A program made the position numbers and the translations under genes. Positions 1 through 64,000 of a stretch of 64,000 nt of DNA are shown here, piece by piece. A model generated the notes under the pieces. That model saw only the letters and a list, made by a program, of their open reading frames with translations. It was not told where the DNA came from and ran no database searches. Position 1 is the first letter of the stretch. Each line of letters starts with the position of its first letter. The DNA is from Vicinamibacterales bacterium. Lineage in GTDB: Bacteria; Acidobacteriota; Vicinamibacteria; Vicinamibacterales; UBA2999. The stretch is from NCBI GenBank assembly GCA_050183355.1, contig JBFXBH010000002.1, positions 23,288 to 87,287 of the forward strand. Reading direction: 5' to 3'.

Positions 1-83
1 TCAATACCATCACGGACTACTCGAACTACCGCCGCTTCACCGTGGACACCGCGACCACCTACGGCCTGCCCGTCGCCGACTGA
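1..83 (+). CDS. 3' end of an upstream CDS (partial, product not assignable)
   Basis: Frame 3 is open from the window edge to TGA at 81-83 (NTITDYSNYRRFTVDTATTYGLPVAD*). It lies 62 bp upstream of a DUF1552 gene, which is usually preceded by a DUF1592/DUF1588-family partner (inference only). Confidence 0.3.
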   Translation, partial: NTITDYSNYRRFTVDTATTYGLPVAD

Positions 84-145
84 TTCCAGTTCCCTCCGCG
101 CCGGCCGATTACCGTCGGGGCTGTTCCACGCCCGACGGGGGACCC

Positions 146-1471
146 ATGGCCGGAATCGTCACCAGGTGCGCGCTGCCTCGACGGACCTTCCTGCGCGGTG
201 CGGGCGTGTCCATCGCGCTGCCGTGGCTCGATGCGATGCTGCCCGCGCTGTCGGCCGCGCCGGCCTCCGGCCCCGCGCGGCTCGGCTTCTTCTACGTGCC
301 GAACGGCATGGCCATGGACGCGTGGCGCACGGCGTCGGCGGGCGCGTGCCCCGCGCTCACCGGGACGCTCGAACCGCTGTCGCCGCTGCGGCCTCACGTG
401 ACGGTCGTCTCGGGTCTCGGTCAGCCCTCGGCCGGGCGCGCCGATGCCGTCGGCCCGCACGCGCGGGCGGCGGCCGCGTGGCTGTCGGGGATGCCGCTCA
501 TCGAGACCGGGGCCGGTCACCTGCAGGGCGCGGTGACCGCGGATCAACTCGCGGCGCGCGACCTCGGCCGCGACACCGCCGTACCCGACCTCGCGCTGAT
601 GGCTGACGTTCCAGACGGCCCGCTGCCGCGGGCCCGCACGCCGGAGGCGGCCCGGCGGACGATCTCGTGGCGGGGGCCGGATACGCCCAACCCGATGGTG
701 TGGGAGCCGAGGGCGGTCTTCACACGCCTGTTCGGGACGGAGGGCGCGGACGGCGGAACAGGCCGTGACCGCAGCATTCTCGACGGCGTGGCCGATCAAC
801 TGCACGCACTGGCGCGGCGGATCGACGCGCGCGATCGGGCGGCCGTCGAGGATTACCTGACGGCGATCCGCGCGGTCGAGACGGCGTCGGCGTCGCGTCC
901 CGGGCGGTCCGATGTCGTTCCGGAGGAGGCGGCCGGTCTCGACGCGGAGCCGGATGACGACCCGGGTGCCCACGCCACGCAGATGTTCGACCTGTTGTAT
1001 CTGGCCTACCGTGCCGACCTCACGCGCGTCGCGACCTTCATGTTCGCGCCCGAGGCGAGCACCCGTGCGTACGCGCTCGACACGGGGACGGTCGTCCACC
1101 ACGAGGTGTCGCACCATGGGGGCGACCCGGTGAGCCTGGCGGCGCTGGCCGCGATCAACCGGACGCACGTGGCGCTGTTCGCGCGCTTCTGCGAGCGGCT
1201 GCGCGCCACGCCGGACGGCGACGCCACGCTGCTCGACCGGGCCGTCTTGCTCTACGGGGCGGGCTTGAGCGACTCGAGCCGGCATCACGCGCTCGACCTG
1301 CCGCTGGTCGTCGTCGGCGGCGCGAACGGTGCGCTGGCCGGCAACCGTCACCTGCGGTGCGACGCGCGCAAGCCGGAGCCGATGGCGAACCTGCTGCTGG
1401 GGTTGCTGGTGAAGGCCGGCGTGCGCGCCGGCCGGCTCGGCGACAGCACGGGCGTGCTGCCGGGGATCTAG
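146..1471 (+). CDS. DUF1552 domain-containing protein
   Basis: 441-aa ORF. The N-terminal RRTFLRGAGVSIALPWLDAM twin-arginine-like leader is characteristic of DUF1552 proteins. Confidence 0.8.
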   Translation: MAGIVTRCALPRRTFLRGAGVSIALPWLDAMLPALSAAPASGPARLGFFYVPNGMAMDAWRTASAGACPALTGTLEPLSPLRPHVTVVSGLGQPSAGRADAVGPHARAAAAWLSGMPLIETGAGHLQGAVTADQLAARDLGRDTAVPDLALMADVPDGPLPRARTPEAARRTISWRGPDTPNPMVWEPRAVFTRLFGTEGADGGTGRDRSILDGVADQLHALARRIDARDRAAVEDYLTAIRAVETASASRPGRSDVVPEEAAGLDAEPDDDPGAHATQMFDLLYLAYRADLTRVATFMFAPEASTRAYALDTGTVVHHEVSHHGGDPVSLAALAAINRTHVALFARFCERLRATPDGDATLLDRAVLLYGAGLSDSSRHHALDLPLVVVGGANGALAGNRHLRCDARKPEPMANLLLGLLVKAGVRAGRLGDSTGVLPGI

Positions 1472-1478
1472 CGCGCCG

Positions 1479-1913
1479 CTAGCGCTGCTCGGTGAACTCC
1501 CACGTGGAGAGGGTCTCGTCGTCCGCCGTCAGTTCCTTGCCGCCGGCCGGCACGCCGTTCGACCGCAGGAAGAACATCACGATGTCCACGTACTCCTGCC
1601 GCTTGAGCGAGTTGGGGTTCTCCGACGGCATCAGCCCCGAGATCTGGTCGATCATGTCGTTGAGCGCCGTGCCGTTCCAGCGCAGGAAGAACTCCTTGCC
1701 GCGCAGGGGCGGGCCGCCGTCGATCGCGCCGCCGAGCGCCGGGCCGTGGCACGTCGTGCACTTGCTCTTGTAGAGCGCGAAGCCGCGGTCGGCCTGGGCG
1801 TCCGTGTAGGCGCCTTCCCAGATGCTGCGGCGATGCTGCCCGGCCACCGGCGCGGCAAAGGCCGCCGTGAGCAGGGAAAGACCCAGACCGAACGCGACGA
1901 GTGAACGCTGCAT
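1479..1913 (-). CDS. c-type cytochrome (periplasmic)
   Basis: CXXCH haem motif (CTTCH). An internal Met gives a signal peptide MQRSLVAFGLGLSLLTAAFA. The track start at 1997 adds an Arg/Gly/Pro-rich extension that is probably not translated. Confidence 0.8.
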   Translation of the reverse strand: MQRSLVAFGLGLSLLTAAFAAPVAGQHRRSIWEGAYTDAQADRGFALYKSKCTTCHGPALGGAIDGGPPLRGKEFFLRWNGTALNDMIDQISGLMPSENPNSLKRQEYVDIVMFFLRSNGVPAGGKELTADDETLSTWEFTEQR

Positions 1914-2196
1914 AGGCCGAGGATAACAGAATGGCGACGGTGGGCCAGCCGCCGGCCCCCGCGCGGCGCCTCGACCGTATGCGCCATGGCGGGCCATCGC
2001 TCCCGGACGGCATGCCCCGATCGCGACGTGCAGCCCGCCGTCATGGTGCGCGAGACACCTGTCTCGACACGATTACGGAACTCAGGTATCCAGCGCATGG
2101 TCCTGCCGCTCCCGTGATACAACCCGCGACGCAATCCCTGGCACGGCTCCGGAGGTGCCCTGACGACCTCCGTGGCCCTTGAACTGGAGGAAGCCG

Positions 2197-5100
2197 ATGA
2201 GCGTGTGGAAAAGACTAGGCGTCGTGGTCGCGGCTGTCAGTCTCCTGCTGCTGGGCAGCGGCATCAGCGCGGCGCAGGTTGGAGGCAGCATCGCGGGAAA
2301 TGTGAAGGACTCGACCGGGGGCTCCATTCCGGGAGCCACCGTCGAAGTCGAGAGCCCCGCGCTCATCGAGAAGGTGCGCACCACGGTCACGGACGGACAA
2401 GGGAACTACCGGATCACCGACCTGCGCCCGGGCACCTACGCCGTCACCGTCAGGCTGGACGGGTTCAAGACCTACCGGCGGGAAGGCATCGAGCTGAGCG
2501 CCGGGTTCACGGCGCCGGTCAACGCGGAACTGTCCGTCGGCGCACTCGAGGAGACCGTGACCGTTACCGGCGCGGCCCCCATCGTCGACGTGCAGAGTGC
2601 GGGTTCGCAGTCCGTGCTGAGGACGGAGACGCTGAACGCCCTGCCGTCAGGCCAACAGGACCTCACCCAGGTGGCGTCCCTCACCCTGGGCGCGATGCCG
2701 TCCAGCGGCGACCGCAACGACGTCGGCGGCGACAAGGGCAGCCAGAGCACGGGCATCTCGATCCACGGCAGCCGCGGAGACGACGGCCGTCTGAGCTTCG
2801 ACGGCTTCAACGCCAACGTGTTCTTCGGCGGGTCCGGCGGGCAGCAGACGACCTATCAGTTCAACACCGTGGCCATCGCCGAGCAGGTGGTGGACACGAG
2901 CGGCAATTCCGCCCGCACGGAGACGGGCGGTGCGAACGTCAACATGGTGCCGCGTGAAGGCGGCAACGGCCTGAGCCTGATCGGCACGGCGTTCTACACC
3001 AACGAAAGCCTGTCGGCCGGTGCGGTCCCGGACAGCCTCGTGAGCCGGGGTTCGGCGGATGAAGTCAAGTCGCTGAAGGTCATCTACGACTACGGCGCCG
3101 GCATCGGCGGGCCGATCATGAAGGACAAGATCTGGTTCTTCAGCGCCAACCGGGTCTGGGGCTCCCAGACGTACGGCGCGGCCAACAACTACTTCAACAA
3201 GTCCGACGTGTTCTACCGGTACGAGCCGGATACGTCCAGACCGGTCTATTCGGACACCTACTTCCGCGACTACGGCGGCCGCATCACGCTCCAGGCGACC
3301 GACAAGCAGAAGGTCGGCATCCAGATCCATTATCAGCGCGGCTGCCGCTGCTGGCAGGGCATCACGGGCGGGGCGGCGCCGGAAGCGCAGTACAGCTTCT
3401 TCTACACGCCCCACTACGTCGCGCAGGGCACGTGGTCCTACCCGGCGACCAACCGGCTCCTCGTCCGCGCCGGCGCGGGCTACATGTACCAGGGCGTCGA
3501 ATTCAGCAGCTTCGGCTACGACCTGCCGTCGCGCCGCCGCGTCACCAACATCAACGACCCCGAGCGCGGCACCTATATCTGGGGCGGCACGTTCGGCGGC
3601 ATCGTCTTCAACGACAACGGCGAGCGCCAGCGGCAGGACAACGTCAGCTACTTCTCCAGCGCCTCGTACATCACCGGATCGTTCGACATCGAGTTCGGCT
3701 TTGACGGCCAGTGGGGCATGTTCCAGCAGAAGGGCAACCCGTTTCCGGCGGACGGCTACGACTTCACCTTCACCAACGGCCTCCCGCTGCAGATCACGCA
3801 GAACGCGGGACCGTTCAGAAGCGACGGCCGCGTCAAGAAGCTCGGGCTCTTCAGCTCGATTCGCTACAAGCTCGATCGCCTGACGATCACGGGCGCGCTT
3901 CGCTACGACCGCCACCACAGCTTCGCGCTGCCGGTGGAGATTCCGGCGGGACCGTTCATCGGTGCGCGCACGTATGACGGCGTTGATGCGCTGCCCCGCT
4001 ATCAGGACATCACGCCGCGTGTCGGCGCGGCCTACGACCTGTTCGGCAACGGGCGGACGGCGCTCCGTGCGTCGTGGGGCCGGTACCTGGTGGGCCTGGG
4101 CGGCGGCGCGCTGTCGAACCTCTCGCCCTCCAACGCGACCGTGGCGAGCGCGAGCCGGCTGTGGTTCGACAATCCGGCGAACCCCCTCATCGGCGGCACG
4201 AGCCCGTTCACCGGTGTCCGGGGTGACGCCGACTTCGTGCCGGACTGCGACCTCACCAACTTCGCGGCCAACGGTGAGTGCGGCCCGCTCAACGCGGGCG
4301 GCTTCGGCGTCTCGCGACCCGCCTACACCTGGGATGCGAACGCGCGTGAGGGCTGGGGCGTCCGCGAGTACAGCTACCAGTGGTCGCTGGCCGTGCAGCA
4401 CGAGCTGATGCCGAACTTCGGCGTGAGCGCGGGCTACTACCACACGGAGTTCAGGAACCAGCAGATCCAGGTCAACACGGCGCTGACCGCGGCCGACTTC
4501 AACACCTACTGCGTCACCGCGCCGACGGACACACGGATCGGGGGGGCCAGCGGCCAGGAGGTGTGCGGCCTCTACAACCAGACGCTCGCCTCGCTGACGA
4601 CGGCGCCGCAGAACGTCTGGTACCGGATCGGGGACGCACCCGTCCCGGGTCTGAGTGGGACGCCCAAGGAGTACTTCGACGGCGTCGAACTCTCGATGAA
4701 CTACCGCTACGGCAAGGGCGCGCTGCTCTCCGGCGGCCTCTCGCTCGGGCGCACGCGGACCGACACGTGCTTCGCCAACGCCTTCCCGCAGATCACCGCG
4801 ATCGGCCAGCAGGGCGCGGCCGGGCAGACGACGCTTAACCTCAACACCGCTCGCAGCGCGGACTACTGCACGAACGCGGCCCAGAAACTCTGGGACTCGA
4901 TCGGCTCGCAGGTGAAACTGCAGGCCGTGTATCCGCTGCCGGGCAACTTCATCGTCAGCGGCACGTTCAAGCACCTTCCGGGCGTCAGCCGCACGGCGAA
5001 CGTACAGTACGGCAACGCGCTCATCGCCCCGAGCCTGGGCCGGAACCTCTCGGCCTGCGGCAACGTGACGGGTGCCTGCGGCGTGACGCAGACGGTCAAC

Positions 5101-5352
5101 ATCGACCTGCCCGGCCAGTTGCGGGATGACCGGCTCACGCAGGTGGACCTGCGGTTCCAGCGCCGGTTCCAGATCGGCAAGGCGCGGTTCGCTCCCGTGT
5201 TCGAGATCTACAACGTGACGAACACGCGCGCGCCGCAGGGCAGTTTCGCGACGTGGGGCATCGCGCCGAGCAACCAGAACCCGTCGTTCTACCGGCCGAC
5301 GGTCCTGCTGGGCGGCCGGCTCTTCAAGTTCGGCACGCAGATCGACTTCTGA
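2197..5352 (+). CDS. TonB-dependent receptor with N-terminal carboxypeptidase-regulatory-like domain
   Basis: GGAGGA RBS before ATG 2197. Signal peptide, then GSIAGNVKDSTGGSIPGATVEV...TDGQGNYRITDLRPGTY (CarboxypepD_reg-like). About 1050 aa with a C-terminal aromatic residue (QIDF). Confidence 0.9.
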   Translation: MSVWKRLGVVVAAVSLLLLGSGISAAQVGGSIAGNVKDSTGGSIPGATVEVESPALIEKVRTTVTDGQGNYRITDLRPGTYAVTVRLDGFKTYRREGIELSAGFTAPVNAELSVGALEETVTVTGAAPIVDVQSAGSQSVLRTETLNALPSGQQDLTQVASLTLGAMPSSGDRNDVGGDKGSQSTGISIHGSRGDDGRLSFDGFNANVFFGGSGGQQTTYQFNTVAIAEQVVDTSGNSARTETGGANVNMVPREGGNGLSLIGTAFYTNESLSAGAVPDSLVSRGSADEVKSLKVIYDYGAGIGGPIMKDKIWFFSANRVWGSQTYGAANNYFNKSDVFYRYEPDTSRPVYSDTYFRDYGGRITLQATDKQKVGIQIHYQRGCRCWQGITGGAAPEAQYSFFYTPHYVAQGTWSYPATNRLLVRAGAGYMYQGVEFSSFGYDLPSRRRVTNINDPERGTYIWGGTFGGIVFNDNGERQRQDNVSYFSSASYITGSFDIEFGFDGQWGMFQQKGNPFPADGYDFTFTNGLPLQITQNAGPFRSDGRVKKLGLFSSIRYKLDRLTITGALRYDRHHSFALPVEIPAGPFIGARTYDGVDALPRYQDITPRVGAAYDLFGNGRTALRASWGRYLVGLGGGALSNLSPSNATVASASRLWFDNPANPLIGGTSPFTGVRGDADFVPDCDLTNFAANGECGPLNAGGFGVSRPAYTWDANAREGWGVREYSYQWSLAVQHELMPNFGVSAGYYHTEFRNQQIQVNTALTAADFNTYCVTAPTDTRIGGASGQEVCGLYNQTLASLTTAPQNVWYRIGDAPVPGLSGTPKEYFDGVELSMNYRYGKGALLSGGLSLGRTRTDTCFANAFPQITAIGQQGAAGQTTLNLNTARSADYCTNAAQKLWDSIGSQVKLQAVYPLPGNFIVSGTFKHLPGVSRTANVQYGNALIAPSLGRNLSACGNVTGACGVTQTVNIDLPGQLRDDRLTQVDLRFQRRFQIGKARFAPVFEIYNVTNTRAPQGSFATWGIAPSNQNPSFYRPTVLLGGRLFKFGTQIDF

Positions 5353-5364
5353 GATGTAACGGGC

Positions 5365-5402
5365 GCCCCGCGTCGGGCTGACCGGACAGCCGGACGCGGG
5401 GC
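5365..5402. terminator. Strong GC hairpin between convergent genes (putative bidirectional intrinsic terminator)
   Basis: GCCCCGCGTCGGGCTG (5365-5380) pairs with CAGCCGGACGCGGGGC (5387-5402), 15/16 bp, loop ACCGGA. It starts 13 nt after the receptor stop. No clear U-tract. Confidence 0.55.
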
Positions 5403-5437
5403 CTCGTCCGCACCCCACCAGGCGTCGACGACGCGCT

Positions 5438-6472
5438 CTACGCCGGTGTCGAGGAGGGGCGTGGCGGCACAGCGGACGCGGAGCCGCGGCCGCGCAGCCG
5501 CGCGACGGCCCGGCCGATGGCCACCGACCCGTGGAAGATCCGGCCGACCGGAATCACGCCCTGGATCCGGTGACGGCCGATCGCTTCGAGGCCCGCGGAG
5601 GCGATGCACCCGCAGTTGAGGCAGTCGGGATTGCCGCCGAACTGGCACGGCGTCACCGTCGTCGTGAAGTCCGACGACACACAGTGCGTCGTCTGCGCGA
5701 ACACGCACGCGTCCGGCGACGCCGGCGGCGTGGCGTAGACGTTCAGCATGGCGTCGGGGACCTGGAGCTTCGGGTATTTCGCGCGCAGGGTTCGCAGGCC
5801 GGCAATCACGCGCGCGCGGTCGTCCTTCGTCAGCCGCTCCATCGAGATCTCGCCCTTCTGCGGCGTGTAGAGGCTGAACCAGATGAGGCGCGTGTGCGCG
5901 TTGGCGTGCCAGAAGGCGACGAACTCGTCGAGATAGCCGTCGCGCCGGGCCTGCTGCCGGGTGACCGTGCAGTGGACGGTGATCTGGTGCCCGTCAATGT
6001 GCTTGAGGATGCGCTCGTAGGTGGCCGGCTTGCGGCGCTCGTCATGCTCCGGCTGGAGGCCGTCGATCGAGACGACGATCTGCAGACGGCGCAGCCCGGC
6101 CCAGCTCGCGGGAATGGGCCGCACGGCGCTGGTCACCAGTTGCGTGTGGACGCCGCGGTCCGCGAGCCACGGCAGGATCCGATCGAGCTCCCGGAAGCGC
6201 ACGAGCGGCTCGCCTCCGATGATCGACAGGTGGAGCGGGTGGTGTTCCTCGACGAGCGCCTTGAAGCGGTCGACCAGTTCGTCGCCCTTGAAGTCGGACA
6301 GGCCGCGCAGCGTGACGTCGCCGCCCAGGTGCTCGTCGCCGTAGGCGTAGCAGCCCGGGCAGGTGAGCGGGCACTCCTTCGTCAGCTCGACGGACAGATT
6401 GGGATGCCGGCCCGCGAGAATCCGGCCCCAGGCGCTGACGACATGACCGACGCCGATCCCGCTCGCTGCCAT
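5438..6472 (-). CDS. radical SAM protein with Cys-rich C-terminal (SPASM/DUF3463-like) region
   Basis: CX3CX2C motif (CPLTCPGC) near the N-terminus. C-terminal cluster CVFAQTTHC...CQFGGNPDCLNCGC. Start set at the internal Met (MAASGIGVG); the upstream part of the track ORF overlaps the SET gene region. Confidence 0.8.
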   Translation of the reverse strand: MAASGIGVGHVVSAWGRILAGRHPNLSVELTKECPLTCPGCYAYGDEHLGGDVTLRGLSDFKGDELVDRFKALVEEHHPLHLSIIGGEPLVRFRELDRILPWLADRGVHTQLVTSAVRPIPASWAGLRRLQIVVSIDGLQPEHDERRKPATYERILKHIDGHQITVHCTVTRQQARRDGYLDEFVAFWHANAHTRLIWFSLYTPQKGEISMERLTKDDRARVIAGLRTLRAKYPKLQVPDAMLNVYATPPASPDACVFAQTTHCVSSDFTTTVTPCQFGGNPDCLNCGCIASAGLEAIGRHRIQGVIPVGRIFHGSVAIGRAVARLRGRGSASAVPPRPSSTPA

Positions 6473-6532
6473 GACCCAATTATCGGCGCGGCCCGGGGAA
6501 TCGCAACCGCGGCCTTTGTTATCCTGTGAGCA

Positions 6533-6949
6533 ATGAGCCGTCCCGTCGTGTTGCCGAAGATCGTCCGCCGCAAGTCCAAACTGCATGGGTTCGGGGTCTT
6601 TGCGAAGGAAGACATCAACAAGAATCGCCGGATCGTCGATTACGCCGGCGAGCTGATCGACCACAAGGAAAGCTACAAACGCGAGACGAAGTACCTGAAG
6701 CAGGGCTGCATCTGGTGCTTCACGGTGAACCGCCGCTGGGTCCGGGACGGCAACGTCAACGGCAACATCGGCCGGTTCGTCAACCATGCCTGCAAGCCGA
6801 ACTGCTACAGCCAGGTGATCGGCCGCACGGTGTGGATTCGCGCGGCGCGCAACATCAAGGCCGGCGAAGAACTGACCTACGACTACTACACGGACGGCGA
6901 CCGGATCATCCAGTGCCGGTGCCGCCCGGGCTGCACGCGCAAGCTGTGA
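6533..6949 (+). CDS. SET domain-containing protein-lysine N-methyltransferase (minimal bacterial SET)
   Basis: 138 aa with GFGVFA, RFVNHACKPNC (NHxCxPN-type), ELTYDY and post-SET CRCRPGC motifs. Confidence 0.85.
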   Translation: MSRPVVLPKIVRRKSKLHGFGVFAKEDINKNRRIVDYAGELIDHKESYKRETKYLKQGCIWCFTVNRRWVRDGNVNGNIGRFVNHACKPNCYSQVIGRTVWIRAARNIKAGEELTYDYYTDGDRIIQCRCRPGCTRKL

Positions 6950-8505
6950 TGCGGGGAGCCTCGCCGTCGCGGATGCTGACCGGCGGCGTGGCGGCCGTGC
7001 TCGCGCTGCTCGTCATGCCGCTCGCGGGGCGCCAGGCCGGCGAGCCCGGCGATGGCGACCTCGAGGCGGCCAGCGGCGGCCGGACCGTCCGCGTCGGGAC
7101 GGGGCCCGACCGGCGCGTGGTCACCGTGCCGCTCGAGGTCTACGTGGCCCGTGTGCTGGCGGGCGAGGGCGAGCCGAGAGCCGCGGAGGCCGCGCATCAG
7201 GCGCTCGCGATCGCGATCCGCACCTACGCCTTCGCGAACCAGAACCGGCACCAGCGCGACGGCTACGACCTCTGCGACACCACGCACTGCCAGGTGATGC
7301 GGACGGCGAGCCCGGCCTCGCGCCGCGCGGCGATGGCCACCGCCGGCCAGACGTTGATGTACCAGGGGCGGCCGGCCGAGCTCTTCTATTCCGCGTCGTG
7401 CGGAGGCCGGACCGAGGCGGCGTCGACGGTGTGGCGCGGCATGCCCGCCTATCCCTACCTGCGGTCCGTCGAGGACGGCGTCCACGGGGACGACGCGCCC
7501 TGGACGCTCGTGCTCTCCACGACCGCGCTCCGCACCGCGCTGGCCAAGGTGGGCCTCAGCGGCGAGAGCCTGCGCTCGATCGCGGTCGAGGACCGGACGG
7601 CTTCGGGCCGCGTCACCCGCCTGCGCGTCAACGGCCTGCGGCCGCCCGAGATTTCCGGCGAGGACTTCCGCGCGGCGGTCGGTCCGACCGTGCTCAGGAG
7701 CACGGCGTTCTCCGTCCGGAAGACGGATGCGGGCTACGAGTTCAGCGGCCGGGGGTACGGACACGGCGTCGGCATGTGCGTGATCGGTGCCGGGCGTCTG
7801 GCGGCGCGGGGACAGTCGGCGTCGCAGATTCTCGAGCTGTACTACCCGGGCCTGCAACTGCTGACGGCCTCCGGTGTCGCGGTCCCGGCGGGCGTGCGCA
7901 GCGCGTTGCCCGGTGCTCCGGTGGGCGCGGGAGATCGGCCCGCGTCGGCGTCCGCGCCGGCCGTTCCCGCGTCCGCGGCGCCCGTCGTGGTGCGCGTCGC
8001 CGGGGACGCGACGATCGATCGGACCGCGCTGGAGCGCCTGTCGGCCTCGGCCTACGATGCGCTGTCGACGACGCTCGGCGTGTCGGTGGCGCCGCTGACC
8101 GTGACCGTGCACCAGACGGTCGAAGGATTTCGCGCGGCGACCGGCCGGCCCTGGTGGGCGGACTCCCGCGTCTCCGGCTCGACGGTCGACCTGCAGTCGC
8201 CGGTCCTGCTGGCGCAGCGCGCGGGCCTCGACTTCGCGCTGCGGGAGGCGATCGCGGGTGTTCTGGTGTCGGCGTCGCTCGCCGGCCGGCCCGAGTGGGT
8301 CCGTGTCGGCGCGGCGCGCTACTATGCGCGCCTGACCGCGGGTGGCGGCGCCCTGCCACCGCGGAACGAGAAGCTGGTGTGTCCTGCCGACGACGAACTG
8401 CTGCTGCCGGTCTCGGCCGCGGCCCAGCGCGAGGCCGAACGCCGCGCGGAGGCCTGTTTCGCGCGTGCGCGGGCCAAGGTGACCGACTGGCGGGCCGTGC
8501 GGTGA
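6949..8505 (+). CDS. SpoIID/LytB domain-containing protein (secreted)
   Basis: ATG 6949 overlaps the SET stop codon (TGATG). Signal peptide, then SpoIID-like motifs (YLxGVL-type VYVARVLAGE, CDTTHCQV, FYSASCGGRT, GHGVGMC). The track start at 6526 is an in-frame artefact. Confidence 0.8.
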   Translation: MRGASPSRMLTGGVAAVLALLVMPLAGRQAGEPGDGDLEAASGGRTVRVGTGPDRRVVTVPLEVYVARVLAGEGEPRAAEAAHQALAIAIRTYAFANQNRHQRDGYDLCDTTHCQVMRTASPASRRAAMATAGQTLMYQGRPAELFYSASCGGRTEAASTVWRGMPAYPYLRSVEDGVHGDDAPWTLVLSTTALRTALAKVGLSGESLRSIAVEDRTASGRVTRLRVNGLRPPEISGEDFRAAVGPTVLRSTAFSVRKTDAGYEFSGRGYGHGVGMCVIGAGRLAARGQSASQILELYYPGLQLLTASGVAVPAGVRSALPGAPVGAGDRPASASAPAVPASAAPVVVRVAGDATIDRTALERLSASAYDALSTTLGVSVAPLTVTVHQTVEGFRAATGRPWWADSRVSGSTVDLQSPVLLAQRAGLDFALREAIAGVLVSASLAGRPEWVRVGAARYYARLTAGGGALPPRNEKLVCPADDELLLPVSAAAQREAERRAEACFARARAKVTDWRAVR

Positions 8506-8510
8506 GCCGG

Positions 8511-9647
8511 ATGCGCGCCGTACGCGGCGGTGTGGCGGTCTGTACGGCCGTTCTGCTGGCGGCCACGCTCGTCGCCGAGCGGCGCCACCCGGGCGCGCAC
8601 GCGCAGGCATCGGCCGCGCCGGGTCGTCAGCCGGCACCGGGCTGGGCCGCCGCGATCGGCGAACTGTCCGAGCCGGGCGGGTACTTCGACACCGACAACC
8701 TGATCTCGAACGAACGGTCCTACGCCGAGCCGATGCCTGCGCTTGACGCCGCCGGCCTCGCGGGCGGCGTGTACATCGGCGTCGGGCCCGACCAGAACTT
8801 CTCGTACATCGCGCGGCTGAAGCCGTCGGCCGCCTATCTGATCGACATCCGGCGCGACAACCTGCTGCTGCATCTGCTGTTCAAGGCGTTCTTCGAGCTG
8901 GCCGACACGCGGGCGGAGTACCTGTGCCTGCTCATCGGCTGTGCGGTGCCGCCCGCGGACCTGGCGCGGACCCGCGAGATGCCGGCCGGCGCGCTGGCCG
9001 ACTGGACGGACATGGCGCGCCGCCACCGGCCGATCGGGTCGGTGCCAGACCCGCGGATCGACCGCGTGCTCGCCGCGTTCGGCGTGCCGCTGTCGGCGGG
9101 CGACCGCGACGCCGTGACCCGGTTTCATCGAAGCTTCCAGGATGAGGGGCTGGACCTGAAGTTCCACTCGTTCGGCCGTCCGCCGCAGCGGCACTATCCC
9201 TCGTATCGCGATCTGATGACCGAGACGGACCCGGCCGGAGCGCCGGCGCACTTCCTGGCGACCGAAGCTGCGTACGCCGTCGTGCGCGACCTGCAGCGGC
9301 GTGACGCCATCGTGCCGCTGGTCGGCGACCTCGCCGGCCCGACGGCGCTGGCGGCGCTGGGCCGCCGGCTCGAGTCATCCGGTGCGCGCGTGTCGGCGGT
9401 CTATGTGTCCAACGTCGAGTACTACCTGTTCGGAACGGGCCGGTTCCGGGCGTTCGCCGCGCATCTTGCCAGGCTGCCCCGCCGGCCGGGCGCGGTGCTG
9501 CTGCGGTCGGTCTTCCAGGGGATGAGCGGCCCGGTGCGGCCCGGCTACGGGAGCACGTCGGTCGCCGTGCCGGTCGACGCCGTGGTCCGGGCCTGGAACG
9601 CGGGCGCGATTGACAGCTACGGCGACCTGCTGCGCGTGGTTCGCTGA
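8511..9647 (+). CDS. hypothetical secreted protein
   Basis: ATG 8511 lies 6 nt after the SpoIID stop. It has an N-terminal signal-like segment and coding-like composition. I do not recognise a family. Confidence 0.6.
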   Translation: MRAVRGGVAVCTAVLLAATLVAERRHPGAHAQASAAPGRQPAPGWAAAIGELSEPGGYFDTDNLISNERSYAEPMPALDAAGLAGGVYIGVGPDQNFSYIARLKPSAAYLIDIRRDNLLLHLLFKAFFELADTRAEYLCLLIGCAVPPADLARTREMPAGALADWTDMARRHRPIGSVPDPRIDRVLAAFGVPLSAGDRDAVTRFHRSFQDEGLDLKFHSFGRPPQRHYPSYRDLMTETDPAGAPAHFLATEAAYAVVRDLQRRDAIVPLVGDLAGPTALAALGRRLESSGARVSAVYVSNVEYYLFGTGRFRAFAAHLARLPRRPGAVLLRSVFQGMSGPVRPGYGSTSVAVPVDAVVRAWNAGAIDSYGDLLRVVR

Positions 9648-9731
9648 CTGACAACACGCCCCCCGGGGAGCCACCCCGTTTGGCATAATGGCGGAAGTCT
9701 CGCGTCTGGCACGCTTCTGAGGACGACTCCC

Positions 9732-10688
9732 ATGCTGATTCGCAAGCCGGCCGACCTGCGCTACTCCGACGTCACGCCGAAATCCATCTGGGTCCGCCGG
9801 CGCGAGTTCATCAAGCTCGCCACCGGCGCCGCCGCCGGTGCGGGCGCGAGCCTGCTGCTGCCGGACGCCGAGGCGCTCGCCCAGACGGGACAGAAGCTGC
9901 CGGGCGTGAAGCCCAGCCCGCTCAGCACGACTGGCGAGAAGGTGAATCCGTACCGGGACATCACCACGTACAACAACTATTACGAGTTCGGCACAGACAA
10001 GGCGGACCCCGCGCAGTACTCGAAGGGCTTCCCGACCAACCCGTGGACGCTGACCATCGAGGGTGAGGTCGCGAAGAAGAAGGTGCTCGGCTACGACGAC
10101 CTCTTCAAGATCGCGCCGCTCGAGGAGCGCATCTACCGCATGCGGTGCGTCGAGGCGTGGTCCGTGGTGGTGCCCTGGGTCGGGTTCTCGCTCGGCGAGC
10201 TGCTGAAGCAGGTGGAGCCGACGCCGAAGGCGAAGTTCGTGTCGTTCGAGACCATCTACGACCGGGGGCGCATGCTGTCGGAGCGCGAGACCGGCATCTT
10301 CCTGCCGTATGTCGACGGACTCCGGCTCGACGAGGCGATGCATCCGCTGACGATCCTCGCCGTGGGCCTGTACGGCGAGAAGCTGCCGAATCAGAACGGC
10401 GCCCCCATCCGTCTCGTGGTGCCGTGGAAGTACGGCTTCAAGGGCGTGAAGTCGATTGTGAAGATTCGCCTCACGGAGAAGCAGCCGCGCTCGACCTGGA
10501 ACGTGATCAACCCGCAGGAGTACGGCTTCTACTCGAACGTCAATCCGCAGGTGGACCACCCGCGGTGGAGCCAGGCCACCGAGCGCCGGCTCGGCGAGTT
10601 GCTCCGGCGCAAGACGCTCCCGTTCAACGGCTACGCGGATCAGGTGGCGTCCATGTACAGCGGGATGGACCTCCGGAAGTTCTATTGA
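9732..10688 (+). CDS. msrP: protein-methionine-sulfoxide reductase catalytic subunit MsrP (YedY)
   Basis: 318 aa with a Tat leader ([18 protein letters not shown]). Molybdopterin YedY-like sequence throughout ([24 protein letters not shown]). Confidence 0.9.
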
Positions 10689-11272
10689 TCGCGGGCCTGA
10701 AGGTGCTCGTCTGGGCGGCGGCCCTCGTGCCTGCCGCCCGCCTCGTCTTCCTGATCCTCACCGGCGGTGACCTCACCGCCAACCCCATTGAATACATCAC
10801 GCACCAGACGGGCTGGTGGGCGCTCGTCATCCTGCTGACGTCGCTCGCGGTGACGCCGGTGCGCCGCCTGACCGGCTGGCACGCGGCGGTCCGGTTCCGG
10901 CGCCTGCTCGGGCTCTTCGGCTTCTTCTACGTCGTGCTGCACTTCTCGACGTGGTTCGTCTTCGACAAGTTCTTCGACGTCGTCGAGATGGGGAAGGACA
11001 TCGTCAAGCGCCCGTACATCACGGTCGGCATGGCCGGGTTCGCGATGCTGCTGCCGCTGGCCGTCACGTCGACGACGGGGTGGATCCGCCGGCTCGGCCG
11101 CCGGTGGCAGGCCCTGCACCGGCTCGCCTACGCGGTGCCGGTCGCCGGCGTGCTGCACTTCTGGTGGCTGGTGAAGTCCGACATCCGCGAGCCGCTGGCA
11201 TTTGCCGTCGCAACGGCGGCCGTACTGGGCTTCCGCGTGGCGTGGCTGCTGCGACGGCCCGCGCGCGCATAA
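10685..11272 (+). CDS. msrQ: protein-methionine-sulfoxide reductase haem-binding subunit MsrQ (YedZ)
   Basis: TTG start overlaps the msrP stop. About 195-aa polytopic membrane protein with conserved His residues (HFSTW, HRLAY..HFWW). Confidence 0.8.
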
Positions 11273-11298
11273 TCGACCGCGTCTCCCTGGAGTCACGC

Positions 11299-12513
11299 AT
11301 GAGTCCTGATCCCGCGAAGTCGTCCGACGCCCCTCGTCGCCCCCATCCCGTCGTGCTGCTGCTCGTCGTTGCCGTGCTCGCGGGCGGCGGCGTGACGCTG
11401 TGGCGCATGCGCGCGGCCGCGTCGGTGAACCCCGGTGTTCTCACGCTGAGCGGGCGGCTCGAAGGCGACGACTCGGCCGTGGCGTCCCGCGTGCCGGGCC
11501 GCGTGGTGCGGATCACGGTGCGCGAGGGCGACGCCGTCAAGGCGGGCGAGCCTGTCGCCGAGCTCGACGACGACCAGGTGGCGGCGCGCGAGCAGCAGGC
11601 GCGGGCCGCGCTGGCGCAGGCCGAGGCGCGCTCCCGGGTGGCGCGGGAGCAGATCGCCGTGCTGCAGCAGCAGCTCCGGCAGGTGCAGTTGCAGACGGAG
11701 CAGGCACGCGTGGAGGCCGACGGCCGGGTGAGCCAGGCCGACGCGGACCTGGCCGCGGCCGAGGCCCAGCTCGCCCGCGAGCGGGCGGCGCTGCAGATCG
11801 CGCAGTTCGACCGTGACGCGTACGCGAAGCTCGCGCAGTCCGGCGCGGTGTCCGAGCGGCAGGGCCGCCAGGCGGCGTCGGCGGCGGACCAGCAGGCGGC
11901 GGCCGTCGCCGCGGCCGTGAAGCGCGTGGATGCCGCGCGGGGCGCGCTCGCCACGGCGAGAGCCATGCTCGCGAATCCGGACATCCGGCTCGCGCAGAGC
12001 GAGGCCATCAAGGGGCAGATCGCGCAGCAGCAGGCCGAGATCGCCAGCAGCCTCGCGACGACGGAGCAGGCGCGGGCGCGCCTCGTCGAGGCCGAGGCGG
12101 CGCGGAAGGACCTGACCGTCGTGGCCCCGTTCGATGGCACCGTCGTCACGCGCAGTGCCGAGCCCGGGGAGATCGTCGCGGCCGGGACGCCGCTCCTGAC
12201 CATCGTCGACCTGAGCCGGATGTACCTGCGAGGGTTCGTCCCCGAGGGGCGGATCGGCGAGGTGAAGGCCGGGCAGCCGGCGCGTGTCTATCTGGACTCG
12301 AATCCGCAGGCGCCGATCGAGGCCGTCGTGACGCGCATCGACCCGGAGGCGACGTTCACGCCCGAGAACACCTACTTCCAGGAAGACCGGGTCAAGCAGG
12401 TCGTCGGCGTGAAGGTGCAACTGAAGGGAGCCGTCGGCTTTGCGAAGCCCGGTATGCCGGCGGACGGCGAGATTCTCGTGGGTGGCTCCTGGCCTGCAGA
12501 GTCGTCCCGGTGA
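11299..12513 (+). CDS. HlyD-family efflux periplasmic adaptor (YbhG-like)
   Basis: TM anchor, lipoyl-like hairpin (GRVVRITVREGDAVKAGEPVAELD), a long Ala/Gln coiled coil and a beta-barrel tail. First gene of the exporter operon. Confidence 0.85.
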   Translation: MSPDPAKSSDAPRRPHPVVLLLVVAVLAGGGVTLWRMRAAASVNPGVLTLSGRLEGDDSAVASRVPGRVVRITVREGDAVKAGEPVAELDDDQVAAREQQARAALAQAEARSRVAREQIAVLQQQLRQVQLQTEQARVEADGRVSQADADLAAAEAQLARERAALQIAQFDRDAYAKLAQSGAVSERQGRQAASAADQQAAAVAAAVKRVDAARGALATARAMLANPDIRLAQSEAIKGQIAQQQAEIASSLATTEQARARLVEAEAARKDLTVVAPFDGTVVTRSAEPGEIVAAGTPLLTIVDLSRMYLRGFVPEGRIGEVKAGQPARVYLDSNPQAPIEAVVTRIDPEATFTPENTYFQEDRVKQVVGVKVQLKGAVGFAKPGMPADGEILVGGSWPAESSR

Positions 12514-14441
12514 CACCCCCGGCGATTCGTGTCGAGGGTCTCGTCAAGCGCTACGGCGACCTCGAGGCGGTGCGCGGCATCGGCTTCGAGATTGCCGAGG
12601 GCGAGATCTTCGGCCTGATCGGCCCCGACGGCGCGGGCAAGACCAGCACGTTCCAGGTGCTGGCCGGCGTGATGGAGGCGACCGGCGGCGTGGTCGATGT
12701 GTTCGGCCGACCGGCCCGGGACGCGCGTGCCCACACGGGCTACCTCACGCAGGCCTTCAGCCTCTATCCCGACCTCACGGTGATGGAGAACATCCGCTAC
12801 CTCGGCGACCTGCGCGGCACCCCGCGCCCTGACGTCGACGCGCGCGGGCTGCGGTACCTGCGGATGTTCGACATGCACCGTTTCACGGAGCGCCGCGCGG
12901 GGCAGCTCAGCGGCGGGATGAAGCAGAAGCTGGCGCTCGCGTGCGCGCTCGTGCCCGAGCCACGCGTGCTGCTGCTCGACGAGCCGACCACGGGCGTCGA
13001 CCCCGTGTCGCGCCGCGAGTTCTGGGACACGCTGGCGCACCTCTCCGCCGGGGGCCTGACCATCCTCGTGGCGACGCCGTACCTCGACGAGGCGGAGCGC
13101 TGCCACAGGGTGGCGCTGATGTACGCCGGCGCCCTCCAGCAGGTTGGCACGCCGGCGGCGCTGCGCGAGAGCCTCGGTGTGGCGCGGCTCGAGGTGCGGA
13201 CGCCGGGCCTCGGGCAGGCGGAGCTGATCCTGCACGAGGCGCATCGCGACCACCCCGGCATCGTCGACGTGCAGCGCTTCGGTGACCGTCTGGATGTCCT
13301 GGTGCGTGATGAGCCGGCCGGTGCGGCCGTCGTCCGAGAGCGGCTCGGGCAGGCCGGCCTCGCGGTCACCGACATCCGGGCGGACGCGCCGACGCTCGAG
13401 AACGCCTTCGTGGCCAGACTGCGGGCGCTGGGCGGCGTGGTGGAGCATCCCGTGTTCCCGGCCCGGCGCGATCGCTCCGGCGCCGTGGGCACCGTCGCCA
13501 TCGGGGCGGAGCACGTCTCGCGGATGTTCGGCGCGTTCAGGGCCGTGCACGACCTGTCGCTCCAGGTGCGCTACGGCGAGGTGTACGGGCTGCTCGGCGC
13601 GAACGGCGCCGGCAAGACGACCACGATCAAGATGCTGTGCGGCCTGCTGGACCCGTCGCACGGTGTCACGGAGCTCGCGGGCGCCCGGCGGAACCTGCGA
13701 GCACCGAAAGTTCGCCGGCAGGTCGGGTACATGTCGCAGAAGTTCTCGCTCTACGAGGACATGACCGTCGCCGAGAACCTCGCGTTCTTCGCCGGCGTCT
13801 ACGGCGTGCCGGACGACGAGCGCGACGACAAGGTCGAGTGGGTGCTGCGCTTCGCCGGTCTCGAGCGCGAGAGCGATCGCATGGTGGCCAGCCTGCCCGG
13901 CGGGTGGAAGCAGCGCGTCGCGTTCGGCGCGGCCATCATGCACGAACCCGGCGTCCTGTTTCTCGACGAGCCGACGTCAGGCGTCGACCCGCTGGCGCGG
14001 CGGTCGTTCTGGAGCCTGATCAACCGGCTCGCTGACGCGGGCACGGCCATCCTGGTCACGACGCACTATCTGGAAGAGGCGGAGCAGTGCAACCGGCTCG
14101 GGATGATGGTCGCCGGAGAACTGGTGGCGGAGGGCACGCCGTCCGAGATCAAGGCGGCGCAGACGGGCACGCTGCTCGAACTGCACGTCGACCGGCCGCA
14201 GCTCGCGGCGGACTTCCTGAAGACCGTCACGGAGCGCTGGCGCGTGTCGCTCTTCGGCGACCGGCTGCACGTGATCAGCGACCGGCCCGCGGCGCCGGCC
14301 ACGGCGTGGGTCACCGGCGTGCTCGCCGGGCAGGGCCTGACGGTCCGGCAGTGCCGCGAGGCGCGCTTCTCGCTCGAGGACGTGTTCATCAGCGTCGTCG
14401 AGCAGGCGCGCGAGGCCGGGAAGGTGATGGTGGAGGCATGA
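12510..14441 (+). CDS. ABC transporter ATP-binding protein with two fused ATPase domains (YbhF-like)
   Basis: GTGA start/stop overlap. Two Walker A motifs (GPDGAGKT, GANGAGKT), two LSGG signatures (LSGGMKQK, LPGGWKQR) and two Walker B motifs (LLLDEPT, LFLDEPT). Confidence 0.9.
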   Translation: MTPPAIRVEGLVKRYGDLEAVRGIGFEIAEGEIFGLIGPDGAGKTSTFQVLAGVMEATGGVVDVFGRPARDARAHTGYLTQAFSLYPDLTVMENIRYLGDLRGTPRPDVDARGLRYLRMFDMHRFTERRAGQLSGGMKQKLALACALVPEPRVLLLDEPTTGVDPVSRREFWDTLAHLSAGGLTILVATPYLDEAERCHRVALMYAGALQQVGTPAALRESLGVARLEVRTPGLGQAELILHEAHRDHPGIVDVQRFGDRLDVLVRDEPAGAAVVRERLGQAGLAVTDIRADAPTLENAFVARLRALGGVVEHPVFPARRDRSGAVGTVAIGAEHVSRMFGAFRAVHDLSLQVRYGEVYGLLGANGAGKTTTIKMLCGLLDPSHGVTELAGARRNLRAPKVRRQVGYMSQKFSLYEDMTVAENLAFFAGVYGVPDDERDDKVEWVLRFAGLERESDRMVASLPGGWKQRVAFGAAIMHEPGVLFLDEPTSGVDPLARRSFWSLINRLADAGTAILVTTHYLEEAEQCNRLGMMVAGELVAEGTPSEIKAAQTGTLLELHVDRPQLAADFLKTVTERWRVSLFGDRLHVISDRPAAPATAWVTGVLAGQGLTVRQCREARFSLEDVFISVVEQAREAGKVMVEA

Positions 14442-15544
14442 CGCGCATCGTCGCCCAGTGGCGCAAGGAGGTCTCCCAGTTCTCCCGCGACCGGCTCGCG
14501 CTGGCGCTCGCGCTGCTGCTGCCGACGCTGCAGTTGCTGATGATGGGGCAGTCGCTCTCGTTCATCGTGCACGACATGCCGCTCGTCGTACAGGACCTGG
14601 ACGGTTCGCCGGCGTCGCGCGAGCTCATCGACGGCTTCCGCGGGTCGCTGACGTTCCGCATCGTCGAGTGGCCTCCGGATCGGCAGCCGGACGAGGCGTT
14701 GACGGCCAACCGGGCGCGCGGTGTGCTGATCATTCCGGCCGATTTCTCCCGGGATCTCGCGCGAGGCCTCACCGCGGACGTCCAGCTGATGGTCGACGGG
14801 TCGGACGGCAATACGGCGGGCCTGCTGGCCGGCCACGCCAGCGGCATCACGGCCGCGTTCAACGCGAAGCACGGCGGGCGCCGCGCCGGCGGGCAGGTGG
14901 CCGCGGCGGTCCGCTACTGGTACAACCCGGGCCGCGTCTCGAAGAAGTTCTACGGCCCCGGCATCTTCGTCATGGGGCTCTCGATGTTCCCGCCGCTGCT
15001 CGCCTCGATCGCGATGGCGCGCGAGGCGGAGCGGAAGACGATCCTGCAGGTCTACGTGTCGAACATCCCGGCGCGGGACTTCCTCGCCGGCAAGGTGCTC
15101 GCGTTCATGACGGTCGCGCTGGCCGAGGCGTTGCTGCTGTTTGCCATCCTGCGGCTCGTGTTCGGGCTGAGCTTCGTCGGCGACCCGACGCCGTTTCTGG
15201 TCGCGACGATCCTGTATGTGTTCACGGTCGCGGCCTTCGGCACGATGATCGGCGCCGTCGTGCCGAACCAGGTCGCGGCCATGCAGGCCGTGATGATGGG
15301 CGGCTTCCTGTTCACGTTCCTGCTGTCGGGCCTGCTGTTCCCGCTCTCGAACGTGCCCGGCGAACTGCGCTGGCTGTCGTACCTCGTCTGGGCGCGCTAC
15401 TACATCGAGATCGTGCGCGACGCGCTGCTGCAGGGTGGCGGCTGGCCGGCCGTGTGGTGGAAGGTGCTCGCGATCGGGGGCATCGGCGTCGTGTTCTTCG
15501 GCATCGCGTGGCGGCGCCTGCGGCCGATGAGGCTGGAGGTCTGA
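14438..15544 (+). CDS. ABC-2 type transporter permease (YbhS/YbhR-like)
   Basis: ATGA overlap with the ATPase gene. N-terminal TM helix, large periplasmic loop, then 5 C-terminal TM helices. Confidence 0.85.
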   Translation: MTRIVAQWRKEVSQFSRDRLALALALLLPTLQLLMMGQSLSFIVHDMPLVVQDLDGSPASRELIDGFRGSLTFRIVEWPPDRQPDEALTANRARGVLIIPADFSRDLARGLTADVQLMVDGSDGNTAGLLAGHASGITAAFNAKHGGRRAGGQVAAAVRYWYNPGRVSKKFYGPGIFVMGLSMFPPLLASIAMAREAERKTILQVYVSNIPARDFLAGKVLAFMTVALAEALLLFAILRLVFGLSFVGDPTPFLVATILYVFTVAAFGTMIGAVVPNQVAAMQAVMMGGFLFTFLLSGLLFPLSNVPGELRWLSYLVWARYYIEIVRDALLQGGGWPAVWWKVLAIGGIGVVFFGIAWRRLRPMRLEV

Positions 15545-16710
15545 TGGTTGCGCGGTTCAGGCGCTTCTGGAGCCCCGCGCTCCGGGCACTGGTGCTGAAG
15601 GAGCTGCACCAGGTGCGTCACGACAAGCGGATCCTGGTGGCGCTCGTGCTGCCGCCGCTCATGCAGCTCATGATCTTCGGCACGGTGATGAGCCCGAAGG
15701 TCACCGGTATCGAGTTGGGCGTGGTGGACGACAGCCGCACGCCTGCCAGCCGGAGTCTCGTCGCCGCGCTGAGCGAAAGCGGCAGCTTCAAGCTCGCCGC
15801 GTCCTTCGGCTCGGTGGAAGCGCTGAGCGAGGAGATCCGGCAGGGGACGGTCGATGCGGGCATCGTGATCCCGGCCGAGTTCGCGGGCGAGCTGGACCGG
15901 GGCCGGACGGCGCTGATTCAGGTGCTGCTCAATGCGATGAACGCAAATACGGCCGCCGTGAGCCAGGGCTACGTGCGCGGCGTACTGCAGAGCTTCAACC
16001 GGACGCTGACCGCCGGGGACGTCGGGCTCTCGCAGCGCAACGTCGACGGCGCGCCTCCGCGACGCGGCCTCGTGCAGCTCCGTCCGCTGTTCCTGTTCAA
16101 CCCGGGGCTCGTGTCGTCGTGGTTCCTGGTCACGGGGCTCATCGGCCAGCTCCTGCTGATGAACGGCATGATCACGGCCTCGGCCACGATGGTGAAGGAG
16201 CGGGAGGCCGGCACGCTCGAGCAACTGCTGATGACGCCGCTCCGCACCTCGGAGATCATCGTCGCGAAGATCCTGCCGCAGTTCGTGCTGCTGATGATCC
16301 CGGCGTCGATCGCGCTCGTCGTGATCCGCTTCTGGTTCGACGTGCCGTTCCGTGGCAGCGCCGCGCTCTTCGCGGTGGCGGTGGCGGCGTGCCTGATGTG
16401 CGGCATCGGCTTCGGCACCGTCGTGGCCACGCTCAGTAAATCCGCGCAGCAGGCACAGCTCGCGAGCTTCTTCATCATTCCGCCGATGATGTCGCTCTCC
16501 GGGACGATGACGCCGGCCGAAGCCATGCCGGCGTGGATGCAGCCGTGGACGGTCATCAACCCCATCTATCACTTCGGCTTCATCGCGCGCGGCACGCTCA
16601 TCCGCGGCAGCGAGCTGCCGGACGTGTGGACGCACCTGGTGGCGCTCGTGATCATCGCCAGCGTGGTGATGGGGATCAGTGTCTGGCGGTTCCGCCAGCA
16701 GTTGTCATGA
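15544..16710 (+). CDS. ABC-2 type transporter permease (YbhS/YbhR-like), second copy
   Basis: TGATG overlap with the previous permease. Same architecture. EREAGTLEQLLMTP motif typical of ABC-2 permeases. Confidence 0.85.
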   Translation: MVARFRRFWSPALRALVLKELHQVRHDKRILVALVLPPLMQLMIFGTVMSPKVTGIELGVVDDSRTPASRSLVAALSESGSFKLAASFGSVEALSEEIRQGTVDAGIVIPAEFAGELDRGRTALIQVLLNAMNANTAAVSQGYVRGVLQSFNRTLTAGDVGLSQRNVDGAPPRRGLVQLRPLFLFNPGLVSSWFLVTGLIGQLLLMNGMITASATMVKEREAGTLEQLLMTPLRTSEIIVAKILPQFVLLMIPASIALVVIRFWFDVPFRGSAALFAVAVAACLMCGIGFGTVVATLSKSAQQAQLASFFIIPPMMSLSGTMTPAEAMPAWMQPWTVINPIYHFGFIARGTLIRGSELPDVWTHLVALVIIASVVMGISVWRFRQQLS

Positions 16711-18296
16711 CGGCGGCCATGGCCGCCGGAGGATGCAGCGTCATGAATCGAGTGGTGATGGTGGCGATGACCGGCGCGTTCACGCTGGCCGTGGGCGGTG
16801 TGCCGCCGGTGTTCGCGCAGGGGAGTGCCGCGAGCGGTGGCGCCGGTGGCGCCGCGCAGGGCCTGACGCTGCCGCTGTCCGGCCGTCCCGGGCAGGCCGG
16901 TTCCGTCTCCGTGGTGCAGACGGCGCTGCCCGGGGCCTCGTCGAGCGTGAACACGGCGAGCCCGACGGTCCAGGCGCAGGGCGCGGCAACCGGCAGCCGG
17001 AACGGCGCGACGCCGTTGACCGGGCCGCTGGGATTCCGCGACGCGGTCGAGCGCGGCCTCGCCTGGAATCTCGGCACGGTGAGCGTGGCGCAGACCGTCC
17101 GGCAGGCCCGGAGCCAGCAGGTGCTGGCCCGGAGCGCCCTACTGCCGACGATTGGCGCAGACCTGGCGGCGACGCGGCAGCAGTTGAACCTCGCGGCGAG
17201 CGGGTTCGGCAGCATCGGCAGCCCGCTGCCCGGCTTCAACTTTCCGAGTGTGGTCGGCCCGTTTACCGTCGTGGACCTGCGTGCGCGGCTCTCGCAGTCT
17301 GTCGTGGACGTGACGAGCTGGAAGAACTTCAAGGCGGCCCGGGAGGGCGCGGCCGCCGCGCAGTGGACGAACGAGGACGCCCGCGACCTGGTCGTGCTCG
17401 CCGTGGGTGGCAGCTACCTGCAGGCGCTGGCGGCGCGCGCGCGTGTGGAGTCGGCTCGCGCCCAGGTCCAGACGGCGGAAGCGCTCTTCAGGCAGACGGC
17501 GGAGCGCAAGGCCGCGGGTGTGGCCGCGCAGGTGGACGTCGACCGGAGCGAGATCCAGGCGCTGACGCAGCGGCAGCGCCTGACGGCGCTCGTCAACGAC
17601 CTGGCCAAGCAGAAGATCGCGCTGGCGCGGATGGTGGGCCTGCCGCCGACCGACGCGTACGACCTGGCCGAGCCCGTTGCGTTCGCGCCGGCGCCGGCTA
17701 CGACGCCCGAGGCCGCCGTCACGCTGGCGCGCGAGCGCCGGGCCGATCTGAAGTCGGCCGCGGCGCAGGTCCGCGCGGCAGAGCTTGCACTTGCGGCGGC
17801 CCGCAGCGAACGGCTGCCGACGGTCTCCGTGAGCGGCGACTACGGCACGCTGGGCAGCTCGCTCGCGAACGGCCGCACCACGTTCAGCGTGGCCGGGCGC
17901 GTGCACGTGCCGGTCTTCGACGGCGGCCGCACCGGCGCCCACGTCCAGCAGGCAGAGGCCGTGGTGGCGCAGCGGCGGGCCGAGCTGGAGGACCTCGCCG
18001 GCCAGATCGAGGCCGACATCCGCCGCGCGCTGCTGGATCTCGGCGCGGCCACCAGCCAGGTCGAGCTGGCGCGGCGGAACGTGACCGTGACGAAGGAAGC
18101 GCTGGATCTGACGCGCCAGCGCTTCGAGGCCGGCGTGGCCGAGAGCCTCGAGGTCGTACAGGCTCAGGAAGCCGTGGCCACGGCCGAGCTGGACTACATC
18201 AACGGCGTCTTCGCGCACAACCTGTCGAAGCTGGCGCTCGCGCGGGCCACGGGCGAGGCGGACGAGCGGCTGGCGGACTACCTGAAGTTACCCTGA
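16707..18296 (+). CDS. TolC-family outer membrane efflux protein
   Basis: ATGA overlap with the permease. Signal peptide, then two tandem OEP-type helical repeats. A start at MNRV (about 16743) is also possible. Confidence 0.85.
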   Translation: MTAAMAAGGCSVMNRVVMVAMTGAFTLAVGGVPPVFAQGSAASGGAGGAAQGLTLPLSGRPGQAGSVSVVQTALPGASSSVNTASPTVQAQGAATGSRNGATPLTGPLGFRDAVERGLAWNLGTVSVAQTVRQARSQQVLARSALLPTIGADLAATRQQLNLAASGFGSIGSPLPGFNFPSVVGPFTVVDLRARLSQSVVDVTSWKNFKAAREGAAAAQWTNEDARDLVVLAVGGSYLQALAARARVESARAQVQTAEALFRQTAERKAAGVAAQVDVDRSEIQALTQRQRLTALVNDLAKQKIALARMVGLPPTDAYDLAEPVAFAPAPATTPEAAVTLARERRADLKSAAAQVRAAELALAAARSERLPTVSVSGDYGTLGSSLANGRTTFSVAGRVHVPVFDGGRTGAHVQQAEAVVAQRRAELEDLAGQIEADIRRALLDLGAATSQVELARRNVTVTKEALDLTRQRFEAGVAESLEVVQAQEAVATAELDYINGVFAHNLSKLALARATGEADERLADYLKLP

Positions 18297-18309
18297 CCGG
18301 CGTCGCGCC

Positions 18310-18621
18310 TCAGTCCGAGTCTGGTACGAACGCAAAGGACACCACGACCGAATCTCCGTGTCCTTTCTTCCCGCGGATGCGCGCCGGGACGGCCAGCAGC
18401 GACCGGTCGGTCTTCCGGTCTCGCCAGATGCTGGTGTCCCACGTGAGGCCGTCAACGGTGGCACGCACCGGCGTACGGCCCCACGGGCGGGTGACCGGCG
18501 GGGCGAGTCGCGTCGGCACCGGGGCAAAGGTCCACGCGGCGCCCGCTCCGGCGTGGCGAAAGAGTGTCGCCGTGAACGGGCCGCGCACGGTAGTTCCGCC
18601 GATAGAGGTCGAAGTTGCCAT
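18310..18621 (-). CDS. DUF1905 domain-containing protein
   Basis: 103 aa. The pattern VRATVDGLTWDTSIW...LLAVPARIRGKKGHGDSVVVSF resembles DUF1905/YdeI N-terminal domain proteins. Confidence 0.7.
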   Translation of the reverse strand: MATSTSIGGTTVRGPFTATLFRHAGAGAAWTFAPVPTRLAPPVTRPWGRTPVRATVDGLTWDTSIWRDRKTDRSLLAVPARIRGKKGHGDSVVVSFAFVPDSD

Positions 18622-18769
18622 AGCAAGCGTTCAATAACAGGTGTCAGTGGGCAGACCTGGCCCGGTCAGAATGGGGCGCACAGTATAGACGGCCGGTCCG
18701 TCCAGGAGGAACGACGAAGGTCGGGATGAGGGCGAGCGGCGCGGGTCCTGTCGCGTACAATGGGAGCGC

Positions 18770-19171
18770 ATGAGCGGACACTGTCGGCGGTCTCTTGTCG
18801 CCGTGATCCTGGCGGCGCTCATCTTCGGTCCGACCGGCCTTTGCGAGACCGTGATGGCGGTTGCCGAGTCGGTGGGCGCCTGTTGTCCCGTGGCGGCGGA
18901 GTGCCCGTCACACGCGGTACCTGCCGGCGGGAATGACGCGCGCGTGCGCGTTCCGCACGCCGTGCCGCCGTGCTGCGCGCTGTCCTCTGACGCTCCTCTT
19001 CCGCTCGTGCTTGCACCGGGATCTGCCTCCGCCATTGCAGTGCCGCCGCTGTCTCAGCCGTCGGCCTTCCCTGTGGTACCAGAGGTGAAGGGCATCACCG
19101 CATGCCGTTCCCGCCCCGCGCGTCCAGCTACGACGTCCCCTCACCTGCTCTTCTCCGTCTTTCTCCTGTAA
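18770..19171 (+). CDS. hypothetical Cys/Pro-rich signal-anchored protein upstream of the RND pump
   Basis: 133-aa ORF with an N-terminal hydrophobic anchor, two CC pairs (GACCPVAAECPSH, PPCCAL) and several His. Same strand as the cusA-like gene and 90 bp upstream of it. GC3 is lower than in neighbours, so the coding status is uncertain. Confidence 0.4.
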   Translation: MSGHCRRSLVAVILAALIFGPTGLCETVMAVAESVGACCPVAAECPSHAVPAGGNDARVRVPHAVPPCCALSSDAPLPLVLAPGSASAIAVPPLSQPSAFPVVPEVKGITACRSRPARPATTSPHLLFSVFLL

Positions 19172-19261
19172 CAGCCTTCCGTCGTAATCCGCGTGCGCGG
19201 GCGCAGGCCCGGTGTACGTCGACGCGTGCCCGTGGCATGTCCGTGTTGAACGGGGGCTTTC

Positions 19262-22200
19262 ATGATCGATCAGCTGATAGACATCGCGCTGCGCAACCGC
19301 GCGCTGGTGGTCGCGCTCTATGTCGGGCTCGGCGGGTGTGGCTGGTGGGCGCTCGGCTCCACGCCTATCGACGCGATTCCGGACCTCTCCGACAACCAGG
19401 TGATCGTCTTCACCGACTGGCAGGGCCACAGCCCCCAGGAAGTGGAAGACCAGATCAGCTACCCGCTGACCACGAACCTGCAGGGTCTGGCCGGTGTGCG
19501 CGTCGTCCGCTCGCAGTCGGCCTTCGGGTTCTCGATGGTCTACGTCCTGTTCGAGGACGACGTGGACAGCTACTTCGCCCGGACACGCGTGCTCGAGCGG
19601 CTGGCGCTGGTGGCCAGAGACCTCCCGGCAGACGTGATACCCGTGCTCGGCCCGGACGCCACGGGCGTCGGCCACGTGTTCTGGTACACGCTCGACAGCC
19701 CCACCCACTCGCAGCAGGAACTCCGCGCGCTCCAGGACTGGTTCGTCCGCTACCAGCTCAACGCCGTGCCCGGCGTGGCGGAGGTGGCCTCGGTCGGCGG
19801 GCAGGTGCAGCAGTACCAGATCGACGTCGACCCGAACCGCCTGCGCGCCCACGGCCTGACGCTCGGCACGCTGGTCTCGGCCGTGCGCGGCAGCAACGTG
19901 AACGTGGGAGGGAACGTCCTCGAATCGAACGGTTCGTGGGTCATCGTGCGAGGTGTCGGCCTCGTGACGTCGGTCGACGATCTGCGCTCGGTCGTGGTGG
20001 GTGGGTCCGGCGGCGTGCCGATCCGGGTGGGCAATGTGGCCAACGTCCACATCGGCAACGCCTTCCGGGTGTCGTCGCTGGTCAAGGGTGCGCACGAGGC
20101 GGTGGGCGGCGTGGTCGTGGTCCGGTCCGGGGTCAACACCAAGGCCGTCATCGACGCTGTGAAGGCGCGGATAGCACAGATCCAGCCCGGCTTGCCGCCC
20201 GGGGTCACGATCGTGCCCTTCTACGACCGGTCCACGCTCATCGAGCAGGCCGTGGACACGCTCCGGGCCGCGCTCCTCGAAGAGATCGCCCTGGTGACCC
20301 TGGCGCACGTCGTGTTTCTGATGCACGTGCGTTCCATTCTCATCGTCACGCTGCCGTTACCGCTTGCCGTACTGCTGTCCTTTCTGGCCATGCACTACGC
20401 GGGCCTCTCGGCCAACATCATGAGCCTGGCCGGCATCGCCATCGCCATCGGCGTGCTGGTGGACGCTGGTATCGTCGTCACCGAGAACGCCTTCCGCTAC
20501 ATCGAGCAGCACGCGATCAACACGAGGGACCGGAAGCGCGTGCTGGAAGCAGTGCGCACCTCGACGCGGCTGGTGGGCCGGCCGGTGTTCTTCTCGATCG
20601 CCATCATCCTGCTGGCCTTCGTGCCGGTCTTCACGCTGACGGGGCAGGAGGGCAAGCTCTTCCACCCGCTGGCCTTCACCAAGACAGCCGCCGTGCTGGC
20701 CGCCACGCTGATGGCTGTGACGCTCGTGCCTGTGCTGTGCTCGCTCCTCCTGGGCGGCACGATGCACAGCGAGGACCGCAACCCCCTGATGCGGGGGCTG
20801 CAGTTCGTCTATCGCCCGGCGCTGACCTTTGCCCTCTCGCACCGCGGTCTGGCCGTGGGCACAGCGGCGCTCATCTTGGCGGGCGCGCTGGCCTTGACGC
20901 GGCAGATCGGCAGCGAGTTCATGCCGGCCCTCGACGAGGGCGACCTGATGTTCATGCCGATCTCCGACCCGGCGATCTCGCTCGAGGAGAACACGGCGAT
21001 CGCCGCCCGGCAGAACACGGCGCTGCTCCGCGTGCCGGAGGTAGCCACGGTCGTGGCCAAGGTGGGACGCGCCGACACGTCCACGGACCCGTCACCCCTC
21101 AACATGACCGAGACGATCGTCCACCTGAAGCCGAAGGACCAGTGGCGGCCGGGGAAGACCCTGGACGACCTGCGGGGCGAAATGGGTCGCGCGGCGGAAC
21201 TGCCGGGGGTCTCCAACATCTGGACGATGCCCATCGTCAACCGGATCGACATGCTCACCACGGGCATCCGCTCCGAGGTCGGCGTGAAGGTGTTTGGCAC
21301 GGACCTGGACGTTCTCGAAGACCTGGCCCGGCGCGTAGGGGATGTGGTGGCGAAGGTGCCCGGCGCCGGGGGCGTCTATCCAGAGCCGGTTACGAGCGGC
21401 GAGTACCTGAACATTGACATCGACCGGGAGGCCGCGGCCCGGTATGGCATCGGCGTCATGGACATCCAGACCGTCATCGAGCACGCCGTTGGCGAATCGG
21501 TGCTGGGCATGACGATTGAGGGCCGCCGCCGCGTGCCGATCCGCGTGCGGTATGCGCCGGAGCACCGCGCGGATCCCGCGGCGCTCGGCGCCGTGCTGGT
21601 CGCGTCACCGGCCGGACTGCAGGTGCCGCTCGGGCAAGTAGCGCGCATCACGCAGGTACGCGGGCCCGCGATGATCTCGTCGGAGAACGGGCTGCTGCTG
21701 GCGACCGTGCTGCTCAATGTTCAAGGGCGCGACATCGGCGGGTTCGTGGCCGAGGCGCGGGCGACCGTCGCGAGGGAAGTGTCGCTGCCGGCCGGCTACT
21801 ACGTCGGCTGGAGCGGTCGGTGGGAGAACCAGGAGCGCGCCCGCGCGCGGCTGCAGGTCGTGCTGCCGATCGTGCTCGTCGTGATCTTCGTCCTGCTCTA
21901 CCTGACCTACCGGTCCCTGGTCGAAGCGGCCCACGTCCTGCTGGCGGTGCCTTTTGCCCTCTCGGGCGGCGTGTACCTCCTCTGGGCGCTTGGCTACAAC
22001 TTCTCGGTGGCGGTGTGGGTGGGCTTCATCGCGCTTTTCGGCACGGCGGTGCAGACCGGCGTGGTGATGGTCATCTACCTTGAGGAAGCGGTCGAGCGGA
22101 AGCGGCTGGCGCTCGGTGGCGTGCTGACGCGGGGGGCGCTGCGCGAAGCCGTCATGGAAGGGGCCCTGCTGCGCCTGCGGCCGAAAGTGATGACGGTGTC

Positions 22201-22870
22201 GACGGTGGTCGCGGGCCTTCTGCCCCTCATGTGGAGCGACCGGGTGGGTGCCGAAGTGATGAAGCCGCTGGCGACGCCCGTGCTTGGCGGCATGGTGTCC
22301 TCGCTTCTGCACGTGCTCATCGTGACGCCGGCCATCTTTTCGTGGCTGCGCGAGCGGCAGTTGGGGCTGGGCGATGAGCCCGCCGAGGTCAGCCCTGACG
22401 CCAGGGCGGGGGCCGGCTCCGTGACCGCCAGGTCGAGGGCGGGCTTGCGGGTAGCCGTGCTCCTGGGCGTGGCCGGCGTAGCGCTGGCCGGGTGGCTCCT
22501 CCGGTCGCGGATGCCGGCCTCCCGTGAGCCGGATGCCATGCCGGTCGTGCAGACCGTGAAGGCCGGCGATATCGAGGTGGTGCTGCGCGCGCCGGGTGGC
22601 GCGTTCACGCAGGGCCGCAACCGGTTCGTGCTCGAGTTCCGAAGGAGCGGTGCCGACGGGCTCGTGGATGTGGGCCGGACGCGGGCGGTGGCCAGCATGG
22701 CGATGCCCGGCATGACGATGTCCGGTGGACTCGAGGTGCAGCGGACGGACGTGCCCGGGCGATATGCCGTCACCGGCGAGTTCGGGATGGCCGGGGCGTG
22801 GCAGTGGGTCGTCGAGTGGGATGGGCCGGCGGGGAAGGGTTCCGCCACCTTCGAAGGGGGCGTGCGATGA
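19262..22870 (+). CDS. CusA/CzcA-family heavy-metal efflux RND transporter with extra C-terminal TM helix and periplasmic FixH/YtkA-like domain
   Basis: 1202 aa. The first 1030 or so aa are collinear with HME-RND pumps ([11 protein letters not shown]..., 12-TM pattern). The last 168 aa (from nt 22364) add a TM helix plus a beta-rich domain carrying [10 protein letters not shown]. Confidence 0.9.
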
Positions 22871-24177
22871 GGATCGGGCTTGTGCGTGCCGTCGTGGCCG
22901 CGGCAGTCGTGGTGTGGCCGGCCGTTGCGCGTGGGCAGGGCCCCGCGCCGACGCCGTCCGCCCGGTTCGTGGACAGGGTCCGGGGGATCACGGTCGATGA
23001 CGCTGTGCAGCGCGCACTGACGCGGGAGCCGGCACTCCGGGAGGTGCGGAGCGCCGTGGAGGCGACCCGTGGCATGCGGCAGCAGGCCAGACTCCGCCCC
23101 AACCCGGAAGTCATGGTCGAACGCCGCGACGCGCCGGCCGGCATGGATGCCCAGACGATGGCCGGCATCGAGTGGCCGCTGGAACTGGGCCGGCGCCAGG
23201 CACGCATCGCCGTGGCCGATCGGCAGGTGCGTGTCGCCGAACTCGGTGTGGCGGATCGGGAGCGGCGACTCGCGGCTGATGTCCGGTCGCGCTACGGCGC
23301 CGTCCTTACGGGTGCCCGGGTGCTGGACGTGCTGACCGAGATGGCCGAGGTCACCCGCAGGCAGCGCGATCTGGCTGCGGCCCGGGTGGAGGCAGGGGCG
23401 TCGCCGGCCGTGGAGCGGGACGCGCTAGACGTGGAGCTGGGACGGCTGGATGCGGAGGTCTTCATGCAGATCGGTCGTGTGCATGCCTCGATGGCGGAAC
23501 TGCGGCGGCTCGTAGCGGCCCAGCCTGAGGATCCGCTTCTGCTGAAGGACACGCTGGAGGAGGCGCGCGGGCGCGTGACCGGGGAGGCCACCGCGGCCCT
23601 GGCCAATGGCACCGGCCGGCCCGACGTGGGCGAGGCGGAGGCGCGGGTGGCCGTTGCGGAGGCCAGGGTGGACCAGATCCGCCGCGAGGCACGGCCGGAG
23701 CTGAAGGTGTTCGGGGGCTACATGCGCATGGATAGCGGCTTCCCGCAATTCGGCCAGACGGCGACCGGCGCGCTCGAGCCGGTCAGCGGCGTCTTCCACT
23801 ACGCCACCGGAGGCCTGAAGATCACGCTCCCGTTCAACCGGGGCCAGGGTGAGGCGCGGGCCGCGCGGGCAGAGCGTGCGGGCGCCGTGGCGGCGGTCGA
23901 CGCCGTGAAGCTGGCGGTGGAGAGCGAGCGCAGTGCGGCTCGCGCGAACCTGGAGGGCGTGCGCGGTGCTTCGCGCGTCCTCGAAGCGACGAGGACCACT
24001 GCGAGGCGCCTGCTCGACGTGGTGGGGCAGAGCTACGAGCTGGGCCGGGGAACCCTGGCCGACGTGCTCATGGAACGCCGGCGGTACGTGGAGGTCGAAC
24101 GGGCCTACGTCGAGGCCATGGGTGCCGAGTACGACGCGGCGGTGATGCTGAATCTGGCGATGGGAGGTGCGCGATGA
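22867..24177 (+). CDS. CusC/CzcC-family outer membrane efflux protein
   Basis: ATGA overlap with the RND gene. Signal peptide and TolC/OEP repeat organisation. Confidence 0.85.
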
Positions 24178-25457
24178 CAGGTCCTGCCGTGATGCTTAAC
24201 CGCGGAGGTGTCGCACTGACCGCGCTCGGACTGGTGGCGGCCGGTGTGGTCGCGGGTTTCGTGGCGGCGCGCTGGGGGATAGCTCCCGCGCCCCCGCCGA
24301 TGCCCGCTTCCGGTTCTGTGGCCCCCCCGGCCCCTGTCGCGGCGCCCGCCGCGGCCGGCGACGTCGCGATTGAATTGAGCCCGGAGATGCTGGCCCGAGC
24401 GGCAATCGTCACCGCACCGGCGTCCGTGCGGACCGTCACCACGGTGCTTCGCGTGCCGGGAATCGTGAGTGCCGACACGTACCGCCAGACCATCGTGACC
24501 CCGCTCGTGGGTGGCCGGGTCGAGACCGTGGCTGTGGAGCTGGGCGCGACCGTTCGTCCGGGGCAGGTGCTGGCCCGGCTGTACAGCCCGGAGGTCGCCG
24601 AGGCGCGCGAGCGTTACGTCTCCGCCGAGGCCATGCTGAGCGCCCACGACCGCGAGCTACAGCGCCTCGAGGGGCTTCGGACGATCGGCGCCGCCAGCCA
24701 GCAGGAGCTCGAGCAGGCGCACGCCGAGCACGCCGCCCAGGTGGCCGGGGTCGAAACCACGAAAGCAAGGCTCGCGCTGCTCGCGGCGGAGGAGGGGACC
24801 GGGTCCGCGGCATCGATGTTCCCCGTGCGGGCGCCGTCGGCGGGCATTGTCACCGCCCGAACCGCGAACGTGGGGCAGACCGTGAACCCGGCCATGCCGC
24901 TTTTCACCATCAGCGACCTGTCGTCGGTCTGGGTGGTCGCGGATGTCTATGAACGGGAGCTGGCGGCCGTGCGCGTGGGGCAAGCCGCGCGGGTCATCGC
25001 GGGCGCGTATCCGGACCAGCCACTGACAGGCCGTGTGACCTATATCGATCCCCAGATGCGGACGGAGACCCGGACGGCACAGGTGCGCGTTCAGGTATCG
25101 AACGCCGGGGGCAACCTCCGCCTGGGCATGTTTGCGGACGTGGCGATCGACCGGCCCTCTCCGAAGGCGTCGGTCGTCGTCCCGCGATCAGCCGTGCAGG
25201 TAATCGGAGACCGGCACGTGGTGTACGTGCCGGTGCCTGGCCGCGCGGGTGCGTTTGCCGAACGAGGGGTCCGGTTGGGCGAACCTGGTGGCGACGATGT
25301 GCCGGTGCTGAGCGGCCTCGCTACCGGTGAAGCAGTAGTGACCGGTGGCGGTTTCTTTCTGCGGGCCGAGATCGAGCGGCTCGGCCTACGCCCCCCGGCG
25401 CGCGATGTCGCGGCTGGAGTCCCTTCGCCGCGGCCGGCGGCACGTTCGGGCGAGTGA
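24174..25457 (+). CDS. efflux RND periplasmic adaptor subunit (CusB/CzcB-like)
   Basis: ATGA overlap. TM anchor, then lipoyl/beta-barrel motifs (GRVETVAVELGATVRPGQVLARLYSPE, APSAGIVTARTANVGQTV). Confidence 0.85.
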   Translation: MTGPAVMLNRGGVALTALGLVAAGVVAGFVAARWGIAPAPPPMPASGSVAPPAPVAAPAAAGDVAIELSPEMLARAAIVTAPASVRTVTTVLRVPGIVSADTYRQTIVTPLVGGRVETVAVELGATVRPGQVLARLYSPEVAEARERYVSAEAMLSAHDRELQRLEGLRTIGAASQQELEQAHAEHAAQVAGVETTKARLALLAAEEGTGSAASMFPVRAPSAGIVTARTANVGQTVNPAMPLFTISDLSSVWVVADVYERELAAVRVGQAARVIAGAYPDQPLTGRVTYIDPQMRTETRTAQVRVQVSNAGGNLRLGMFADVAIDRPSPKASVVVPRSAVQVIGDRHVVYVPVPGRAGAFAERGVRLGEPGGDDVPVLSGLATGEAVVTGGGFFLRAEIERLGLRPPARDVAAGVPSPRPAARSGE

Positions 25458-25520
25458 GCGGTTCGGCTCGCGGCGTCCGCGACGGGCTTCACGTTGGCCC
25501 GGGTCTCGACCGCACCTCGC

Positions 25521-25949
25521 TCAGGCCCTTGACCTGGCGGGGCTCTCACGAGCGTGCAGCGCGGAGATCAGCGGGCATGTGATGGAGCCCTGGCGCGAGC
25601 CGCAGTCCGCGACGAGCTTCTTGAGGACCGACTCGATACGTCGCAGGTCGCGGAGCTTTGACCGGACGTCGTCCAGTTTCTGTGCCGCCATGACCCGAGC
25701 CTCGCCGCAGTGTGCCCCGTCGTCCAGCCGGAGGAGCGCGGCGACTTCCTCCAGGCTGAACCCCAGGCGCTGGGCGGACTTCACGAACTTGACGCGCGCC
25801 ACATCCGACGCGCCGTATCGCCGAATCTGTCCATAAGCGCGCCTGGGCTCGGTGAGCAGGCCACGTCGTTGATAGAAGCGAATCGTTTCAACGCTGACGT
25901 TGGCCGCGGCGGCGATCTCGCCGATCGTCGAATCTCCAGGCTTGATCAT
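25521..25949 (-). CDS. merR: Hg(II)-responsive transcriptional regulator MerR
   Basis: 142 aa, collinear with Tn21/Tn501 MerR ([42 protein letters not shown]). The three Hg-ligand Cys are present (DGAHCGEA; [13 protein letters not shown]). Confidence 0.92.
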
Positions 25950-25954
25950 GAAGG

Positions 25955-25985
25955 TTGACTCCGTACCGAAGTACGGTCCTAACCT
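25955..25985 (+). promoter_or_regulatory. mer operator/promoter (MerR-type promoter with 19-bp spacer)
   Basis: TTGACT (25955-25960), a 19-nt spacer containing the dyad CCGTAC-N4-GTACGG (25961-25976), then TAACCT (25980-25985). This nearly matches the Tn21 merOP layout, between divergent merR and merT. Confidence 0.8.
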
Positions 25986-26021
25986 TAACCTGTCGAGAGG
26001 TCAACGAGAAGGAGGGTGGGG

Positions 26022-26372
26022 ATGTCCGAGCGCCCGAAGGGTCGTGGCGCGCTGCTGGTCGGGGGGCTTACGGCGATACTCGCGTCGACCTGCTGCCTCG
26101 GTCCGCTCATCCTGCTGATGCTCGGCATCAGCGGAGCGTGGATCGGCACCCTCACCGCGCTGGAGCCCTACCGGCCTGTCTTCATCGGCTCGGCGGTCGT
26201 CGCCCTGTTGTTGGCCTATCGACAGATCTTCCGTCCGGTTGCCGAGTGTCGTCCCGGCGAGGTCTGTGCCGTGCCCGAGGTCCGGACGACATACAAGGCC
26301 CTGTTCGGTCTGGTTGTCGTGCTGCTGGCGATCGCTCTCGGCTACCCGTTCGTTGCGCCCTGCTTCTATTGA
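26022..26372 (+). CDS. merT: mercuric ion transporter MerT
   Basis: AAGGAGGG RBS before ATG 26022. CC pair in TM1 (ASTCCLGPL) and a cytoplasmic Cys pair (CRPGEVC). About 116 aa with 3 TM helices. Confidence 0.9.
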   Translation: MSERPKGRGALLVGGLTAILASTCCLGPLILLMLGISGAWIGTLTALEPYRPVFIGSAVVALLLAYRQIFRPVAECRPGEVCAVPEVRTTYKALFGLVVVLLAIALGYPFVAPCFY

Positions 26373-26404
26373 ACAGGCTCACCTCATCCACAAAGGAGAA
26401 CCAC

Positions 26405-28097
<1,693 letters not shown>

Positions 28098-28153
28098 GCG
28101 CCTCGGCTGCGGCACAGGCCGAGCGGTGCGTCGACAGCCCAGCCGGCGGGACA

Positions 28154-29107
28154 TCAGAAGAGCGCGGCGACAGCCTGGCGCAGTTCGGCTGCCGCCATCC
28201 CACCCGGTTGGTACCGTTGGACTCGACCCGCGCGATCGACCAGCACCAGCGTCGGCGTCGTGCTGACGCCGTAGGCCGCGAAGTTCTTCGCGCTGAGCGG
28301 GATCGGGATCCCGGTCAGCGTGGGGTAGAACTCGCGCTGGATCTGCCGGATATGCCGCGCTTCTTCCGTCGGCGGCACGTCGTCCCGTGAACCGATGTAG
28401 CCGTACCGCTGCGTCGGCGCCACCACGCGGAGTCCCCGGTTTCCGAACTCGCGCTGCACGGCGGTCAAGGTCTTCGCGAAGAGCTTGCAGTCCGCGCACC
28501 AGTGTGCCCAGAAGAAGAGTAGCGTCGGCTGGCCCTGTCCGGCTTTCATCCGGGCGTCGGTCAGGTATTCGTCAGTGGCGAGCGGAGGCATGGCCTGGCC
28601 CTTCAGGCCGATCAGGTGCACGTTCTTCTGGAGCCGGGCCTGGATCGACGTGTTGCCGAAGCGGTCGAGCGCCCGGTTCAGGAGCAGCAGCGCTTCGGAG
28701 CGGGCACCCTGCGCGGCGAGCGCCTGCGCCTGCACTTCGTAGGCGGCCCCGAGCGCGAGGGGGACGCTGGGCTCCTGATCCAGCGGCCGGTTCCGCAGCG
28801 CGGCCAGCACGCTCTTCTCGGTGTCGCCCGCCACGCGGAGGGCGAGATTGAACTGCCGGGCGGCCAGCGCCCCTCGACCGACCCACGAGAGGGCCAGCAG
28901 GGCTTCGGGATCGGCAGGCGCGCGCCCGACCGCGGCCGCGGCCAGCCGCTCCGCCCCCCTCAGGTCGCCAGCGGTGATCAGGGCACGGGTGTCTGCTACG
29001 AGATCGGCCGCGGCGACCCGGTGCGTGATGGCAAGAACTCCGGCGAGTGTCAACGTGGCGAGCAGGACCGAGAGGCCCGTCGCGCGTGGGGTGCGGAGGT
29101 CGGACAT
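28154..29107 (-). CDS. TlpA-family thiol:disulfide oxidoreductase with N-terminal helical (TPR-like) domain
   Basis: Internal Met (MSDLRTP) gives a signal anchor, an Ala/Leu-rich repeat region and a C-terminal thioredoxin fold with WCADC. The 850-aa track ORF is an upstream artefact. Confidence 0.8.
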   Translation of the reverse strand: MSDLRTPRATGLSVLLATLTLAGVLAITHRVAAADLVADTRALITAGDLRGAERLAAAAVGRAPADPEALLALSWVGRGALAARQFNLALRVAGDTEKSVLAALRNRPLDQEPSVPLALGAAYEVQAQALAAQGARSEALLLLNRALDRFGNTSIQARLQKNVHLIGLKGQAMPPLATDEYLTDARMKAGQGQPTLLFFWAHWCADCKLFAKTLTAVQREFGNRGLRVVAPTQRYGYIGSRDDVPPTEEARHIRQIQREFYPTLTGIPIPLSAKNFAAYGVSTTPTLVLVDRAGRVQRYQPGGMAAAELRQAVAALF

Positions 29108-29163
29108 GGGTGCTTCCCTTGTAGCAGGTGTGCGGGCGATCCGCACGCGCAAGCGGTGGATAG

Positions 29164-29179
29164 TGTGAGGTTGCTCACA
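29164..29179. promoter_or_regulatory. perfect CRP-type palindrome TGTGA-N6-TCACA (site 1)
   Basis: TGTGAggttgcTCACA. It lies between the divergent tlpA-like start (29107) and the thioredoxin-like/crp operon start (29213). Confidence 0.6.
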
Positions 29180-29212
29180 GCGGTCGGGCGCGATGCCGCG
29201 TATCTTCGATCG

Positions 29213-29476
29213 GTGAGCGGGACAGTCGAACTGTTCGTGAGTGACCATTGTCCGGCGTGCCCGGAGGCGCGCATACGGCTCCGCCGGCTCGCGCGAGGCC
29301 GCCCTGGTCTGCGCGTCGTCGAGCACGACGTGGACCTGCCGGAGGGGCGGGAACATGCCGAAGCGTACGGCCTCATCGCCGTTCCCGCGTTCGTGGTCGA
29401 CGGCGCGTCCATCAGCTATGGCATCCCGACGGACGCCTGGATCCTCGGCCAGTTCCTGCGCCGGCACGTCCGCTGA
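29213..29476 (+). CDS. small thioredoxin/glutaredoxin-fold protein (Thioredoxin_3-like)
   Basis: 87 aa from GTG 29213. VELFVSDHCPACPEA...YGLIAVPAFVVDG pattern. An alternative GTG at 29165 would overlap the palindrome. Confidence 0.6.
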   Translation: MSGTVELFVSDHCPACPEARIRLRRLARGRPGLRVVEHDVDLPEGREHAEAYGLIAVPAFVVDGASISYGIPTDAWILGQFLRRHVR

Positions 29477-29500
29477 CGGACACGCTTCTATACTTCCCAC

Positions 29501-30187
29501 ATGGCAGCCCACACCAAGCTCTGGTACCTTGAGCGGTTCCGCATGCTCGATGTCGTGCCGGCTCATCAGCGGCAGGTCGTCGAGAAGATGACGCGGATGC
29601 TCGAGGTCAAGCGTGGCCAGCGGATCTATATCCACGGCGACCCCAGTGACCAGGTATTCCTCCTGAAGGCCGGTGTCGTGAAGATCGCCCGGCTGGGTCC
29701 GCGGCAGCAGGAAACGATTCTGGCGTTTCTCTATCCCGGGGATGTCTTCGGCGAGCTTGCGATCGTGGATCAGAGCCCGCGCGATCACGTGGCCGAGGCG
29801 CACGAGGACACCGTGCTCTGCGCGCTCAGCCGCGATCTGGTGATCCGCATTGCGCAGGAGGCGCCGGCGCTCGGCTATCACATCACCAAGGTCATGGGTC
29901 AGCGGGTGAAGCGGCTCGAGACTCGCTTGAGTGAGCTGCTCGGCAAGGGTGCCGCCGCTCGGGTGGCCCACACGCTCGTCGAGTTGGCGGAGGCCTACGG
30001 CGTACCGGACGCCGCCGGCGTGCTGGTCCCGCTTCGGCTGAGTCAGTCGGATATCGGGAATCTGGTGGGGCTGACACGCGAGACAGTGAACATCGTGCTG
30101 CAGGACTTCCGTCAGCGCGGTCTCGTGCTCGCCGAGCGGCGGGCCATCAGGATTGCCGACATGGCAGGTCTCCGCGCGGTCTCGTAG
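29501..30187 (+). CDS. Crp/Fnr-family transcriptional regulator
   Basis: 228 aa. cNMP-binding-like beta-roll (VFLLKAGVVKI...GDVFGELA) and a C-terminal HTH with LTRETVNIVL (RETV as in E. coli CRP recognition helix). Confidence 0.9.
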   Translation: MAAHTKLWYLERFRMLDVVPAHQRQVVEKMTRMLEVKRGQRIYIHGDPSDQVFLLKAGVVKIARLGPRQQETILAFLYPGDVFGELAIVDQSPRDHVAEAHEDTVLCALSRDLVIRIAQEAPALGYHITKVMGQRVKRLETRLSELLGKGAAARVAHTLVELAEAYGVPDAAGVLVPLRLSQSDIGNLVGLTRETVNIVLQDFRQRGLVLAERRAIRIADMAGLRAVS

Positions 30188-30228
30188 CGTTCCGCCGGTG
30201 GGGCCGGGCTCCAGAGTGGAAGCGGTTT

Positions 30229-30257
30229 CGTAACGAGTTCGTCCGCTGGCGCACTCA
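30229..30257 (+). promoter_or_regulatory. ECF-type promoter-like motif cGTAAC-N17-CACTCA (copy 4)
   Basis: CGTAAC (30229-30234), 17 nt, CACTCA (30252-30257). It lies 46 nt upstream of the ATG at 30303 and has the same architecture as the copies at 39181, 46495(-) and 46518. Confidence 0.5.
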
Positions 30258-30302
30258 CCTTGGTCGGCCATGTCGGCCGGTTGGGACACAAGGAGACGGC
30301 AG

Positions 30303-30725
30303 ATGGCATCGACACCAACGTTCGGACGAGCAGTGGCTGGTGGGGCCGTGGGCACGGTGGCGATGACCGCCATGATGTACGGCGTCGCGCCGATGATGGG
30401 TCTGAACATGGACATCGCGGCCATGCTCGGCAGCATGCTGGGCGGCAGTTGGCTCGCCGGCATGGCGATGCACGGCCTGCTCGGGGTTGTCGTGTTTCCG
30501 GCCGCGTTCACATTCGGGGTGCGCGGTCTTCTGCCTGGCTCCGAGCTGATGCGCGGGCTGGCCTGGGGCGTCGTCCTCTGGCTGATGGCGCAGGTCGTCG
30601 TGATGCCGATGATGGGCGGAGGGCTGTTCAGCAGCGCGATGGGCGGGATGATGGCCGTCATGGGCTCCCTTGCGGGGCACGTGCTGTACGGAGGCCTGTT
30701 CGGCATGGTTGCCGGCCGACGGTAA
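30303..30725 (+). CDS. Met/Gly-rich small integral membrane protein (hypothetical)
   Basis: AAGGAGA RBS before ATG 30303. 140 aa, about 4 predicted TM helices, 21 Met (15%) including PMMG, GMAMHG, VMPMMGGG and GGMMAVMG clusters. Confidence 0.65.
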   Translation: MASTPTFGRAVAGGAVGTVAMTAMMYGVAPMMGLNMDIAAMLGSMLGGSWLAGMAMHGLLGVVVFPAAFTFGVRGLLPGSELMRGLAWGVVLWLMAQVVVMPMMGGGLFSSAMGGMMAVMGSLAGHVLYGGLFGMVAGRR

Positions 30726-30777
30726 CGTCCCTCGGTCCGTCAGGAAACTCCGGGGCGGCCGATCCGCAAGGCCGTGC

Positions 30778-31917
30778 TTATCGGCCGGCTCGCTGCGGGC
30801 CAGCCGTCCTGCGCATGAAGCGTCGATCGAGATGGTCCTTCCAGCGGCGGACCCAGCGTCCCTCCGCCGACCAGGGTCCCCATTCGGCAAGGCTCCGGCC
30901 GTTTCCGAGATTCAGGATCCGGAGCATCCGACGGGGCTGGTGGAACAGGACCAGGGGCTCATCGGCCAGCACCCTCCTGATGTTCGCATCGAGGACAGGC
31001 CCCTGGCGCACGGCGACCACGCCAGACTTCCGCGCCCGTCGGCCGCGGAACGTGCCGGCGTCGCCGGCCACGAAGACGCGCGCGTCGCCGACGACCCGCA
31101 ACGTGTGCTCCGTGACCGGGAAGCCGTCTGCGCCGGTGGGCAGGTCTGTCGCGTTGATCACCGGTGCGGGCGCGGACGTCGTGGCCCAGAGAATCGCCTC
31201 GCCCACGAGCGAACTGCCTCCGGCGGCGGTCACGGTGCCGCCGTTGATGCCGGTGACGCGGAGGCCGCTGAACACCTCAACGCCTGCGGCGGTCAGCGCC
31301 CTGAGTGCCCGGACCGACGCAGCCGGCGACTCGTCGCCGAGCACTCCGCGCTCACCGGCCAGCAGCGTGACCTGAAGGTCTGGCGAGATGCGGCGCAGGT
31401 AGATCGGCGCGCAGAGCGCCAGCTCGACACCCGAGGCGCCTCCGCCGACCACGATGAGGCGCGGCGCGCGTCCGTGGAGGCCAGCCTGCGCCTCCGTCCA
31501 GGTCCTTTCCAGCCGGTCGAGGAGCGAGGCGAGTGGCTTGTGCGGGACGAGGCGTGACGCGTCGACGATAGTGACTCCCTCGAACGACGGCTGCGATCCG
31601 ACGGCGATGGAGAGGACGTCAAAGGGTACGGGTTGACCCCGGTCCAGTGTGACCGTCCGGGTGGCCCGGTCGATCCCGGTCATCGACGCGACGTGGAGCT
31701 CAGCCGACGCCGCGTTGGTGAGGGCTCCGATGTCGATCAGCGCCTCCGACGGGGCGTACTCACCTGCCAGGAGCCCCGGCACCATGCCCGAGTAGATGAC
31801 GGCCGGCGTGTCGGTGACGCAGACCAGGCGGGCGTCGGGCGGTGGATGGCTGGCCCAGCGCCGCAGCACGTGCAGGTGGGCGTAGCCCATCCCGACGAGG
31901 ACAACCTGTCGGACCAT
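30778..31917 (-). CDS. FAD-dependent pyridine nucleotide-disulfide oxidoreductase (TIGR03169 'N-terminal-to-SelD'-like)
   Basis: 379 aa. VVLVGMGYAHLHVLRRW...IYSGMVPGLLAGEY and a second dinucleotide fold LIVVGGGASGVELA. The start overlaps the stop of the upstream glycosyltransferase gene (TGATG). Confidence 0.75.
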   Translation of the reverse strand: MVRQVVLVGMGYAHLHVLRRWASHPPPDARLVCVTDTPAVIYSGMVPGLLAGEYAPSEALIDIGALTNAASAELHVASMTGIDRATRTVTLDRGQPVPFDVLSIAVGSQPSFEGVTIVDASRLVPHKPLASLLDRLERTWTEAQAGLHGRAPRLIVVGGGASGVELALCAPIYLRRISPDLQVTLLAGERGVLGDESPAASVRALRALTAAGVEVFSGLRVTGINGGTVTAAGGSSLVGEAILWATTSAPAPVINATDLPTGADGFPVTEHTLRVVGDARVFVAGDAGTFRGRRARKSGVVAVRQGPVLDANIRRVLADEPLVLFHQPRRMLRILNLGNGRSLAEWGPWSAEGRWVRRWKDHLDRRFMRRTAGPQRAGR

Positions 31918-32606
31918 CAGCGAACGTGTCCGTACGCGCGCGCGAGGACGGCAGGATCGACGCCGGACCGATAGAGGATCGGCAGCACGTTCATCGCGAG
32001 CGCGAAGTAGATCGGCCGGGTCGCAAATCGACGACCCGACACGATGACATCCCGGCGCAGCGTGCGCACCAGGCCCGCGCGGCGCAAGCGCCGGCTGAAC
32101 TCGAGATCTTCGAACAGCGGCTGGTCCGGAAATCCTCCCACGGCGTCGAATACACTCCGACGCGCGAAGATCGCCTGGTCGCCGTAGGGAAGCCTGGTGT
32201 ACCGGGAGCGAAGATCAGCCAGCCGCACGAGCGTCGACAGAACCGGAGTTGGCGTGTCCAGCACGGTGCGGGTCGTGAAGGCGCCGCCGACCGTATCAGG
32301 GTCTTCCAGCGCGCCGGCGATGCGCGCGGTGACGTCGGCAGGCAGGCGGACGTCGGCGTGGAGGAAGAGCAGCACATCGCCGCGGGCAGCCTTGGCGCCC
32401 GCGTTCAATTGTGGGCCTCGTCCGCGCGGCGCGCTGAGAAATCTGGCTCGCGTGGCCCGCACGCACGCCTCGGTCTCGTCCTCGCTGCCGCCGTCGGCGA
32501 CGACTACTTCGAAGACACCCGCGAGACGCTCCAGCGCAGCCAACTGCCCGGGGATGGCGCGCGCCTCGTTCAATGTCGGGATGACGATCGAAACGGACAG
32601 GCTCAC
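31917..32606 (-). CDS. family-2 glycosyltransferase, TIGR04283-like (rSAM/selenodomain-associated; 'arsenosugar biosynthesis glycosyltransferase')
   Basis: 229 aa. VSIVIPTLNEA...VVVADGGSEDET...LLFLHADVRLP...YGDQAIFARRSVF, typical of this family. Co-located with arsS, arsM and a DUF2064 gene. Confidence 0.8.
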   Translation of the reverse strand: MSLSVSIVIPTLNEARAIPGQLAALERLAGVFEVVVADGGSEDETEACVRATRARFLSAPRGRGPQLNAGAKAARGDVLLFLHADVRLPADVTARIAGALEDPDTVGGAFTTRTVLDTPTPVLSTLVRLADLRSRYTRLPYGDQAIFARRSVFDAVGGFPDQPLFEDLEFSRRLRRAGLVRTLRRDVIVSGRRFATRPIYFALAMNVLPILYRSGVDPAVLARAYGHVR

Positions 32607-33289
32607 GCCTGGTCTCCGGTCCGTCGGGATGTCACGTCGAGCTGGGCGATGGCCGCGGCGGTCGCCGGGGCCCGCCGCGCCAGGGTGGCCGGCCGCTGGC
32701 GGAGGCAGCGCAGGCCGGCTTCATCGTCGACGTCGTGCCAGGAGGCTATCGTGGCAACATCCAGCCCGAGGCCCTGCAGACGCGCGAGTGTGTCGCGGCC
32801 GGTCCGAGGCTGACTCCAGGCGAGGCCCGCGAGCAGCTGTGGCGGGCAGCGCGTGAGGCCCAGCAGGTAGAAGCCGCCGTCGTCGGCGGGGCCGAGCACC
32901 GCCTCGTGCGTGCGGAGCAACCGTCTGGTGGACGCCAGCCGGTTAGCGGGGAGGTCCGGGACATCCGTGCCGATCACGATGGCCGCTTCGTGCGAGCGCA
33001 GAGCCCGCCGCAGCACGCGGGTCATCCGGTCGCCGAGGTCGCCTGTGCCCTGCGGCCAGATCTCGGAGCCGCCCGGCGCGGCTGCCGCCATGGCGCGCAC
33101 ATCCGTCGTCGCGATGACACAGTCGGCCCAGTCGAGCGCGCGAACGGTCGACCAGGTGTCGCGCAGAAACGCCAGCGCGAGATCCGCCGCCGGTCCCGAT
33201 CCGACCGTGCGCGCCAGGCGTGTCTTCACACGTCCAGGAAGAGGCGGTTTGGCAAAGACGCAGATGCGGATGCGGCCGCCCGGCGTCAT
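32603..33289 (-). CDS. DUF2064 / TIGR04282-like glycosyltransferase (rSAM/selenodomain-associated)
   Basis: Start at the internal Met (ATGA overlap with the upstream gene). ICVFAKPPLPGRVKTRL...IGTDVPDL...GPADDGGFYLLGL motifs of DUF2064. Confidence 0.8.
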   Translation of the reverse strand: MTPGGRIRICVFAKPPLPGRVKTRLARTVGSGPAADLALAFLRDTWSTVRALDWADCVIATTDVRAMAAAAPGGSEIWPQGTGDLGDRMTRVLRRALRSHEAAIVIGTDVPDLPANRLASTRRLLRTHEAVLGPADDGGFYLLGLTRCPPQLLAGLAWSQPRTGRDTLARLQGLGLDVATIASWHDVDDEAGLRCLRQRPATLARRAPATAAAIAQLDVTSRRTGDQA

Positions 33290-34791
33290 CGGCGCCACGC
33301 GAGCAACCCCGTCAGTACGCGCCGGACGCGGGGTGTCAGGCGCGTTCGATTCCACTCGTCCCCCAGCCGCTTCCATGCCTCGGCCACGGTCGGGTAGGGA
33401 TGCACCGTGGAGGCAAGGGTGCCCAGCCGGATGCCGGCTGCCATCATCAACGCCATCTCTCCGATCGCCTCACCGGCGTGGGGCGCGACCATGGTGGCGC
33501 CGAGGACCCGCCCGGCACGATCCGTCCGGACCCGGGCGAAGCCGTCGGTGGCGCCGTCGAGCACGGCACGATCGACATTCGTCATCGGCACGGTGAAGGT
33601 CGAGATATCAGCGCGATCGGCGGCCTCGGACTCCGGCAGCCCCACGCTCGCGACTTCCGGATCGGTGTACGTACAGGAGGGAATGACGAGCGCGCTGGCG
33701 CGCTCGCGACCGAAGAAGAGCGCGTTCTGGACGGCGATGCGGGCCATGGCGTCGGCCGCGTGCGTGAAGGCCGGCAGGCCTGTGATGTCGCCCGCGGCGT
33801 AGACCGCGCGATTGGTCGTACGCAGGAAGTCGTCGACGATCACGCCACGCGGTCCGGCGGTGATGCCGGCGGCGCCGAGGTTGAGTCCGTCGACGTTCGG
33901 CCGCCGGCCGGCCGCCACGAGCAGCGCATCGCCATGCACGGTACGTTCGCGCCCCTCGTGGTCGGCGACGAGGAACAGCCCCTGGGCGTCACGACCAGCC
34001 AGGCGGATGGCAGCTCCGAGGATCAGACGCACGCCATCAGACTCGAGCGCGCGGGCCACGATGGCACCTGCGTCCGCATCGTCTCTGGGGAGCACGCGAG
34101 CACTGTCGCTCACGACCGTCACCTCCGACCCCAGGCGCGCGAAGACCTGCGCCAGTTCGCAGCCAATCGGCCCGGCACCGATGACGGTAAGCCGCGGAGG
34201 ACAGGTCTCCAGCGAGAAGACGGTCTCGTTGGTCAGCACGGGCACCCCCTCGAGGCCCGGGATCGGCGGCACCGCCGCTCGCGCACCCGTCGCGATGATT
34301 GCCCTCGTGAAGCGGAGCCGCGCGCCGGCCGCGTCAAGGACGCGGGGTTCGGCGAACCGGGCCCCGCCCAGAAAGACGTCGATGCCGAGACCGGCCAAGC
34401 GTGCCACGGAATCGTGTGGCGCGAGTGACAACCGCAGCGCGCGCATCCGGTGCATCACGGCGTCGAAGTCGATCGCTGGAGCGCCCGGCACCTGGACGCC
34501 ATAGGCCGCGGCGCCCCTCACGCCGGCCGCGGCCCGGCCCGATCGAATGAGCGCCTTCGACGGCACGCACCCATAGTTCAGGCAATCCCCGCCCAGGCGG
34601 TGTCGTTCGACGATGGCCACGCGCGCACCGAGCGAAGCGGCCCCGACGGCACTGACCAGTCCCGCGGTGCCGCCGCCGACGACGACCAGGTTGTAGCGCG
34701 GCGCGGGCTCGGGATTGCGCCAGTCGGCCGGCCGTACGTGATGCAGAAGGGCCTGGTCCGTTTCGGCCCCCGGGCCTGTGTGGAGGGTCAT
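33286..34791 (-). CDS. MerA-like pyridine nucleotide-disulfide oxidoreductase (no C-terminal Cys pair)
   Basis: Start at the internal Met MTLHTG (ATGA overlap with the upstream gene). VVVGGGTAGL, redox-active GGDCLNYGCVPSK and HPYPT(VAEA) dimerisation motif. It lacks the MerA CC tail. Confidence 0.85.
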   Translation of the reverse strand: MTLHTGPGAETDQALLHHVRPADWRNPEPAPRYNLVVVGGGTAGLVSAVGAASLGARVAIVERHRLGGDCLNYGCVPSKALIRSGRAAAGVRGAAAYGVQVPGAPAIDFDAVMHRMRALRLSLAPHDSVARLAGLGIDVFLGGARFAEPRVLDAAGARLRFTRAIIATGARAAVPPIPGLEGVPVLTNETVFSLETCPPRLTVIGAGPIGCELAQVFARLGSEVTVVSDSARVLPRDDADAGAIVARALESDGVRLILGAAIRLAGRDAQGLFLVADHEGRERTVHGDALLVAAGRRPNVDGLNLGAAGITAGPRGVIVDDFLRTTNRAVYAAGDITGLPAFTHAADAMARIAVQNALFFGRERASALVIPSCTYTDPEVASVGLPESEAADRADISTFTVPMTNVDRAVLDGATDGFARVRTDRAGRVLGATMVAPHAGEAIGEMALMMAAGIRLGTLASTVHPYPTVAEAWKRLGDEWNRTRLTPRVRRVLTGLLAWRR

Positions 34792-35495
34792 ACGTGCGCC
34801 GTCCGCGCAGGGGGATCGGGTTGGTGCAGTTCGCGCGTCAGCGCACGACGCGCTACCCGCGTCAGCGCGACGACGACGGCCACCGTTGCGGCCAGGCCGA
34901 CGCCGGCCGAGATCTGCCGCAGCGTGCCGCCCGCGAGGTCGCCGCGCGCGAGCGTGGCCACGTCGCGGACCAGCGATCCGAGGTAGACGAACAGGAATGT
35001 CGCGGGCAGCATGCCGACAAACGACGCGGCGACATAGTCGCGGAGCCGCACCGCCGTCAGGCCGAGCGCGTAGTTCAGCATGCCAAACGGCACGAGGGGA
35101 GACAGCCGGAGGAGGACGACGATCCTGAAACCATGGGCGCCGATGGCGGCATCGATCGCGTGAAAGCGCGGATCGGCCGCGGCCCGGTTCGCCACCGCGT
35201 CCCGCAGGACCGTCCTGCCGAGCAGGAACGCGACGGTAGCGGCCGCGACGCTGACTGGCGAGACGAGCAGCGTCCCGAGCAGAGGTCCGTAGGCGAAGCC
35301 CGCTCCGACCGTCAGCACCGAGCCCGGCAACAGCAGGATCGTGACGGCGACGTAGACACCCGCATAGACGAGTGCGCCCATCGGACCGGCGTCGCGCACC
35401 CACTCCGCGAGGCCGGCCAGCCACTCGCGCGCGGGCAGGACGAGCGCGGCCTCCGCGACCAGCGACAACGCTGCCAGCACGCCGAGCGCAGGCAT
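34788..35495 (-). CDS. TVP38/TMEM64 (DedA/SNARE-associated) family membrane protein
   Basis: Polytopic membrane protein with LLPGSVLTVGAGFAYG and RLSPLVPFGMLNYALGLT motifs. Start set at Met 35495; the longer 35603 start would overlap arsS by 62 nt. Confidence 0.75.
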   Translation of the reverse strand: MPALGVLAALSLVAEAALVLPAREWLAGLAEWVRDAGPMGALVYAGVYVAVTILLLPGSVLTVGAGFAYGPLLGTLLVSPVSVAAATVAFLLGRTVLRDAVANRAAADPRFHAIDAAIGAHGFRIVVLLRLSPLVPFGMLNYALGLTAVRLRDYVAASFVGMLPATFLFVYLGSLVRDVATLARGDLAGGTLRQISAGVGLAATVAVVVALTRVARRALTRELHQPDPPARTAHV

Positions 35496-35541
35496 CCACA
35501 GCCGGGAGCGTCCGGTTACCGAATCCGGTCCGGTCGGCACG

Positions 35542-36543
35542 TCAGACCACGGCTCCGGAGCAGCCCGACCCGGCGCCCGCCGTGCATCCGAAGCAGTGTC
35601 CACCGGTGGCGACCCGCGCGCCTCTCAGGCCTCCCAGGTCCGAGACGTCCCAGATCGTCGGGCGTCCCTGTGGCGTCGCCGCCATGGGCAGGTCCAGCAT
35701 CTGGTTGAAGTCGCAGTCGTAGAGTCCGCCATCCCAGCTGACACTCACCAGCGACCGGCACATCAGACCGGCGACCGTGGCGGGATTGAAGTGCTGGACG
35801 AGCAGACTCATGTACGCGTCCATCCGGCCCTCGCGTTCGAGCATTCCCGCGAACCGGCGAATCGGCATGTTGGTGATCGTCAGGAGGTGGTGAAAGACGA
35901 TGCCGAAGCGGTCGCCGAGCGCATCGCGATACTGGGCTTCCAACTCGGCCTGCGCGGGCGGCAGTGATGCGCCGAGCGGATTGAAGACCAGATCGAGCCT
36001 GAGCGGAGACTCGGGCTGGCCGTACCCGAGCGCGTTCAACTGCCGCAGGGCCTCGATGCTGGCGTCGAACACGCCGAGGCCACGCTGGCGGTCCACGTTG
36101 TCCAGGGTGTAGCAGGGCAGACTCGCGACGATGTCTACACCCTGCGCTGCCAGGAAGCCGGCGAGGTCCTCCTGGCCCGGCTCACGCAGGATCGTCAGAT
36201 TGCAGCGATCGATGACGCGCAGGCCGCGGGCTCTTGCCGCCAGGACGAGCGGGCGGAAGTGCGCATTCAGTTCGGGCGCGCCACCGGTCAGGTCGACGGT
36301 CCGCAGCCCCGGGTTGGCGTCCAGCAGCTCGATCAGGCGATCGGCCACCTCCGCGCCCAGGGCTTCGGTCCGCTTCGGTCCGGCTTCGACGTGGCAGTGG
36401 TGACACGCTTGATTGCATACGCGTCCCACGTTGATCTGCAGGGTGTCCACGACGCCTCGCGCCAGCGTGGGGACACCGGCCGACTGGAGGGCCGACTCGA
36501 ACGACGGCGCGGTATCGAGGAGGGCCGGTACCATCAGCAGCAC
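35542..36543 (-). CDS. arsS: arsenosugar-biosynthesis-type radical SAM protein ArsS (TIGR04167 radical SAM/Cys-rich family)
   Basis: CNQACHHC (CX3CX2C) and the family-typical C-terminal GGHCFGCTAGAGSGCSG Cys-rich tail. An ATG at 36534 (TGATG overlap with arsM) is an alternative to GTG 36543. Confidence 0.85.
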   Translation of the reverse strand: MLLMVPALLDTAPSFESALQSAGVPTLARGVVDTLQINVGRVCNQACHHCHVEAGPKRTEALGAEVADRLIELLDANPGLRTVDLTGGAPELNAHFRPLVLAARARGLRVIDRCNLTILREPGQEDLAGFLAAQGVDIVASLPCYTLDNVDRQRGLGVFDASIEALRQLNALGYGQPESPLRLDLVFNPLGASLPPAQAELEAQYRDALGDRFGIVFHHLLTITNMPIRRFAGMLEREGRMDAYMSLLVQHFNPATVAGLMCRSLVSVSWDGGLYDCDFNQMLDLPMAATPQGRPTIWDVSDLGGLRGARVATGGHCFGCTAGAGSGCSGAVV

Positions 36544-37709
36544 CCGTCCTCACCGGAGCAGAGCGCGGCGGCGTCTGTCGTGAGGTTGTAGTCCTCGCCC
36601 TTTGTTTCGCGCGGATCGCGCACCAGCGTGCCGCCCGTGCACGGGAACGGCCTGGCGTCGCCCTCCGCGACCGGTACGACCGGGTCGATCAATTCCACGT
36701 GCTCCCGGTACGGCGCCTGGGAGAAGACGTTGAATGTCTTGCGGCACACGGCAGTCCGCACGCCGCGCCGCAGCCGGTGCCCGTCGTCGTCGAGCACTTC
36801 CCGGAACGGGCCCTTGTACACGACCGCGTCCTTGTGGTCGAGACAGGGGCCGTCGCTGTGCTTCCACGCCACGATTGTCATGCTGCGGAACTCGATGCCC
36901 TCCACGGTACGCCATGCGTCGACCGCGCGCGACGCGATTGTCAGGGCGCGAAACCCCGCGCGCTCGAACGCCAGAAGGAACTCATCCTCGCGCAGGGCAC
37001 CGGAGACGCAGCCGGTCCAGAGCTCGGGATCCTGCCGCAGATGGTCGGGCACCGCTTCGTCCGCGACGATGTCCGAGATCACCACCCGCCCGCCGACGCG
37101 CACCACCCGGAACAACTCGTCGAACATGCGCGCCTTCTGGGACGCCTCGACCAGATTGAGCACGCAGTTGGAGATGACCACATCCACGGAGCCGTCGGCG
37201 ATGAGGGGCGTCTGGCGGCGCAGGCGCTCGGCTTCCGCCTCTGCCCGGGAGAAGGCTCCGACGGAGTCCGCCGGGGACGATGCGAGGTAGCGGTCGAAGG
37301 CATCGAGGTCGAGCGCCAGATCCTGGATCCGGGCCCTGGCGAACCGGACGTTCGAGAAGCCGACTGCCGCGGCGACGGTCGGTGCACTCCGGCGGGCGAG
37401 GGCAAGCATTTCCTCGTTCATGTCGACGCCGATGACCGCGCCCTCAGGTCCGACGACCTGACTGGCGATGAAACAGACCTTGCCTCCGCCTGAACCCAGA
37501 TCCAGGACCCTCTCGCCCGGCTGGAGATACCGGCTGGGGTCGCCGCAGCCGTAGTCCCGTTCCAGGACCTCCTCCGGAATCGCCCTCAGGAGGGCCGGAT
37601 CGTAGGACACGGGGCAGCACAGCGCGGCCTCCCTCGCCTGGGCGGCAGCGCCGTATCGTTCGCTCACCGCGTGTTCAACGCTCAAGTTGCTGAGGGCGCG
37701 CACTGACAT
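36534..37709 (-). CDS. arsM: arsenite S-adenosylmethionine methyltransferase ArsM-like
   Basis: Start at the internal Met MSVRAL. CCPVSYD...YGCGDP, SAM motif VLDLGSGGGK, TGCVSGAL, plus a Cys-rich C-terminal domain ending in GCC. Confidence 0.85.
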   Translation of the reverse strand: MSVRALSNLSVEHAVSERYGAAAQAREAALCCPVSYDPALLRAIPEEVLERDYGCGDPSRYLQPGERVLDLGSGGGKVCFIASQVVGPEGAVIGVDMNEEMLALARRSAPTVAAAVGFSNVRFARARIQDLALDLDAFDRYLASSPADSVGAFSRAEAEAERLRRQTPLIADGSVDVVISNCVLNLVEASQKARMFDELFRVVRVGGRVVISDIVADEAVPDHLRQDPELWTGCVSGALREDEFLLAFERAGFRALTIASRAVDAWRTVEGIEFRSMTIVAWKHSDGPCLDHKDAVVYKGPFREVLDDDGHRLRRGVRTAVCRKTFNVFSQAPYREHVELIDPVVPVAEGDARPFPCTGGTLVRDPRETKGEDYNLTTDAAALCSGEDGCC

Positions 37710-37854
37710 CCGTGTGACTCCTGGGTTGGGCCGGTAATGACCCAAGGGCGGCGGGCAGCCGGGATACCGCCACCTACCGGGTATGGGTGTGCTGGCAGCG
37801 CCGGACATTACAGACTCGCGTTCAGGACACGCCGGCGGGGCTTCTTCGCGAAGC

Positions 37855-37870
37855 TGTGAGGTCGGTCACA
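37855..37870. promoter_or_regulatory. perfect CRP-type palindrome TGTGA-N6-TCACA (site 2)
   Basis: cTGTGAggtcggTCACAg, in the 243-bp divergent region between arsM (start 37709) and the CMD-family gene (start 37953). Confidence 0.6.
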
Positions 37871-37952
37871 GCATTGCGCCGCGCATCCACGAACAATGGA
37901 GTGGACGACGTAACAACACGACTGACGCACATCATCCAAGGAGAACGACGCC

Positions 37953-38501
37953 ATGAACTACACCGTGCATTCCATCGAGTCCGCTCCGGCGGCTTCCAAA
38001 GATACATTGGCTGCCGTCGCAAGGGCCTACGGGTTTCTGCCGAATCTGATGGGCGTGATGGCCGAGGCGCCTGCCGCGCTCAAGGCCTACCCGACGCTGA
38101 TCGGGCTGTTCGACCAGACGTCGTTCACGCCGACGGAGCGGCAGGTCGTACTCCTGGCTACCAGCGTCGAGAACGGGTGCGACTACTGCGTGGCCGCGCA
38201 TACGGTGATCGCGGGCATGCAGGGCGTGGCCGGCGAGGTCGTGCAGGCGATTCGCGCGGGTCAGCCCCTTGCCGATACGAGGCTCGAGGCCCTGCGCCGC
38301 TTCACGATCGCGGTGGTCGGTTCACGGGGACGCGTCTCCGACGCGGACACCACGAGCTTCCTCGGCGCTGGATACACACTGGGGCAGGTGCTGGAGGTCG
38401 TGCTGGGCGTCGCCATCAAGACGCTGTCGAACTACGTGAACCACATTGCCGAGACGCCCATCGATGGCGCGTTTGCAGCGGCGGCGTCGCCGGCCGCGTA
38501 G
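37953..38501 (+). CDS. carboxymuconolactone decarboxylase (AhpD-like) family protein
   Basis: AAGGAGAA RBS. 182 aa with a CxxC in the AhpD-like context (ENGCDYCVAAH). Confidence 0.85.
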   Translation: MNYTVHSIESAPAASKDTLAAVARAYGFLPNLMGVMAEAPAALKAYPTLIGLFDQTSFTPTERQVVLLATSVENGCDYCVAAHTVIAGMQGVAGEVVQAIRAGQPLADTRLEALRRFTIAVVGSRGRVSDADTTSFLGAGYTLGQVLEVVLGVAIKTLSNYVNHIAETPIDGAFAAAASPAA

Positions 38502-38645
38502 GGCTCCGCCGAAGACCGCCGGACGGCGGGCCAGTCCGACCCAGGCAATCGGTGAGGTGCTGGCTGTGGCCGCCCGCACACCAGCAACCTCGTCTGTCGT
38601 CGCTCCCGAGCACCACGACAGCCGCGTCAAAGAGAGGAGCAGCAC

Positions 38646-39119
38646 ATGACCTCGTCAGCACGCCCGCCGGTTCCACCGTTCACCGGTGCGACCGCCGCGC
38701 GGAAGGTGCGCATGGCCGAGGACTCCTGGAACAGTCGCGACCCCGACCGCGTGTCGCTCGCCTACACGCCGGACTCTGCGTGGCGAAACCGGGCCGAGTT
38801 CCTCCTCGGCCGCTCGGCGATCGTAGCGTTCCTGCAACGAAAGTGGGCGCGCGAGCTGGAGTACCGGCTCGTCAAGGAACTCTGGGCGTTCGCCACGGAC
38901 CGCATCGCCGTTCGCTTCGCCTACGAGTGGCACGACGACGGCGGGAATTGGTTCCGGTCGTACGGCAACGAGAACTGGGAGTTCGACGCCGGCGGGCTGA
39001 TGCGACGTCGTCTCGCCAGCATCAACGACCTCCCGATTCGCGAGGTCGACCGGCTGTTCCGATGGCCCGCCGGCCCGCGACCGGAGGGCCATCCATCGCT
39101 CACCGATCTGGGTCTCTGA
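38646..39119 (+). CDS. DUF1348 / nuclear transport factor 2-like family protein
   Basis: 157 aa. Motif run [33 protein letters not shown]...[27 protein letters not shown], typical of DUF1348. Confidence 0.8.
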
Positions 39120-39180
39120 CCGGCGCGCGCCTTGACCCGAATTCCTCAGGAATGCCGCTACAGGCATTGGACGACGGGCC

Positions 39181-39209
39181 TGTAACGATCGGGCCACCTC
39201 CGGCACTCA
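39181..39209 (+). promoter_or_regulatory. ECF-type promoter-like motif TGTAAC-N17-CACTCA (copy 3)
   Basis: TGTAAC (39181-39186), 17 nt, CACTCA (39204-39209). Upstream of a 32-codon ORF (39276) and the histidine kinase (39418). Confidence 0.55.
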
Positions 39210-39275
39210 CCCGGTGACGGAACGTTAGCTGTGTCCGCTCCTCGGGCCAGGTGCAGCGAACCCGGAGGAATGCTG

Positions 39276-39374
39276 ATGCAGCCGCTCGCCGACGTCGATC
39301 AGATCGACCACGCACCTGAGGAGTCGAAGGAGCCAGGCGAAGGCCGGGCTGAAGAGTGGGCTCCGGTCAGGTAA
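39276..39374 (+). CDS. candidate small acidic protein (32 aa), unverified
   Basis: ATG preceded by GGAGG (39264-39268, 7-nt spacing). MQPLADVDQIDHAPEESKEPGEGRAEEWAPVR*. It sits between the promoter-like motif and the kinase gene. It is below the track length cut-off and I have no homology evidence. Confidence 0.25.
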   Translation: MQPLADVDQIDHAPEESKEPGEGRAEEWAPVR

Positions 39375-39417
39375 TAGCACCGTCGAGCCGCCGGCGCGGC
39401 AGAGAGGGGAAGAGTGG

Positions 39418-40872
39418 ATGCAGCCGTGGGCATGGGGACTCCTGAACGTGCTCGTCTGGTCGGTCGGCCTGAAGGCTGTGTACGACCTGCGGCGTGAGCA
39501 CGCGGCTGGTTCGCGCGCCTGGACGCTTCTGACGTGGGCGCTCTGGTGCTGCCTGGCGATGGAGGCAGCCATGCTGCTGTCTCCGTCGATTCCGGGTCTG
39601 GCCCTTGTCTCGGTCGTGACAGGAATGCTCTCCGCGGGTCTCGCGGCCGGCGGCATGATGACCCTGGTGTCCGACGTGAGGACGGGAACGGATGCGGTCG
39701 GCGGGCCTCGTGTCGGGATTCTGGGCGGGCTACTCGCCGCGGCGCTGGCCGGATCCGTTGCGGTATCGGTTGTGGCGTCAGACACGGCCGTGCGCATATC
39801 CGGCGCCCTGCACTATCTGGAGGGCGCCCTCTGGCTGGCATCGTCGGCCATGCTGGTCACCGCGCTCCTGGCCAGCCACGAGACCACGGAGAGGCAACTG
39901 CTCAGGCCGCGGCAGTTCGCGGCGGCCTTTGCGATCGCGTTTCTCGGACCCGCCACGTCCATGCTGGCCTGGCTGGTCGGCACCACGGTGCCTCGGGAGG
40001 TGACGGCGCTGCTGAGCACGTTGTTCGTGCTGACGCTCGTATCGGCACTGTACGCCATGGTCATACGCGTGCGGAGCCGCGGCCTGGCGGCCGCGACGGC
40101 CCAGGTTCACGCCTACGAGCACCAGATCCTGATCGTCGAGAAACTCGCAGCGGTCAGCACCCTGGCGGCCGGTGCGGCGCATGACCTGAACAATGCACTC
40201 GCGGCCATCCACGGTTTCACGGAGTTGCTGCTCGACACGCCGGACCTGGCGCCGTCGGTCCGGCAGGATCTCTTGCAGGTTCGTACGGCGGCCCGGTCCG
40301 CCTCGGCTGTCGCGAAGGATCTGCTGGGCGTTGCCCGAGTGCACGCGGGCGCCGGTGGACCGAGGGGTGTGAAGGACGCAGTGCTGCAGCCGCTGGCGCT
40401 GCTGGAGCGGGAGTTCCAGCGTCGCCGAGTGCAGGTAGTCGCGGACGTGCCGGACGGGCTGCCGGACGTGTCAATGGAGCCGCAGGCACTGAGTGGGGTG
40501 TGCATGAACCTGTACCTCAACGCGCGGGACGCCATGGCCAGTCGCCAGAAGGGCCGGCTCACCCTCACGGTGCGCTCCCACGGCGACGGCGTTACGGTGA
40601 GCGTCGCCGATACGGGAACGGGCATCCCCGCCTCCTTTCGGAGCCGCATCTTTCAGCCGCTGGCGAGTACCAAGGGCGAGCACGGCACCGGCCTCGGATT
40701 GTCGGTATCGCGGCGGCTGGTTGTGGAGGCCGGCGGAGACATCACATTCGTCACCGATGAGGGCGTCGGGACGGAGTTCCGAATCCATCTGCCTGCCGCC
40801 AGCCGCGAGACCTGGCAGCGGAGCGATGGCGAGCCCTTGGACGTAGAGCCGCCGCCCGGACGGGCCGCGTAG
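39418..40872 (+). CDS. membrane-bound sensor histidine kinase (orphan, no adjacent response regulator)
   Basis: About 6 N-terminal TM helices. HisKA H-box (AAGAAHDLNNALAAIHGFTELL) and HATPase N/G boxes (NLYLNARDA, DTGTGIP, GTGLGLS). Confidence 0.9.
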   Translation: MQPWAWGLLNVLVWSVGLKAVYDLRREHAAGSRAWTLLTWALWCCLAMEAAMLLSPSIPGLALVSVVTGMLSAGLAAGGMMTLVSDVRTGTDAVGGPRVGILGGLLAAALAGSVAVSVVASDTAVRISGALHYLEGALWLASSAMLVTALLASHETTERQLLRPRQFAAAFAIAFLGPATSMLAWLVGTTVPREVTALLSTLFVLTLVSALYAMVIRVRSRGLAAATAQVHAYEHQILIVEKLAAVSTLAAGAAHDLNNALAAIHGFTELLLDTPDLAPSVRQDLLQVRTAARSASAVAKDLLGVARVHAGAGGPRGVKDAVLQPLALLEREFQRRRVQVVADVPDGLPDVSMEPQALSGVCMNLYLNARDAMASRQKGRLTLTVRSHGDGVTVSVADTGTGIPASFRSRIFQPLASTKGEHGTGLGLSVSRRLVVEAGGDITFVTDEGVGTEFRIHLPAASRETWQRSDGEPLDVEPPPGRAA

Positions 40873-40887
40873 GGATCGTCGCCACCG

Positions 40888-40918
40888 GCGCGTCTGGCCG
40901 GACGCGCGATCGGCCAGA
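40888..40918. terminator. overlapping GC hairpins after the kinase gene (possible terminator)
   Basis: GCGCGTC (40888-40894) pairs with GACGCGC (40901-40907). Alternatively TCTGGCCG (40893-40900) pairs with CGGCCAGA (40911-40918). It starts 16 nt after the stop. Confidence 0.35.
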
Positions 40919-41169
40919 GAGGCGACGTGCAGCCGTGACGTCTCGTCGACCGGGAACGGCCCTGGCGCCGATCCGAGAAGGTCAGGGCGCGTCCGGCAGG
41001 TCCACATCAGCGGTGGCAGTTCTGTCTGGGCCGCCGGGTTCCCGCCGGCGATCAACGATGCGAGCCGTGCCCCTGACCACGACCTCTCCCGTGCGGCCTC
41101 ATCGCGGGGCCGCGGAAGGTGCCGCGTCACTGTGATGCCTGCGCAGTCCGCGTGCCCAGCTGCAAGCGT

Positions 41170-42624
41170 TCACTTGAGCAGAACCGTGTCGGGAAACTGC
41201 GCGTACCAGGCGAACCAGAATGCTCGCTGCGCGGGAACCCGAGGCAGGGCAGGACCGCCCGACTCGGGCACGAGGCCGGACTCGGTGATGATCCACCGGC
41301 GGCCCGACTCGTCACGGAGCACGCGGTCGATGCGCTGCATCGGAGGTGCGATCGCGCCCTCGTACACGCGATTGGCGCCAGCGGAGGTCGTGACGACGAG
41401 GTACCGCCGGCTGCCACGCGAGAAGCTCAACAGCGGATTCCGCTTGAGGAGCCGCACGTCGATGGCGAGCGGCTCGATGGCCCCGGCGGCCGAGGGCAGT
41501 CGCAGCACGAGTACTTCGTCTTTCAGGTTCAGTCGGCGGTCCTCGGCCGGCACCGGAAACAGCAGATCGGGACTGGCGAAGTAGTCCCGGTACGCCGCGC
41601 CTTCGGCGTAGTCGCGGGAGAAGCCCGTGTTAATCGAGAGCACCGTCGTGTCGGGATGCATCTGCCGCCACTCTCGCCACGTCGTCGTGACCACCGCGCG
41701 CATCGGCAGTCGTATGCCGGACCGTGCGAGTGGACCGATCACCGGCGCGCCTTCGATGGCGGACCATAGGGTTCCGGTCTCCTCATCGAACATCAGTTTG
41801 TTCGAGCGGTAGAGCAGGCCGCTGGTGCCGAAATGAAAGTCCGCCGCGCCGACGTGGGTCTCGTACGGAATGACGGTGCCGCAGAGCGTGCAGTACACCA
41901 CCGCAAGGTCGATCTGGCCCAACCGGTCCAGGGCCAGCTCATGCCACGCGAGAATCCGCTTCGGATAGGCACGGGCCACCCCGCCGACTTCGATGCCGAA
42001 GACGATGTCGGAGTCTCGAAGGTAGTTCGCCTCCGGCGCAGTGACCACGGCCGGGTTGCGCAGCGGGGGGATGCCGTTGACCATCACGCCGCCCCAGTCC
42101 ACTTCGTCCAGGCGGATGCGCAGCGCGACGCCGTCGGGAAAGAATCTGGCCATTCGCGGGTCGATGCCGGCGTACAGTTGCCGCTTCAGCGCCACGTGGA
42201 CTGACAGCGATTCGGACGGCAGTGACCACGTCCACTTGCGCCAGCGGACCAGGTCGTCGCCGAGCTTCTGTTTCGTCTGGCGTTCGAGAAACTGAAGGAG
42301 CCGGCGCCGCTCGGGTGAGCCGGGATCGCCGATCTCGGGTAACCCGGCCCCGGCGGACGGCAGCCGAGACCCGGAGGGCATCCCATCGCCGTCGCCGACC
42401 GGTTGAGATCGACGTGGGGGCCGGAACATCCGAGCCATGTCGAGGAGGAGCGCCGCATACCCTGGGCGCCACTGCCGCGCGATCTCCCGCAGGGCCGCCT
42501 CGGCCACGGGCCGTTCCCGGGAGGCGGCTCGGAAGAAGGTGTCGACTGGAACCTCTGCCGTCGCGACCAATGGGACCGTGACGAGAGCCAGAGCGACGAC
42601 GACGCGCACGCCGAATCGGGCCAT
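41170..42624 (-). CDS. DUF3179 domain-containing protein (secreted)
   Basis: Signal peptide. Core motifs VFGIEVGGVARAYP, VVYCTLCGT, SGLLYRSNKLMFDEETGTLW typical of DUF3179. Confidence 0.85.
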   Translation of the reverse strand: MARFGVRVVVALALVTVPLVATAEVPVDTFFRAASRERPVAEAALREIARQWRPGYAALLLDMARMFRPPRRSQPVGDGDGMPSGSRLPSAGAGLPEIGDPGSPERRRLLQFLERQTKQKLGDDLVRWRKWTWSLPSESLSVHVALKRQLYAGIDPRMARFFPDGVALRIRLDEVDWGGVMVNGIPPLRNPAVVTAPEANYLRDSDIVFGIEVGGVARAYPKRILAWHELALDRLGQIDLAVVYCTLCGTVIPYETHVGAADFHFGTSGLLYRSNKLMFDEETGTLWSAIEGAPVIGPLARSGIRLPMRAVVTTTWREWRQMHPDTTVLSINTGFSRDYAEGAAYRDYFASPDLLFPVPAEDRRLNLKDEVLVLRLPSAAGAIEPLAIDVRLLKRNPLLSFSRGSRRYLVVTTSAGANRVYEGAIAPPMQRIDRVLRDESGRRWIITESGLVPESGGPALPRVPAQRAFWFAWYAQFPDTVLLK

Positions 42625-42681
42625 CTCGACCTCCCTACGCCAGGCGGGAAGACTTCCGTTGCCGGGACCTCACCCTGGTCG

Positions 42682-43074
42682 TCAGGCCGAGAGTGCGGCG
42701 TCCGCCGCCTCGACATGCGCCGCGACTGCCCGCCGCGCGGCTTCGCCGGTGATCCGGAAGTGCGAGGCCGTCCAGCGGGCTCGGCCGTCGCCGACGAGCA
42801 GCAACTGCGGCGACTCGTGCCGGACACCCAGCCGTTCCGCGACGGCACTCGATGCTGCACGGCCTGTCTGAACGCTGATGACGTAGAGCGGGACGGGGAG
42901 GCTGCCGCGAGCCTCGGACAACTCGTCCCAGGCCTGCGCGCTGATCCCGCACGTCTCGCTGTGCTTGAACAGCAGGATGGGCCCGGTCCGTGACGCAGCC
43001 AGGGCGGCGTCGACGTCTTCCGGCGTCGTCAGTTCAGGGGCGTGGCGCATGGGGTCGGTCTGGTGTACGGGCAT
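42682..43074 (-). CDS. ytxJ: YtxJ-like monothiol thioredoxin-fold protein (DUF2847, bacillithiol-system type)
   Basis: GGAG RBS before the internal Met 43074. ILLFKHSETCGIS (TCxxS monothiol motif) and ESPQLLLV as in YtxJ. The track start 43128 adds 18 aa. Confidence 0.7.
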   Translation of the reverse strand: MPVHQTDPMRHAPELTTPEDVDAALAASRTGPILLFKHSETCGISAQAWDELSEARGSLPVPLYVISVQTGRAASSAVAERLGVRHESPQLLLVGDGRARWTASHFRITGEAARRAVAAHVEAADAALSA

Positions 43075-43162
43075 GGGTGCTCCAGAGGGATCGCTGCCAG
43101 GTGATCGTGTCAACCGATCGTGACGCATCCGCGCCGGGCACGGCGGCGCGAAGCGCGGGAAC

Positions 43163-43178
43163 TGTGAGATGCGTCACA
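43163..43178. promoter_or_regulatory. perfect CRP-type palindrome TGTGA-N6-TCACA (site 3)
   Basis: cTGTGAgatgcgTCACAa, between divergent ytxJ (start 43074) and the second CMD-family gene (start 43287 or 43251). Confidence 0.6.
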
Positions 43179-43286
43179 ACAATCATTGGCGCCCCGCGGC
43201 GATGATGCCGTCCGGATCGCGTCGGTCATGGGCAGTGACGCACTGCCGGGGTGACCGTGAACAGGAACCAGAACCGAGGGAATGAC

Positions 43287-43856
43287 ATGGCCGAAGCCGA
43301 ATTCACGATGTCCCTGCCTGCCCGAACCGAGAATGATGCCGACCCGGCCGTTGCGGACGTGCTGCGTGCCGCGAGGGCGGCCATGGGCATGATTCCGAAC
43401 ATGTACGCGAACATGGCGAATGTGCCCGGTCTGCTGCAGACCTACCGGACGGGCTACGACGCCTTCCGCTCGGATTCCGACCTGACGCCGGTCGAGCAGG
43501 AAGTCGTCTTTCTGACGATCAGCCGGCTGAACGGCTGTCGGTACTGTGTGGCGGCGCACAGCGCCGTGGCCGACATGTCCCAGGTACCAGAGGCGGTGAC
43601 CGCCGATCTTCGAGCCGGTACGCCCCTGGCCGATGCGAAGCTCCAGGCTCTGACGAGGTTCACGACAACGATGGTGGAGAGCCGTGGGCTGCCGACAAGG
43701 GCTGATGCGACCGCGTTTATCGATGCGGGCTATACCGAGCGCCACATGCTGCATGTGCTCCTCGCCATTGCTGTCAAGACCATCTCGAACTACAGCAATC
43801 ATCTCTTTCACACCCCACTGGACGCGGTGTTCGCGCACCGCGTCTGGGAGGACTAG
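43287..43856 (+). CDS. carboxymuconolactone decarboxylase (AhpD-like) family protein, paralog 2
   Basis: GAGGGA RBS before ATG 43287 (GTG 43251 is also possible). NGCRYCVAAH CxxC motif. Collinear with the 37953 paralog (…IKTLSNYVNH / …VKTISNYSNH). Confidence 0.8.
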   Translation: MAEAEFTMSLPARTENDADPAVADVLRAARAAMGMIPNMYANMANVPGLLQTYRTGYDAFRSDSDLTPVEQEVVFLTISRLNGCRYCVAAHSAVADMSQVPEAVTADLRAGTPLADAKLQALTRFTTTMVESRGLPTRADATAFIDAGYTERHMLHVLLAIAVKTISNYSNHLFHTPLDAVFAHRVWED

Positions 43857-43877
43857 GTCCAGCGGCGTTCGCTCTGG

Positions 43878-43903
43878 CAGCGCGCCCGTTCACGGGCGCG
43901 CTG
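43878..43903. terminator. perfect 11-bp GC hairpin (putative bidirectional terminator)
   Basis: CAGCGCGCCCG-TTCA-CGGGCGCGCTG, 22 nt after the CMD stop and upstream of the convergent DoxX stop. No U-tract. Confidence 0.5.
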
Positions 43904-44028
43904 CTGATGGTCGAACTCCCAGGCGACCGGGTCGCCGAAGCAGCCGCCTCGTGCGGGGCGCCCGAGGCCCCTCGCAATATCGCCAAGCCGGAGCAGGGCG
44001 CGCCGGATCTGGTCGCGGAGGCGTGCCA

Positions 44029-44499
44029 TCAGGCCCTCGACGTGCCGCCGAGCATCCGCGAAAGGACATGGTCCACGGAAACTGCGCCGCCGCCGCGTAC
44101 GAGCAAGGTGACCAGGATGGAGGCCCACACGAGATGATCCGTCCACGCCGCCGGGTAGACAAACGTCTGAATCACGAGCAGCATGCCCAGGAACGGCAGC
44201 GTCGCCAGGCGGGTGCCGAGCCCGACGATGAGCAGCGTTGAGAAGACGAGTTCGTTGAAGGTGGCCATCTGCGCACTCAGCTCTGGCGGCATCAACGGCA
44301 CTTTGTACTCGTCCCGGAAGAGCATCAGGGTCAGTTCCCAGCTCTGGTACTTCAGCAGTCCCGCCTTGAGAAACACGGAGCCGATGGCGACCCGCATCAC
44401 CAGCTGAACGGCGGAGAAGGGGATGGCCTCGAGGCGGGCGAAGACGTTCGAGACAAGCCGTGCGGCAGGCGACGGCATGGCAATGGCGGCAGTGGTCAT
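44029..44499 (-). CDS. DoxX-family membrane protein (last gene of the bufferin-type operon)
   Basis: 156 aa, 4 TM helices, RVAIGSVFLKAGLLK DoxX pattern. ATGA overlap with the DUF2063 gene. Confidence 0.85.
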   Translation of the reverse strand: MTTAAIAMPSPAARLVSNVFARLEAIPFSAVQLVMRVAIGSVFLKAGLLKYQSWELTLMLFRDEYKVPLMPPELSAQMATFNELVFSTLLIVGLGTRLATLPFLGMLLVIQTFVYPAAWTDHLVWASILVTLLVRGGGAVSVDHVLSRMLGGTSRA

Positions 44500-45272
44500 C
44501 GGTGCGCTCCTGTGAGTGGCGATACGCCGGTCACCAGACCGTCGTGGAACAGGGCCGCCAGAGCAGGCCCGGGCTGAAAGTCGGGATGTACGACTGCCGC
44601 GGCGGCCGCCGCCTCCAGTGAAAGACCACGCTGGACGCCCTGACGGAACGCGAACGCACCGGGCGCCAGTCGCGTGAACCAGACGCGGCCGCGATCACCG
44701 CGCGCTTCGATCCAGACGGGTTCGTCTTCAAGCGGCGCGCCGCCCTCCTCCCGTCCGGAGAGGAACCGGGTCATGAGCGTGTCGATTGGCGACCGCGCGG
44801 TCCCGTACCACGTCGCGGGCTGCAGCGTGAGGCTGCAGCCAGGCAGCGCGTCGCCCAGCGCCTGCACCGCCTCCACCGGAAGAGCCGGTGCGGAGACGCC
44901 CACGGCCAGGCGTCCGAGATGCCAGTCGAACTCGGCGAAGACCCTGGCGGGGATGCCCGGCCGGGGTTCGGCCATCTCGAGCCATGCGGGAACGCCAGAT
45001 CCGTACTCCGCGATGCAGGGTGCCGCCGGCGGGTGAGCCCGGACGAACGCGCGTGCCGCGCGCTCGAGCGCGGGGGACCCCAGGAGCCAGCCCGTGGCGG
45101 GGAATCGGTTCATGACGGCCTCGACGAGGCTCGTCTCGAAGTGCCGGAGGTAGATGTCGAGCCTGCTGGCCGGATCCCGCTCGTCCGGCCGTTCGAGGAG
45201 CGTCAGGAGCGGCTCTCCGTTGCCGCTGACGACGGCGTCCCGGACGCGGCGCTGGAGGTCAGCGAGCCGCAC
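44496..45272 (-). CDS. bufC: DUF2063 domain-containing protein (BufC/MbnC-like RiPP partner protein)
   Basis: 258 aa. N-terminal LQRRVRDAV...RLDIYLRHFETSLVEAV typical of DUF2063. The GTG start overlaps the DUF692 gene by 14 nt. Confidence 0.8.
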   Translation of the reverse strand: MRLADLQRRVRDAVVSGNGEPLLTLLERPDERDPASRLDIYLRHFETSLVEAVMNRFPATGWLLGSPALERAARAFVRAHPPAAPCIAEYGSGVPAWLEMAEPRPGIPARVFAEFDWHLGRLAVGVSAPALPVEAVQALGDALPGCSLTLQPATWYGTARSPIDTLMTRFLSGREEGGAPLEDEPVWIEARGDRGRVWFTRLAPGAFAFRQGVQRGLSLEAAAAAAVVHPDFQPGPALAALFHDGLVTGVSPLTGAHR

Positions 45273-46131
45273 GGCCGCACCCTTCCGTCAACGCGCGCTG
45301 CGCCCTGTCCGCCTCACGCACCAGCGAGGCCAGCGGTGGCAGGTTCGTGTCACGCTCGATGAGCGTCGGCACGGGACCGAAGAGACGGAGCGCCGTCTCC
45401 AGCAGTCGCCATGGCCCGTCATCGACGTCCCGATCGTGCGTGTCGATGATGACGATGCCGCCGTCTGGTTCGGGCTCGCGCGTGAAGCCGCCGAGGTGCA
45501 GCTCGGCGACGGCGTGCGCCGGCAGGGCCGCCAGGTACGCCTCGGCGCGGTAGCCCATGTTGTGCGCGCTCAGGTAGACGTTGCTGACGTCGCAGAGGAG
45601 CCGGCAACCCGTGCGCGCGACCAGCGCGCTCAGAAACTCCGGCTCCGTCATGTCCGAGCCTGCGAATCCAAGGTAGTTCGCCGGGTTTTCCAGCAGAAAC
45701 GGCCGCCCGAGTGCGTCCTGCACCTCCTGCACGTGCGGCGCGATGACGGCCAGGGCTTCAGCCGTGTACGGCAGCGGCAGCAGGTCGTTGAGGTAGTCCG
45801 CCCCGTGCGTGGACCACGCGAGGTGCCCTGAGACGAACACCGGGTCCACCTGCTCAGCAAGCTCTTGCAGCCGGACCAGATGCCGGCGATCAAGACCTGA
45901 GGCGCTGCCGACCGACACGCCGACGGTGTGCAGCGCGATCGGATAGTCGCGGCGCAGGTCCAGCAACAGTTCGGTGGCGTGCGGGTTGGCGAGGACGTTC
46001 TCCGGGTGGATTTCGAACCACCCGACGGACGGGCGGGTGGCCACCGCCTCCTGCACATGCGGCAGGCGCAGCCCGATACCGGACCCGAGGGGAGGCGGGA
46101 CGGTGTCGGTCATGGCGGTAGCCACCGGCAT
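45259..46131 (-). CDS. bufB: DUF692 / MNIO (multinuclear non-haem iron oxidative) enzyme, BufB/MbnB-like
   Basis: AGGA RBS before Met 46131. GIGLRLPH...WFEIHPEN...HTVGVSVGS...SGHLAW...FLLENP...LHLGG TIM-barrel motifs of DUF692. Confidence 0.85.
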   Translation of the reverse strand: MPVATAMTDTVPPPLGSGIGLRLPHVQEAVATRPSVGWFEIHPENVLANPHATELLLDLRRDYPIALHTVGVSVGSASGLDRRHLVRLQELAEQVDPVFVSGHLAWSTHGADYLNDLLPLPYTAEALAVIAPHVQEVQDALGRPFLLENPANYLGFAGSDMTEPEFLSALVARTGCRLLCDVSNVYLSAHNMGYRAEAYLAALPAHAVAELHLGGFTREPEPDGGIVIIDTHDRDVDDGPWRLLETALRLFGPVPTLIERDTNLPPLASLVREADRAQRALTEGCGRAAR

Positions 46132-46139
46132 CGGCGTTC

Positions 46140-46403
46140 CTACTTGGCGGCCTTGGACGCGCCGACGAGGCGGTCGCAGTAGCCCTCGGGCACGAACACC
46201 CACGCCTTCTTGTCCCCGTCCTTCTTCGACATGCCGGCGCAGGAGTTGTTGCCCTGGGACGCACAGTCGTTCTTGCCGGCCTTGGCGATGCCGTAGCACT
46301 TCTCGGCTTTGAACGAGGGCATGGCGGCCGGCTGGGCGGAGAGGATGGCGGGGGCGGCGAGCGAGACAGCAAACGCGGAGGCGAGCAGAGCACGTGAGGT
46401 CAT
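46140..46403 (-). CDS. bufA: DUF2282 signal-peptide-bearing precursor (BufA-type bufferin precursor)
   Basis: 87 aa. Sec signal peptide, then EKCYGIAKAGKNDCASQGNNSCAG...WVFVPEGYCDRL with the four conserved Cys of DUF2282. Confidence 0.85.
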   Translation of the reverse strand: MTSRALLASAFAVSLAAPAILSAQPAAMPSFKAEKCYGIAKAGKNDCASQGNNSCAGMSKKDGDKKAWVFVPEGYCDRLVGASKAAK

Positions 46404-46466
46404 GATGAGAAGTCTCCCGGGGCCCGGGGTCCGGGTTCATCCCGGCCTGACCGGCCCACGCTGGAG

Positions 46467-46495
46467 TGAGTGCGGAAGGCGCGCCGGATGTTACA
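46467..46495 (-). promoter_or_regulatory. ECF-type promoter-like motif TGTAAC-N17-CACTCA (copy 2, drives bufA operon)
   Basis: Minus strand: TGTAAC (46495-46490), 17 nt, CACTCA (46472-46467). 64 nt upstream of the bufA ATG. Confidence 0.6.
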
Positions 46496-46517
46496 GGCGG
46501 CCCCGTGCCGGGGCTGC

Positions 46518-46546
46518 TGTAACGTCGCGCGGCCGGACAGCACTCA
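46518..46546 (+). promoter_or_regulatory. ECF-type promoter-like motif TGTAAC-N17-CACTCA (copy 1, autoregulatory)
   Basis: TGTAAC (46518-46523), 17 nt, CACTCA (46541-46546). 50 nt upstream of the sigma-factor GTG. Confidence 0.6.
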
Positions 46547-46595
46547 TGATCGCGAGACCGTCAGGACTTCTGCGGTGGCCGCGTAGAATAGCGCG

Positions 46596-47174
46596 GTGGC
46601 TGTTCGACCGGATCTGGAGAAGCTGAAGAACCGCGATGCGGACGCGTTGCGCGAGGTCGTGGACCAGCACGCGCGACGGCTGTACCGGACCGCGCGGGCG
46701 CTCGGGTGCAGCGCGGCGGTGGCCGAGGACGTGACGCAGGACGTGTTCGTGACGTTTCTGGAAGCGCTGGACCGCTTCGAAGGGCGATCGTCGCTGAGCA
46801 CGTGGCTGATCGGCATCCTGCGGCACAAGGTGTTCGAGCGGCGCCGTGCGGCTCTGCGCGATGATCGGCACGACCCGATTGACGAGGTGTTCGAAGCGCA
46901 GTTCGATCGGGCGGGCCACTGGACGCCCGAGGCGTCACCAGCCGATCGGCAGTTGGAGGCTCTGCAGTCCGCTGAAGCCGTGACGGCCTGCATGGCGGCG
47001 TTGCCGGATCGACTGCGCGAGGTGTTTCACCTGAGGCAGGTGGAAGATCTCTCTGCCGAAGAGGTCGGCCGCATGGTGGGATGCACGCCGGGACATGTGG
47101 GCGTGCTCCTGCATCGGGCCCGGACGCGGCTGCGGACGTGCCTGAAGGAGAAGGGATGGGGGCCAAGGCTATGA
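46596..47174 (+). CDS. ECF-family RNA polymerase sigma-70 factor
   Basis: 192 aa. Region 2 (AEDVTQDVFVTFLEALDRFEGRSSLSTWLIGILRHKV) and region 4 (LPDRLREVFHLRQVEDLSAEEVGRMVGCTPGHVGVLLHRAR). GTG start. Confidence 0.9.
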   Translation: MAVRPDLEKLKNRDADALREVVDQHARRLYRTARALGCSAAVAEDVTQDVFVTFLEALDRFEGRSSLSTWLIGILRHKVFERRRAALRDDRHDPIDEVFEAQFDRAGHWTPEASPADRQLEALQSAEAVTACMAALPDRLREVFHLRQVEDLSAEEVGRMVGCTPGHVGVLLHRARTRLRTCLKEKGWGPRL

Positions 47175-47404
47175 TGACCTGCAAGGACGTGTCGACGCTC
47201 GTCTCGCTGGGCGATGTCGGTTCGTGGTCCGTGTCCAGGCGTCTTGCGATCCGGCTCCACCTCCTCATGTGCCGGCACTGCCGGGCGTTCGCCCGGCAGG
47301 TCGAGATGTTGACGCACGCGGCGCGCGGCACGGGCGCACGGGTGGGGCAGGAGCCTCCGCCGACGTTTGAGACGGCGATCGTGGATCGGTTGAGGAAAGG
47401 TTGA
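47171..47404 (+). CDS. short soluble zinc-finger (ZAS, HxxxCxxC) anti-sigma factor
   Basis: ATGA overlap with the sigma gene. 77 aa with C4 ... H30-x3-C34-x2-C37 (HLLMCRHC). No hydrophobic segment. Confidence 0.8.
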   Translation: MMTCKDVSTLVSLGDVGSWSVSRRLAIRLHLLMCRHCRAFARQVEMLTHAARGTGARVGQEPPPTFETAIVDRLRKG

Positions 47405-47408
47405 CGAC

Positions 47409-48476
47409 ATGAAGATCCTTCGCTTGCGTGTACGGGCGGCAGTGGCTCTGGCGATTGTGTGTGTCGCAGCGGGCGCGGGGGCGGCGCAGACAGCCGCACC
47501 GTTGCCGGATGTGCGGTCGCTCGGTCCGCAGGTGGGACAGACGGTTCCCTCGATCTCCCTGGCGGATCAGAAGGGCGTGGTGCGCACGCTGCCGTCGCTC
47601 ATGGGACCGAAGGGCCTGATGTTGGTGTTCTCGCGGTCCGCGGACTGGTGCCCCTATTGCAAGACCCAGATGGCGGAACTGCAGACCAAAGCGGAGGACC
47701 TCCGCCGCAACGGGTGGGGGCTGGCAGTCGTGACCTACGACGCGGTCCCCGTCCTGGCGGACTTCGCAGCGAGGAGAGGCATTACCTACCCGCTCCTCTC
47801 CGACCCCGGATCGGAGACCATCAAGCGTTTCGGCATCCTGAACACGACGGTCCCTGCCGAGAACAAGGCGATGTTCGGGATCCCGTTCCCGGGTACGTTC
47901 CTGCTGGATGCGAAAGGCGTTGTCACGAACCGGTTCTTCGAGCCCGCGTATCAGGAGCGGGTCACGGTGGGGAGTGTTCTCGCGCGCCTGGGTAATCGCC
48001 TTGACGTTCCCGTGACGAAGGTCTCCTCGCCGCAGATGAACGTCACGGCGTACGCCACCGACGGTGTCGTGGCGCCGGGGACGAACTTCTCGGTCGTCCT
48101 GGACGTGGAGCCCGGTCCGAAGATGCACGTGTACGCGCCGGGCGTGACGGGCTACAAGCCGATCGCGCTGACCATGCAGCCGACTCCGGGCGTTCAGGTG
48201 AAGGCCGCGCAGTATCCGAAGTCCGAGGAGTACTACTTCGCGCCGCTCAAGGAACGCGTGCAGGTCTACCAGCGGCCGTTCCGCGTGGTGCAGGACCTGG
48301 CGGTCGACGCCTCGACGGCCGGTCAGGCCGCGCTCAAGGGCGTGACCACGCTGATACTGAAGGGCACGCTCGCCTACCAGGCGTGTGACGACCGTGTCTG
48401 CTACACGCCGCAGACCGTTCCCTTGACGTGGACGGTCGAACTGCGCGCACTCGACCGGGATCGGCCGAGGCCCTGA
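47409..48476 (+). CDS. secreted peroxiredoxin (AhpC/TSA/BCP-like) fused to a DsbD-alpha-like domain
   Basis: Signal peptide. Redoxin domain with WCPYC. The C-terminal domain ends in YQACDDRVCYTPQ, resembling the DsbD N-terminal domain YQGCADAGFCYPP. Starts 4 nt after the anti-sigma stop. Confidence 0.8.
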   Translation: MKILRLRVRAAVALAIVCVAAGAGAAQTAAPLPDVRSLGPQVGQTVPSISLADQKGVVRTLPSLMGPKGLMLVFSRSADWCPYCKTQMAELQTKAEDLRRNGWGLAVVTYDAVPVLADFAARRGITYPLLSDPGSETIKRFGILNTTVPAENKAMFGIPFPGTFLLDAKGVVTNRFFEPAYQERVTVGSVLARLGNRLDVPVTKVSSPQMNVTAYATDGVVAPGTNFSVVLDVEPGPKMHVYAPGVTGYKPIALTMQPTPGVQVKAAQYPKSEEYYFAPLKERVQVYQRPFRVVQDLAVDASTAGQAALKGVTTLILKGTLAYQACDDRVCYTPQTVPLTWTVELRALDRDRPRP

Positions 48477-48542
48477 CGCACGCGTTCGTGGCGGTGTTCG
48501 GCGCCCGCGCATCGGCATAGAATGCCGACCGGAGGCACGGAC

Positions 48543-48971
48543 ATGTTCAGCGAGTTCAAGCAGTTCGCGATGCGCGGGAACGTGGTTGATCTCGCGATCG
48601 GCGTGATTATCGGCGGCGCGTTCGGCGCGATCGTCACCAGCTTCGTCGGCGACATCATGATGCCGATTATCGGCGTGCTCACCGGCGGCGTGGACTTCTC
48701 GAATATGTACGTGCTGCTCAGAGAGGGTCCGCAGGCGGGGCCGTACGCCTCACTGGATGCGGCGCGGAAGGCCGGCGCGGTGGCCGTCGCCTACGGCGCG
48801 CTGATCAACACGGTCGTCAACTTCCTGATCGTGGCCGCCGCGCTGTTCGTGGTCGTCAAGGGCATGAACGCGGCGAAGAAGCAGGAAGCCGCGGCCCCGG
48901 CCGCGCCGCCGGCGCCGCCCGAGGATGTCGTGCTGCTGCGCGAGATCCGGGACCTGCTCGCAAAGCGATAG
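48543..48971 (+). CDS. mscL: large-conductance mechanosensitive channel MscL
   Basis: [44 protein letters not shown] is near-consensus MscL. GGAGG RBS before ATG 48543. Confidence 0.92.
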
Positions 48972-49000
48972 CCACACCCGCGCGCCGCCGCGAACGTGCC

Positions 49001-49202
49001 CCGTCCCGCCGGGGTGCCATGGTCGCCGCGGGGGCTCCGGTTCCGCAGACCGGAAAAGCGACGCTCCGGCTTAACGTCCCGTGCAAGGCGTGGGGGCCCC
49101 CATCCCCACGCGTGTCAGTGGCCTGCGCGTCACTTTTCGTGCCTTCATGACGGTCTGCTCCACAGTCGCCCCCGCAGCGACCATGGCACCCCGGCGGGAC
49201 GG
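49001..49202. repeat. roughly 200-bp nested imperfect palindrome (34-bp outer arms, 33/34 match)
   Basis: 49001-49034 is the reverse complement of 49169-49202 with 1 mismatch. Inner complementary blocks are GCAGACCG, GAAAAGCGACGC/GCGTCACTTTTC and GCGTGGGG/CCCCACGC. The apex is GGGGGCCCCC (49092-49101). Confidence 0.75.
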
Positions 49203-49231
49203 CCCGTGGCCGCTCGTCGAGCGGCGGATCG

Positions 49232-49816
49232 TCAGCCGGCGGCGTCGGCGGCGATCGCGCGGCGCGTGTCTTCGCCGAGCACGGCCTGGGCCTGATAGGC
49301 CGGGTGGTCCACGATCAGGCGCACCACGGTGCCGTCGGTGGCGAGCAGGCCGACCTGGGTCGGCGTCAGCGCGAACTTCACGTACTGGACGGAGGACACG
49401 GCCCGTTCGTCGATCTGCCCGCGGTCGAACGTGGCCAGCACGCGCGGCGTGTCGCCCACCTGCAGCCACACGTGGCGGTCGAGCCCGACGAAGCGCGGCA
49501 GGGCCAACGCCCGCTCGGCCGGGGTTTCGTACTCGAGCATCAGCGTGGCCGAGAGTTCGCCGGGCCCCGGGATCAGCGGGTTGTAGGCACGGAGTTCGTC
49601 CTCGAGCGCGCCGGGCCGCGACCAACTGTCCTCCGCGCGCAGCATCTCCTGCACCTGGTACCGCATCGTCTCGCGGCTCTCGAAGTGGACGGAGCAGTGC
49701 CAGCCCACGAGCACGCGGCGGCGCGCCTTCTCCAGCATGATGCGCCGGCGGAACTCCGGCCGCGCGGCTTCGTACGCGGCCTTGTCGAGGATGTCGGCCG
49801 GGGTCAGTCGGGTCAT
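49232..49816 (-). CDS. DUF3501 family protein
   Basis: Start at the internal Met MTRLTP (ATGA overlap with the upstream gene). 194 aa; sequence and Fe-S/rubrerythrin neighbourhood are typical of DUF3501. Confidence 0.75.
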
Positions 49817-51195
49817 GCGTCTGGCTCCGTGGCGGTCACCGGCGCAGCAACCGCGGTGGGGAAGCCGTCCGGGCGGTAGGCACGGTCCAGCACCTGCACG
49901 GGATGGAGGGGCTCGCGGCCCGAGACCTGCCGGAACTGCAGCGCCGCCAGCGGGCACTCGGTCGTCCAGGTGTCCGCGTCCGCCTCGGCCATCCCCTCAA
50001 ACGCCCGCCGGCCGTTCACGATCGACGCGGCGTGGTGTTCCGTCTTCAGCGCCCACGTGCCGTCGTGCCCGCAGCACTCGGCGACCAGCTTCGGTATGAC
50101 GCCGGGGATCCGGCGCATCAGGTCGCGCCCGCGGAAGCCGATGTTCTGTGCGCGCAGGTGGCAGGGGGCGTGGTACGCGACCGGACCGGCCGGCGTGGAC
50201 CGGAAATCCTCGCGGAAGTGGCCGGCCTGGCGCTGCTGGAACAGATACTCCCCGAGGTCGCGCGTGGCCGCCGCGACGAGCAGCGCCTGCGTGTGGAGCG
50301 CCGGCTCCGCGGTGTCGTTGAGCAGTTCCGGATACTCCTGCCGGATCATCAGGCTGCACGTGGGGTTGACGACCGCCACGGCGTAGCCGCGGTCGACCCA
50401 CGGCGCGAGCGTGGTCACCGTCGCCCGGGCGGCGCGGCGCGCCTGGTCCACGTCGCCGCTGTCGAGCGCCGGCATCCCGCAGCACGGCACGCCGGGCGTC
50501 GCGACCCGGCAGTCGTTATGGCGCAGCACCCGGTGCGCGGCGTGGCCGATCTCCGGCTGGTTCCACTGGACGTAGCAGGTGGGGTGCAGCACCACCGTGT
50601 GCGTGCCGTCCGGCGTGACGTCGGCTCCAACCGTGCGCCGTGTCCAGGCGGAGAAGGTTTCGGACGCGAACGGGGGCAGCGCGGCATCCCGGTGGATGCC
50701 GGCCGCGTGCTCCATCAGCGTCCGGTGGGCCCGGCTCCGGTTCACCGCGTTGGCCAGCATCGGCAGCGCCGTGCCCACGCGGCCCAGCGTGTCGGGATTG
50801 GCCAGCATCCGCTCCCGCAGCGGGATGCCGTGCTCGCGCCGCCGGACGGCGTTCGCGCGGAGGAGCAGCCGCGGCACGTCGAGCTTGAACTCGTGGCCCT
50901 CCGCCTCCGTGTAGGGGCACTGGGTGTAGCACTGCTTGCACTGGAAGCAGGCGTCGATCACGCGGTCCGTGACGGTGGCCGGCAGGTGACGGACGTCACC
51001 CGCCTGTTCCACCGCGTCAAAGAGGGTGGGAAAGGACTCGCAGTGCTTGAAGCAGAGCCGGCAGCCGTTGCAGAGGTCGTAGGCGCGGTCGAGTTCCTGC
51101 TGCAGCGCCGCGCGGTCCCAGTATTTCGGCTCGTTCGGGTTGTACGTCAGGCCGTCGGTCGGGGTGTACCGGATCTCGGGCAGCGGGTCGCTCAT
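49813..51195 (-). CDS. (Fe-S)-binding protein with two CCG domains (HdrD/GlpC-like heterodisulfide-reductase-related)
   Basis: Two ferredoxin-type clusters ([11 protein letters not shown]; [12 protein letters not shown]) and two CCG motifs (PCCGMP; ECCGHDG). Confidence 0.85.
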
Positions 51196-51248
51196 GGGCG
51201 CGTCGGGGGGAGCGCGGGCCGGCGGCGACGGATCGCCGGCCCGGCTCG

Positions 51249-51665
51249 CTACAGGGTCTCGAGGGCGCGCTGGAACTTGCCCGCGTGCGAGCGTTCCGCC
51301 TTGGCCAGCGTCTCGAACCAGTCGGCGATCTCGGCGAAGCCCTCCTCACGTGCGGCCTTCGCCATGCCGGGATACATGTCCGTGTACTCGTGGGTTTCCC
51401 CGGCCACCGCCGACGCCAGCATCTGGGGGACGTCCCCCAGCGGGAGGCCCGTCGCGGGGTCGCCGACCTTCTTCAGATACTCGAGATGACCGTGCGCGTG
51501 CCCCGTCTCGCCTTCCGCGGTGTCGCGGAACAGCCCCGCCACGTCCGGGTAGCCCTCGATATCCGCCTGCTTGGCGAAGAACAGGTACCGGCGGTTCGCC
51601 TGGGATTCCCCCGCGAACGCATCCTTCAGATTCTGCTCCGTCTTTGAGCCCTTCAAGCCCGCCAT
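51249..51665 (-). CDS. rubrerythrin-family protein (ferritin-like di-iron domain only)
   Basis: GGAGGG RBS before Met 51665. [19 protein letters not shown]...[10 protein letters not shown]...GETHE..MY...AERSHAGKF di-iron ExxH motifs. No rubredoxin tail. Confidence 0.9.
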
Positions 51666-51778
51666 GTTCCCTCCGTGTCGCAAATGATCTCATCCGAGTC
51701 TAGCCCGAAGCCGAACCATTGGAACCGCCGGTATACTGAGTGGCCAGTACCAATCCCGGCAACCCAAGGTTTCCCTGA

Positions 51779-53359
51779 GTGACTTCTACAGCCCCATCCC
51801 GCGTTTCGTCCGCCCCGCGCGTCCATCTTGTGAACCCCAGCGCCCGCGCCTTCGGCGTGGCCGTGATCACGCCCCGCTGGCTCTACGTGCTGGCCGCGGC
51901 GACCGGCACCGAGTGGGGCGACCCGGTGATCGTGGATGAGACGCTCGAGCACATCGACCTTTCGACCATTGCCCCTGGCGACGTGGTCGGCATCGGCGTG
52001 CACACCGGCAACGCCCTCCGCGGCTACGAAGTGGGCCGGGCGGCCCGCGAGCGGGGCGCCTGGGTGGTCTACGGCGGCATCCACGCGACGCTCTTCCCGG
52101 AGGAGATGCACGAGGTCGGCGGGGCGCACGCCGTCGTCAAGGGCGACGGCGACGTCGTCTGGCCGCAGGTCGTCCGCGATTGCCTGGCCGGCACGCCGCA
52201 GCGCGTCTACGAGGGCGGCCGCATCCCGGCCGGCGAGTTCTCGAAGGCCCGCTGGGACCTGATGCCGAAGGGCCGCTACATGTGGGCCTCGGTCCAGACG
52301 GTCCGCGGGTGTCCGAAGCACTGCTCGTTCTGCTCGGTCTGGCGGACCGACGGCCAGGAGCCCCGCCAGCGCGGCGTGGACGCCGTCATCGCCGAGATCG
52401 TGGAACTGCGGCGGATGGGCTTCCGCTTCATCGCACTGGCGGACGACAACTTCTACCCGGTCACGTTCGAGGACATCGCGATGGCCCGCCGCCGGTCGGA
52501 CAAGACCCGGCTGCACGAGCTGGAGGCGCTGCGCGCGGAGCGGTTCGAGCTGATGGACCGGCTGGCGCAGCTCCCGAGCGACACGGTCTGCTTCACGCAG
52601 ATCACGATGGAAGCGGCCGAGGACCCGGAGTTCCTGGACGCGATGAAGCGCGCGCGGATCATGGGCGCGCTGGTCGGCGTGGAATCGGTCAGCGAGGCCG
52701 GTCTCAAGGACGTCTACAAGGGCTTCAACCTGGCCGGCGAGGAACTGGTGGCCAGGCTCAAGACGTTCCGCCGCCACGGCGTGCACGTGCTCGGGTCCTT
52801 CATCTTCGGCCTGCCGAGCGACACCGAGGACACGTTCCGGTCGACCGTGGCGCTGGCGCAGCGCGCGGACCTGACGTTCGCGCAGTTCGTGCTGCTCACG
52901 CCGTTCCCCGGCACGATCGACTTCGAGAAGTGGGCGAAGGCCGAGAACCAGAAGGGCACGGCGGTGGACGGGGTACCTGTGACCAAGCATTGGCTGATCC
53001 CCGAGTCGCGCCGGCCGAAGCTGTTCACACCGCACCCGACGATGAGCCTCGAACGGATCCGCGAGGGTGCGCAGGGCGCGTGGGACGACTTCTACAGCTG
53101 GGCCTCCGTGTGGAAGCGGTCCGGCGCGGCGGTCAAGTCCATCAAGGCGCGCGTGGCGTTCGTGCTGATCTCGAAGCTGTACCGGCAGATGTACGCCAAC
53201 ACCGGGATCGCGACCGACAGCGCCCGCGTGAACCGGTCGCAGAAGTGGGCGCGGCTGATGGCGGCGGCGGCCAAGCCGCTGTTCTCCGGCCGGCCGATGC
53301 CGGACCTGCAGGTGCCCGCGCCGGTGAACCGTCCGGTCCCCGTGGCGCGGAGCGCCTAG
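51779..53359 (+). CDS. B12-binding domain-containing radical SAM protein
   Basis: 526 aa. N-terminal Rossmann-like B12-binding region (VVGIGVHTGN...VVYGGIHAT), then RGCPKHCSFC (CX3CX2C). Confidence 0.8.
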   Translation: MTSTAPSRVSSAPRVHLVNPSARAFGVAVITPRWLYVLAAATGTEWGDPVIVDETLEHIDLSTIAPGDVVGIGVHTGNALRGYEVGRAARERGAWVVYGGIHATLFPEEMHEVGGAHAVVKGDGDVVWPQVVRDCLAGTPQRVYEGGRIPAGEFSKARWDLMPKGRYMWASVQTVRGCPKHCSFCSVWRTDGQEPRQRGVDAVIAEIVELRRMGFRFIALADDNFYPVTFEDIAMARRRSDKTRLHELEALRAERFELMDRLAQLPSDTVCFTQITMEAAEDPEFLDAMKRARIMGALVGVESVSEAGLKDVYKGFNLAGEELVARLKTFRRHGVHVLGSFIFGLPSDTEDTFRSTVALAQRADLTFAQFVLLTPFPGTIDFEKWAKAENQKGTAVDGVPVTKHWLIPESRRPKLFTPHPTMSLERIREGAQGAWDDFYSWASVWKRSGAAVKSIKARVAFVLISKLYRQMYANTGIATDSARVNRSQKWARLMAAAAKPLFSGRPMPDLQVPAPVNRPVPVARSA

Positions 53360-53377
53360 CCGCCCGCGCCCGGTCCG

Positions 53378-54574
53378 ATGCACGCGCGGCTGCCCGACCT
53401 CCAGCCGTATCCGTTCGAGCGGCTGCGCGCGCTGTTGGCGGGCGTCACGCCGCCCGACCTCCTGCCGCTGCGCCTGTCGATCGGTGAGCCGCAGTTCCCG
53501 ACGCCTGCCGTCATCACCGAGGCGCTCGCGGCCGGCATGCGCGGGCTGTCGGTGTATCCGCTGACAGCGGGGCTGCCGGCGCTGCGCGAGGCCATCGCCG
53601 CGTGGTTCTGCCGGCGGTACGGGTTGCCATCGCTCGACCCGGACACCGAGGTTCTGCCCGTGAACGGGTCGCGGGAGGCGCTGTTCGCGTTCGCGCAGGC
53701 CGTCATCGATCAGGCGAAGCCCGCGCCGCTGGTCGTCAGCCCGAACCCGTTCTATCAGATCTACGAAGGCGCGGCCGTGCTCGCGGGCGCGACCGTCCAC
53801 TTTCTGAACCAGACGGCGGACCGGGGCTTCGCGCTCGACCTCGCGTCGCTCCCGGACGAGGCGTGGCGGCGCACGCAACTGCTCTACGTCTGCACGCCCG
53901 GCAACCCGACCGGGCACGTGCTCGACCTCGACGCCTGGCGCGAGATCTTCAGCTACGCGGATCGCTACGGCTTCGCGGTCGCCTCGGACGAGTGTTACTC
54001 GGAGATCTACCCGGACGAGGCCCGTCCGCCCCTGGGCGGCCTCGAAGCGGCGCAGCGCCTCGGCCGCACGGACTTCCGGAACCTCGTGGTGTTCACGAGC
54101 CTGTCGAAGCGCTCCAACGCACCGGGTCTGCGGTCCGGCGCCGTGGCCGGGGACGCCGCGCTGCTGAAGGCCTTCCTGCTGTACCGGACGTATCACGGCA
54201 GCGCGATGAGCGAGACCGTGCAGCAGGCCAGCCTGGCGGCCTGGCGGGACGAAGCGCACGTCGTGGCGAACCGGCAGCGGTACCGGGCGTCGTTCGACGC
54301 GATGCTGCCGGTGCTCGCGCCGGTGATGGACGTCTACCGGCCGGATGCGGGGTTCTACCTCTGGGCCGGCGTGCCCGGTGGCGACGACGCGGCCTTCACG
54401 CGCGAGCTGTTCCGCGCGACGCACGTCACCGTGCTGCCGGGCCAGTTCCTGGCGCGCGACGCGCAGGGGATGCAGCCGGGGCGCGGCCGCGTGCGGATGG
54501 CGCTCGTGGCGGGCGAGGACGCCTGCGCCGAGGCCGCGCGGCGGATCGCGGCGTTCTGCCTCGCTCAGGCCTGA
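53378..54574 (+). CDS. dapC: succinyldiaminopimelate transaminase DapC
   Basis: LQPYPFERLRALL N-terminus, SLSKRSNAPGLRSG PLP-lysine motif, 398 aa. dapD and dapE lie nearby. Confidence 0.85.
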   Translation: MHARLPDLQPYPFERLRALLAGVTPPDLLPLRLSIGEPQFPTPAVITEALAAGMRGLSVYPLTAGLPALREAIAAWFCRRYGLPSLDPDTEVLPVNGSREALFAFAQAVIDQAKPAPLVVSPNPFYQIYEGAAVLAGATVHFLNQTADRGFALDLASLPDEAWRRTQLLYVCTPGNPTGHVLDLDAWREIFSYADRYGFAVASDECYSEIYPDEARPPLGGLEAAQRLGRTDFRNLVVFTSLSKRSNAPGLRSGAVAGDAALLKAFLLYRTYHGSAMSETVQQASLAAWRDEAHVVANRQRYRASFDAMLPVLAPVMDVYRPDAGFYLWAGVPGGDDAAFTRELFRATHVTVLPGQFLARDAQGMQPGRGRVRMALVAGEDACAEAARRIAAFCLAQA

Positions 54575-55443
54575 GCCGGCACGGCCGCGCGGGCGAGGGC
54601 GCCGAGGACCCGGCGGCCGTCAGGGTCGCGCCGTGGATTGACCGGCACGCAGAGCACCGTGCCCTCCCGCCGCGCCAGCACGTTCTCGACCACCACGGCC
54701 CGCATCATCCAGACGGCCGTGGCCACCTGTCCGCAGTCCACGCCGAGCCAGCCTCGCGCGGCCAGCGGTGCGGCCGGCAGTCCCGTCTGCCGCGTGACCG
54801 CGTCCGCCAGTGCGGTCGCGGCGGCGCCGGTGCCGGAGAAGCCCTCGTCCACCATCGGCGTCACCAGCGGAGACTCCAACTCCATCTCCACGAACAGCGT
54901 CGCGATCCGTTCGCGCTGCTCGGGCGGTATGTGCCCGGACCAGTAGTGGCACGTCTTGGCGAGTGACGTGATGACGTTCTTGATTTCCTTCTCGACGCGG
55001 TAGTCCGGCCCGGCCGGCAGATCCAGCCAGCTGCCTTGCCGGCGGGCTGAGACGTTCTCCGTCACGACCGCGCGCAGCAGCCACGAGGCCATCACCTCGC
55101 GGTCGCATGTCACGCGGACCCAGCCGGGGTCGGGGGACGCCGTGGCGCGAAGGCCCGTCACCATCCGCACACCCCGGCAGATCTCGTCGACGACAGCCGC
55201 GTGGGCCTCCGGCGCGCGCGTGATGGCGGCCGGTGCCGCCGGCTCGAGCAGCGTGCCCCGGTGCGGCGGACCGCCGGCCAGCGCCAGGTCGCAGAAGGTC
55301 TGCCAGATCTCGTCCCACGCCACCCGGCCGTCGGGGCCGTACTTCAACCCGGCGGAGCCCATCGAGACCGGCTGCACGGTTTCCCACGTCTCCTGGTAGA
55401 GCGGCGGCAGCAGCGTCCGCAGGCGCGTGTCCAGACGATCCAT
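54565..55443 (-). CDS. hypothetical protein with an internal tandem duplication
   Basis: 292 aa from Met 55443. Residues about 80-146 and 205-270 are clearly related ([37 protein letters not shown] vs [37 protein letters not shown]). I do not recognise a family. Confidence 0.55.
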
Positions 55444-55576
55444 CCCGCGTCCATTGTCGCGAATGCCCGCGCGGACCGCTACTCCAGCCAGAGGAGCAAC
55501 GCCGCCCACCGGGCCCCGCCGCGCGGACCGCGCGTGGTGGGTCGGGCAAGCATGCTGGTACTATGGCGCTCACGTC

Positions 55577-56404
55577 ATGACCACGTCCGCGCTTGCTTCC
55601 GTGATTGACGCCGCCTTCGAGCGGCGTGCCGACCTGACCGCCTCCACCGCACCGGCCGATCTGCTGGCCGCGCTGAACGACGTCGTGGGCCGGTTGAACG
55701 CCGGCACGCTGCGCGTCGCCGAGAAGATCGACGGCGTCTGGACGACGCACCAGTGGATCAAGAAGGCGGTGCTGCTCTACATCCGCACGCGCGAGAACGG
55801 CGTGATGCCGTCCGGCAGCGGGTCGCCGTACTTCGACCGGGTTCCGCTCCGGTTCGAAGGCTACGACGAGGCGCAGTTCCGGGCGGCCGGCGCGCGCGTG
55901 GTGCCGGGCGCCGTGGCGCGTACGGGCGCCTACATCGCGCCGAACGTCGTGCTGATGCCGTCGTTCGTCAACATCGGCGCCTACGTGGACGAAGGCACGA
56001 TGGTCGACACGTGGGCCACGGTCGGCTCGTGCGCCCAGGTGGGCAAGCACGTCCATCTCTCGGGCGGCGCCGGCATCGGGGGCGTGCTGGAGCCGCTCCA
56101 GGCCAATCCGACGATCATCGAAGACCACTGTTTCATCGGCGCCCGATCGGAGGTCGTCGAGGGCGTGATCGTCGAGGCGCACTCGGTCATCTCGATGGGC
56201 GTCTTCATCGGCCAGAGCACGAAGATCTACGACCGCGCGACCGGAGAGGTCAGCTACGGGCGCGTCCCGTCGGGGTCGGTCGTCGTCCCGGGCAGTCTGC
56301 CGTCGGCGGACGGGACGTACTCGCTGAACTGCGCGGTCATCGTGAAGCGCGTCGACGCGGCCACGCGCGCGAAGACCTCCATCAACGAGCTGCTCCGCTC
56401 CTAA
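55577..56404 (+). CDS. dapD: 2,3,4,5-tetrahydropyridine-2,6-dicarboxylate N-succinyltransferase DapD
   Basis: 275 aa. Hexapeptide-repeat LbH region ([40 protein letters not shown]) and typical DapD N-terminus. Confidence 0.9.
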
Positions 56405-56411
56405 CCCCGTC

Positions 56412-57578
56412 ATGCTGCAGCCCGGCGCGGTTCCCGGCTCAGACCTGCAGGCCGCCACGCTCGACCTGGCGAAGCAGTTGATCGCCCGGCCGTCGCTGAC
56501 GCCCGACGACGCCGGCTGCCTGGACATCGTGGCCGCGCGTCTGGCCGCCGCCGGGTTCACGTGCGAGCGGCTGGATCGTGGGGGCGTTGGCAACCTGTGG
56601 GCGCGGAGGGGGACCGGCGCGCCGCTGGTCGCCTTCGCGGGCCACGTCGACGTGGTGCCCGCAGGGCCGGCCGCGCAGTGGACCGGGGATCCGTTCACGC
56701 CCGTCGTGCGCGATGGCCTGCTCTTCGGGCGCGGCGCGGCCGACATGAAGGGCTCGGTGGCCGCGATGGTCGTCGCGCTCGAGCGCTGGACCGCCGCCAA
56801 CCCGGCGCATCCGGGTTCGGTGGCGCTGCTGCTGACCTCCGATGAAGAAGGCGACGCCGTGCACGGCACGGCGGCGGCCGTGGAGGCGCTGGCCGCGCGC
56901 GGCGTCGCGATCGACGCCTGCATCGTCGGGGAGCCGACGTCGGTGGCGCAACTCGGCGACACGATGAAGGTCGGCCGGCGCGGGTCGCTGAACGGCGTGC
57001 TGACCGTGCGCGGCGTCCAGTGCCACATCGCCTACCCCGAGCTTGGACTGAACGCCGTCCATGCCGCGCTGCCGGCGCTGGCCGAACTGGCGGGCCTCGA
57101 GTGGGATGCCGGCACGGGGGCCTTTCCGCCGACGCGGTTCCAGATCTCGAACGTGCACGCGGGCACGGGCGCGGTCAACGTCGTGCCGGGCACGTGCGAC
57201 GTGCTGTTCAACATCCGCTTCTCGCCCGCATCGACGCCAGAGGCGATCCAGTCGCGTGTGCGCGAGGTCCTCGACCGGCACGGCCTCACCTATGAGCTCC
57301 GCTGGACGCTCTCCGCGATGCCGTTCTCGACGCCGGCCGGCGCGCTGGTGGACACGCTCGCCGCGGCCGTGCGCGAGGTTACCGGCCTGACGCCGGAACT
57401 CTCCACGTCCGGCGGCACCTCCGACGGCCGCTTCCTGGCGGCCATCTCGCGCGAACTGGTCGAGTTCGGCCCCGTGAACCGGTCGATGCACGCCGTGGAC
57501 GAGCACGTGCGCGTCGAGGACCTCGGCCGGCTGGCGGGGATCTTCTCGCGCACGCTCGACGCCCGGATCGCGCGGTGA
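56412..57578 (+). CDS. dapE: succinyl-diaminopimelate desuccinylase DapE
   Basis: M20 peptidase motifs (AFAGHVDVVP, GRGAADMKG, LLTSDEEG). 388 aa. Confidence 0.9.
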   Translation: MLQPGAVPGSDLQAATLDLAKQLIARPSLTPDDAGCLDIVAARLAAAGFTCERLDRGGVGNLWARRGTGAPLVAFAGHVDVVPAGPAAQWTGDPFTPVVRDGLLFGRGAADMKGSVAAMVVALERWTAANPAHPGSVALLLTSDEEGDAVHGTAAAVEALAARGVAIDACIVGEPTSVAQLGDTMKVGRRGSLNGVLTVRGVQCHIAYPELGLNAVHAALPALAELAGLEWDAGTGAFPPTRFQISNVHAGTGAVNVVPGTCDVLFNIRFSPASTPEAIQSRVREVLDRHGLTYELRWTLSAMPFSTPAGALVDTLAAAVREVTGLTPELSTSGGTSDGRFLAAISRELVEFGPVNRSMHAVDEHVRVEDLGRLAGIFSRTLDARIAR

Positions 57579-59815
57579 TCCCGATGGCCCGGCGCGCGGG
57601 GGCTGTCTGCCTGCTGACGGCGCTCGCCGCGAGTGTGCCGGCGCCCTCCCTCGCGCAGGAGGTCGACCCGCCGGTGCCGGTCGCGCCGGCCGTCATCAAC
57701 CGGGACGCGGCGGGCCGCGCGACGATCCGGGCGGTCCGCGTCTCCGCGCCGATCAGGATCGACGGCACGCTCGACGAGGACGTCTATCGCACCACGGAGG
57801 CGATCTCGGGCTTCATCCAGGTCGAACCGAATGTCGGCGCGGTCGAGACCGAGAAGACCGAGTTGTGGGTGTTCTTCGATGACACCAACCTCTACGTGTC
57901 GTTCCGTTGCTGGGACAGCCACCCCGAGCGGCAGGTGGCGAACGAGATGCGGCGCGACTCGAACCAACTCGTCCAGAACGAGCACGTCTCGTTCGTGCTC
58001 GACACGTTCCACGACAAGCGGAACATGTTCGCGTTCAACATCGGGATCCTCGGCGGCCGCATGGACGGCCAGATGACGAACGAGACGCAGTTCAACATGG
58101 ACTTCAACCCGATCTGGCGTGTGGCGACCGGGCGCAGTGGCGAGGGGTGGACCGGCGAGGCCGCCGTCCCGTTCAAGTCGCTGCGGTTCAAGCCGGGATC
58201 GCCACAGGTCTGGGGGTTCAATGCCAGGCGGACGGTGCGCTGGAAGAACGAGTCGTCCCACATCGTGCCGATGCCGGCGCGGGGCCTGAATGCGCTGGCG
58301 ATCACGTCGCTGGCGCCGAACCTCGTGCTCGACGTGCCCGAGACCTCGCGGCTGGTCGAGGTGAAGCCCTACGCCGTCGGCGGTGTGGCGACGGACCTCA
58401 CCGCGCTCCCGCCGACCCGGAACGACGCGACGGCGGACTGGGGCATCGACGTCAAGTACGGCCTCACGCAGAATCTGACGTCGGACTTCACCTACAACAC
58501 GGACTTCGCGCAGGTCGAAGCGGACGAGCAGCAGGTCAACCTGACACGCTTCAGCCTGTTCTTCCCGGAGAAGCGCGAGTTCTTCCTGGAGAACTCGACC
58601 ACGTTCGCCTTCGGTGGCACGGCCAGCGGCAGCGGCGACACACCGCTGATGTTCTACAGCCGCCGTATCGGGCTCGCCGGCGCCCGGGAGGTGCCGCTGG
58701 TCGGCGGCGGACGGCTGACGGGCCGGGTGGGGTCGTTCGACGTGGGGGCCGTGTCGATCCGCGCGGACGCGGAGCCGCTGTCAGGCAGTCCGGCGACGAC
58801 GTTCTCCGTCGCGCGTCTCCGCCGTGACCTGCTCCGGCAGAGCAGCATCGGCTTCCTGGCTACGCACCGCACGACCGCCGGCGTGGGCCTCCCGCGGACC
58901 GCGTTCGGGTTCGACGGCGTGTTCAAGTTCTTCAAGAATCTCTACGCCAACACGTACTGGGCGAACACCCCGCGGCCGGACGGCGCGGACGGGACGACGA
59001 GCTACCGGGCGCAGGTGGACTATCCGGCGGACCGGTACGGGTTCCAGGCCGAGCACCTGCTCGTGGGCCGGCGCTTCGCGCCCGAAGTGGGGTTCGTCCG
59101 CCGGCCCGACATGCGCAAGTCGTACGTCTACGGCCGCTTCAGCCCGCGCACGGCGAAGCATCCGTGGATTCGCCGCTACGTGTTGGAGGGGTCCTCGTCC
59201 CGGATCGCCAATCACACCGGCCGCGTGGAATCCACGGCCACGATGGCCGCCTTTGCCATGGAACTGCACAACAGCGACCGGATCTCGGCGTCCGTGACGA
59301 ACAGCGGCGAGTTCCTGCCGCTGCCGTTCCGCATCGGGCCCGGTGTCACGCTGCCCGTCGGGCAGTACGACTTCCTCGGCGCACGGGCGGCGTACAGCTT
59401 CGGGGCGCAGCGGAAGATCTCGGGCAACGTCTCTCTCGAGCGCGGGGCGTTCTACAACGGCCACCGCACGGTGTTCGGCGTTTCGGGCAGCCGGGTCGAG
59501 GTGACGCCACGCCTGTCGCTGCAGCCGACGGCCTCCGTCAACGACGTGCAGCTCGCACAGGGCAGCTTCCGGGCGACGCTGGTCGGCTCGCGCATCACCT
59601 ACACCGTCACGCCGCTGATGTTCGTCAGCGCGCTGGTGCAGTACAACTCGTCCAACAATTCGTTCTCGACCAACACGCGCCTGCGGTGGGAGTACCTCCC
59701 CGGCAGCGAACTGTTCGTCGTGTTCAACGAGCAGCGCGACACGCTCGGCACGGGCGCGCCGGATCTCGTCGGCCGGAGCCTCGTGTTCAAGCTGAACCGG
59801 CTGCTCCGGTTCTGA
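57575..59815 (+). CDS. carbohydrate-binding family 9-like / DUF5916 domain-containing outer membrane protein
   Basis: Signal peptide. The N-terminal IDGTLDEDVY...WVFFDDTNLYVSFRC is CBM9/DOMON-like, followed by a long beta-rich C-terminal region ending in LLRF. The GTG overlaps the dapE stop; an ATG at 57584 is an alternative. Confidence 0.75.
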   Translation: MIPMARRAGAVCLLTALAASVPAPSLAQEVDPPVPVAPAVINRDAAGRATIRAVRVSAPIRIDGTLDEDVYRTTEAISGFIQVEPNVGAVETEKTELWVFFDDTNLYVSFRCWDSHPERQVANEMRRDSNQLVQNEHVSFVLDTFHDKRNMFAFNIGILGGRMDGQMTNETQFNMDFNPIWRVATGRSGEGWTGEAAVPFKSLRFKPGSPQVWGFNARRTVRWKNESSHIVPMPARGLNALAITSLAPNLVLDVPETSRLVEVKPYAVGGVATDLTALPPTRNDATADWGIDVKYGLTQNLTSDFTYNTDFAQVEADEQQVNLTRFSLFFPEKREFFLENSTTFAFGGTASGSGDTPLMFYSRRIGLAGAREVPLVGGGRLTGRVGSFDVGAVSIRADAEPLSGSPATTFSVARLRRDLLRQSSIGFLATHRTTAGVGLPRTAFGFDGVFKFFKNLYANTYWANTPRPDGADGTTSYRAQVDYPADRYGFQAEHLLVGRRFAPEVGFVRRPDMRKSYVYGRFSPRTAKHPWIRRYVLEGSSSRIANHTGRVESTATMAAFAMELHNSDRISASVTNSGEFLPLPFRIGPGVTLPVGQYDFLGARAAYSFGAQRKISGNVSLERGAFYNGHRTVFGVSGSRVEVTPRLSLQPTASVNDVQLAQGSFRATLVGSRITYTVTPLMFVSALVQYNSSNNSFSTNTRLRWEYLPGSELFVVFNEQRDTLGTGAPDLVGRSLVFKLNRLLRF

Positions 59816-59848
59816 CGGCCGGGGAGCCCGGCCGGGACGCCGGGCCTG

Positions 59849-60253
59849 CTACGGCGCGGCCGGCGCGGGCGCGGGCGCCGAGCCGGTCAGGGCTTCGCAC
59901 CCGCCCGGCGGGACCGGGTGCGCCCAGAATGTTTCGATTTCCCGGATGTGGTCCAGGCAGATCGCATCGCCCGCCTTCAGGCCTTCGCGCGAGAGCGTGA
60001 ACGCCATGTGGGGCCGGTCGGCCGTCGGCCAGTCCACGCGGACCAGCTCGACCTCCTGGAGTTCCTCATACGGCTGCACGGAGATGACCCGCCACGCCTT
60101 GTGCGGGGGCAGCGTCACGTGGTCGACATGGAGCCGGCCGTCCTGAGGATGGGGCTGCGGCTGGGCCTGGCAGCCGGCCAGCCCGGCAGCCGCAACCACG
60201 ATGGCGAGGGCCAGCGCCCCTCGCGATGCCCGTGCCGTGACACGCATCTCCAT
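59849..60253 (-). CDS. hypothetical lipoprotein
   Basis: Lipobox LAGC after a signal peptide (MEMRVTARASRGALALAIVVAAAGLAGC). Small and Pro-rich at both ends. Confidence 0.55.
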   Translation of the reverse strand: MEMRVTARASRGALALAIVVAAAGLAGCQAQPQPHPQDGRLHVDHVTLPPHKAWRVISVQPYEELQEVELVRVDWPTADRPHMAFTLSREGLKAGDAICLDHIREIETFWAHPVPPGGCEALTGSAPAPAPAAP

Positions 60254-60318
60254 GAAGTCCTCCCTGCGCATCCTACTCCCGGTCGCGCGCGGCCGGCAGG
60301 GCGGCGCGCCTGTCCGCT

Positions 60319-61623
60319 CTACGCACTGCGCCGTGACGGCACCGTCCGCGACGCCTTCGCCGCGGCGCGGCCCCAGAGGCCGATCGAGAACCCGGTTTCC
60401 GGCGGCATCTGCACGAGCACGTAATCACCTTTCGGGCCTTCGATGATCGGCTCGCCGCCGAGCGCGGCCAGGCTCGCCGTCACCTCCGCGAGCCGATCCC
60501 CGACGTTGAAGTCGAGCGTGTAGACGCCGCTGCCGCCGGCGGCCAGAAACCGCCGCAACGGGCTCTCGCCGGACGGCTCGCAGTACTGCACGGCGACATT
60601 GGGCTGTTCGCAGGTGGCGACATGGATGGCCGCCTCGCCGCCTGCGCGCGCGGACGGCATGAACGGCGGCGTGTAGTGGCGCACGCGCGGGGCGGGGCCG
60701 CCGAAGATGCCCTGGTAGGTGGCGAGCGTCCGGTGGAGGTCGTGGACGAGGACACCCAGGTGCGTCACATGGAAGAACGGGCTGGACCGCGGCACTTCGA
60801 CGACCGGCCACGAGTTGGCGGGGATGCCGGCGCGGTCGGCGACCGAGATGTTGACGCCGAGGTCGCTCAGGAAGTCGAAGGCCGCATAGGTGCCGTGTCC
60901 CCACACCACGCCGTCCGCCCGCTGCGCCAGCCAGCGCGACCGCGGCTCCGCCGAGTGGCCGACATAGTAGGAGAAGTGGTGGACACCCGCCGGCCGCCGC
61001 CGCGTGTACTCGGCAAACGGGCCCAGGCCGTCGGTGCTGGCCACCAGCTCGAGCACGAGGTTCTCGAACCGCCATGCGCAGACCTGGAGCCCGTACCGCA
61101 CGCCTTCGCGCATGATCTCGGTCGTGCTGACGCCGGGGACGGGCGTCCCGAGCACGCCGGCGAGCAGGCGCCGGGTGTGTTCCATCGTGGCGGTCGCGAG
61201 GGCGAGGTGGACGCGCGGGTGCCCCCAGACGAACGCGCCGGGTTCATCGGCAGGCTCCGCCGCGGCACCGGTCGTTCCGAGGGCGGCGGGCGGTGCCGAG
61301 GCGGGCGCCGGTGGCCTGGCGCCGGTGGCCTCGGTCCAGGCTTCCAGTGCCTTGAGGTGCGCGTGCAGCGCGTGACCCGCGACCGTCAGCCGATACCGCG
61401 GATGGCCCGTCTGACCGGGCCAGGCCCCCCGCGCCACGATGCCGTCGGCCTCCAGATCCCGCAGGACGCGCGTCAGCATTTTCGGCGTGACGTGACAATC
61501 GGCCAGCAGATCGCTGAAGCGGGCGTCGCGACGGGCCAGCAGGTCGATCACCGCGGCCGTCCACTTGTTGCCCAGCCCGTCGAGGAGCCGCCGGAGTGGA
61601 CCGCTGACGGCCAGGGGAGGCAT
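60319..61623 (-). CDS. HxlR-type winged-helix regulator fused to tandem VOC (glyoxalase/bleomycin-resistance/dioxygenase) domains
   Basis: The N-terminal 100 aa or so are HxlR-like (LGNKWTAAVIDLL...FSDLL...PKMLTRVLRDLEADGIV...RYRLT). An Ala/Pro linker follows, then two VOC-like modules of about 150 aa each. 434 aa in a single frame. Confidence 0.7.
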   Translation of the reverse strand: MPPLAVSGPLRRLLDGLGNKWTAAVIDLLARRDARFSDLLADCHVTPKMLTRVLRDLEADGIVARGAWPGQTGHPRYRLTVAGHALHAHLKALEAWTEATGARPPAPASAPPAALGTTGAAAEPADEPGAFVWGHPRVHLALATATMEHTRRLLAGVLGTPVPGVSTTEIMREGVRYGLQVCAWRFENLVLELVASTDGLGPFAEYTRRRPAGVHHFSYYVGHSAEPRSRWLAQRADGVVWGHGTYAAFDFLSDLGVNISVADRAGIPANSWPVVEVPRSSPFFHVTHLGVLVHDLHRTLATYQGIFGGPAPRVRHYTPPFMPSARAGGEAAIHVATCEQPNVAVQYCEPSGESPLRRFLAAGGSGVYTLDFNVGDRLAEVTASLAALGGEPIIEGPKGDYVLVQMPPETGFSIGLWGRAAAKASRTVPSRRSA

Positions 61624-61670
61624 CAGGCAGGAAATCTTAGAACAGGAGCTTTCATAAGTGAAACAGGTTG

Positions 61671-61680
61671 TGACATGTCA
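61671..61680. promoter_or_regulatory. perfect 10-bp palindrome TGACATGTCA (candidate operator)
   Basis: Located 48-57 nt upstream of the HxlR-VOC start and 100 nt upstream of the divergent receptor gene. It is AT-richer than its surroundings. Confidence 0.3.
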
Positions 61681-61779
61681 GAGCCGTGGGCATAATCCGC
61701 CCCGCCTTGCCGGCAGGTGCCGGGAAGGGGGCCACGTCCTCCGGACGGGCCACTTGCGGTTATCAGGGGAGGAAGAGCT

Positions 61780-64000
61780 ATGGGCATCGGCACGCGTCGC
61801 GCCGCTGGGCTGTTCGCGGCGGTCTTCGTTCTGCTGGGCGGGGTGTCACACGCCCTCGCGCAGGGGTCCACCGGTTCCATCGCCGGCAACGCCAGGGACA
61901 CATCCGGCGGCGTGCTGCCGGGGGTGACGGTTGAGGCGGCCAGTCCCGCCCTCATCGAGAAGGTCCGCACGGCGGTCACCGACGAGCAGGGCAACTACAA
62001 GCTGACGGAACTGCGGCCCGGCACCTACACCGTCACGTTCACGCTTGGGGGCTTCGCCGTCTACAAGCGCGAAGGCATCGAGATCAGCGCCGGGTTCACC
62101 GCGCCGGTCAATGCCGAGATGAAGGTCGGGTCGCTGGAAGAGACGGTGACGGTGACCGGGGCGGCCCCGATCGTCGACGTCCAGAGCACCCGCACGCAGT
62201 CGGTCCTCAAGGCCGAGACGCTGGACGCGCTGCCGTCCTCGCAGCGGGATACGGTGGCCCTGGCGTCGCTGACGCTCGGCGCGATGCCGTCCAGCCCGGG
62301 CCGCAACGACGTCGGCGGCGACCGCGGCGAGCGCAGCACCGGCATCTCGATTCACGGCACGCGCGGCGACGACGGCCGCCTCAACTACGAGGGCATGAAC
62401 ACGAACGTCTTCTACGGCGGCGGTGGCGGGCAGCAGCGCACCTACAAGTTCAACACGGTCATGGTGGCCGAGTCGGTGGTCGACACCGGCGGCAACTCGG
62501 CCGAGACGGAGACGGGCGGCGGCAACGTCAACATGGTGCCGAAGGAGGGCGGCAACAGCTTCAGCTTCTACGGCAACGCCAACTACACGAGCGCCGGCCT
62601 CGCCTCCGGCAAAGTGCCGGACGCGCTGATCGCGCGCGGCAGCACGGCCGACCAGAACAGCATGAAGCAGGTGTGGGACTACGGCCTCGGCGCGGGCGGT
62701 CCGGTGGTCCAGGACAAGTTGTGGTTCTACACCGGACACCGGATCTGGGGCAGCCAGAGCTACGTGGCCGACAACTACTTCAACAAGTCGACGAACTTCT
62801 ACTCGTACGTGCCCGATCTCGACCGGCCGTCGTTCGTCGACATCTGGACGCGCGACTTCGGCGGACGCCTGACGTGGCAGATCAACTCGAAGCAGAAGCT
62901 CTCGATGGAGCACCACTACCAGCAGTCGTGCGGCTGCTGGGAGGGCCTGGGCGCGACCTCCGCGCCGGAATCAACGCCGGCCTTCGTCTACACGCCGCAC
63001 TACTTCAACCAGTGGACGTGGACCTACCCGCGCACGAACCGGCTGCTGATGCAGGCGGGTGCGTCGCTGATGCGTGCGCAGGTGCAGTTCACCAGCAAGG
63101 GCTTCGCCGACGTGCCCGGCCGCCTGACGGTCACGGACTTCAACCTGCCCGGCCGAGGCTTCTACACGTGGGGTGGCGTGGCGCAGCAGTTCTTCCCGAT
63201 CATCTTCGATGACGGCGACCCGCAGCGGCAGGACAACTTCAACTGGCGCTTCGCCTCGTCGTACATCACCGGCACGCATGCGCTGAAGTTCGGCACGCAG
63301 GGCCTGCGCGGCACGTTCAACACGCGCGGCCACGCGAAGAACGGCGCGGGCGAGGAGATCGGCTACTCGCTGAACCTGTTCAGCGGCTTCCCGATCCAGG
63401 TCACGCAGTATGCGTCGCCGTTCATGGCCGACGGCCGCATCAACAGCCAGGCGCTCTACGCGTCGGACCAGTGGACGCTGAAGAAGCTGACGCTGAACAT
63501 GGGCGTGCGCTACGATCACTTCAACGCCGGGACGCTGCCGATCGACGTGCCGGCCGGACCGTTCATCTCGGCGCGCAGCTATCCGGCCGTAAAGGACATT
63601 CCGAACTATCACGACGTGACCTATCGCGTGGGCGCGGCGTATGACGTGTTCGGCAACGGCAAGACGGCCATCCGTGCGTCATGGGGCCGGTATCTCGTCG
63701 GCCTCGGCGGGCAGCAGTTGATGTCGCTCGCGCCGTCCAACTCGATCATCGCGACGACGACGCGGCCGTGGTTCGACGCGAACCAGAACTACGTGCCGGA
63801 CTGCACGCTGACCAACTTCGGCGCCAACGGCGAGTGCGGCCCGATCGCGAACCCCGGCTTCGGCGTGCCATTCACAGCCTTCACGTGGGATGACAACGCG
63901 CGGAAGGGCTGGGGCGTGCGCGAGTACAGCAACCAGTGGTCCGTCTCGTTCCAGCAGGAAGTGGCGTCGGGCTTCGGCATCGCCGCTGGCTTCTACCACA
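61780..64000 (+). CDS. TonB-dependent receptor with carboxypeptidase-regulatory-like domain (5' part, runs off the window)
   Basis: [13 protein letters not shown] before ATG 61780. Signal peptide, then GSIAGNARDTSGGVLPGVTVEA...TDEQGNYKLTELRPGTY. Collinear with the 2197-5352 paralog. Open to the window end. Confidence 0.9.
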   Translation, partial: MGIGTRRAAGLFAAVFVLLGGVSHALAQGSTGSIAGNARDTSGGVLPGVTVEAASPALIEKVRTAVTDEQGNYKLTELRPGTYTVTFTLGGFAVYKREGIEISAGFTAPVNAEMKVGSLEETVTVTGAAPIVDVQSTRTQSVLKAETLDALPSSQRDTVALASLTLGAMPSSPGRNDVGGDRGERSTGISIHGTRGDDGRLNYEGMNTNVFYGGGGGQQRTYKFNTVMVAESVVDTGGNSAETETGGGNVNMVPKEGGNSFSFYGNANYTSAGLASGKVPDALIARGSTADQNSMKQVWDYGLGAGGPVVQDKLWFYTGHRIWGSQSYVADNYFNKSTNFYSYVPDLDRPSFVDIWTRDFGGRLTWQINSKQKLSMEHHYQQSCGCWEGLGATSAPESTPAFVYTPHYFNQWTWTYPRTNRLLMQAGASLMRAQVQFTSKGFADVPGRLTVTDFNLPGRGFYTWGGVAQQFFPIIFDDGDPQRQDNFNWRFASSYITGTHALKFGTQGLRGTFNTRGHAKNGAGEEIGYSLNLFSGFPIQVTQYASPFMADGRINSQALYASDQWTLKKLTLNMGVRYDHFNAGTLPIDVPAGPFISARSYPAVKDIPNYHDVTYRVGAAYDVFGNGKTAIRASWGRYLVGLGGQQLMSLAPSNSIIATTTRPWFDANQNYVPDCTLTNFGANGECGPIANPGFGVPFTAFTWDDNARKGWGVREYSNQWSVSFQQEVASGFGIAAGFYH

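Follow-up and report, generated by a model that had tools for sequence, protein, structure and literature searches.

A Buf1-type bufferin operon in a Vicinamibacterales bacterium, with predicted control by an ECF sigma factor and a soluble zinc-finger anti-sigma

Introduction

Among the closest described systems is buf1 of Caulobacter vibrioides (CCNA_03363-03366, encoding BufA1, BufB1, BufC1 and BufD1), in which the central cysteines of the precursor are converted to thiooxazoles and the outer cysteines form a disulfide, BufB and BufC together being sufficient and DoxX dispensable (PMC11626156, PMC12452194). A 5-thiooxazole has been confirmed in sister classes as well (PMC13097082). Together with copper binding and protection from copper stress, conversion of the central cysteines is known only for Caulobacter Buf1/Buf2 and these sister classes (PMC11626156, PMC13097082). 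Bufferins are small peptides that are secreted and bind copper, and Buf1 clusters have already been catalogued in the thousands. The ECF sigma factor encoded near Caulobacter buf1, sigmaF, is paired with a six-TM membrane anti-sigma, NrsF, and has the published promoter motif GTAACC-N16-CGAA (PMC3511200).

A cytoplasmic anti-sigma is found in the rpoE operon of Neisseria meningitidis and Neisseria gonorrhoeae (NMB2140-2145 / NGO1948-1943), which encodes sigmaE, MseR, DoxX, a DUF2063 protein (NGO1945, PDB 3DEE), an MNIO enzyme and the gonophorin precursor. Here an autoregulated ECF sigma and a small zinc-finger (ZAS) anti-sigma with Cys4, His30, Cys34 and Cys37 are linked to an MNIO/DUF2063/DoxX thiooxazole-peptide cluster, with DoxX and NGO1945 in the same operon as sigmaE and MseR, so the association of a ZAS protein with such a cluster has a precedent (PMC2893595, PMC13097082). 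In Haemophilus influenzae, the HvfABC (oxazolin) system uses an MNIO enzyme and a DUF2063-type partner to place 5-thiooxazoles on cysteines of a secreted copper-binding protein, and a 67-aa cytoplasmic ZAS anti-sigma, HrsE, controls the ECF sigma RpoE2, whose examined targets were msrAB, dmt and its own gene, rpoE2 (PMC7907618). In methanobactin biosynthesis (MbnABC), an MNIO enzyme and its partner likewise oxidize cysteines of a ribosomal peptide to a copper-binding heterocycle, but the product bears oxazolone/thioamide groups, is made with a leader peptide, leaves the cell by a dedicated export route and serves as a chalkophore for copper acquisition.

Here, we describe a locus within 64,000 nucleotides of DNA (the window) from a Vicinamibacterales (Acidobacteriota) metagenome-assembled genome, a host that agrees with the acidobacterial origin proposed in the initial annotation. 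The organism is an uncultured soil Acidobacterium. Judged by its sequence, the segment at 44029-46403 is a canonical Buf1-type bufferin (captophorin) cluster, bufA1BCD, and thus of an ordinary, known type. Its gene order is identical to that of Caulobacter buf1, and the two share a DUF2282 precursor with four cysteines (and, here, a probable Sec signal peptide), an MNIO enzyme, a DUF2063/RRE partner, a DoxX protein, an ECF sigma encoded nearby and a -35 element that starts GTAAC. The sole unusual feature appears to be control by a small cytoplasmic zinc-finger anti-sigma and its sigma, replacing the usual membrane sensor: compared with the alphaproteobacterial system, the acidobacterial window has a 77-aa soluble ZAS protein, a -10 block CACTYA, no NrsF in 64 kb, and extra linked genes for a TlpA-DsbD-N fusion and a YtxJ/BrxC protein. 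Unlike the Neisseria operon, which has an EGKCG-repeat precursor, sigma and anti-sigma genes within the operon, a promoter consensus GTMAGBWTT ... CGTCTAAH with a 12- to 13-nt spacer, and a regulon that includes msrAB, the locus described here has a DUF2282 precursor and a sigma/anti-sigma pair divergent from buf. It differs from HvfABC in precursor class and in an MNIO enzyme that scores far below the HvfB cut-off and above that of BufB.

Results and Discussion

The buf operon

The cluster consists of four minus-strand genes, present as the initial annotation had described them:

46140..46403, minus strand: bufA1 (bufA, 46403..46140), 87-aa bufferin precursor, DUF2282 (PF10048, E 2.4e-21)
45259..46131, minus strand: bufB, MNIO (DUF692) bufferin maturase, 290 aa (PF05114, E 2.2e-92; NF050167)
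44496..45272, minus strand: bufC, DUF2063 partner with a C-terminal RRE-like domain, 258 aa (PF09836, E 7.7e-15)
44029..44499, minus strand: bufD, DoxX-family membrane protein, 156 aa (PF07681, E 1.6e-13)

An 8-nt gap separates bufA from the MNIO gene, which overlaps the DUF2063 gene by 14 nt; the DUF2063 and doxX genes overlap by 4 nt (ATGA), a spacing from which we read the buf genes as translationally coupled. A profile search placed all four proteins above the Pfam curated cut-offs in the families that had been proposed (DUF2282, DUF692 (PF05114), DUF2063 and DoxX), with one correction: the accession guessed for DUF2282 and flagged for verification, PF09926, was wrong, and the family is PF10048.

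The BufA sequence is MTSRALLASAFAVSLAAPAILSAQPAAMPSFKAEKCYGIAKAGKNDCASQGNNSCAGMSKKDGDKKAWVFVPEGYCDRLVGASKAAK, and PF10048 covers residues 34-81 with 75.9 bits against a cut-off of 22.4. Its four cysteines, Cys36, Cys47, Cys55 and Cys76 (CysI to CysIV), lie in the contexts KCYG, NDC, NSCAG and GYC that had been noted earlier. Among 78 homologues encoded directly upstream of MNIO genes, the first three are present in all 78 and Cys76 in 76, and 75 have exactly four cysteines. By a heuristic n/h/c pattern, the N-terminus has Arg4, a 19-residue hydrophobic stretch and an Ala-rich c-region, with a maximum Kyte-Doolittle 19-residue mean of 1.95, and is probably a Sec-type signal peptide, with a tentative cleavage site after A19 or A23, probably near Ala23/Gln24.

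BufB scores 326.6 bits against the NCBIfam MNIO_BufB equivalog NF050167 ("MNIO family bufferin maturase"; cut-off 310) and falls far below the cut-offs of the HvfB (200.7 bits; cut-off 360), MbnB (65.6 bits; cut-off 325), ApyH and ChrH models. Ten residues are invariant in 15 homologues, namely H42, H68, H103, E148, D181, N184, H212, D230, H232 and E259, at positions that we take to be the metal ligands of MNIO enzymes. N184, D230 and H232 align with the site-3 residues N175, D241 and H243 of 3BWW, suggesting that BufB keeps an intact set of conserved metal-site residues; the equivalent residues are essential in HvfB (bioRxiv 10.64898/2026.07.17.739211). In the NCBI annotation, the protein starts at a later ATG and has 284 aa.

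In BufC, PF09836 covers residues 6-98, and a C-terminal beta/alpha domain is seen in the AlphaFold2 model (pLDDT 90.2). A search of the PDB with the BufC sequence returned no match. The top PDB matches of the model in Foldseek were TglI (8HCI_A, E 2.7e-5) and NGO1945 (3DEE, E 2e-4), followed by weaker matches to MbnC and to lasso-peptide RRE proteins, indicating that BufC folds like the known MNIO partners TglI and NGO1945. The DoxX gene closes the operon; its product scores 51.5 bits on PF07681 (cut-off 23.6) and weakly matches the NCBIfam HvfX model (48.7 bits, under the cut-off of 80), and DoxX is frequent but not required in Buf1 clusters. The bufferin architecture first proposed for the locus is thus borne out by the DUF2282 precursor with its four conserved cysteines, the BufB cut-off, the BufC fold and the DoxX protein.

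By homology to Caulobacter Buf1, BufB and its DUF2063/RRE partner BufC would oxidize Cys47 and Cys55 of BufA1 to 5-thiooxazoles in the cytoplasm. BufA1 would then be exported by Sec and lose its signal peptide, Cys36 and Cys76 would form a disulfide, and the product of about 64 residues would sequester periplasmic copper, with DoxX as an accessory membrane protein. Homology is the basis for each of these proposals, from modification and export to copper binding, and for the inducing signal. Since sizeable fractions of Buf1 precursor genes have no MNIO gene beside them, some precursors may stay unmodified (PMC12452194). The DUF2282 protein could in principle be one of these, a small cysteine protein that works in the periplasm in, for instance, plain Cu/Zn binding or redox reactions, with an MNIO pair that acts elsewhere or is inactive. 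We give this very little credence, as 8 nt separate the precursor gene from the downstream gene for an MNIO enzyme that exceeds the equivalog cut-off for BufB and keeps its metal-site residues, a high-confidence partner protein is present, and the precursor-MNIO arrangement is retained in 78 of 80 related loci.

The sigma factor and its anti-sigma

Divergent from bufA lies a second gene group, all on the plus strand:

46596..47174, plus strand: ECF sigma factor, 192 aa (Sigma70_r2, r4_2; TIGR02937 sigma70-ECF above cut-off)
47171..47404, plus strand: soluble ZAS-type anti-sigma, 77 aa (NF052368; Cys4, His30, Cys34, Cys37)
47409..48476, plus strand: secreted two-domain thiol-disulfide oxidoreductase (AhpC-TSA E 3.8e-23, DsbD_N E 2.5e-9), 5 nt after the anti-sigma stop
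48522..48971, plus strand: MscL channel gene (PF01741 E 1.3e-46), 45 nt downstream of the oxidoreductase gene

The anti-sigma ATG overlaps the sigma stop codon (ATGA, 47171-47174). The anti-sigma passes NCBIfam NF052368 (54.9; cut-off 50) and weakly matches Pfam zf-HC2 (E 0.044), and its H-x3-C-x2-C motif and upstream cysteine (C4/H30/C34/C37) are invariant in six homologues; soluble ZAS proteins of the RsrA/MseR-like subgroup have a Cys or His 23-26 residues ahead of the motif His. Its maximum KD(19) of 0.73, compared with 1.8-2.6 for the membrane proteins of the locus, indicates that it has no TM segment, upholding the earlier view of a soluble ZAS protein rather than a membrane anti-sigma. 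The same four positions have been shown to matter in N. meningitidis MseR (PMC2893595). A sequence search recovered 708 homologues of 76-97 aa, with no Neisseria protein among the best 120, so that the relationship to MseR may not be one of orthology; a sequence search of the PDB gave no match. The sigma factor shares only 23-32% identity with the sigmaF-type factors found at NrsF-linked buf loci, and no NrsF homologue was found in the 64-kb window by tblastn with two NrsF queries, NrsF (PF06532) being confirmed by Pfam in the comparison loci. From these comparisons, the sigma/ZAS pair seems to replace the sigmaF/NrsF pair, with its membrane anti-sigma, of most sigma-linked Buf1 clusters.

The anti-sigma, with an MseR/RsrA-like CHCC site, would keep the sigma inactive in the cytoplasm. 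Release of the sigma would probably follow oxidation of the anti-sigma thiols or binding of a thiophilic metal; because many ZAS proteins are not redox sensors, this mechanism is a guess.

The oxidoreductase joins a TlpA/peroxiredoxin-like domain (WCPYC) to a DsbD-N-like domain (CDDRVC), and both cysteine pairs are kept in homologues. Genes for such TlpA-DsbD-N proteins accompany buf loci with either type of regulator (L004, L005, L015, L053, L019, L092). The stretch between the oxidoreductase and MscL genes showed neither a terminator nor a promoter, and MscL may, with some uncertainty, be the last gene of the sigma operon.

The predicted promoter motif

A two-block element, TGTAAY-N17-CACTYA, occurs at five places in the window, and a conserved leader element lies between the predicted promoter and the bufA ribosome-binding site:

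46467..46495, minus strand: predicted ECF-type buf promoter, TGTAAC-N17-CACTCA, exact, 63 nt from its 3' end to the bufA ATG
46518..46546, plus strand: TGTAAC-N17-CACTCA facing the sigma gene, exact, 49 nt from its 3' end to the GTG start
39181..39209, plus strand: third exact copy, upstream of a histidine kinase gene (39418-40872)
37784..37812, minus strand: one-mismatch copy, 74 nt upstream of an ArsM-like methyltransferase gene (ATG at 37709)
30229..30257, plus strand: one-mismatch copy, upstream of a Met-rich DUF6789 gene (30270/30303-30725)
46431..46445, minus strand: leader element CCGGGATGAACCCGG, a 5-bp inverted repeat

The divergently encoded sigma factor would, from sequence, recognize this element and transcribe the buf operon, and the sigma-facing copy is predicted to be an autoregulatory promoter for sigma, anti-sigma and the periplasmic TlpA-DsbD-N oxidoreductase. 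The window holds three exact copies (0 expected in 100 shuffles) and five sites with at most one mismatch (0.06 expected); allowing two mismatches adds none. Each of the five points toward a downstream gene; the distance to the start codon is 45-74 nt for four of them and 208 nt for the one before the histidine kinase gene. The buf promoter motif stands out as conserved islands in five otherwise diverged loci. Its shorter form, GTAAY-N17-CACTYA, precedes bufA wherever the sigma/ZAS pair adjoins buf (the window, L004, L005, L008, L019, L087, L091 and L092) and is absent from at least 17 loci with the sigmaF motif GTAACC-N16-CGAA upstream of bufA, most of which have an adjacent NrsF homologue. 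Conversely, the sigmaF motif was not found in the window or in the ZAS-type loci scanned (L004, L005, L008, L019). In 1.27 Mb of non-redundant loci, there are 15 matches against about 3 in shuffles, and all 15 precede bufA, the sigma gene, DUF6789, the ArsM-like gene or a gene of L090.

Alternatively, the element might serve a different regulator as its operator or a different sigma as its promoter, with the adjacent sigma/anti-sigma pair controlling other genes. The promoter is predicted from sequence, and its -10 block, CACTYA, departs from the usual ECF pattern. The back-to-back pair of bufA-facing and sigma-facing copies recurs in L004, but the sigma-facing copy is missing in three of five genome loci (L005, L008 and L019). 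In addition, the palindrome-like leader element, which is kept in all ZAS-type bufA leaders and in the L090 leader and which RNAalifold folds as a 5-pair hairpin with no covariation, could be the site of a second regulator. Nevertheless, we find this alternative improbable, given that the element is strictly oriented, with two blocks at fixed spacing 45-74 nt upstream of start codons, that across 90 loci it and the sigma/ZAS pair always occur together and never alongside the sigmaF motif, that L090 keeps motif and pair together without buf, and that the intergenic region shows no recognizable sigma-70-like promoter. We are quite confident in the combined explanation that the window carries a functional Buf1 operon, bufA1BCD, under ECF/ZAS regulation through TGTAAY-N17-CACTYA.

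Linked genes and the putative regulon

Beyond doxX lie two further genes:

43251-43856, plus strand: inserted AhpD-like gene between doxX and the YtxJ/BrxC gene
42682..43128, minus strand: YtxJ/BrxC-type monothiol redoxin (PF11009 E 1.9e-27; TIGR04019 above cut-off)

The YtxJ/BrxC gene directly follows doxX in L001 and L004 and is a conserved neighbour in close relatives. The cluster was initially described as embedded among Cu-efflux, Hg and As genes; such genes are present, as a CusA/CzcA-family RND pump, merR-merT-merA and the ArsM-like/ArsS genes, but they lie 6-27 kb away and the metal of the pump is not assignable, the immediate neighbours of buf being the thiol-redox genes AhpD-like, YtxJ/BrxC and TlpA-DsbD-N. 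The ArsM-like gene is followed by ArsS (427 on TIGR04167; cut-off 300) and a VTT/DedA gene; its own product scores under the cut-off of ArsM models.

The same promoter type would also drive the histidine kinase, the ArsM-like/ArsS operon and the Met-rich DUF6789 membrane protein. We propose, with slightly less than even confidence, that Vicinamibacterales and related Acidobacteriota have shifted the bufferin operon out of the periplasm-sensing sigmaF/NrsF circuit and into a cytoplasmic thiol-switch circuit (ECF sigma plus 77-aa MseR-like ZAS), co-regulated with the TlpA-DsbD-N oxidoreductase, DUF6789, the histidine kinase and ArsM-like/ArsS. If this is true, these genes would form a previously undescribed soft-metal/metalloid stress regulon with its own promoter, TGTAAY-N17-CACTYA, and bufferins would serve beyond copper defence.

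The metal specificity of the bufferin could differ from copper. The same cluster might belong to a regulon for cytoplasmic thiol-reactive stress, such as As(III), Hg(II), Cd, HOCl or disulfide stress, with the bufferin buffering another soft metal or protecting periplasmic thiols. The anti-sigma is cytoplasmic and of RsrA/MseR type, while the sensing cysteines of NrsF face the periplasm (PMC3511200, PMC2893595); the nearest genes are redox genes, an ArsM-like/ArsS operon is in the predicted regulon, and fusions between MerC and bufferins have been described (PMC12452194). The related H. influenzae RpoE2/HrsE pair responds to HOCl and H2O2 (PMC7907618), but the oxidants tried on N. meningitidis failed to induce its sigmaE (PMC2893595). 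Moreover, the characterized thiooxazole peptides all bind copper, and bufferins help Caulobacter to grow under copper stress (PMC11626156, PMC13097082). The ArsM-like motif carries a mismatch and lacks independent footprint support: an exact copy occupies the equivalent position in L001, but with 93% identity across that intergenic region it is not an independent footprint. We consider such a trigger and target other than copper rather unlikely, though far from negligible.

In favour of regulation through the motif, neighbourhoods elsewhere link the kinase and DUF6789 independently to the buf/sigma locus. The buf operon of L004 contains an orthologue of the histidine kinase (62% identity), doxX of L091 is followed by a DUF6789 gene that is 66% identical and has an exact motif of its own, and in L090 a DUF6789 operon with the motif is divergent from the sigma/ZAS pair.

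The buf operon

Bufferins, copper-buffering peptides that were only recently defined as a class, are very widespread, and experiments on them have to date, to our knowledge, been confined to Proteobacteria. The initial annotation read four coupled minus-strand genes as a bufferin cluster, and on sequence grounds they are a canonical Buf1 biosynthetic gene cluster.

Genes of the buf operon, with Pfam families
46403..46140, minus: bufA, precursor (DUF2282), 87 aa, PF10048
46131..45259, minus: bufB, MNIO enzyme, 290 aa, PF05114
45272..44496, minus: bufC, DUF2063 protein, 258 aa, PF09836
44499..44029, minus: bufD, DoxX protein, 156 aa, PF07681

The four ORFs (44029-46403) have a GC3 of 0.82-0.92, a composition bias typical of genuine genes, and are joined exactly as first described, by an 8-nt gap and overlaps of 14 and 4 nt. 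An HMM check placed all four products above the curated Pfam cut-offs under the family names originally given, the guessed Pfam number of the precursor being wrong and its actual family PF10048, which is labelled 'BufA1' in precomputed matches. The precursor cysteines lie at positions 36, 47, 55 and 76 in the contexts first quoted. Among 80 loci from an MNIO-profile scan of one-genome-per-species contigs, 78 have a BufA homologue encoded immediately upstream of the MNIO gene, with DUF2063 and DoxX genes following in most cases, and these homologues keep the four cysteines in 78/78, 78/78, 78/78 and 76/78 cases. A PDB sequence search with BufA gave no usable match.

BufB, for which NCBI annotates a shorter start (284 aa) than that of the 290-aa ORF, exceeds the 310-bit cut-off of the NCBIfam equivalog 'MNIO family bufferin maturase' with 326.6 bits, and the NCBIfam HvfB, ApyH, MbnB and ChrH models all fall far below their own cut-offs on this protein. 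Residues H42, H68, H103, E148, D181, N184, H212, D230, H232 and E259 are invariant across 15 aligned homologues, in an order and spacing that we take to be those of the MNIO metal ligands in MbnB. By HMMER, N184/D230/H232 align with N175/D241/H243 of PDB 3BWW, whose counterparts in HvfB, the site-3 residues N175/D242/H244, are essential (bioRxiv 10.64898/2026.07.17.739211). BufC found no match in a PDB sequence search and was placed by fold search only: its AlphaFold2 model (56-sequence alignment, pLDDT 90.2) has matches to TglI, an MNIO partner (8HCI_A, E 2.7e-5), and to NGO1945, a DUF2063 protein of Neisseria (3DEE, E 2e-4), with weaker fold matches of its C-terminal part to MbnC and lasso-peptide RRE proteins. 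Given the MNIO score, the conserved residues, the precursor cysteines and the partner fold, every testable defining feature of the Buf1 type is therefore present (PMC11626156, PMC12452194) apart from the BufA signal peptide, which could be judged only heuristically.

The acidobacterial origin of the cluster is borne out by its relatives. Vicinamibacterales, Luteitalea and other Acidobacteria supply the nearest named MNIO homologues. Both the 77-aa anti-sigma and the DUF2063 protein match proteins of a Vicinamibacterales MAG at 100% identity across the whole length of the window protein, and this MAG (GCA_050248235.1, contig JBFWST010000009.1) has the same gene order as the window. Published surveys count Acidobacteriota among MNIO hosts (PMC11626156), and we found no experimental studies of acidobacterial MNIO hosts in the literature. 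The locus is a clean acidobacterial example of a bufferin cluster and leaves knowledge of the chemistry and the family unchanged.

The gene set, the translational coupling, the conserved cysteines and metal-site residues, the partner fold and the motif distribution are all established from sequence, as is the CHCC site of the anti-sigma. By homology with Caulobacter Buf1, BufB and BufC would convert Cys47 and Cys55 to 5-thiooxazoles (PMC11626156, PMC12452194), the peptide would be exported via Sec and acquire a Cys36-Cys76 disulfide, and the mature bufferin would bind copper in the periplasm. Thiooxazole chemistry has been confirmed in sister classes too (PMC13097082), and DoxX is dispensable for modification of Caulobacter Buf1 (PMC11626156, PMC12452194).

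A sigma factor with a soluble anti-sigma

Divergent from bufA lie three tightly spaced genes.

Genes of the sigma operon
46596-47174, plus: ECF sigma factor
47171-47404, plus: anti-sigma, 77 aa, its ATG overlapping the sigma stop codon
47409-48476, plus: secreted TlpA-like/DsbD-N fusion, starting 5 nt past the anti-sigma stop

The description of the anti-sigma as a soluble ZAS protein holds: Cys4/His30/Cys34/Cys37 are invariant, and there is no hydrophobic segment (maximum KD 0.73). It scores 54.9 bits against a cut-off of 50 with an NCBIfam anti-sigma model, is one of a family with about 700 members, 76-97 aa long, and gave no usable match in a PDB sequence search; its counterparts in the comparison loci fetched from relatives (L-numbers) were extracted under tblastn guidance. 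Buf1 clusters usually have NrsF as their partner, an anti-sigma with six TM segments that is paired with sigmaF (PMC3511200, PMC12452194). NrsF was not found anywhere in the 64-kb window, and sigmaF/NrsF adjoins buf in other acidobacterial and Gemmatimonadota loci (L015, L016, L020, L021, L023, L025 and L053), with NrsF at loci of this type checked by Pfam in a subset. The window sigma is 23-32% identical to the sigma factors of these sigmaF/NrsF-type buf loci.

At two ZAS-type loci (L092:5718-8456 and L019 ~4200-6600) a sigmaF-NrsF-DUF3179 operon directly adjoins the sigma/ZAS pair, so the two circuits can coexist. The window retains the DUF3179 gene, without sigmaF or NrsF.

The fusion protein conserves two cysteine pairs, WCPYC in a TlpA/peroxiredoxin-like CxxC domain and CDDRVC (Cx4C) in a DsbD-N-like one, and is kept beside buf clusters of both regulator types. 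The 314-aa NCBI version would miss the signal peptide; the start 5 nt after the anti-sigma stop gives 355 aa.

A shared probable promoter motif and a predicted regulon

Alignment of the DNA upstream of bufA in five ZAS-type loci revealed conserved islands within otherwise diverged sequence, namely TGTAAT/C, GCACTCAC 17 nt further and then a leader element, GCCGGGATGNNCCCGG. The derived motif TGTAAY-N16-18-CACTYA has three exact matches in the window and none across 100 shuffles; at one mismatch or fewer there are five sites against 0.06 expected, and no more appear in the window at two mismatches.

Motif copies in the window
46467-46495, minus: exact, before bufA
46518-46546, plus: exact, before the sigma gene, back-to-back with the bufA copy
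39181-39209, plus: exact, before a histidine kinase gene
37784-37812, minus: one mismatch, before the ArsM-like operon
30229-30257, plus: one mismatch, before the gene of a Met-rich DUF6789 membrane protein

Across all 92 loci, GTAAY-N16-18-CACTYA matched only upstream of bufA, sigma, ArsM-like or DUF6789 genes or the L090 gene, always in the correct orientation, and in 1.27 Mb of non-redundant sequence it gave 15 matches against about 3 in shuffles. L090 is a locus without buf genes, in which an operon divergent from the sigma/ZAS pair carries the motif and encodes a small secreted Cys/Met/His-rich protein and DUF6789. The motif precedes bufA in all loci with sigma/ZAS beside buf (the window, L004, L005, L008, L019, L087, L091 and L092). 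In at least 17 other loci the motif before bufA is GTAACC-N16-CGAA, which was established by experiment for sigmaF (PMC3511200), in most with an adjacent NrsF homologue, and the two motifs never co-occur, a clean split by regulator type. Gene neighbourhoods at other loci, L090 among them, lend independent support: an orthologue of the kinase (62% identity) lies within the L004 buf operon, and one of DUF6789 (66% identity) follows doxX in L091 with its own motif copy. From this distribution and these neighbourhoods we therefore infer that the ECF sigma would transcribe the buf operon and a small regulon, and probably its own operon. Comparing the ArsM-like promoter with L001 gave no information, as the two loci share 93% identity throughout this intergenic region. 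Searches of 42500-49300 for sigma-70 promoters and for terminators yielded no signal above chance.

Replacement of NrsF by a ZAS protein is not described in the two bufferin surveys consulted, in which the regulators are sigma factors and NrsF only (PMC12452194), and it has a close precedent in Neisseria. There the autoregulated sigmaE operon (NMB2140-2145 / NGO1948-1943) includes a DoxX gene, the DUF2063 gene NGO1945 (PDB 3DEE) and the ZAS anti-sigma MseR, whose Cys4/His30/Cys34/Cys37 are positioned as in the window protein (PMC2893595); the locus reportedly directs synthesis of the thiooxazole peptide gonophorin (PMC13097082). Its promoter consensus and precursor class are unlike those of the window. 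The cluster assignment is correct and tidy rather than surprising, and the regulon hypothesis is the sole part that would be new. It can be tested: the motif is defined, the sigma/anti-sigma pair is dedicated, and the genes proposed to be co-regulated are few (DUF6789, the TlpA-DsbD-N fusion and ArsM-like/ArsS). These may hint at what DoxX and other accessory proteins do and at which stresses induce bufferins in soil bacteria.

By analogy with RsrA and MseR, the anti-sigma would free the sigma factor upon thiol oxidation or metallation (PMC2893595, PMC7907618). A trigger broader than copper, responding to soft metals or oxidants, is a serious alternative, made plausible by the cytoplasmic location of the thiol sensor and by the predicted co-regulation of the ArsM-like/ArsS operon.

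The leader element and small ORFs

The window copy of the leader element, CCGGGATGAACCCGG (46431-46445, minus), sits downstream of the predicted promoter and ahead of the bufA ribosome-binding site. It contains a 5-bp inverted repeat and an invariant GATG, and every ZAS-type bufA leader has it, as does that of L090. The potential hairpin, CCGGG-N5-CCCGG, shows no compensatory changes or covariation, so the pattern does not distinguish RNA structure from a DNA site or from simple conservation of sequence; the element may act as an RNA hairpin or as an operator, or have neither role. A conserved peptide starting at the ATG inside it was rejected, as the translations differ among loci. A 34-codon ORF (39270-39375, plus) that follows the third motif copy and precedes the histidine kinase gene has a good ribosome-binding site; it is probably not a gene, because L004 has just 32 nt between brxC and the kinase gene and so no space for it.

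Candidate regulon cargo and neighbouring genes

The genes around the buf and sigma operons are for the most part redox genes. Past the sigma operon and an MscL gene lie those for DUF3501, a CCG/Fe-S protein and rubrerythrin, and downstream of doxX are three more; the YtxJ/BrxC-DUF3179 pair has no motif copy upstream with two mismatches allowed. The initial annotation had embedded the cluster among Cu-efflux, Hg and As genes. Metal genes are indeed present, but 6-27 kb distant, and the metal of the pump is not assignable.

Flanking and metal genes
43251-43856: AhpD-like CMD protein, downstream of doxX
42682-43128: YtxJ/BrxC monothiol redoxin, downstream of doxX
41170-42624: DUF3179 protein, downstream of doxX
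35542-37709: ArsM-like methyltransferase (below all ArsM cut-offs), then ArsS (427 bits against 300)
25521-28097: merR, merT and merA
19262-22870, plus: CusA/CzcA-family RND pump (1068 bits against 701), with outer-membrane factor and adaptor

Assignment of the pump at 19262-25457 as a copper pump was rejected, the match being to the CusA/CzcA family only and the CusB and CzcB models remaining below their cut-offs. The RND protein carries a C-terminal extension of ~170 aa with a sub-threshold YtkA-like match (23.4 against 25.9 bits), which may be a fused periplasmic metal-binding domain.

The DUF6789 membrane protein (30270-30725, plus) is strikingly Met-rich (e.g., VVMPMMGGGLFSSAMGGMMAVMG), and its repeated linkage to the buf/sigma locus in other genomes makes it a candidate membrane component for the handling of Cu(I). 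In L090 a 112-aa secreted Cys/Met/His-rich protein (3941-4279, minus; …CGVKHMMPGDAAACTRAC…) and DUF6789 (3482-3925, minus) sit behind a homologous promoter and leader facing sigma/ZAS, in place of the buf operon; the 112-aa protein may serve the sigma/ZAS regulon as an alternative metal-binding cargo in the periplasm. An 850-aa ORF (28154-30706, minus) overlapping a CRP-family regulator (29501-30187, plus) and the opposite-strand DUF6789 gene was set aside as a long-ORF artefact of 70% GC DNA, of which the thioredoxin-like C-terminus (~residues 700-845) alone looks real. The gene for the periplasmic methionine sulfoxide reductase MsrP (9732-10688, plus; 456 bits against a cut-off of 207) has no motif copy upstream; methionine sulfoxide reductase is a hallmark target of ZAS-controlled sigma factors in Neisseria and Haemophilus.

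Follow-up and report, generated by a model that had tools for sequence, protein, structure and literature searches.

Back-to-back TGTAAC-N17-CACTCA motifs as candidate promoters of an autoregulated ECF sigma factor regulon with a bufferin operon in Acidobacteriota

Background

Bufferins are copper-binding peptides. Their family is very large and has been recognised only recently, and its regulation is known from a few Proteobacteria only. In a metagenome-assembled genome from the Acidobacteriota, a phylum abundant in soil and genetically almost unstudied, a bufferin-type operon and an ECF sigma factor gene are divergently arranged, and the region between them carries two opposed copies of a two-block motif, TGTAAC and CACTCA, separated by 17 nucleotides. 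Are these copies promoters and, if so, which sigma factor reads them? We examined the 64-kb stretch of DNA that holds the locus (the window) together with orthologous loci. Judging from the sequence, we consider it probable, at roughly 80%, that the motifs are the -35 (cTGTAAy) and -10 (CACTCAc) promoter elements used by the adjacent ECF sigma factor (46596-47174), which would thus head an autoregulated regulon.

Other bacteria are already known from published work to place bufferin operons under ECF control and to have the divergent dual-promoter layout. The twist, which we find modestly interesting, is that the -35 element and the spacer agree with those of the ECF16 group, whereas the -10 element and the type of anti-sigma factor do not.

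Results

The motif in the window

On the plus strand, TGTAAC (46518-46523), a 17-nt spacer and CACTCA (46541-46546) stand about 49-50 nt ahead of the GTG start codon of the sigma gene at 46596; on the minus strand, TGTAAC (46495-46490), again a 17-nt spacer and CACTCA (46472-46467) stand about 63-64 nt ahead of the bufA ATG at 46403. Between the two spacers, gtcgcgcggccggacag and atccggcgcgccttccg, there is no similarity, so the pair is not a duplication. A search of both strands of the window for GTAAC-N17-CACTCA returned four exact matches, the other two lying at 30230-30257 and 39182-39209, both on the plus strand. In 100 dinucleotide shuffles of the window the mean was 0.02 matches, and four matches never occurred. 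When two mismatches were allowed, eight matches were found against 6.1 expected, which is background only and indicates that the signal of the motif is sharp. All four exact sites are intergenic and each is directed at the next gene: the ECF sigma gene after 49 nt, the DUF2282/BufA1 gene after 63 nt, a DUF6789 gene after 45 nt and a histidine kinase gene after 208 nt.

An earlier note, made from the sequence letters alone, had given the coordinates of the motifs exactly to the base, and its guess of about 70% G+C compares with a computed 69.8%. It had also claimed four copies where far fewer than one would arise by chance, all of them intergenic and pointing into a downstream gene, with unrelated spacers that fit a promoter rather than a duplication; the counts, the gene map and the comparison of spacers bear this out. 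The candidate promoters of the window, with scores from the matrix scan described below, are as follows.

46518..46546, plus strand: candidate ECF promoter of the sigma/anti-sigma/AhpC-DsbD_N operon; exact TGTAAC-N17-CACTCA, 22.0 bits
46467..46495, minus strand: candidate ECF promoter of the bufferin operon bufA-bufB-bufC-doxX; exact TGTAAC-N17-CACTCA, 26.9 bits
30230..30257, plus strand: candidate ECF promoter of the DUF6789 membrane-protein gene; exact match, 17.0 bits
39181..39209, plus strand: candidate ECF promoter 208 nt before the membrane histidine kinase gene; exact match with the top score, 27.7 bits
37784..37812, minus strand: fifth, weaker candidate promoter, TGTAAT-N17-CACCCA, 74 nt before the ATG at 37709; 25.0 bits

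A scan of 46300-46700 for the sigma-70 consensus gave no match that competes for the motif positions, and Rfam gave no match at the gathering threshold anywhere in the window. The stretch between brxC and a CMD gene (43129-43250) holds only a two-mismatch version, GGAAC...CAATCA, which was left out of the site count.

Genes around the sites

The genes that flank the paired sites, and the two predicted targets of the other exact sites, were assigned as follows.

46596..47174, plus strand: ECF (group IV) sigma factor, 192 aa; Pfam Sigma70_r2 and Sigma70_r4_2
47171..47404, plus strand: 77-aa ZAS-type anti-sigma factor; NCBIfam NF052368 'antisigmaE', 55.9 bits against a cut-off of 50
47409..48476, plus strand: AhpC/TSA-Redoxin and DsbD_N protein (Pfam), beginning 5 nt past the anti-sigma gene
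46140-46403, minus strand: BufA1/DUF2282 precursor (Pfam)
45259-46131, minus strand: MNIO maturase BufB (Pfam; NCBIfam MNIO_BufB, 326.6 bits against a cut-off of 310)
44496-45272, minus strand: DUF2063 protein, bufC (Pfam)
44029-44499, minus strand: DoxX (Pfam)
30303..30725, plus strand: DUF6789 membrane protein, predicted target (Pfam PF20587)
39418..40872, plus strand: membrane histidine kinase, predicted target (Pfam HisKA and HATPase_c)

The sigma protein has regions 2 and 4 only according to Pfam, and a Vicinamibacterales (Acidobacteriota) metagenome-assembled genome encodes a protein 100% identical to it. The sigma gene is the sole ECF-like gene of the window in tblastn searches with five ECF queries, and the best NCBIfam sigma models (PRK11922 and TIGR02943) all score far under their cut-offs. 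The start of the anti-sigma gene overlaps the sigma stop codon (ATGA). The anti-sigma factor has no Pfam match; it carries the ZAS signature C4-x25-H30-x3-C34-x2-C37, and all four residues are invariant in 11 orthologues. By its sequence it is a short cytoplasmic protein with a zinc-binding ZAS motif and not of the NrsF type, and tblastn found no NrsF homologue in the window. The AhpC/TSA-DsbD_N gene is probably on the same transcript as the anti-sigma gene; the same order of sigma, anti-sigma and AhpC-DsbD_N genes occurs in one orthologous locus (L161).

On the other side of the paired sites, the bufferin-type cluster (44029..46403, minus strand) includes the DUF2282 precursor, the MNIO maturase, the DUF2063 partner and DoxX, and so has the complete Buf1 gene set. 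The leader of 208 nt at the histidine kinase site is unusually long.

Conservation in orthologous loci

The earlier note had suggested an autoregulated ECF regulon and proposed a search of orthologous loci as a check. We collected 11 non-redundant loci (L161-L170 and L173; 203,757 nt) that were picked solely by a 54-73% identical sigma factor. A ZAS anti-sigma gene of 76-82 aa follows the sigma gene in all 10 loci checked, and in L165 no gene was called at that place. The exact window pattern is matched only by L163 among L161-L163, with one chance match in L076. After the intergenic regions of the orthologous loci had been read, the motif was relaxed to GTAAN-N16-18-CACTNA, which gave 24 matches in the 11 loci where 0.3 are expected and where 100 shuffles gave at most two. 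The spacer is exactly 17 nt in 24 of 24 matches though 16-18 nt were permitted, and the spacer sequences are unrelated throughout. Scans of genome and metagenome contig collections had yielded, among the matches listed, ECF genes of 25-39% identity (L001-L160), too distant to serve as orthologues. The 160 loci that surround them (1.07 Mb) were taken as a negative control and gave nine matches only, of mixed spacing and mostly in AT-rich sequence.

The consensus reads c-T-G-T-A-A-(T/G/C)-(G/A)-(T/A)-N14-C-A-C-T-C-A-c, or in short form cTGTAA(C/T/G)-N17-CACTCAc. The -35 base after GTAA is degenerate, with C, G or T; at the fifth -10 position, T or A turns up now and then. In the window and the loci together, CACTNA is present in 28 of 28 sites and CACTCA in 24 of these. 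In the window and in nine of the 11 loci (L161-L167, L169 and L170), a site precedes the sigma gene, or the gene that opens the sigma operon, by 23-87 nt. The sigma genes of L168 and L173 have no upstream copy. A Gemmatimonadetes contig (L175), whose sigma factor is 58% identical and has no ZAS partner, lacks the motif altogether, which places the boundary of the family inside the list of BLAST matches. This footprint, together with the fixed 17-nt spacing, supports the autoregulated regulon that had been suggested.

Every intergenic site, in the window and in the loci, is directed at the adjacent gene, and the same kinds of target recur: bufA, DUF6789 genes, VTT-Pyr_redox operons and thioredoxin/redoxin genes. 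In L161, L167, L170 and L173, bufA has a site 56-63 nt ahead of it; in the first three this site is the back-to-back partner of a second one, and in L173 it has no partner. DUF6789 genes stand behind the motif in L165, L168 and L169, where the sites are back-to-back partners, and a DUF6789 gene lies inside the buf operon of L167. In L162-L164, the back-to-back partner aims at an operon for a VTT-domain protein, an FAD disulfide oxidoreductase and a Pyr_redox_2 protein, together with an ABC transporter. L161 also has a gene for a 480-aa HisKA/HATPase_c kinase behind doxX and brxC on the buf strand; it resembles the window kinase. The families of both outlying exact-site targets of the window, DUF6789 and the kinase, are thus seen again with the motif in relatives. 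In the pairs, the two -35 elements are 12 to 28 nt apart, whereas the distance from -35 to -10 is constant, which points to two independent directional promoters and not to one palindrome.

A fifth site in the window

The window (128,000 positions) was scanned with a position matrix that had only the 24 sites outside the window as its input. The four exact sites (27.7, 26.9, 22.0 and 17.0 bits) are all within the top five positions; the remaining one, at 37784-37811 on the minus strand, is the third best of the window with 25.0 bits, and beyond these five no position of the window reaches 10 bits. Behind it lies a string of genes that opens at the ATG at 37709.

30778..37709, minus strand: ArsM-like protein, ArsS, VTT/DedA protein, FAD oxidoreductase, two glycosyltransferases and a TIGR03169 oxidoreductase

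The first gene encodes the ArsM-like methyltransferase. The ArsS radical SAM enzyme scores 427 bits against a cut-off of 300 (TIGR04167) and the FAD oxidoreductase 657 bits against 620 (PRK06370); the two glycosyltransferases belong to the 'arsenosugar' families TIGR04282 and TIGR04283. In L162-L164, a VTT/Pyr_redox (506 aa)/Pyr_redox_2 (375-383 aa) string lies directly behind exact copies of the motif and has the same Pfam families and similar sizes, which makes the fifth site credible. By its sequence and the genes behind it, this weaker site is probably also part of the regulon.

Discussion

Which factor reads the motif?

From sequence we infer that the adjacent sigma factor is the reader of the motifs, as we do the transcription start, the signal and the co-transcription of the operon genes. 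The alternative that survives best, which we nevertheless think unlikely, is that the promoters are real and are read by another sigma factor, namely that of an ECF16-type SigF/NrsF system whose genes lie outside the window. The -35 core and the spacer length are indeed identical to those of the ECF16 consensus, (T/C)GTAAC-N17-CGAA, and related genomes do contain ECF and NrsF gene pairs (L169, 18519-19846; L173, 12530-13742). The -10 element, however, differs in all 28 sites, being of the CACTCA type and never CGAA or CGTA, and a search for GTAAC-N16-18-CGAA in the window and the orthologous loci gave only three scattered matches that are not promoter-like. All loci collected by way of the ZAS-linked sigma gene moreover contain the motif. 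There is no NrsF gene and no second ECF gene in the window, none was called beside the sites in L162 and L164-L168, and the one other ECF gene that L161 and L163 each have is not NrsF-linked.

The most direct comparison comes from L173, where the NrsF-linked ECF gene has a TGTAAC-N17-CGTA of its own and the ZAS-linked locus about 4 kb away has TGTAAT-N17-CACTTA. This single example suggests that the ZAS-linked and the NrsF-linked systems are separated by the -10 element; before the second ECF genes of L169 and L170, an ECF16-like promoter was not found. The window sigma factor is only 24-25% identical to two NrsF-linked ECF proteins of related genomes, and it is probably not a SigF/ECF16-type protein; it pairs with a short ZAS anti-sigma factor and not with NrsF.

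A second alternative, that the blocks are operator half-sites of a DNA-binding regulator, appears highly improbable. The candidates would be the Crp/Fnr-family protein encoded beside one of the sites (site A) or the DUF2063 'putative DNA-binding' protein. A Crp-family gene does end 43 nt before site A, such genes occur again in L161 and L170, and the paired sites jointly form a long inverted repeat. Against this, the two blocks lack symmetry with each other, many sites stand alone and are always directed at the downstream gene, and the start-codon distances, mostly 11-87 nt, are promoter-like. The palindromic-operator form was rejected on the distance between paired sites, which varies by the 12-28 nt given above while that from -35 to -10 is invariant. 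In addition, TGTAAC-N17-CGAA in the same layout has been established by experiment as RpoE7- and SigF-dependent promoters in Sinorhizobium meliloti and Caulobacter. That the four matches are due to chance or local duplication, as might be supposed of short motifs that can recur in 64 kb and of a pair within one intergenic region, is refuted by the shuffles (0.02 expected, 0 of 100 reaching four), by the unrelated spacers and by the retention of the motif but not the spacer in 11 independent loci.

We retain the adjacent ECF sigma factor as the probable reader. Most ECF -10 elements described so far have a CG(T/A) core, which CACTCA lacks, and no paper connecting CACTCA with an ECF sigma factor turned up in a literature search of incomplete coverage.

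Comparison with known ECF systems

An adjacent ECF sigma factor controls a DUF2282/DUF692/DUF2063/DoxX cluster in Caulobacter, S. meliloti and Neisseria, and in Haemophilus influenzae RpoE2 affects the expression of a cluster of this type. The ECF16 systems that we compared are Caulobacter SigF-NrsF, S. meliloti RpoE7-EcfR7, Bradyrhizobium EcfF and Brucella BcrS, with anti-sigma factors of the NrsF/DUF1109 kind. The statement in the earlier note that Caulobacter SigF has a GTAAC -35 core, with a -10 element different from the one seen here, agrees with the literature, where the site is GTAACC-N16-CGAA (PMC3511200). In S. meliloti, TGTAAC...CGAA promoters face both ways between rpoE7-ecfR7 and a DUF692/DUF2063 operon. 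Our locus is like ECF16 systems in its -35 core, (T/C)GTAAC, in the 17 nt to the -10 element, in its autoregulation (as predicted here from the motif) and in the link, proposed here, of copper or oxidant stress with bufferins; it is like RpoE7 in the divergent layout that sets the sigma/anti-sigma genes against a DUF2282-DUF692-DUF2063 operon, each with a promoter. Unlike ECF16 systems, it has CACTCA(c) and not CGAA as the -10 element, a 77-aa soluble ZAS protein and not the six-helix membrane protein NrsF as anti-sigma factor, and C, T or G as the fifth -35 base, and it comes from Acidobacteriota rather than Proteobacteria.

The Neisseria sigma-E/MseR and H. influenzae RpoE2/HrsE systems, which have been called ECF group 13 and merged into ECF293, resemble the locus in other respects. 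Their anti-sigma factors are also short cytoplasmic ZAS proteins (67 aa), co-transcribed with the sigma gene and defined by C/H-x23-26-H-x3-C-x2-C, and their small oxidative-stress regulon includes a DoxX/DUF2282/DUF692/DUF2063 cluster. Their published promoter is GTMAGBWTT, 12-13 nt and CGTCTAAH; its -35 start, GTAAG, is a variant that is also found in L162-L165, L167, L168 and L170. The -10 elements differ, CACTCA here and CGTCTAAH there. In Neisseria the sigma gene lies within the buf-like operon, whereas here it is divergent from the buf operon, and msrAB, the main target of the Neisseria and Haemophilus systems, was not seen among the targets here.

Streptomyces SigR is held by RsrA, a soluble ZAS anti-sigma factor that senses thiol oxidation. 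The SigR gene is autoregulated and has a second, constitutive promoter, whose counterpart here may, by sequence only, be a TAGAAT hexamer before the sigma gene (see below). Unlike our locus, the SigR-RsrA system has another promoter consensus, a longer anti-sigma factor and no bufferin link. Actinobacterial SigD (Corynebacterium and Mycobacterium) shares a -35 element of GTAAC(A/G), a likeness in the -35 only; its -10 element is GAT and its regulon concerns the cell envelope.

Proposed mechanism

In the unstressed cell, the sigma factor would be held by the co-translated 77-aa cytoplasmic anti-sigma factor with its zinc-binding C-x25-H-x3-C-x2-C signature. Thiol-reactive stress would attack the anti-sigma cysteines and release the sigma factor, the likely triggers being oxidants such as HOCl and thiophilic metals or metalloids such as copper. 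The free sigma factor would then form a holoenzyme with RNA polymerase and start transcription a few bases past CACTCA. The rightward promoter of the pair would drive the genes for the sigma factor, the anti-sigma factor and the periplasmic AhpC/TSA-DsbD_N redoxin, and so provide both positive and negative feedback; the leftward one would drive the bufferin operon (BufA1 precursor, MNIO maturase, DUF2063 partner and DoxX). Further targets in the window would be the DUF6789 membrane protein, the histidine kinase and, probably, the ArsM/ArsS-VTT-disulfide-oxidoreductase operon. The predicted target list fits a response to copper, oxidant or soft-metal stress; bufferin, DoxX, redoxin-DsbD_N, BrxC (in relatives), disulfide reductases and ArsM/ArsS are among the predicted targets.

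A broader reading, which we regard as doubtful, is that Vicinamibacterales have two unrelated ECF systems, one ZAS-linked and one NrsF-linked, that have TGTAAC and the 17-nt spacer in common and are insulated by the -10 element alone (CACTCA versus CGTA/CGAA). The ZAS-linked system would then be a cytoplasmic thiol switch that unites a copper-chelating bufferin with periplasmic redoxins, with disulfide reductases and with the ArsM/ArsS arsenic-modification operon in one soft-metal(loid)/thiol-stress regulon. If this were true, the common -35 element would permit graded cross-talk or competition between both sigma factors, and the two would be a natural case of insulation by the -10 element alone, which bears on the design of orthogonal sigma/promoter pairs.

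The locus reveals no new mechanism: the predicted circuit is a standard ECF one and the regulon of a fairly ordinary kind. What it supplies is a concrete promoter model, cTGTAAy-N17-CACTCAc, with a predicted regulon and a different sigma/anti-sigma pair in Acidobacteriota, and the motif is directly usable for annotating regulons in Vicinamibacterales genomes.

Elements near the start codons

Two further elements were seen between the candidate promoters and the start codons.

46584..46589, plus strand: TAGAAT hexamer, candidate housekeeping -10 element, 6 nt before the sigma GTG
46430..46446, minus strand: conserved GCCGGGATGAnCCCGG hairpin-like element in the bufA leader, with a CGGGAT...CCGG block invariant in five bufA leaders

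Nine of 12 loci have a TAnnnT hexamer at position -12 or -11 relative to the start codon, with unrelated flanking bases; the candidate TAGAAT would, on sequence grounds, give a leaderless basal sigma transcript. The bufA-leader element has a 6-bp consensus hairpin with one compensatory pair.

A candidate second promoter of the sigma gene

The ECF sigma gene of the window, which starts with GTG, has a short element just upstream:

46584-46589, plus strand: TAnnnT hexamer TAGAAT, 6 nt 5' of the sigma GTG

Such a hexamer precedes the sigma GTG in 9 of 12 loci, namely the window and the orthologous loci L161-L165, L167, L169 and L173, where it takes the forms TAGAAT, TACAAT, TAAGAT and TATGAT. The distance to the GTG is exactly 6 nt, except in L173 (5 nt) and in L165, which carries copies at 5 nt and 0 nt. 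The surrounding bases are unrelated between loci, and the DNA is roughly 70% G+C. Judged by sequence, the hexamer looks like a candidate housekeeping -10 element that would give a leaderless basal sigma transcript. If so, the sigma gene would have both a constitutive and an ECF-dependent promoter, a candidate dual arrangement like that of sigR, which has a constitutive promoter plus a sigma-dependent one. In the window, a TAG at 46584 stands in frame with the GTG, which excludes a sigma isoform with an N-terminal extension made from the upstream promoter.

Motif copies within the sigma gene of relatives

The motif scan of the orthologous loci returned two copies inside the sigma gene itself:

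L167 10467-10494, plus strand: motif copy inside the sigma gene, at its 3' end
L168 10488-10515, plus strand: motif copy inside the sigma gene, at its 3' end

Both are full motifs (GTAAT or GTAAG, N17, CACTCA), and in each locus the distance from the end of the motif to the start codon of the anti-sigma gene is exactly 75 nt. CACTCA corresponds to Thr-His codons of sigma region 4.2 in both loci, whereas the -35 part codes for different residues in L167 and L168. The copies may act as internal promoters for extra anti-sigma. The window sigma gene lacks the intragenic copy seen in these two relatives.

Leader elements

Comparison of the 5' leaders of bufA, the DUF2282 precursor gene, revealed a shared element:

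46430-46446, minus strand: conserved block in the bufA 5' leader

The block, CGGGAT(G/A)nnnCCGG, is present in the window, L161, L167, L170 and L173, follows a conserved GTGG located 7 nt 3' of the -10, and is able to fold into a 5-6 bp hairpin with the loop AUGAn. There is a single compensatory pair, and an Rfam search of the window gave no match at the gathering threshold. The block could be a leader hairpin or the site of a second regulator.

The histidine kinase gene has a 208-nt leader downstream of the motif copy at 39182. This leader contains a putative ORF, for which a family search found no match:

39276-39374, plus strand: 32-codon ORF

Genes near the candidate promoters

Family and Pfam matches, and comparison with the relatives, gave the following:

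30778-37709, minus strand: seven-gene string
37953-38501, plus strand: carboxymuconolactone-decarboxylase (CMD, AhpD-like) gene
43251-43856, plus strand: second CMD (AhpD-like) gene
L173 12530-13742, minus strand: ECF-plus-NrsF pair (ECF16-type)
L169 18519-19846, plus strand: ECF-plus-NrsF pair (ECF16-type)

The string, which stands downstream of the fifth candidate ECF promoter, encodes an ArsM-like methyltransferase, an ArsS radical SAM protein (TIGR04167), a VTT/DedA protein, an FAD oxidoreductase, TIGR04282 and TIGR04283 glycosyltransferases and a TIGR03169 oxidoreductase; by these matches it resembles an 'arsenosugar biosynthesis' gene set.

Both CMD genes of the window are placed among the predicted regulon units. 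No motif copy was found for them, the gene at 43251 having upstream only GGAAC-N17-CAATCA, with two mismatches. CMD genes recur in L161 and L170, the L161 copy directly 3' of a second ECF gene.

The ECF-plus-NrsF pairs are separate from the ZAS-linked sigma, and tblastn found neither NrsF nor a second ECF gene in the window. The L173 pair has TGTAAC-N17-CGTA upstream and adjoins a DUF3179 gene; in the window, a DUF3179 gene (41170-42624, minus strand) lies downstream of a BrxC/YtxJ gene.
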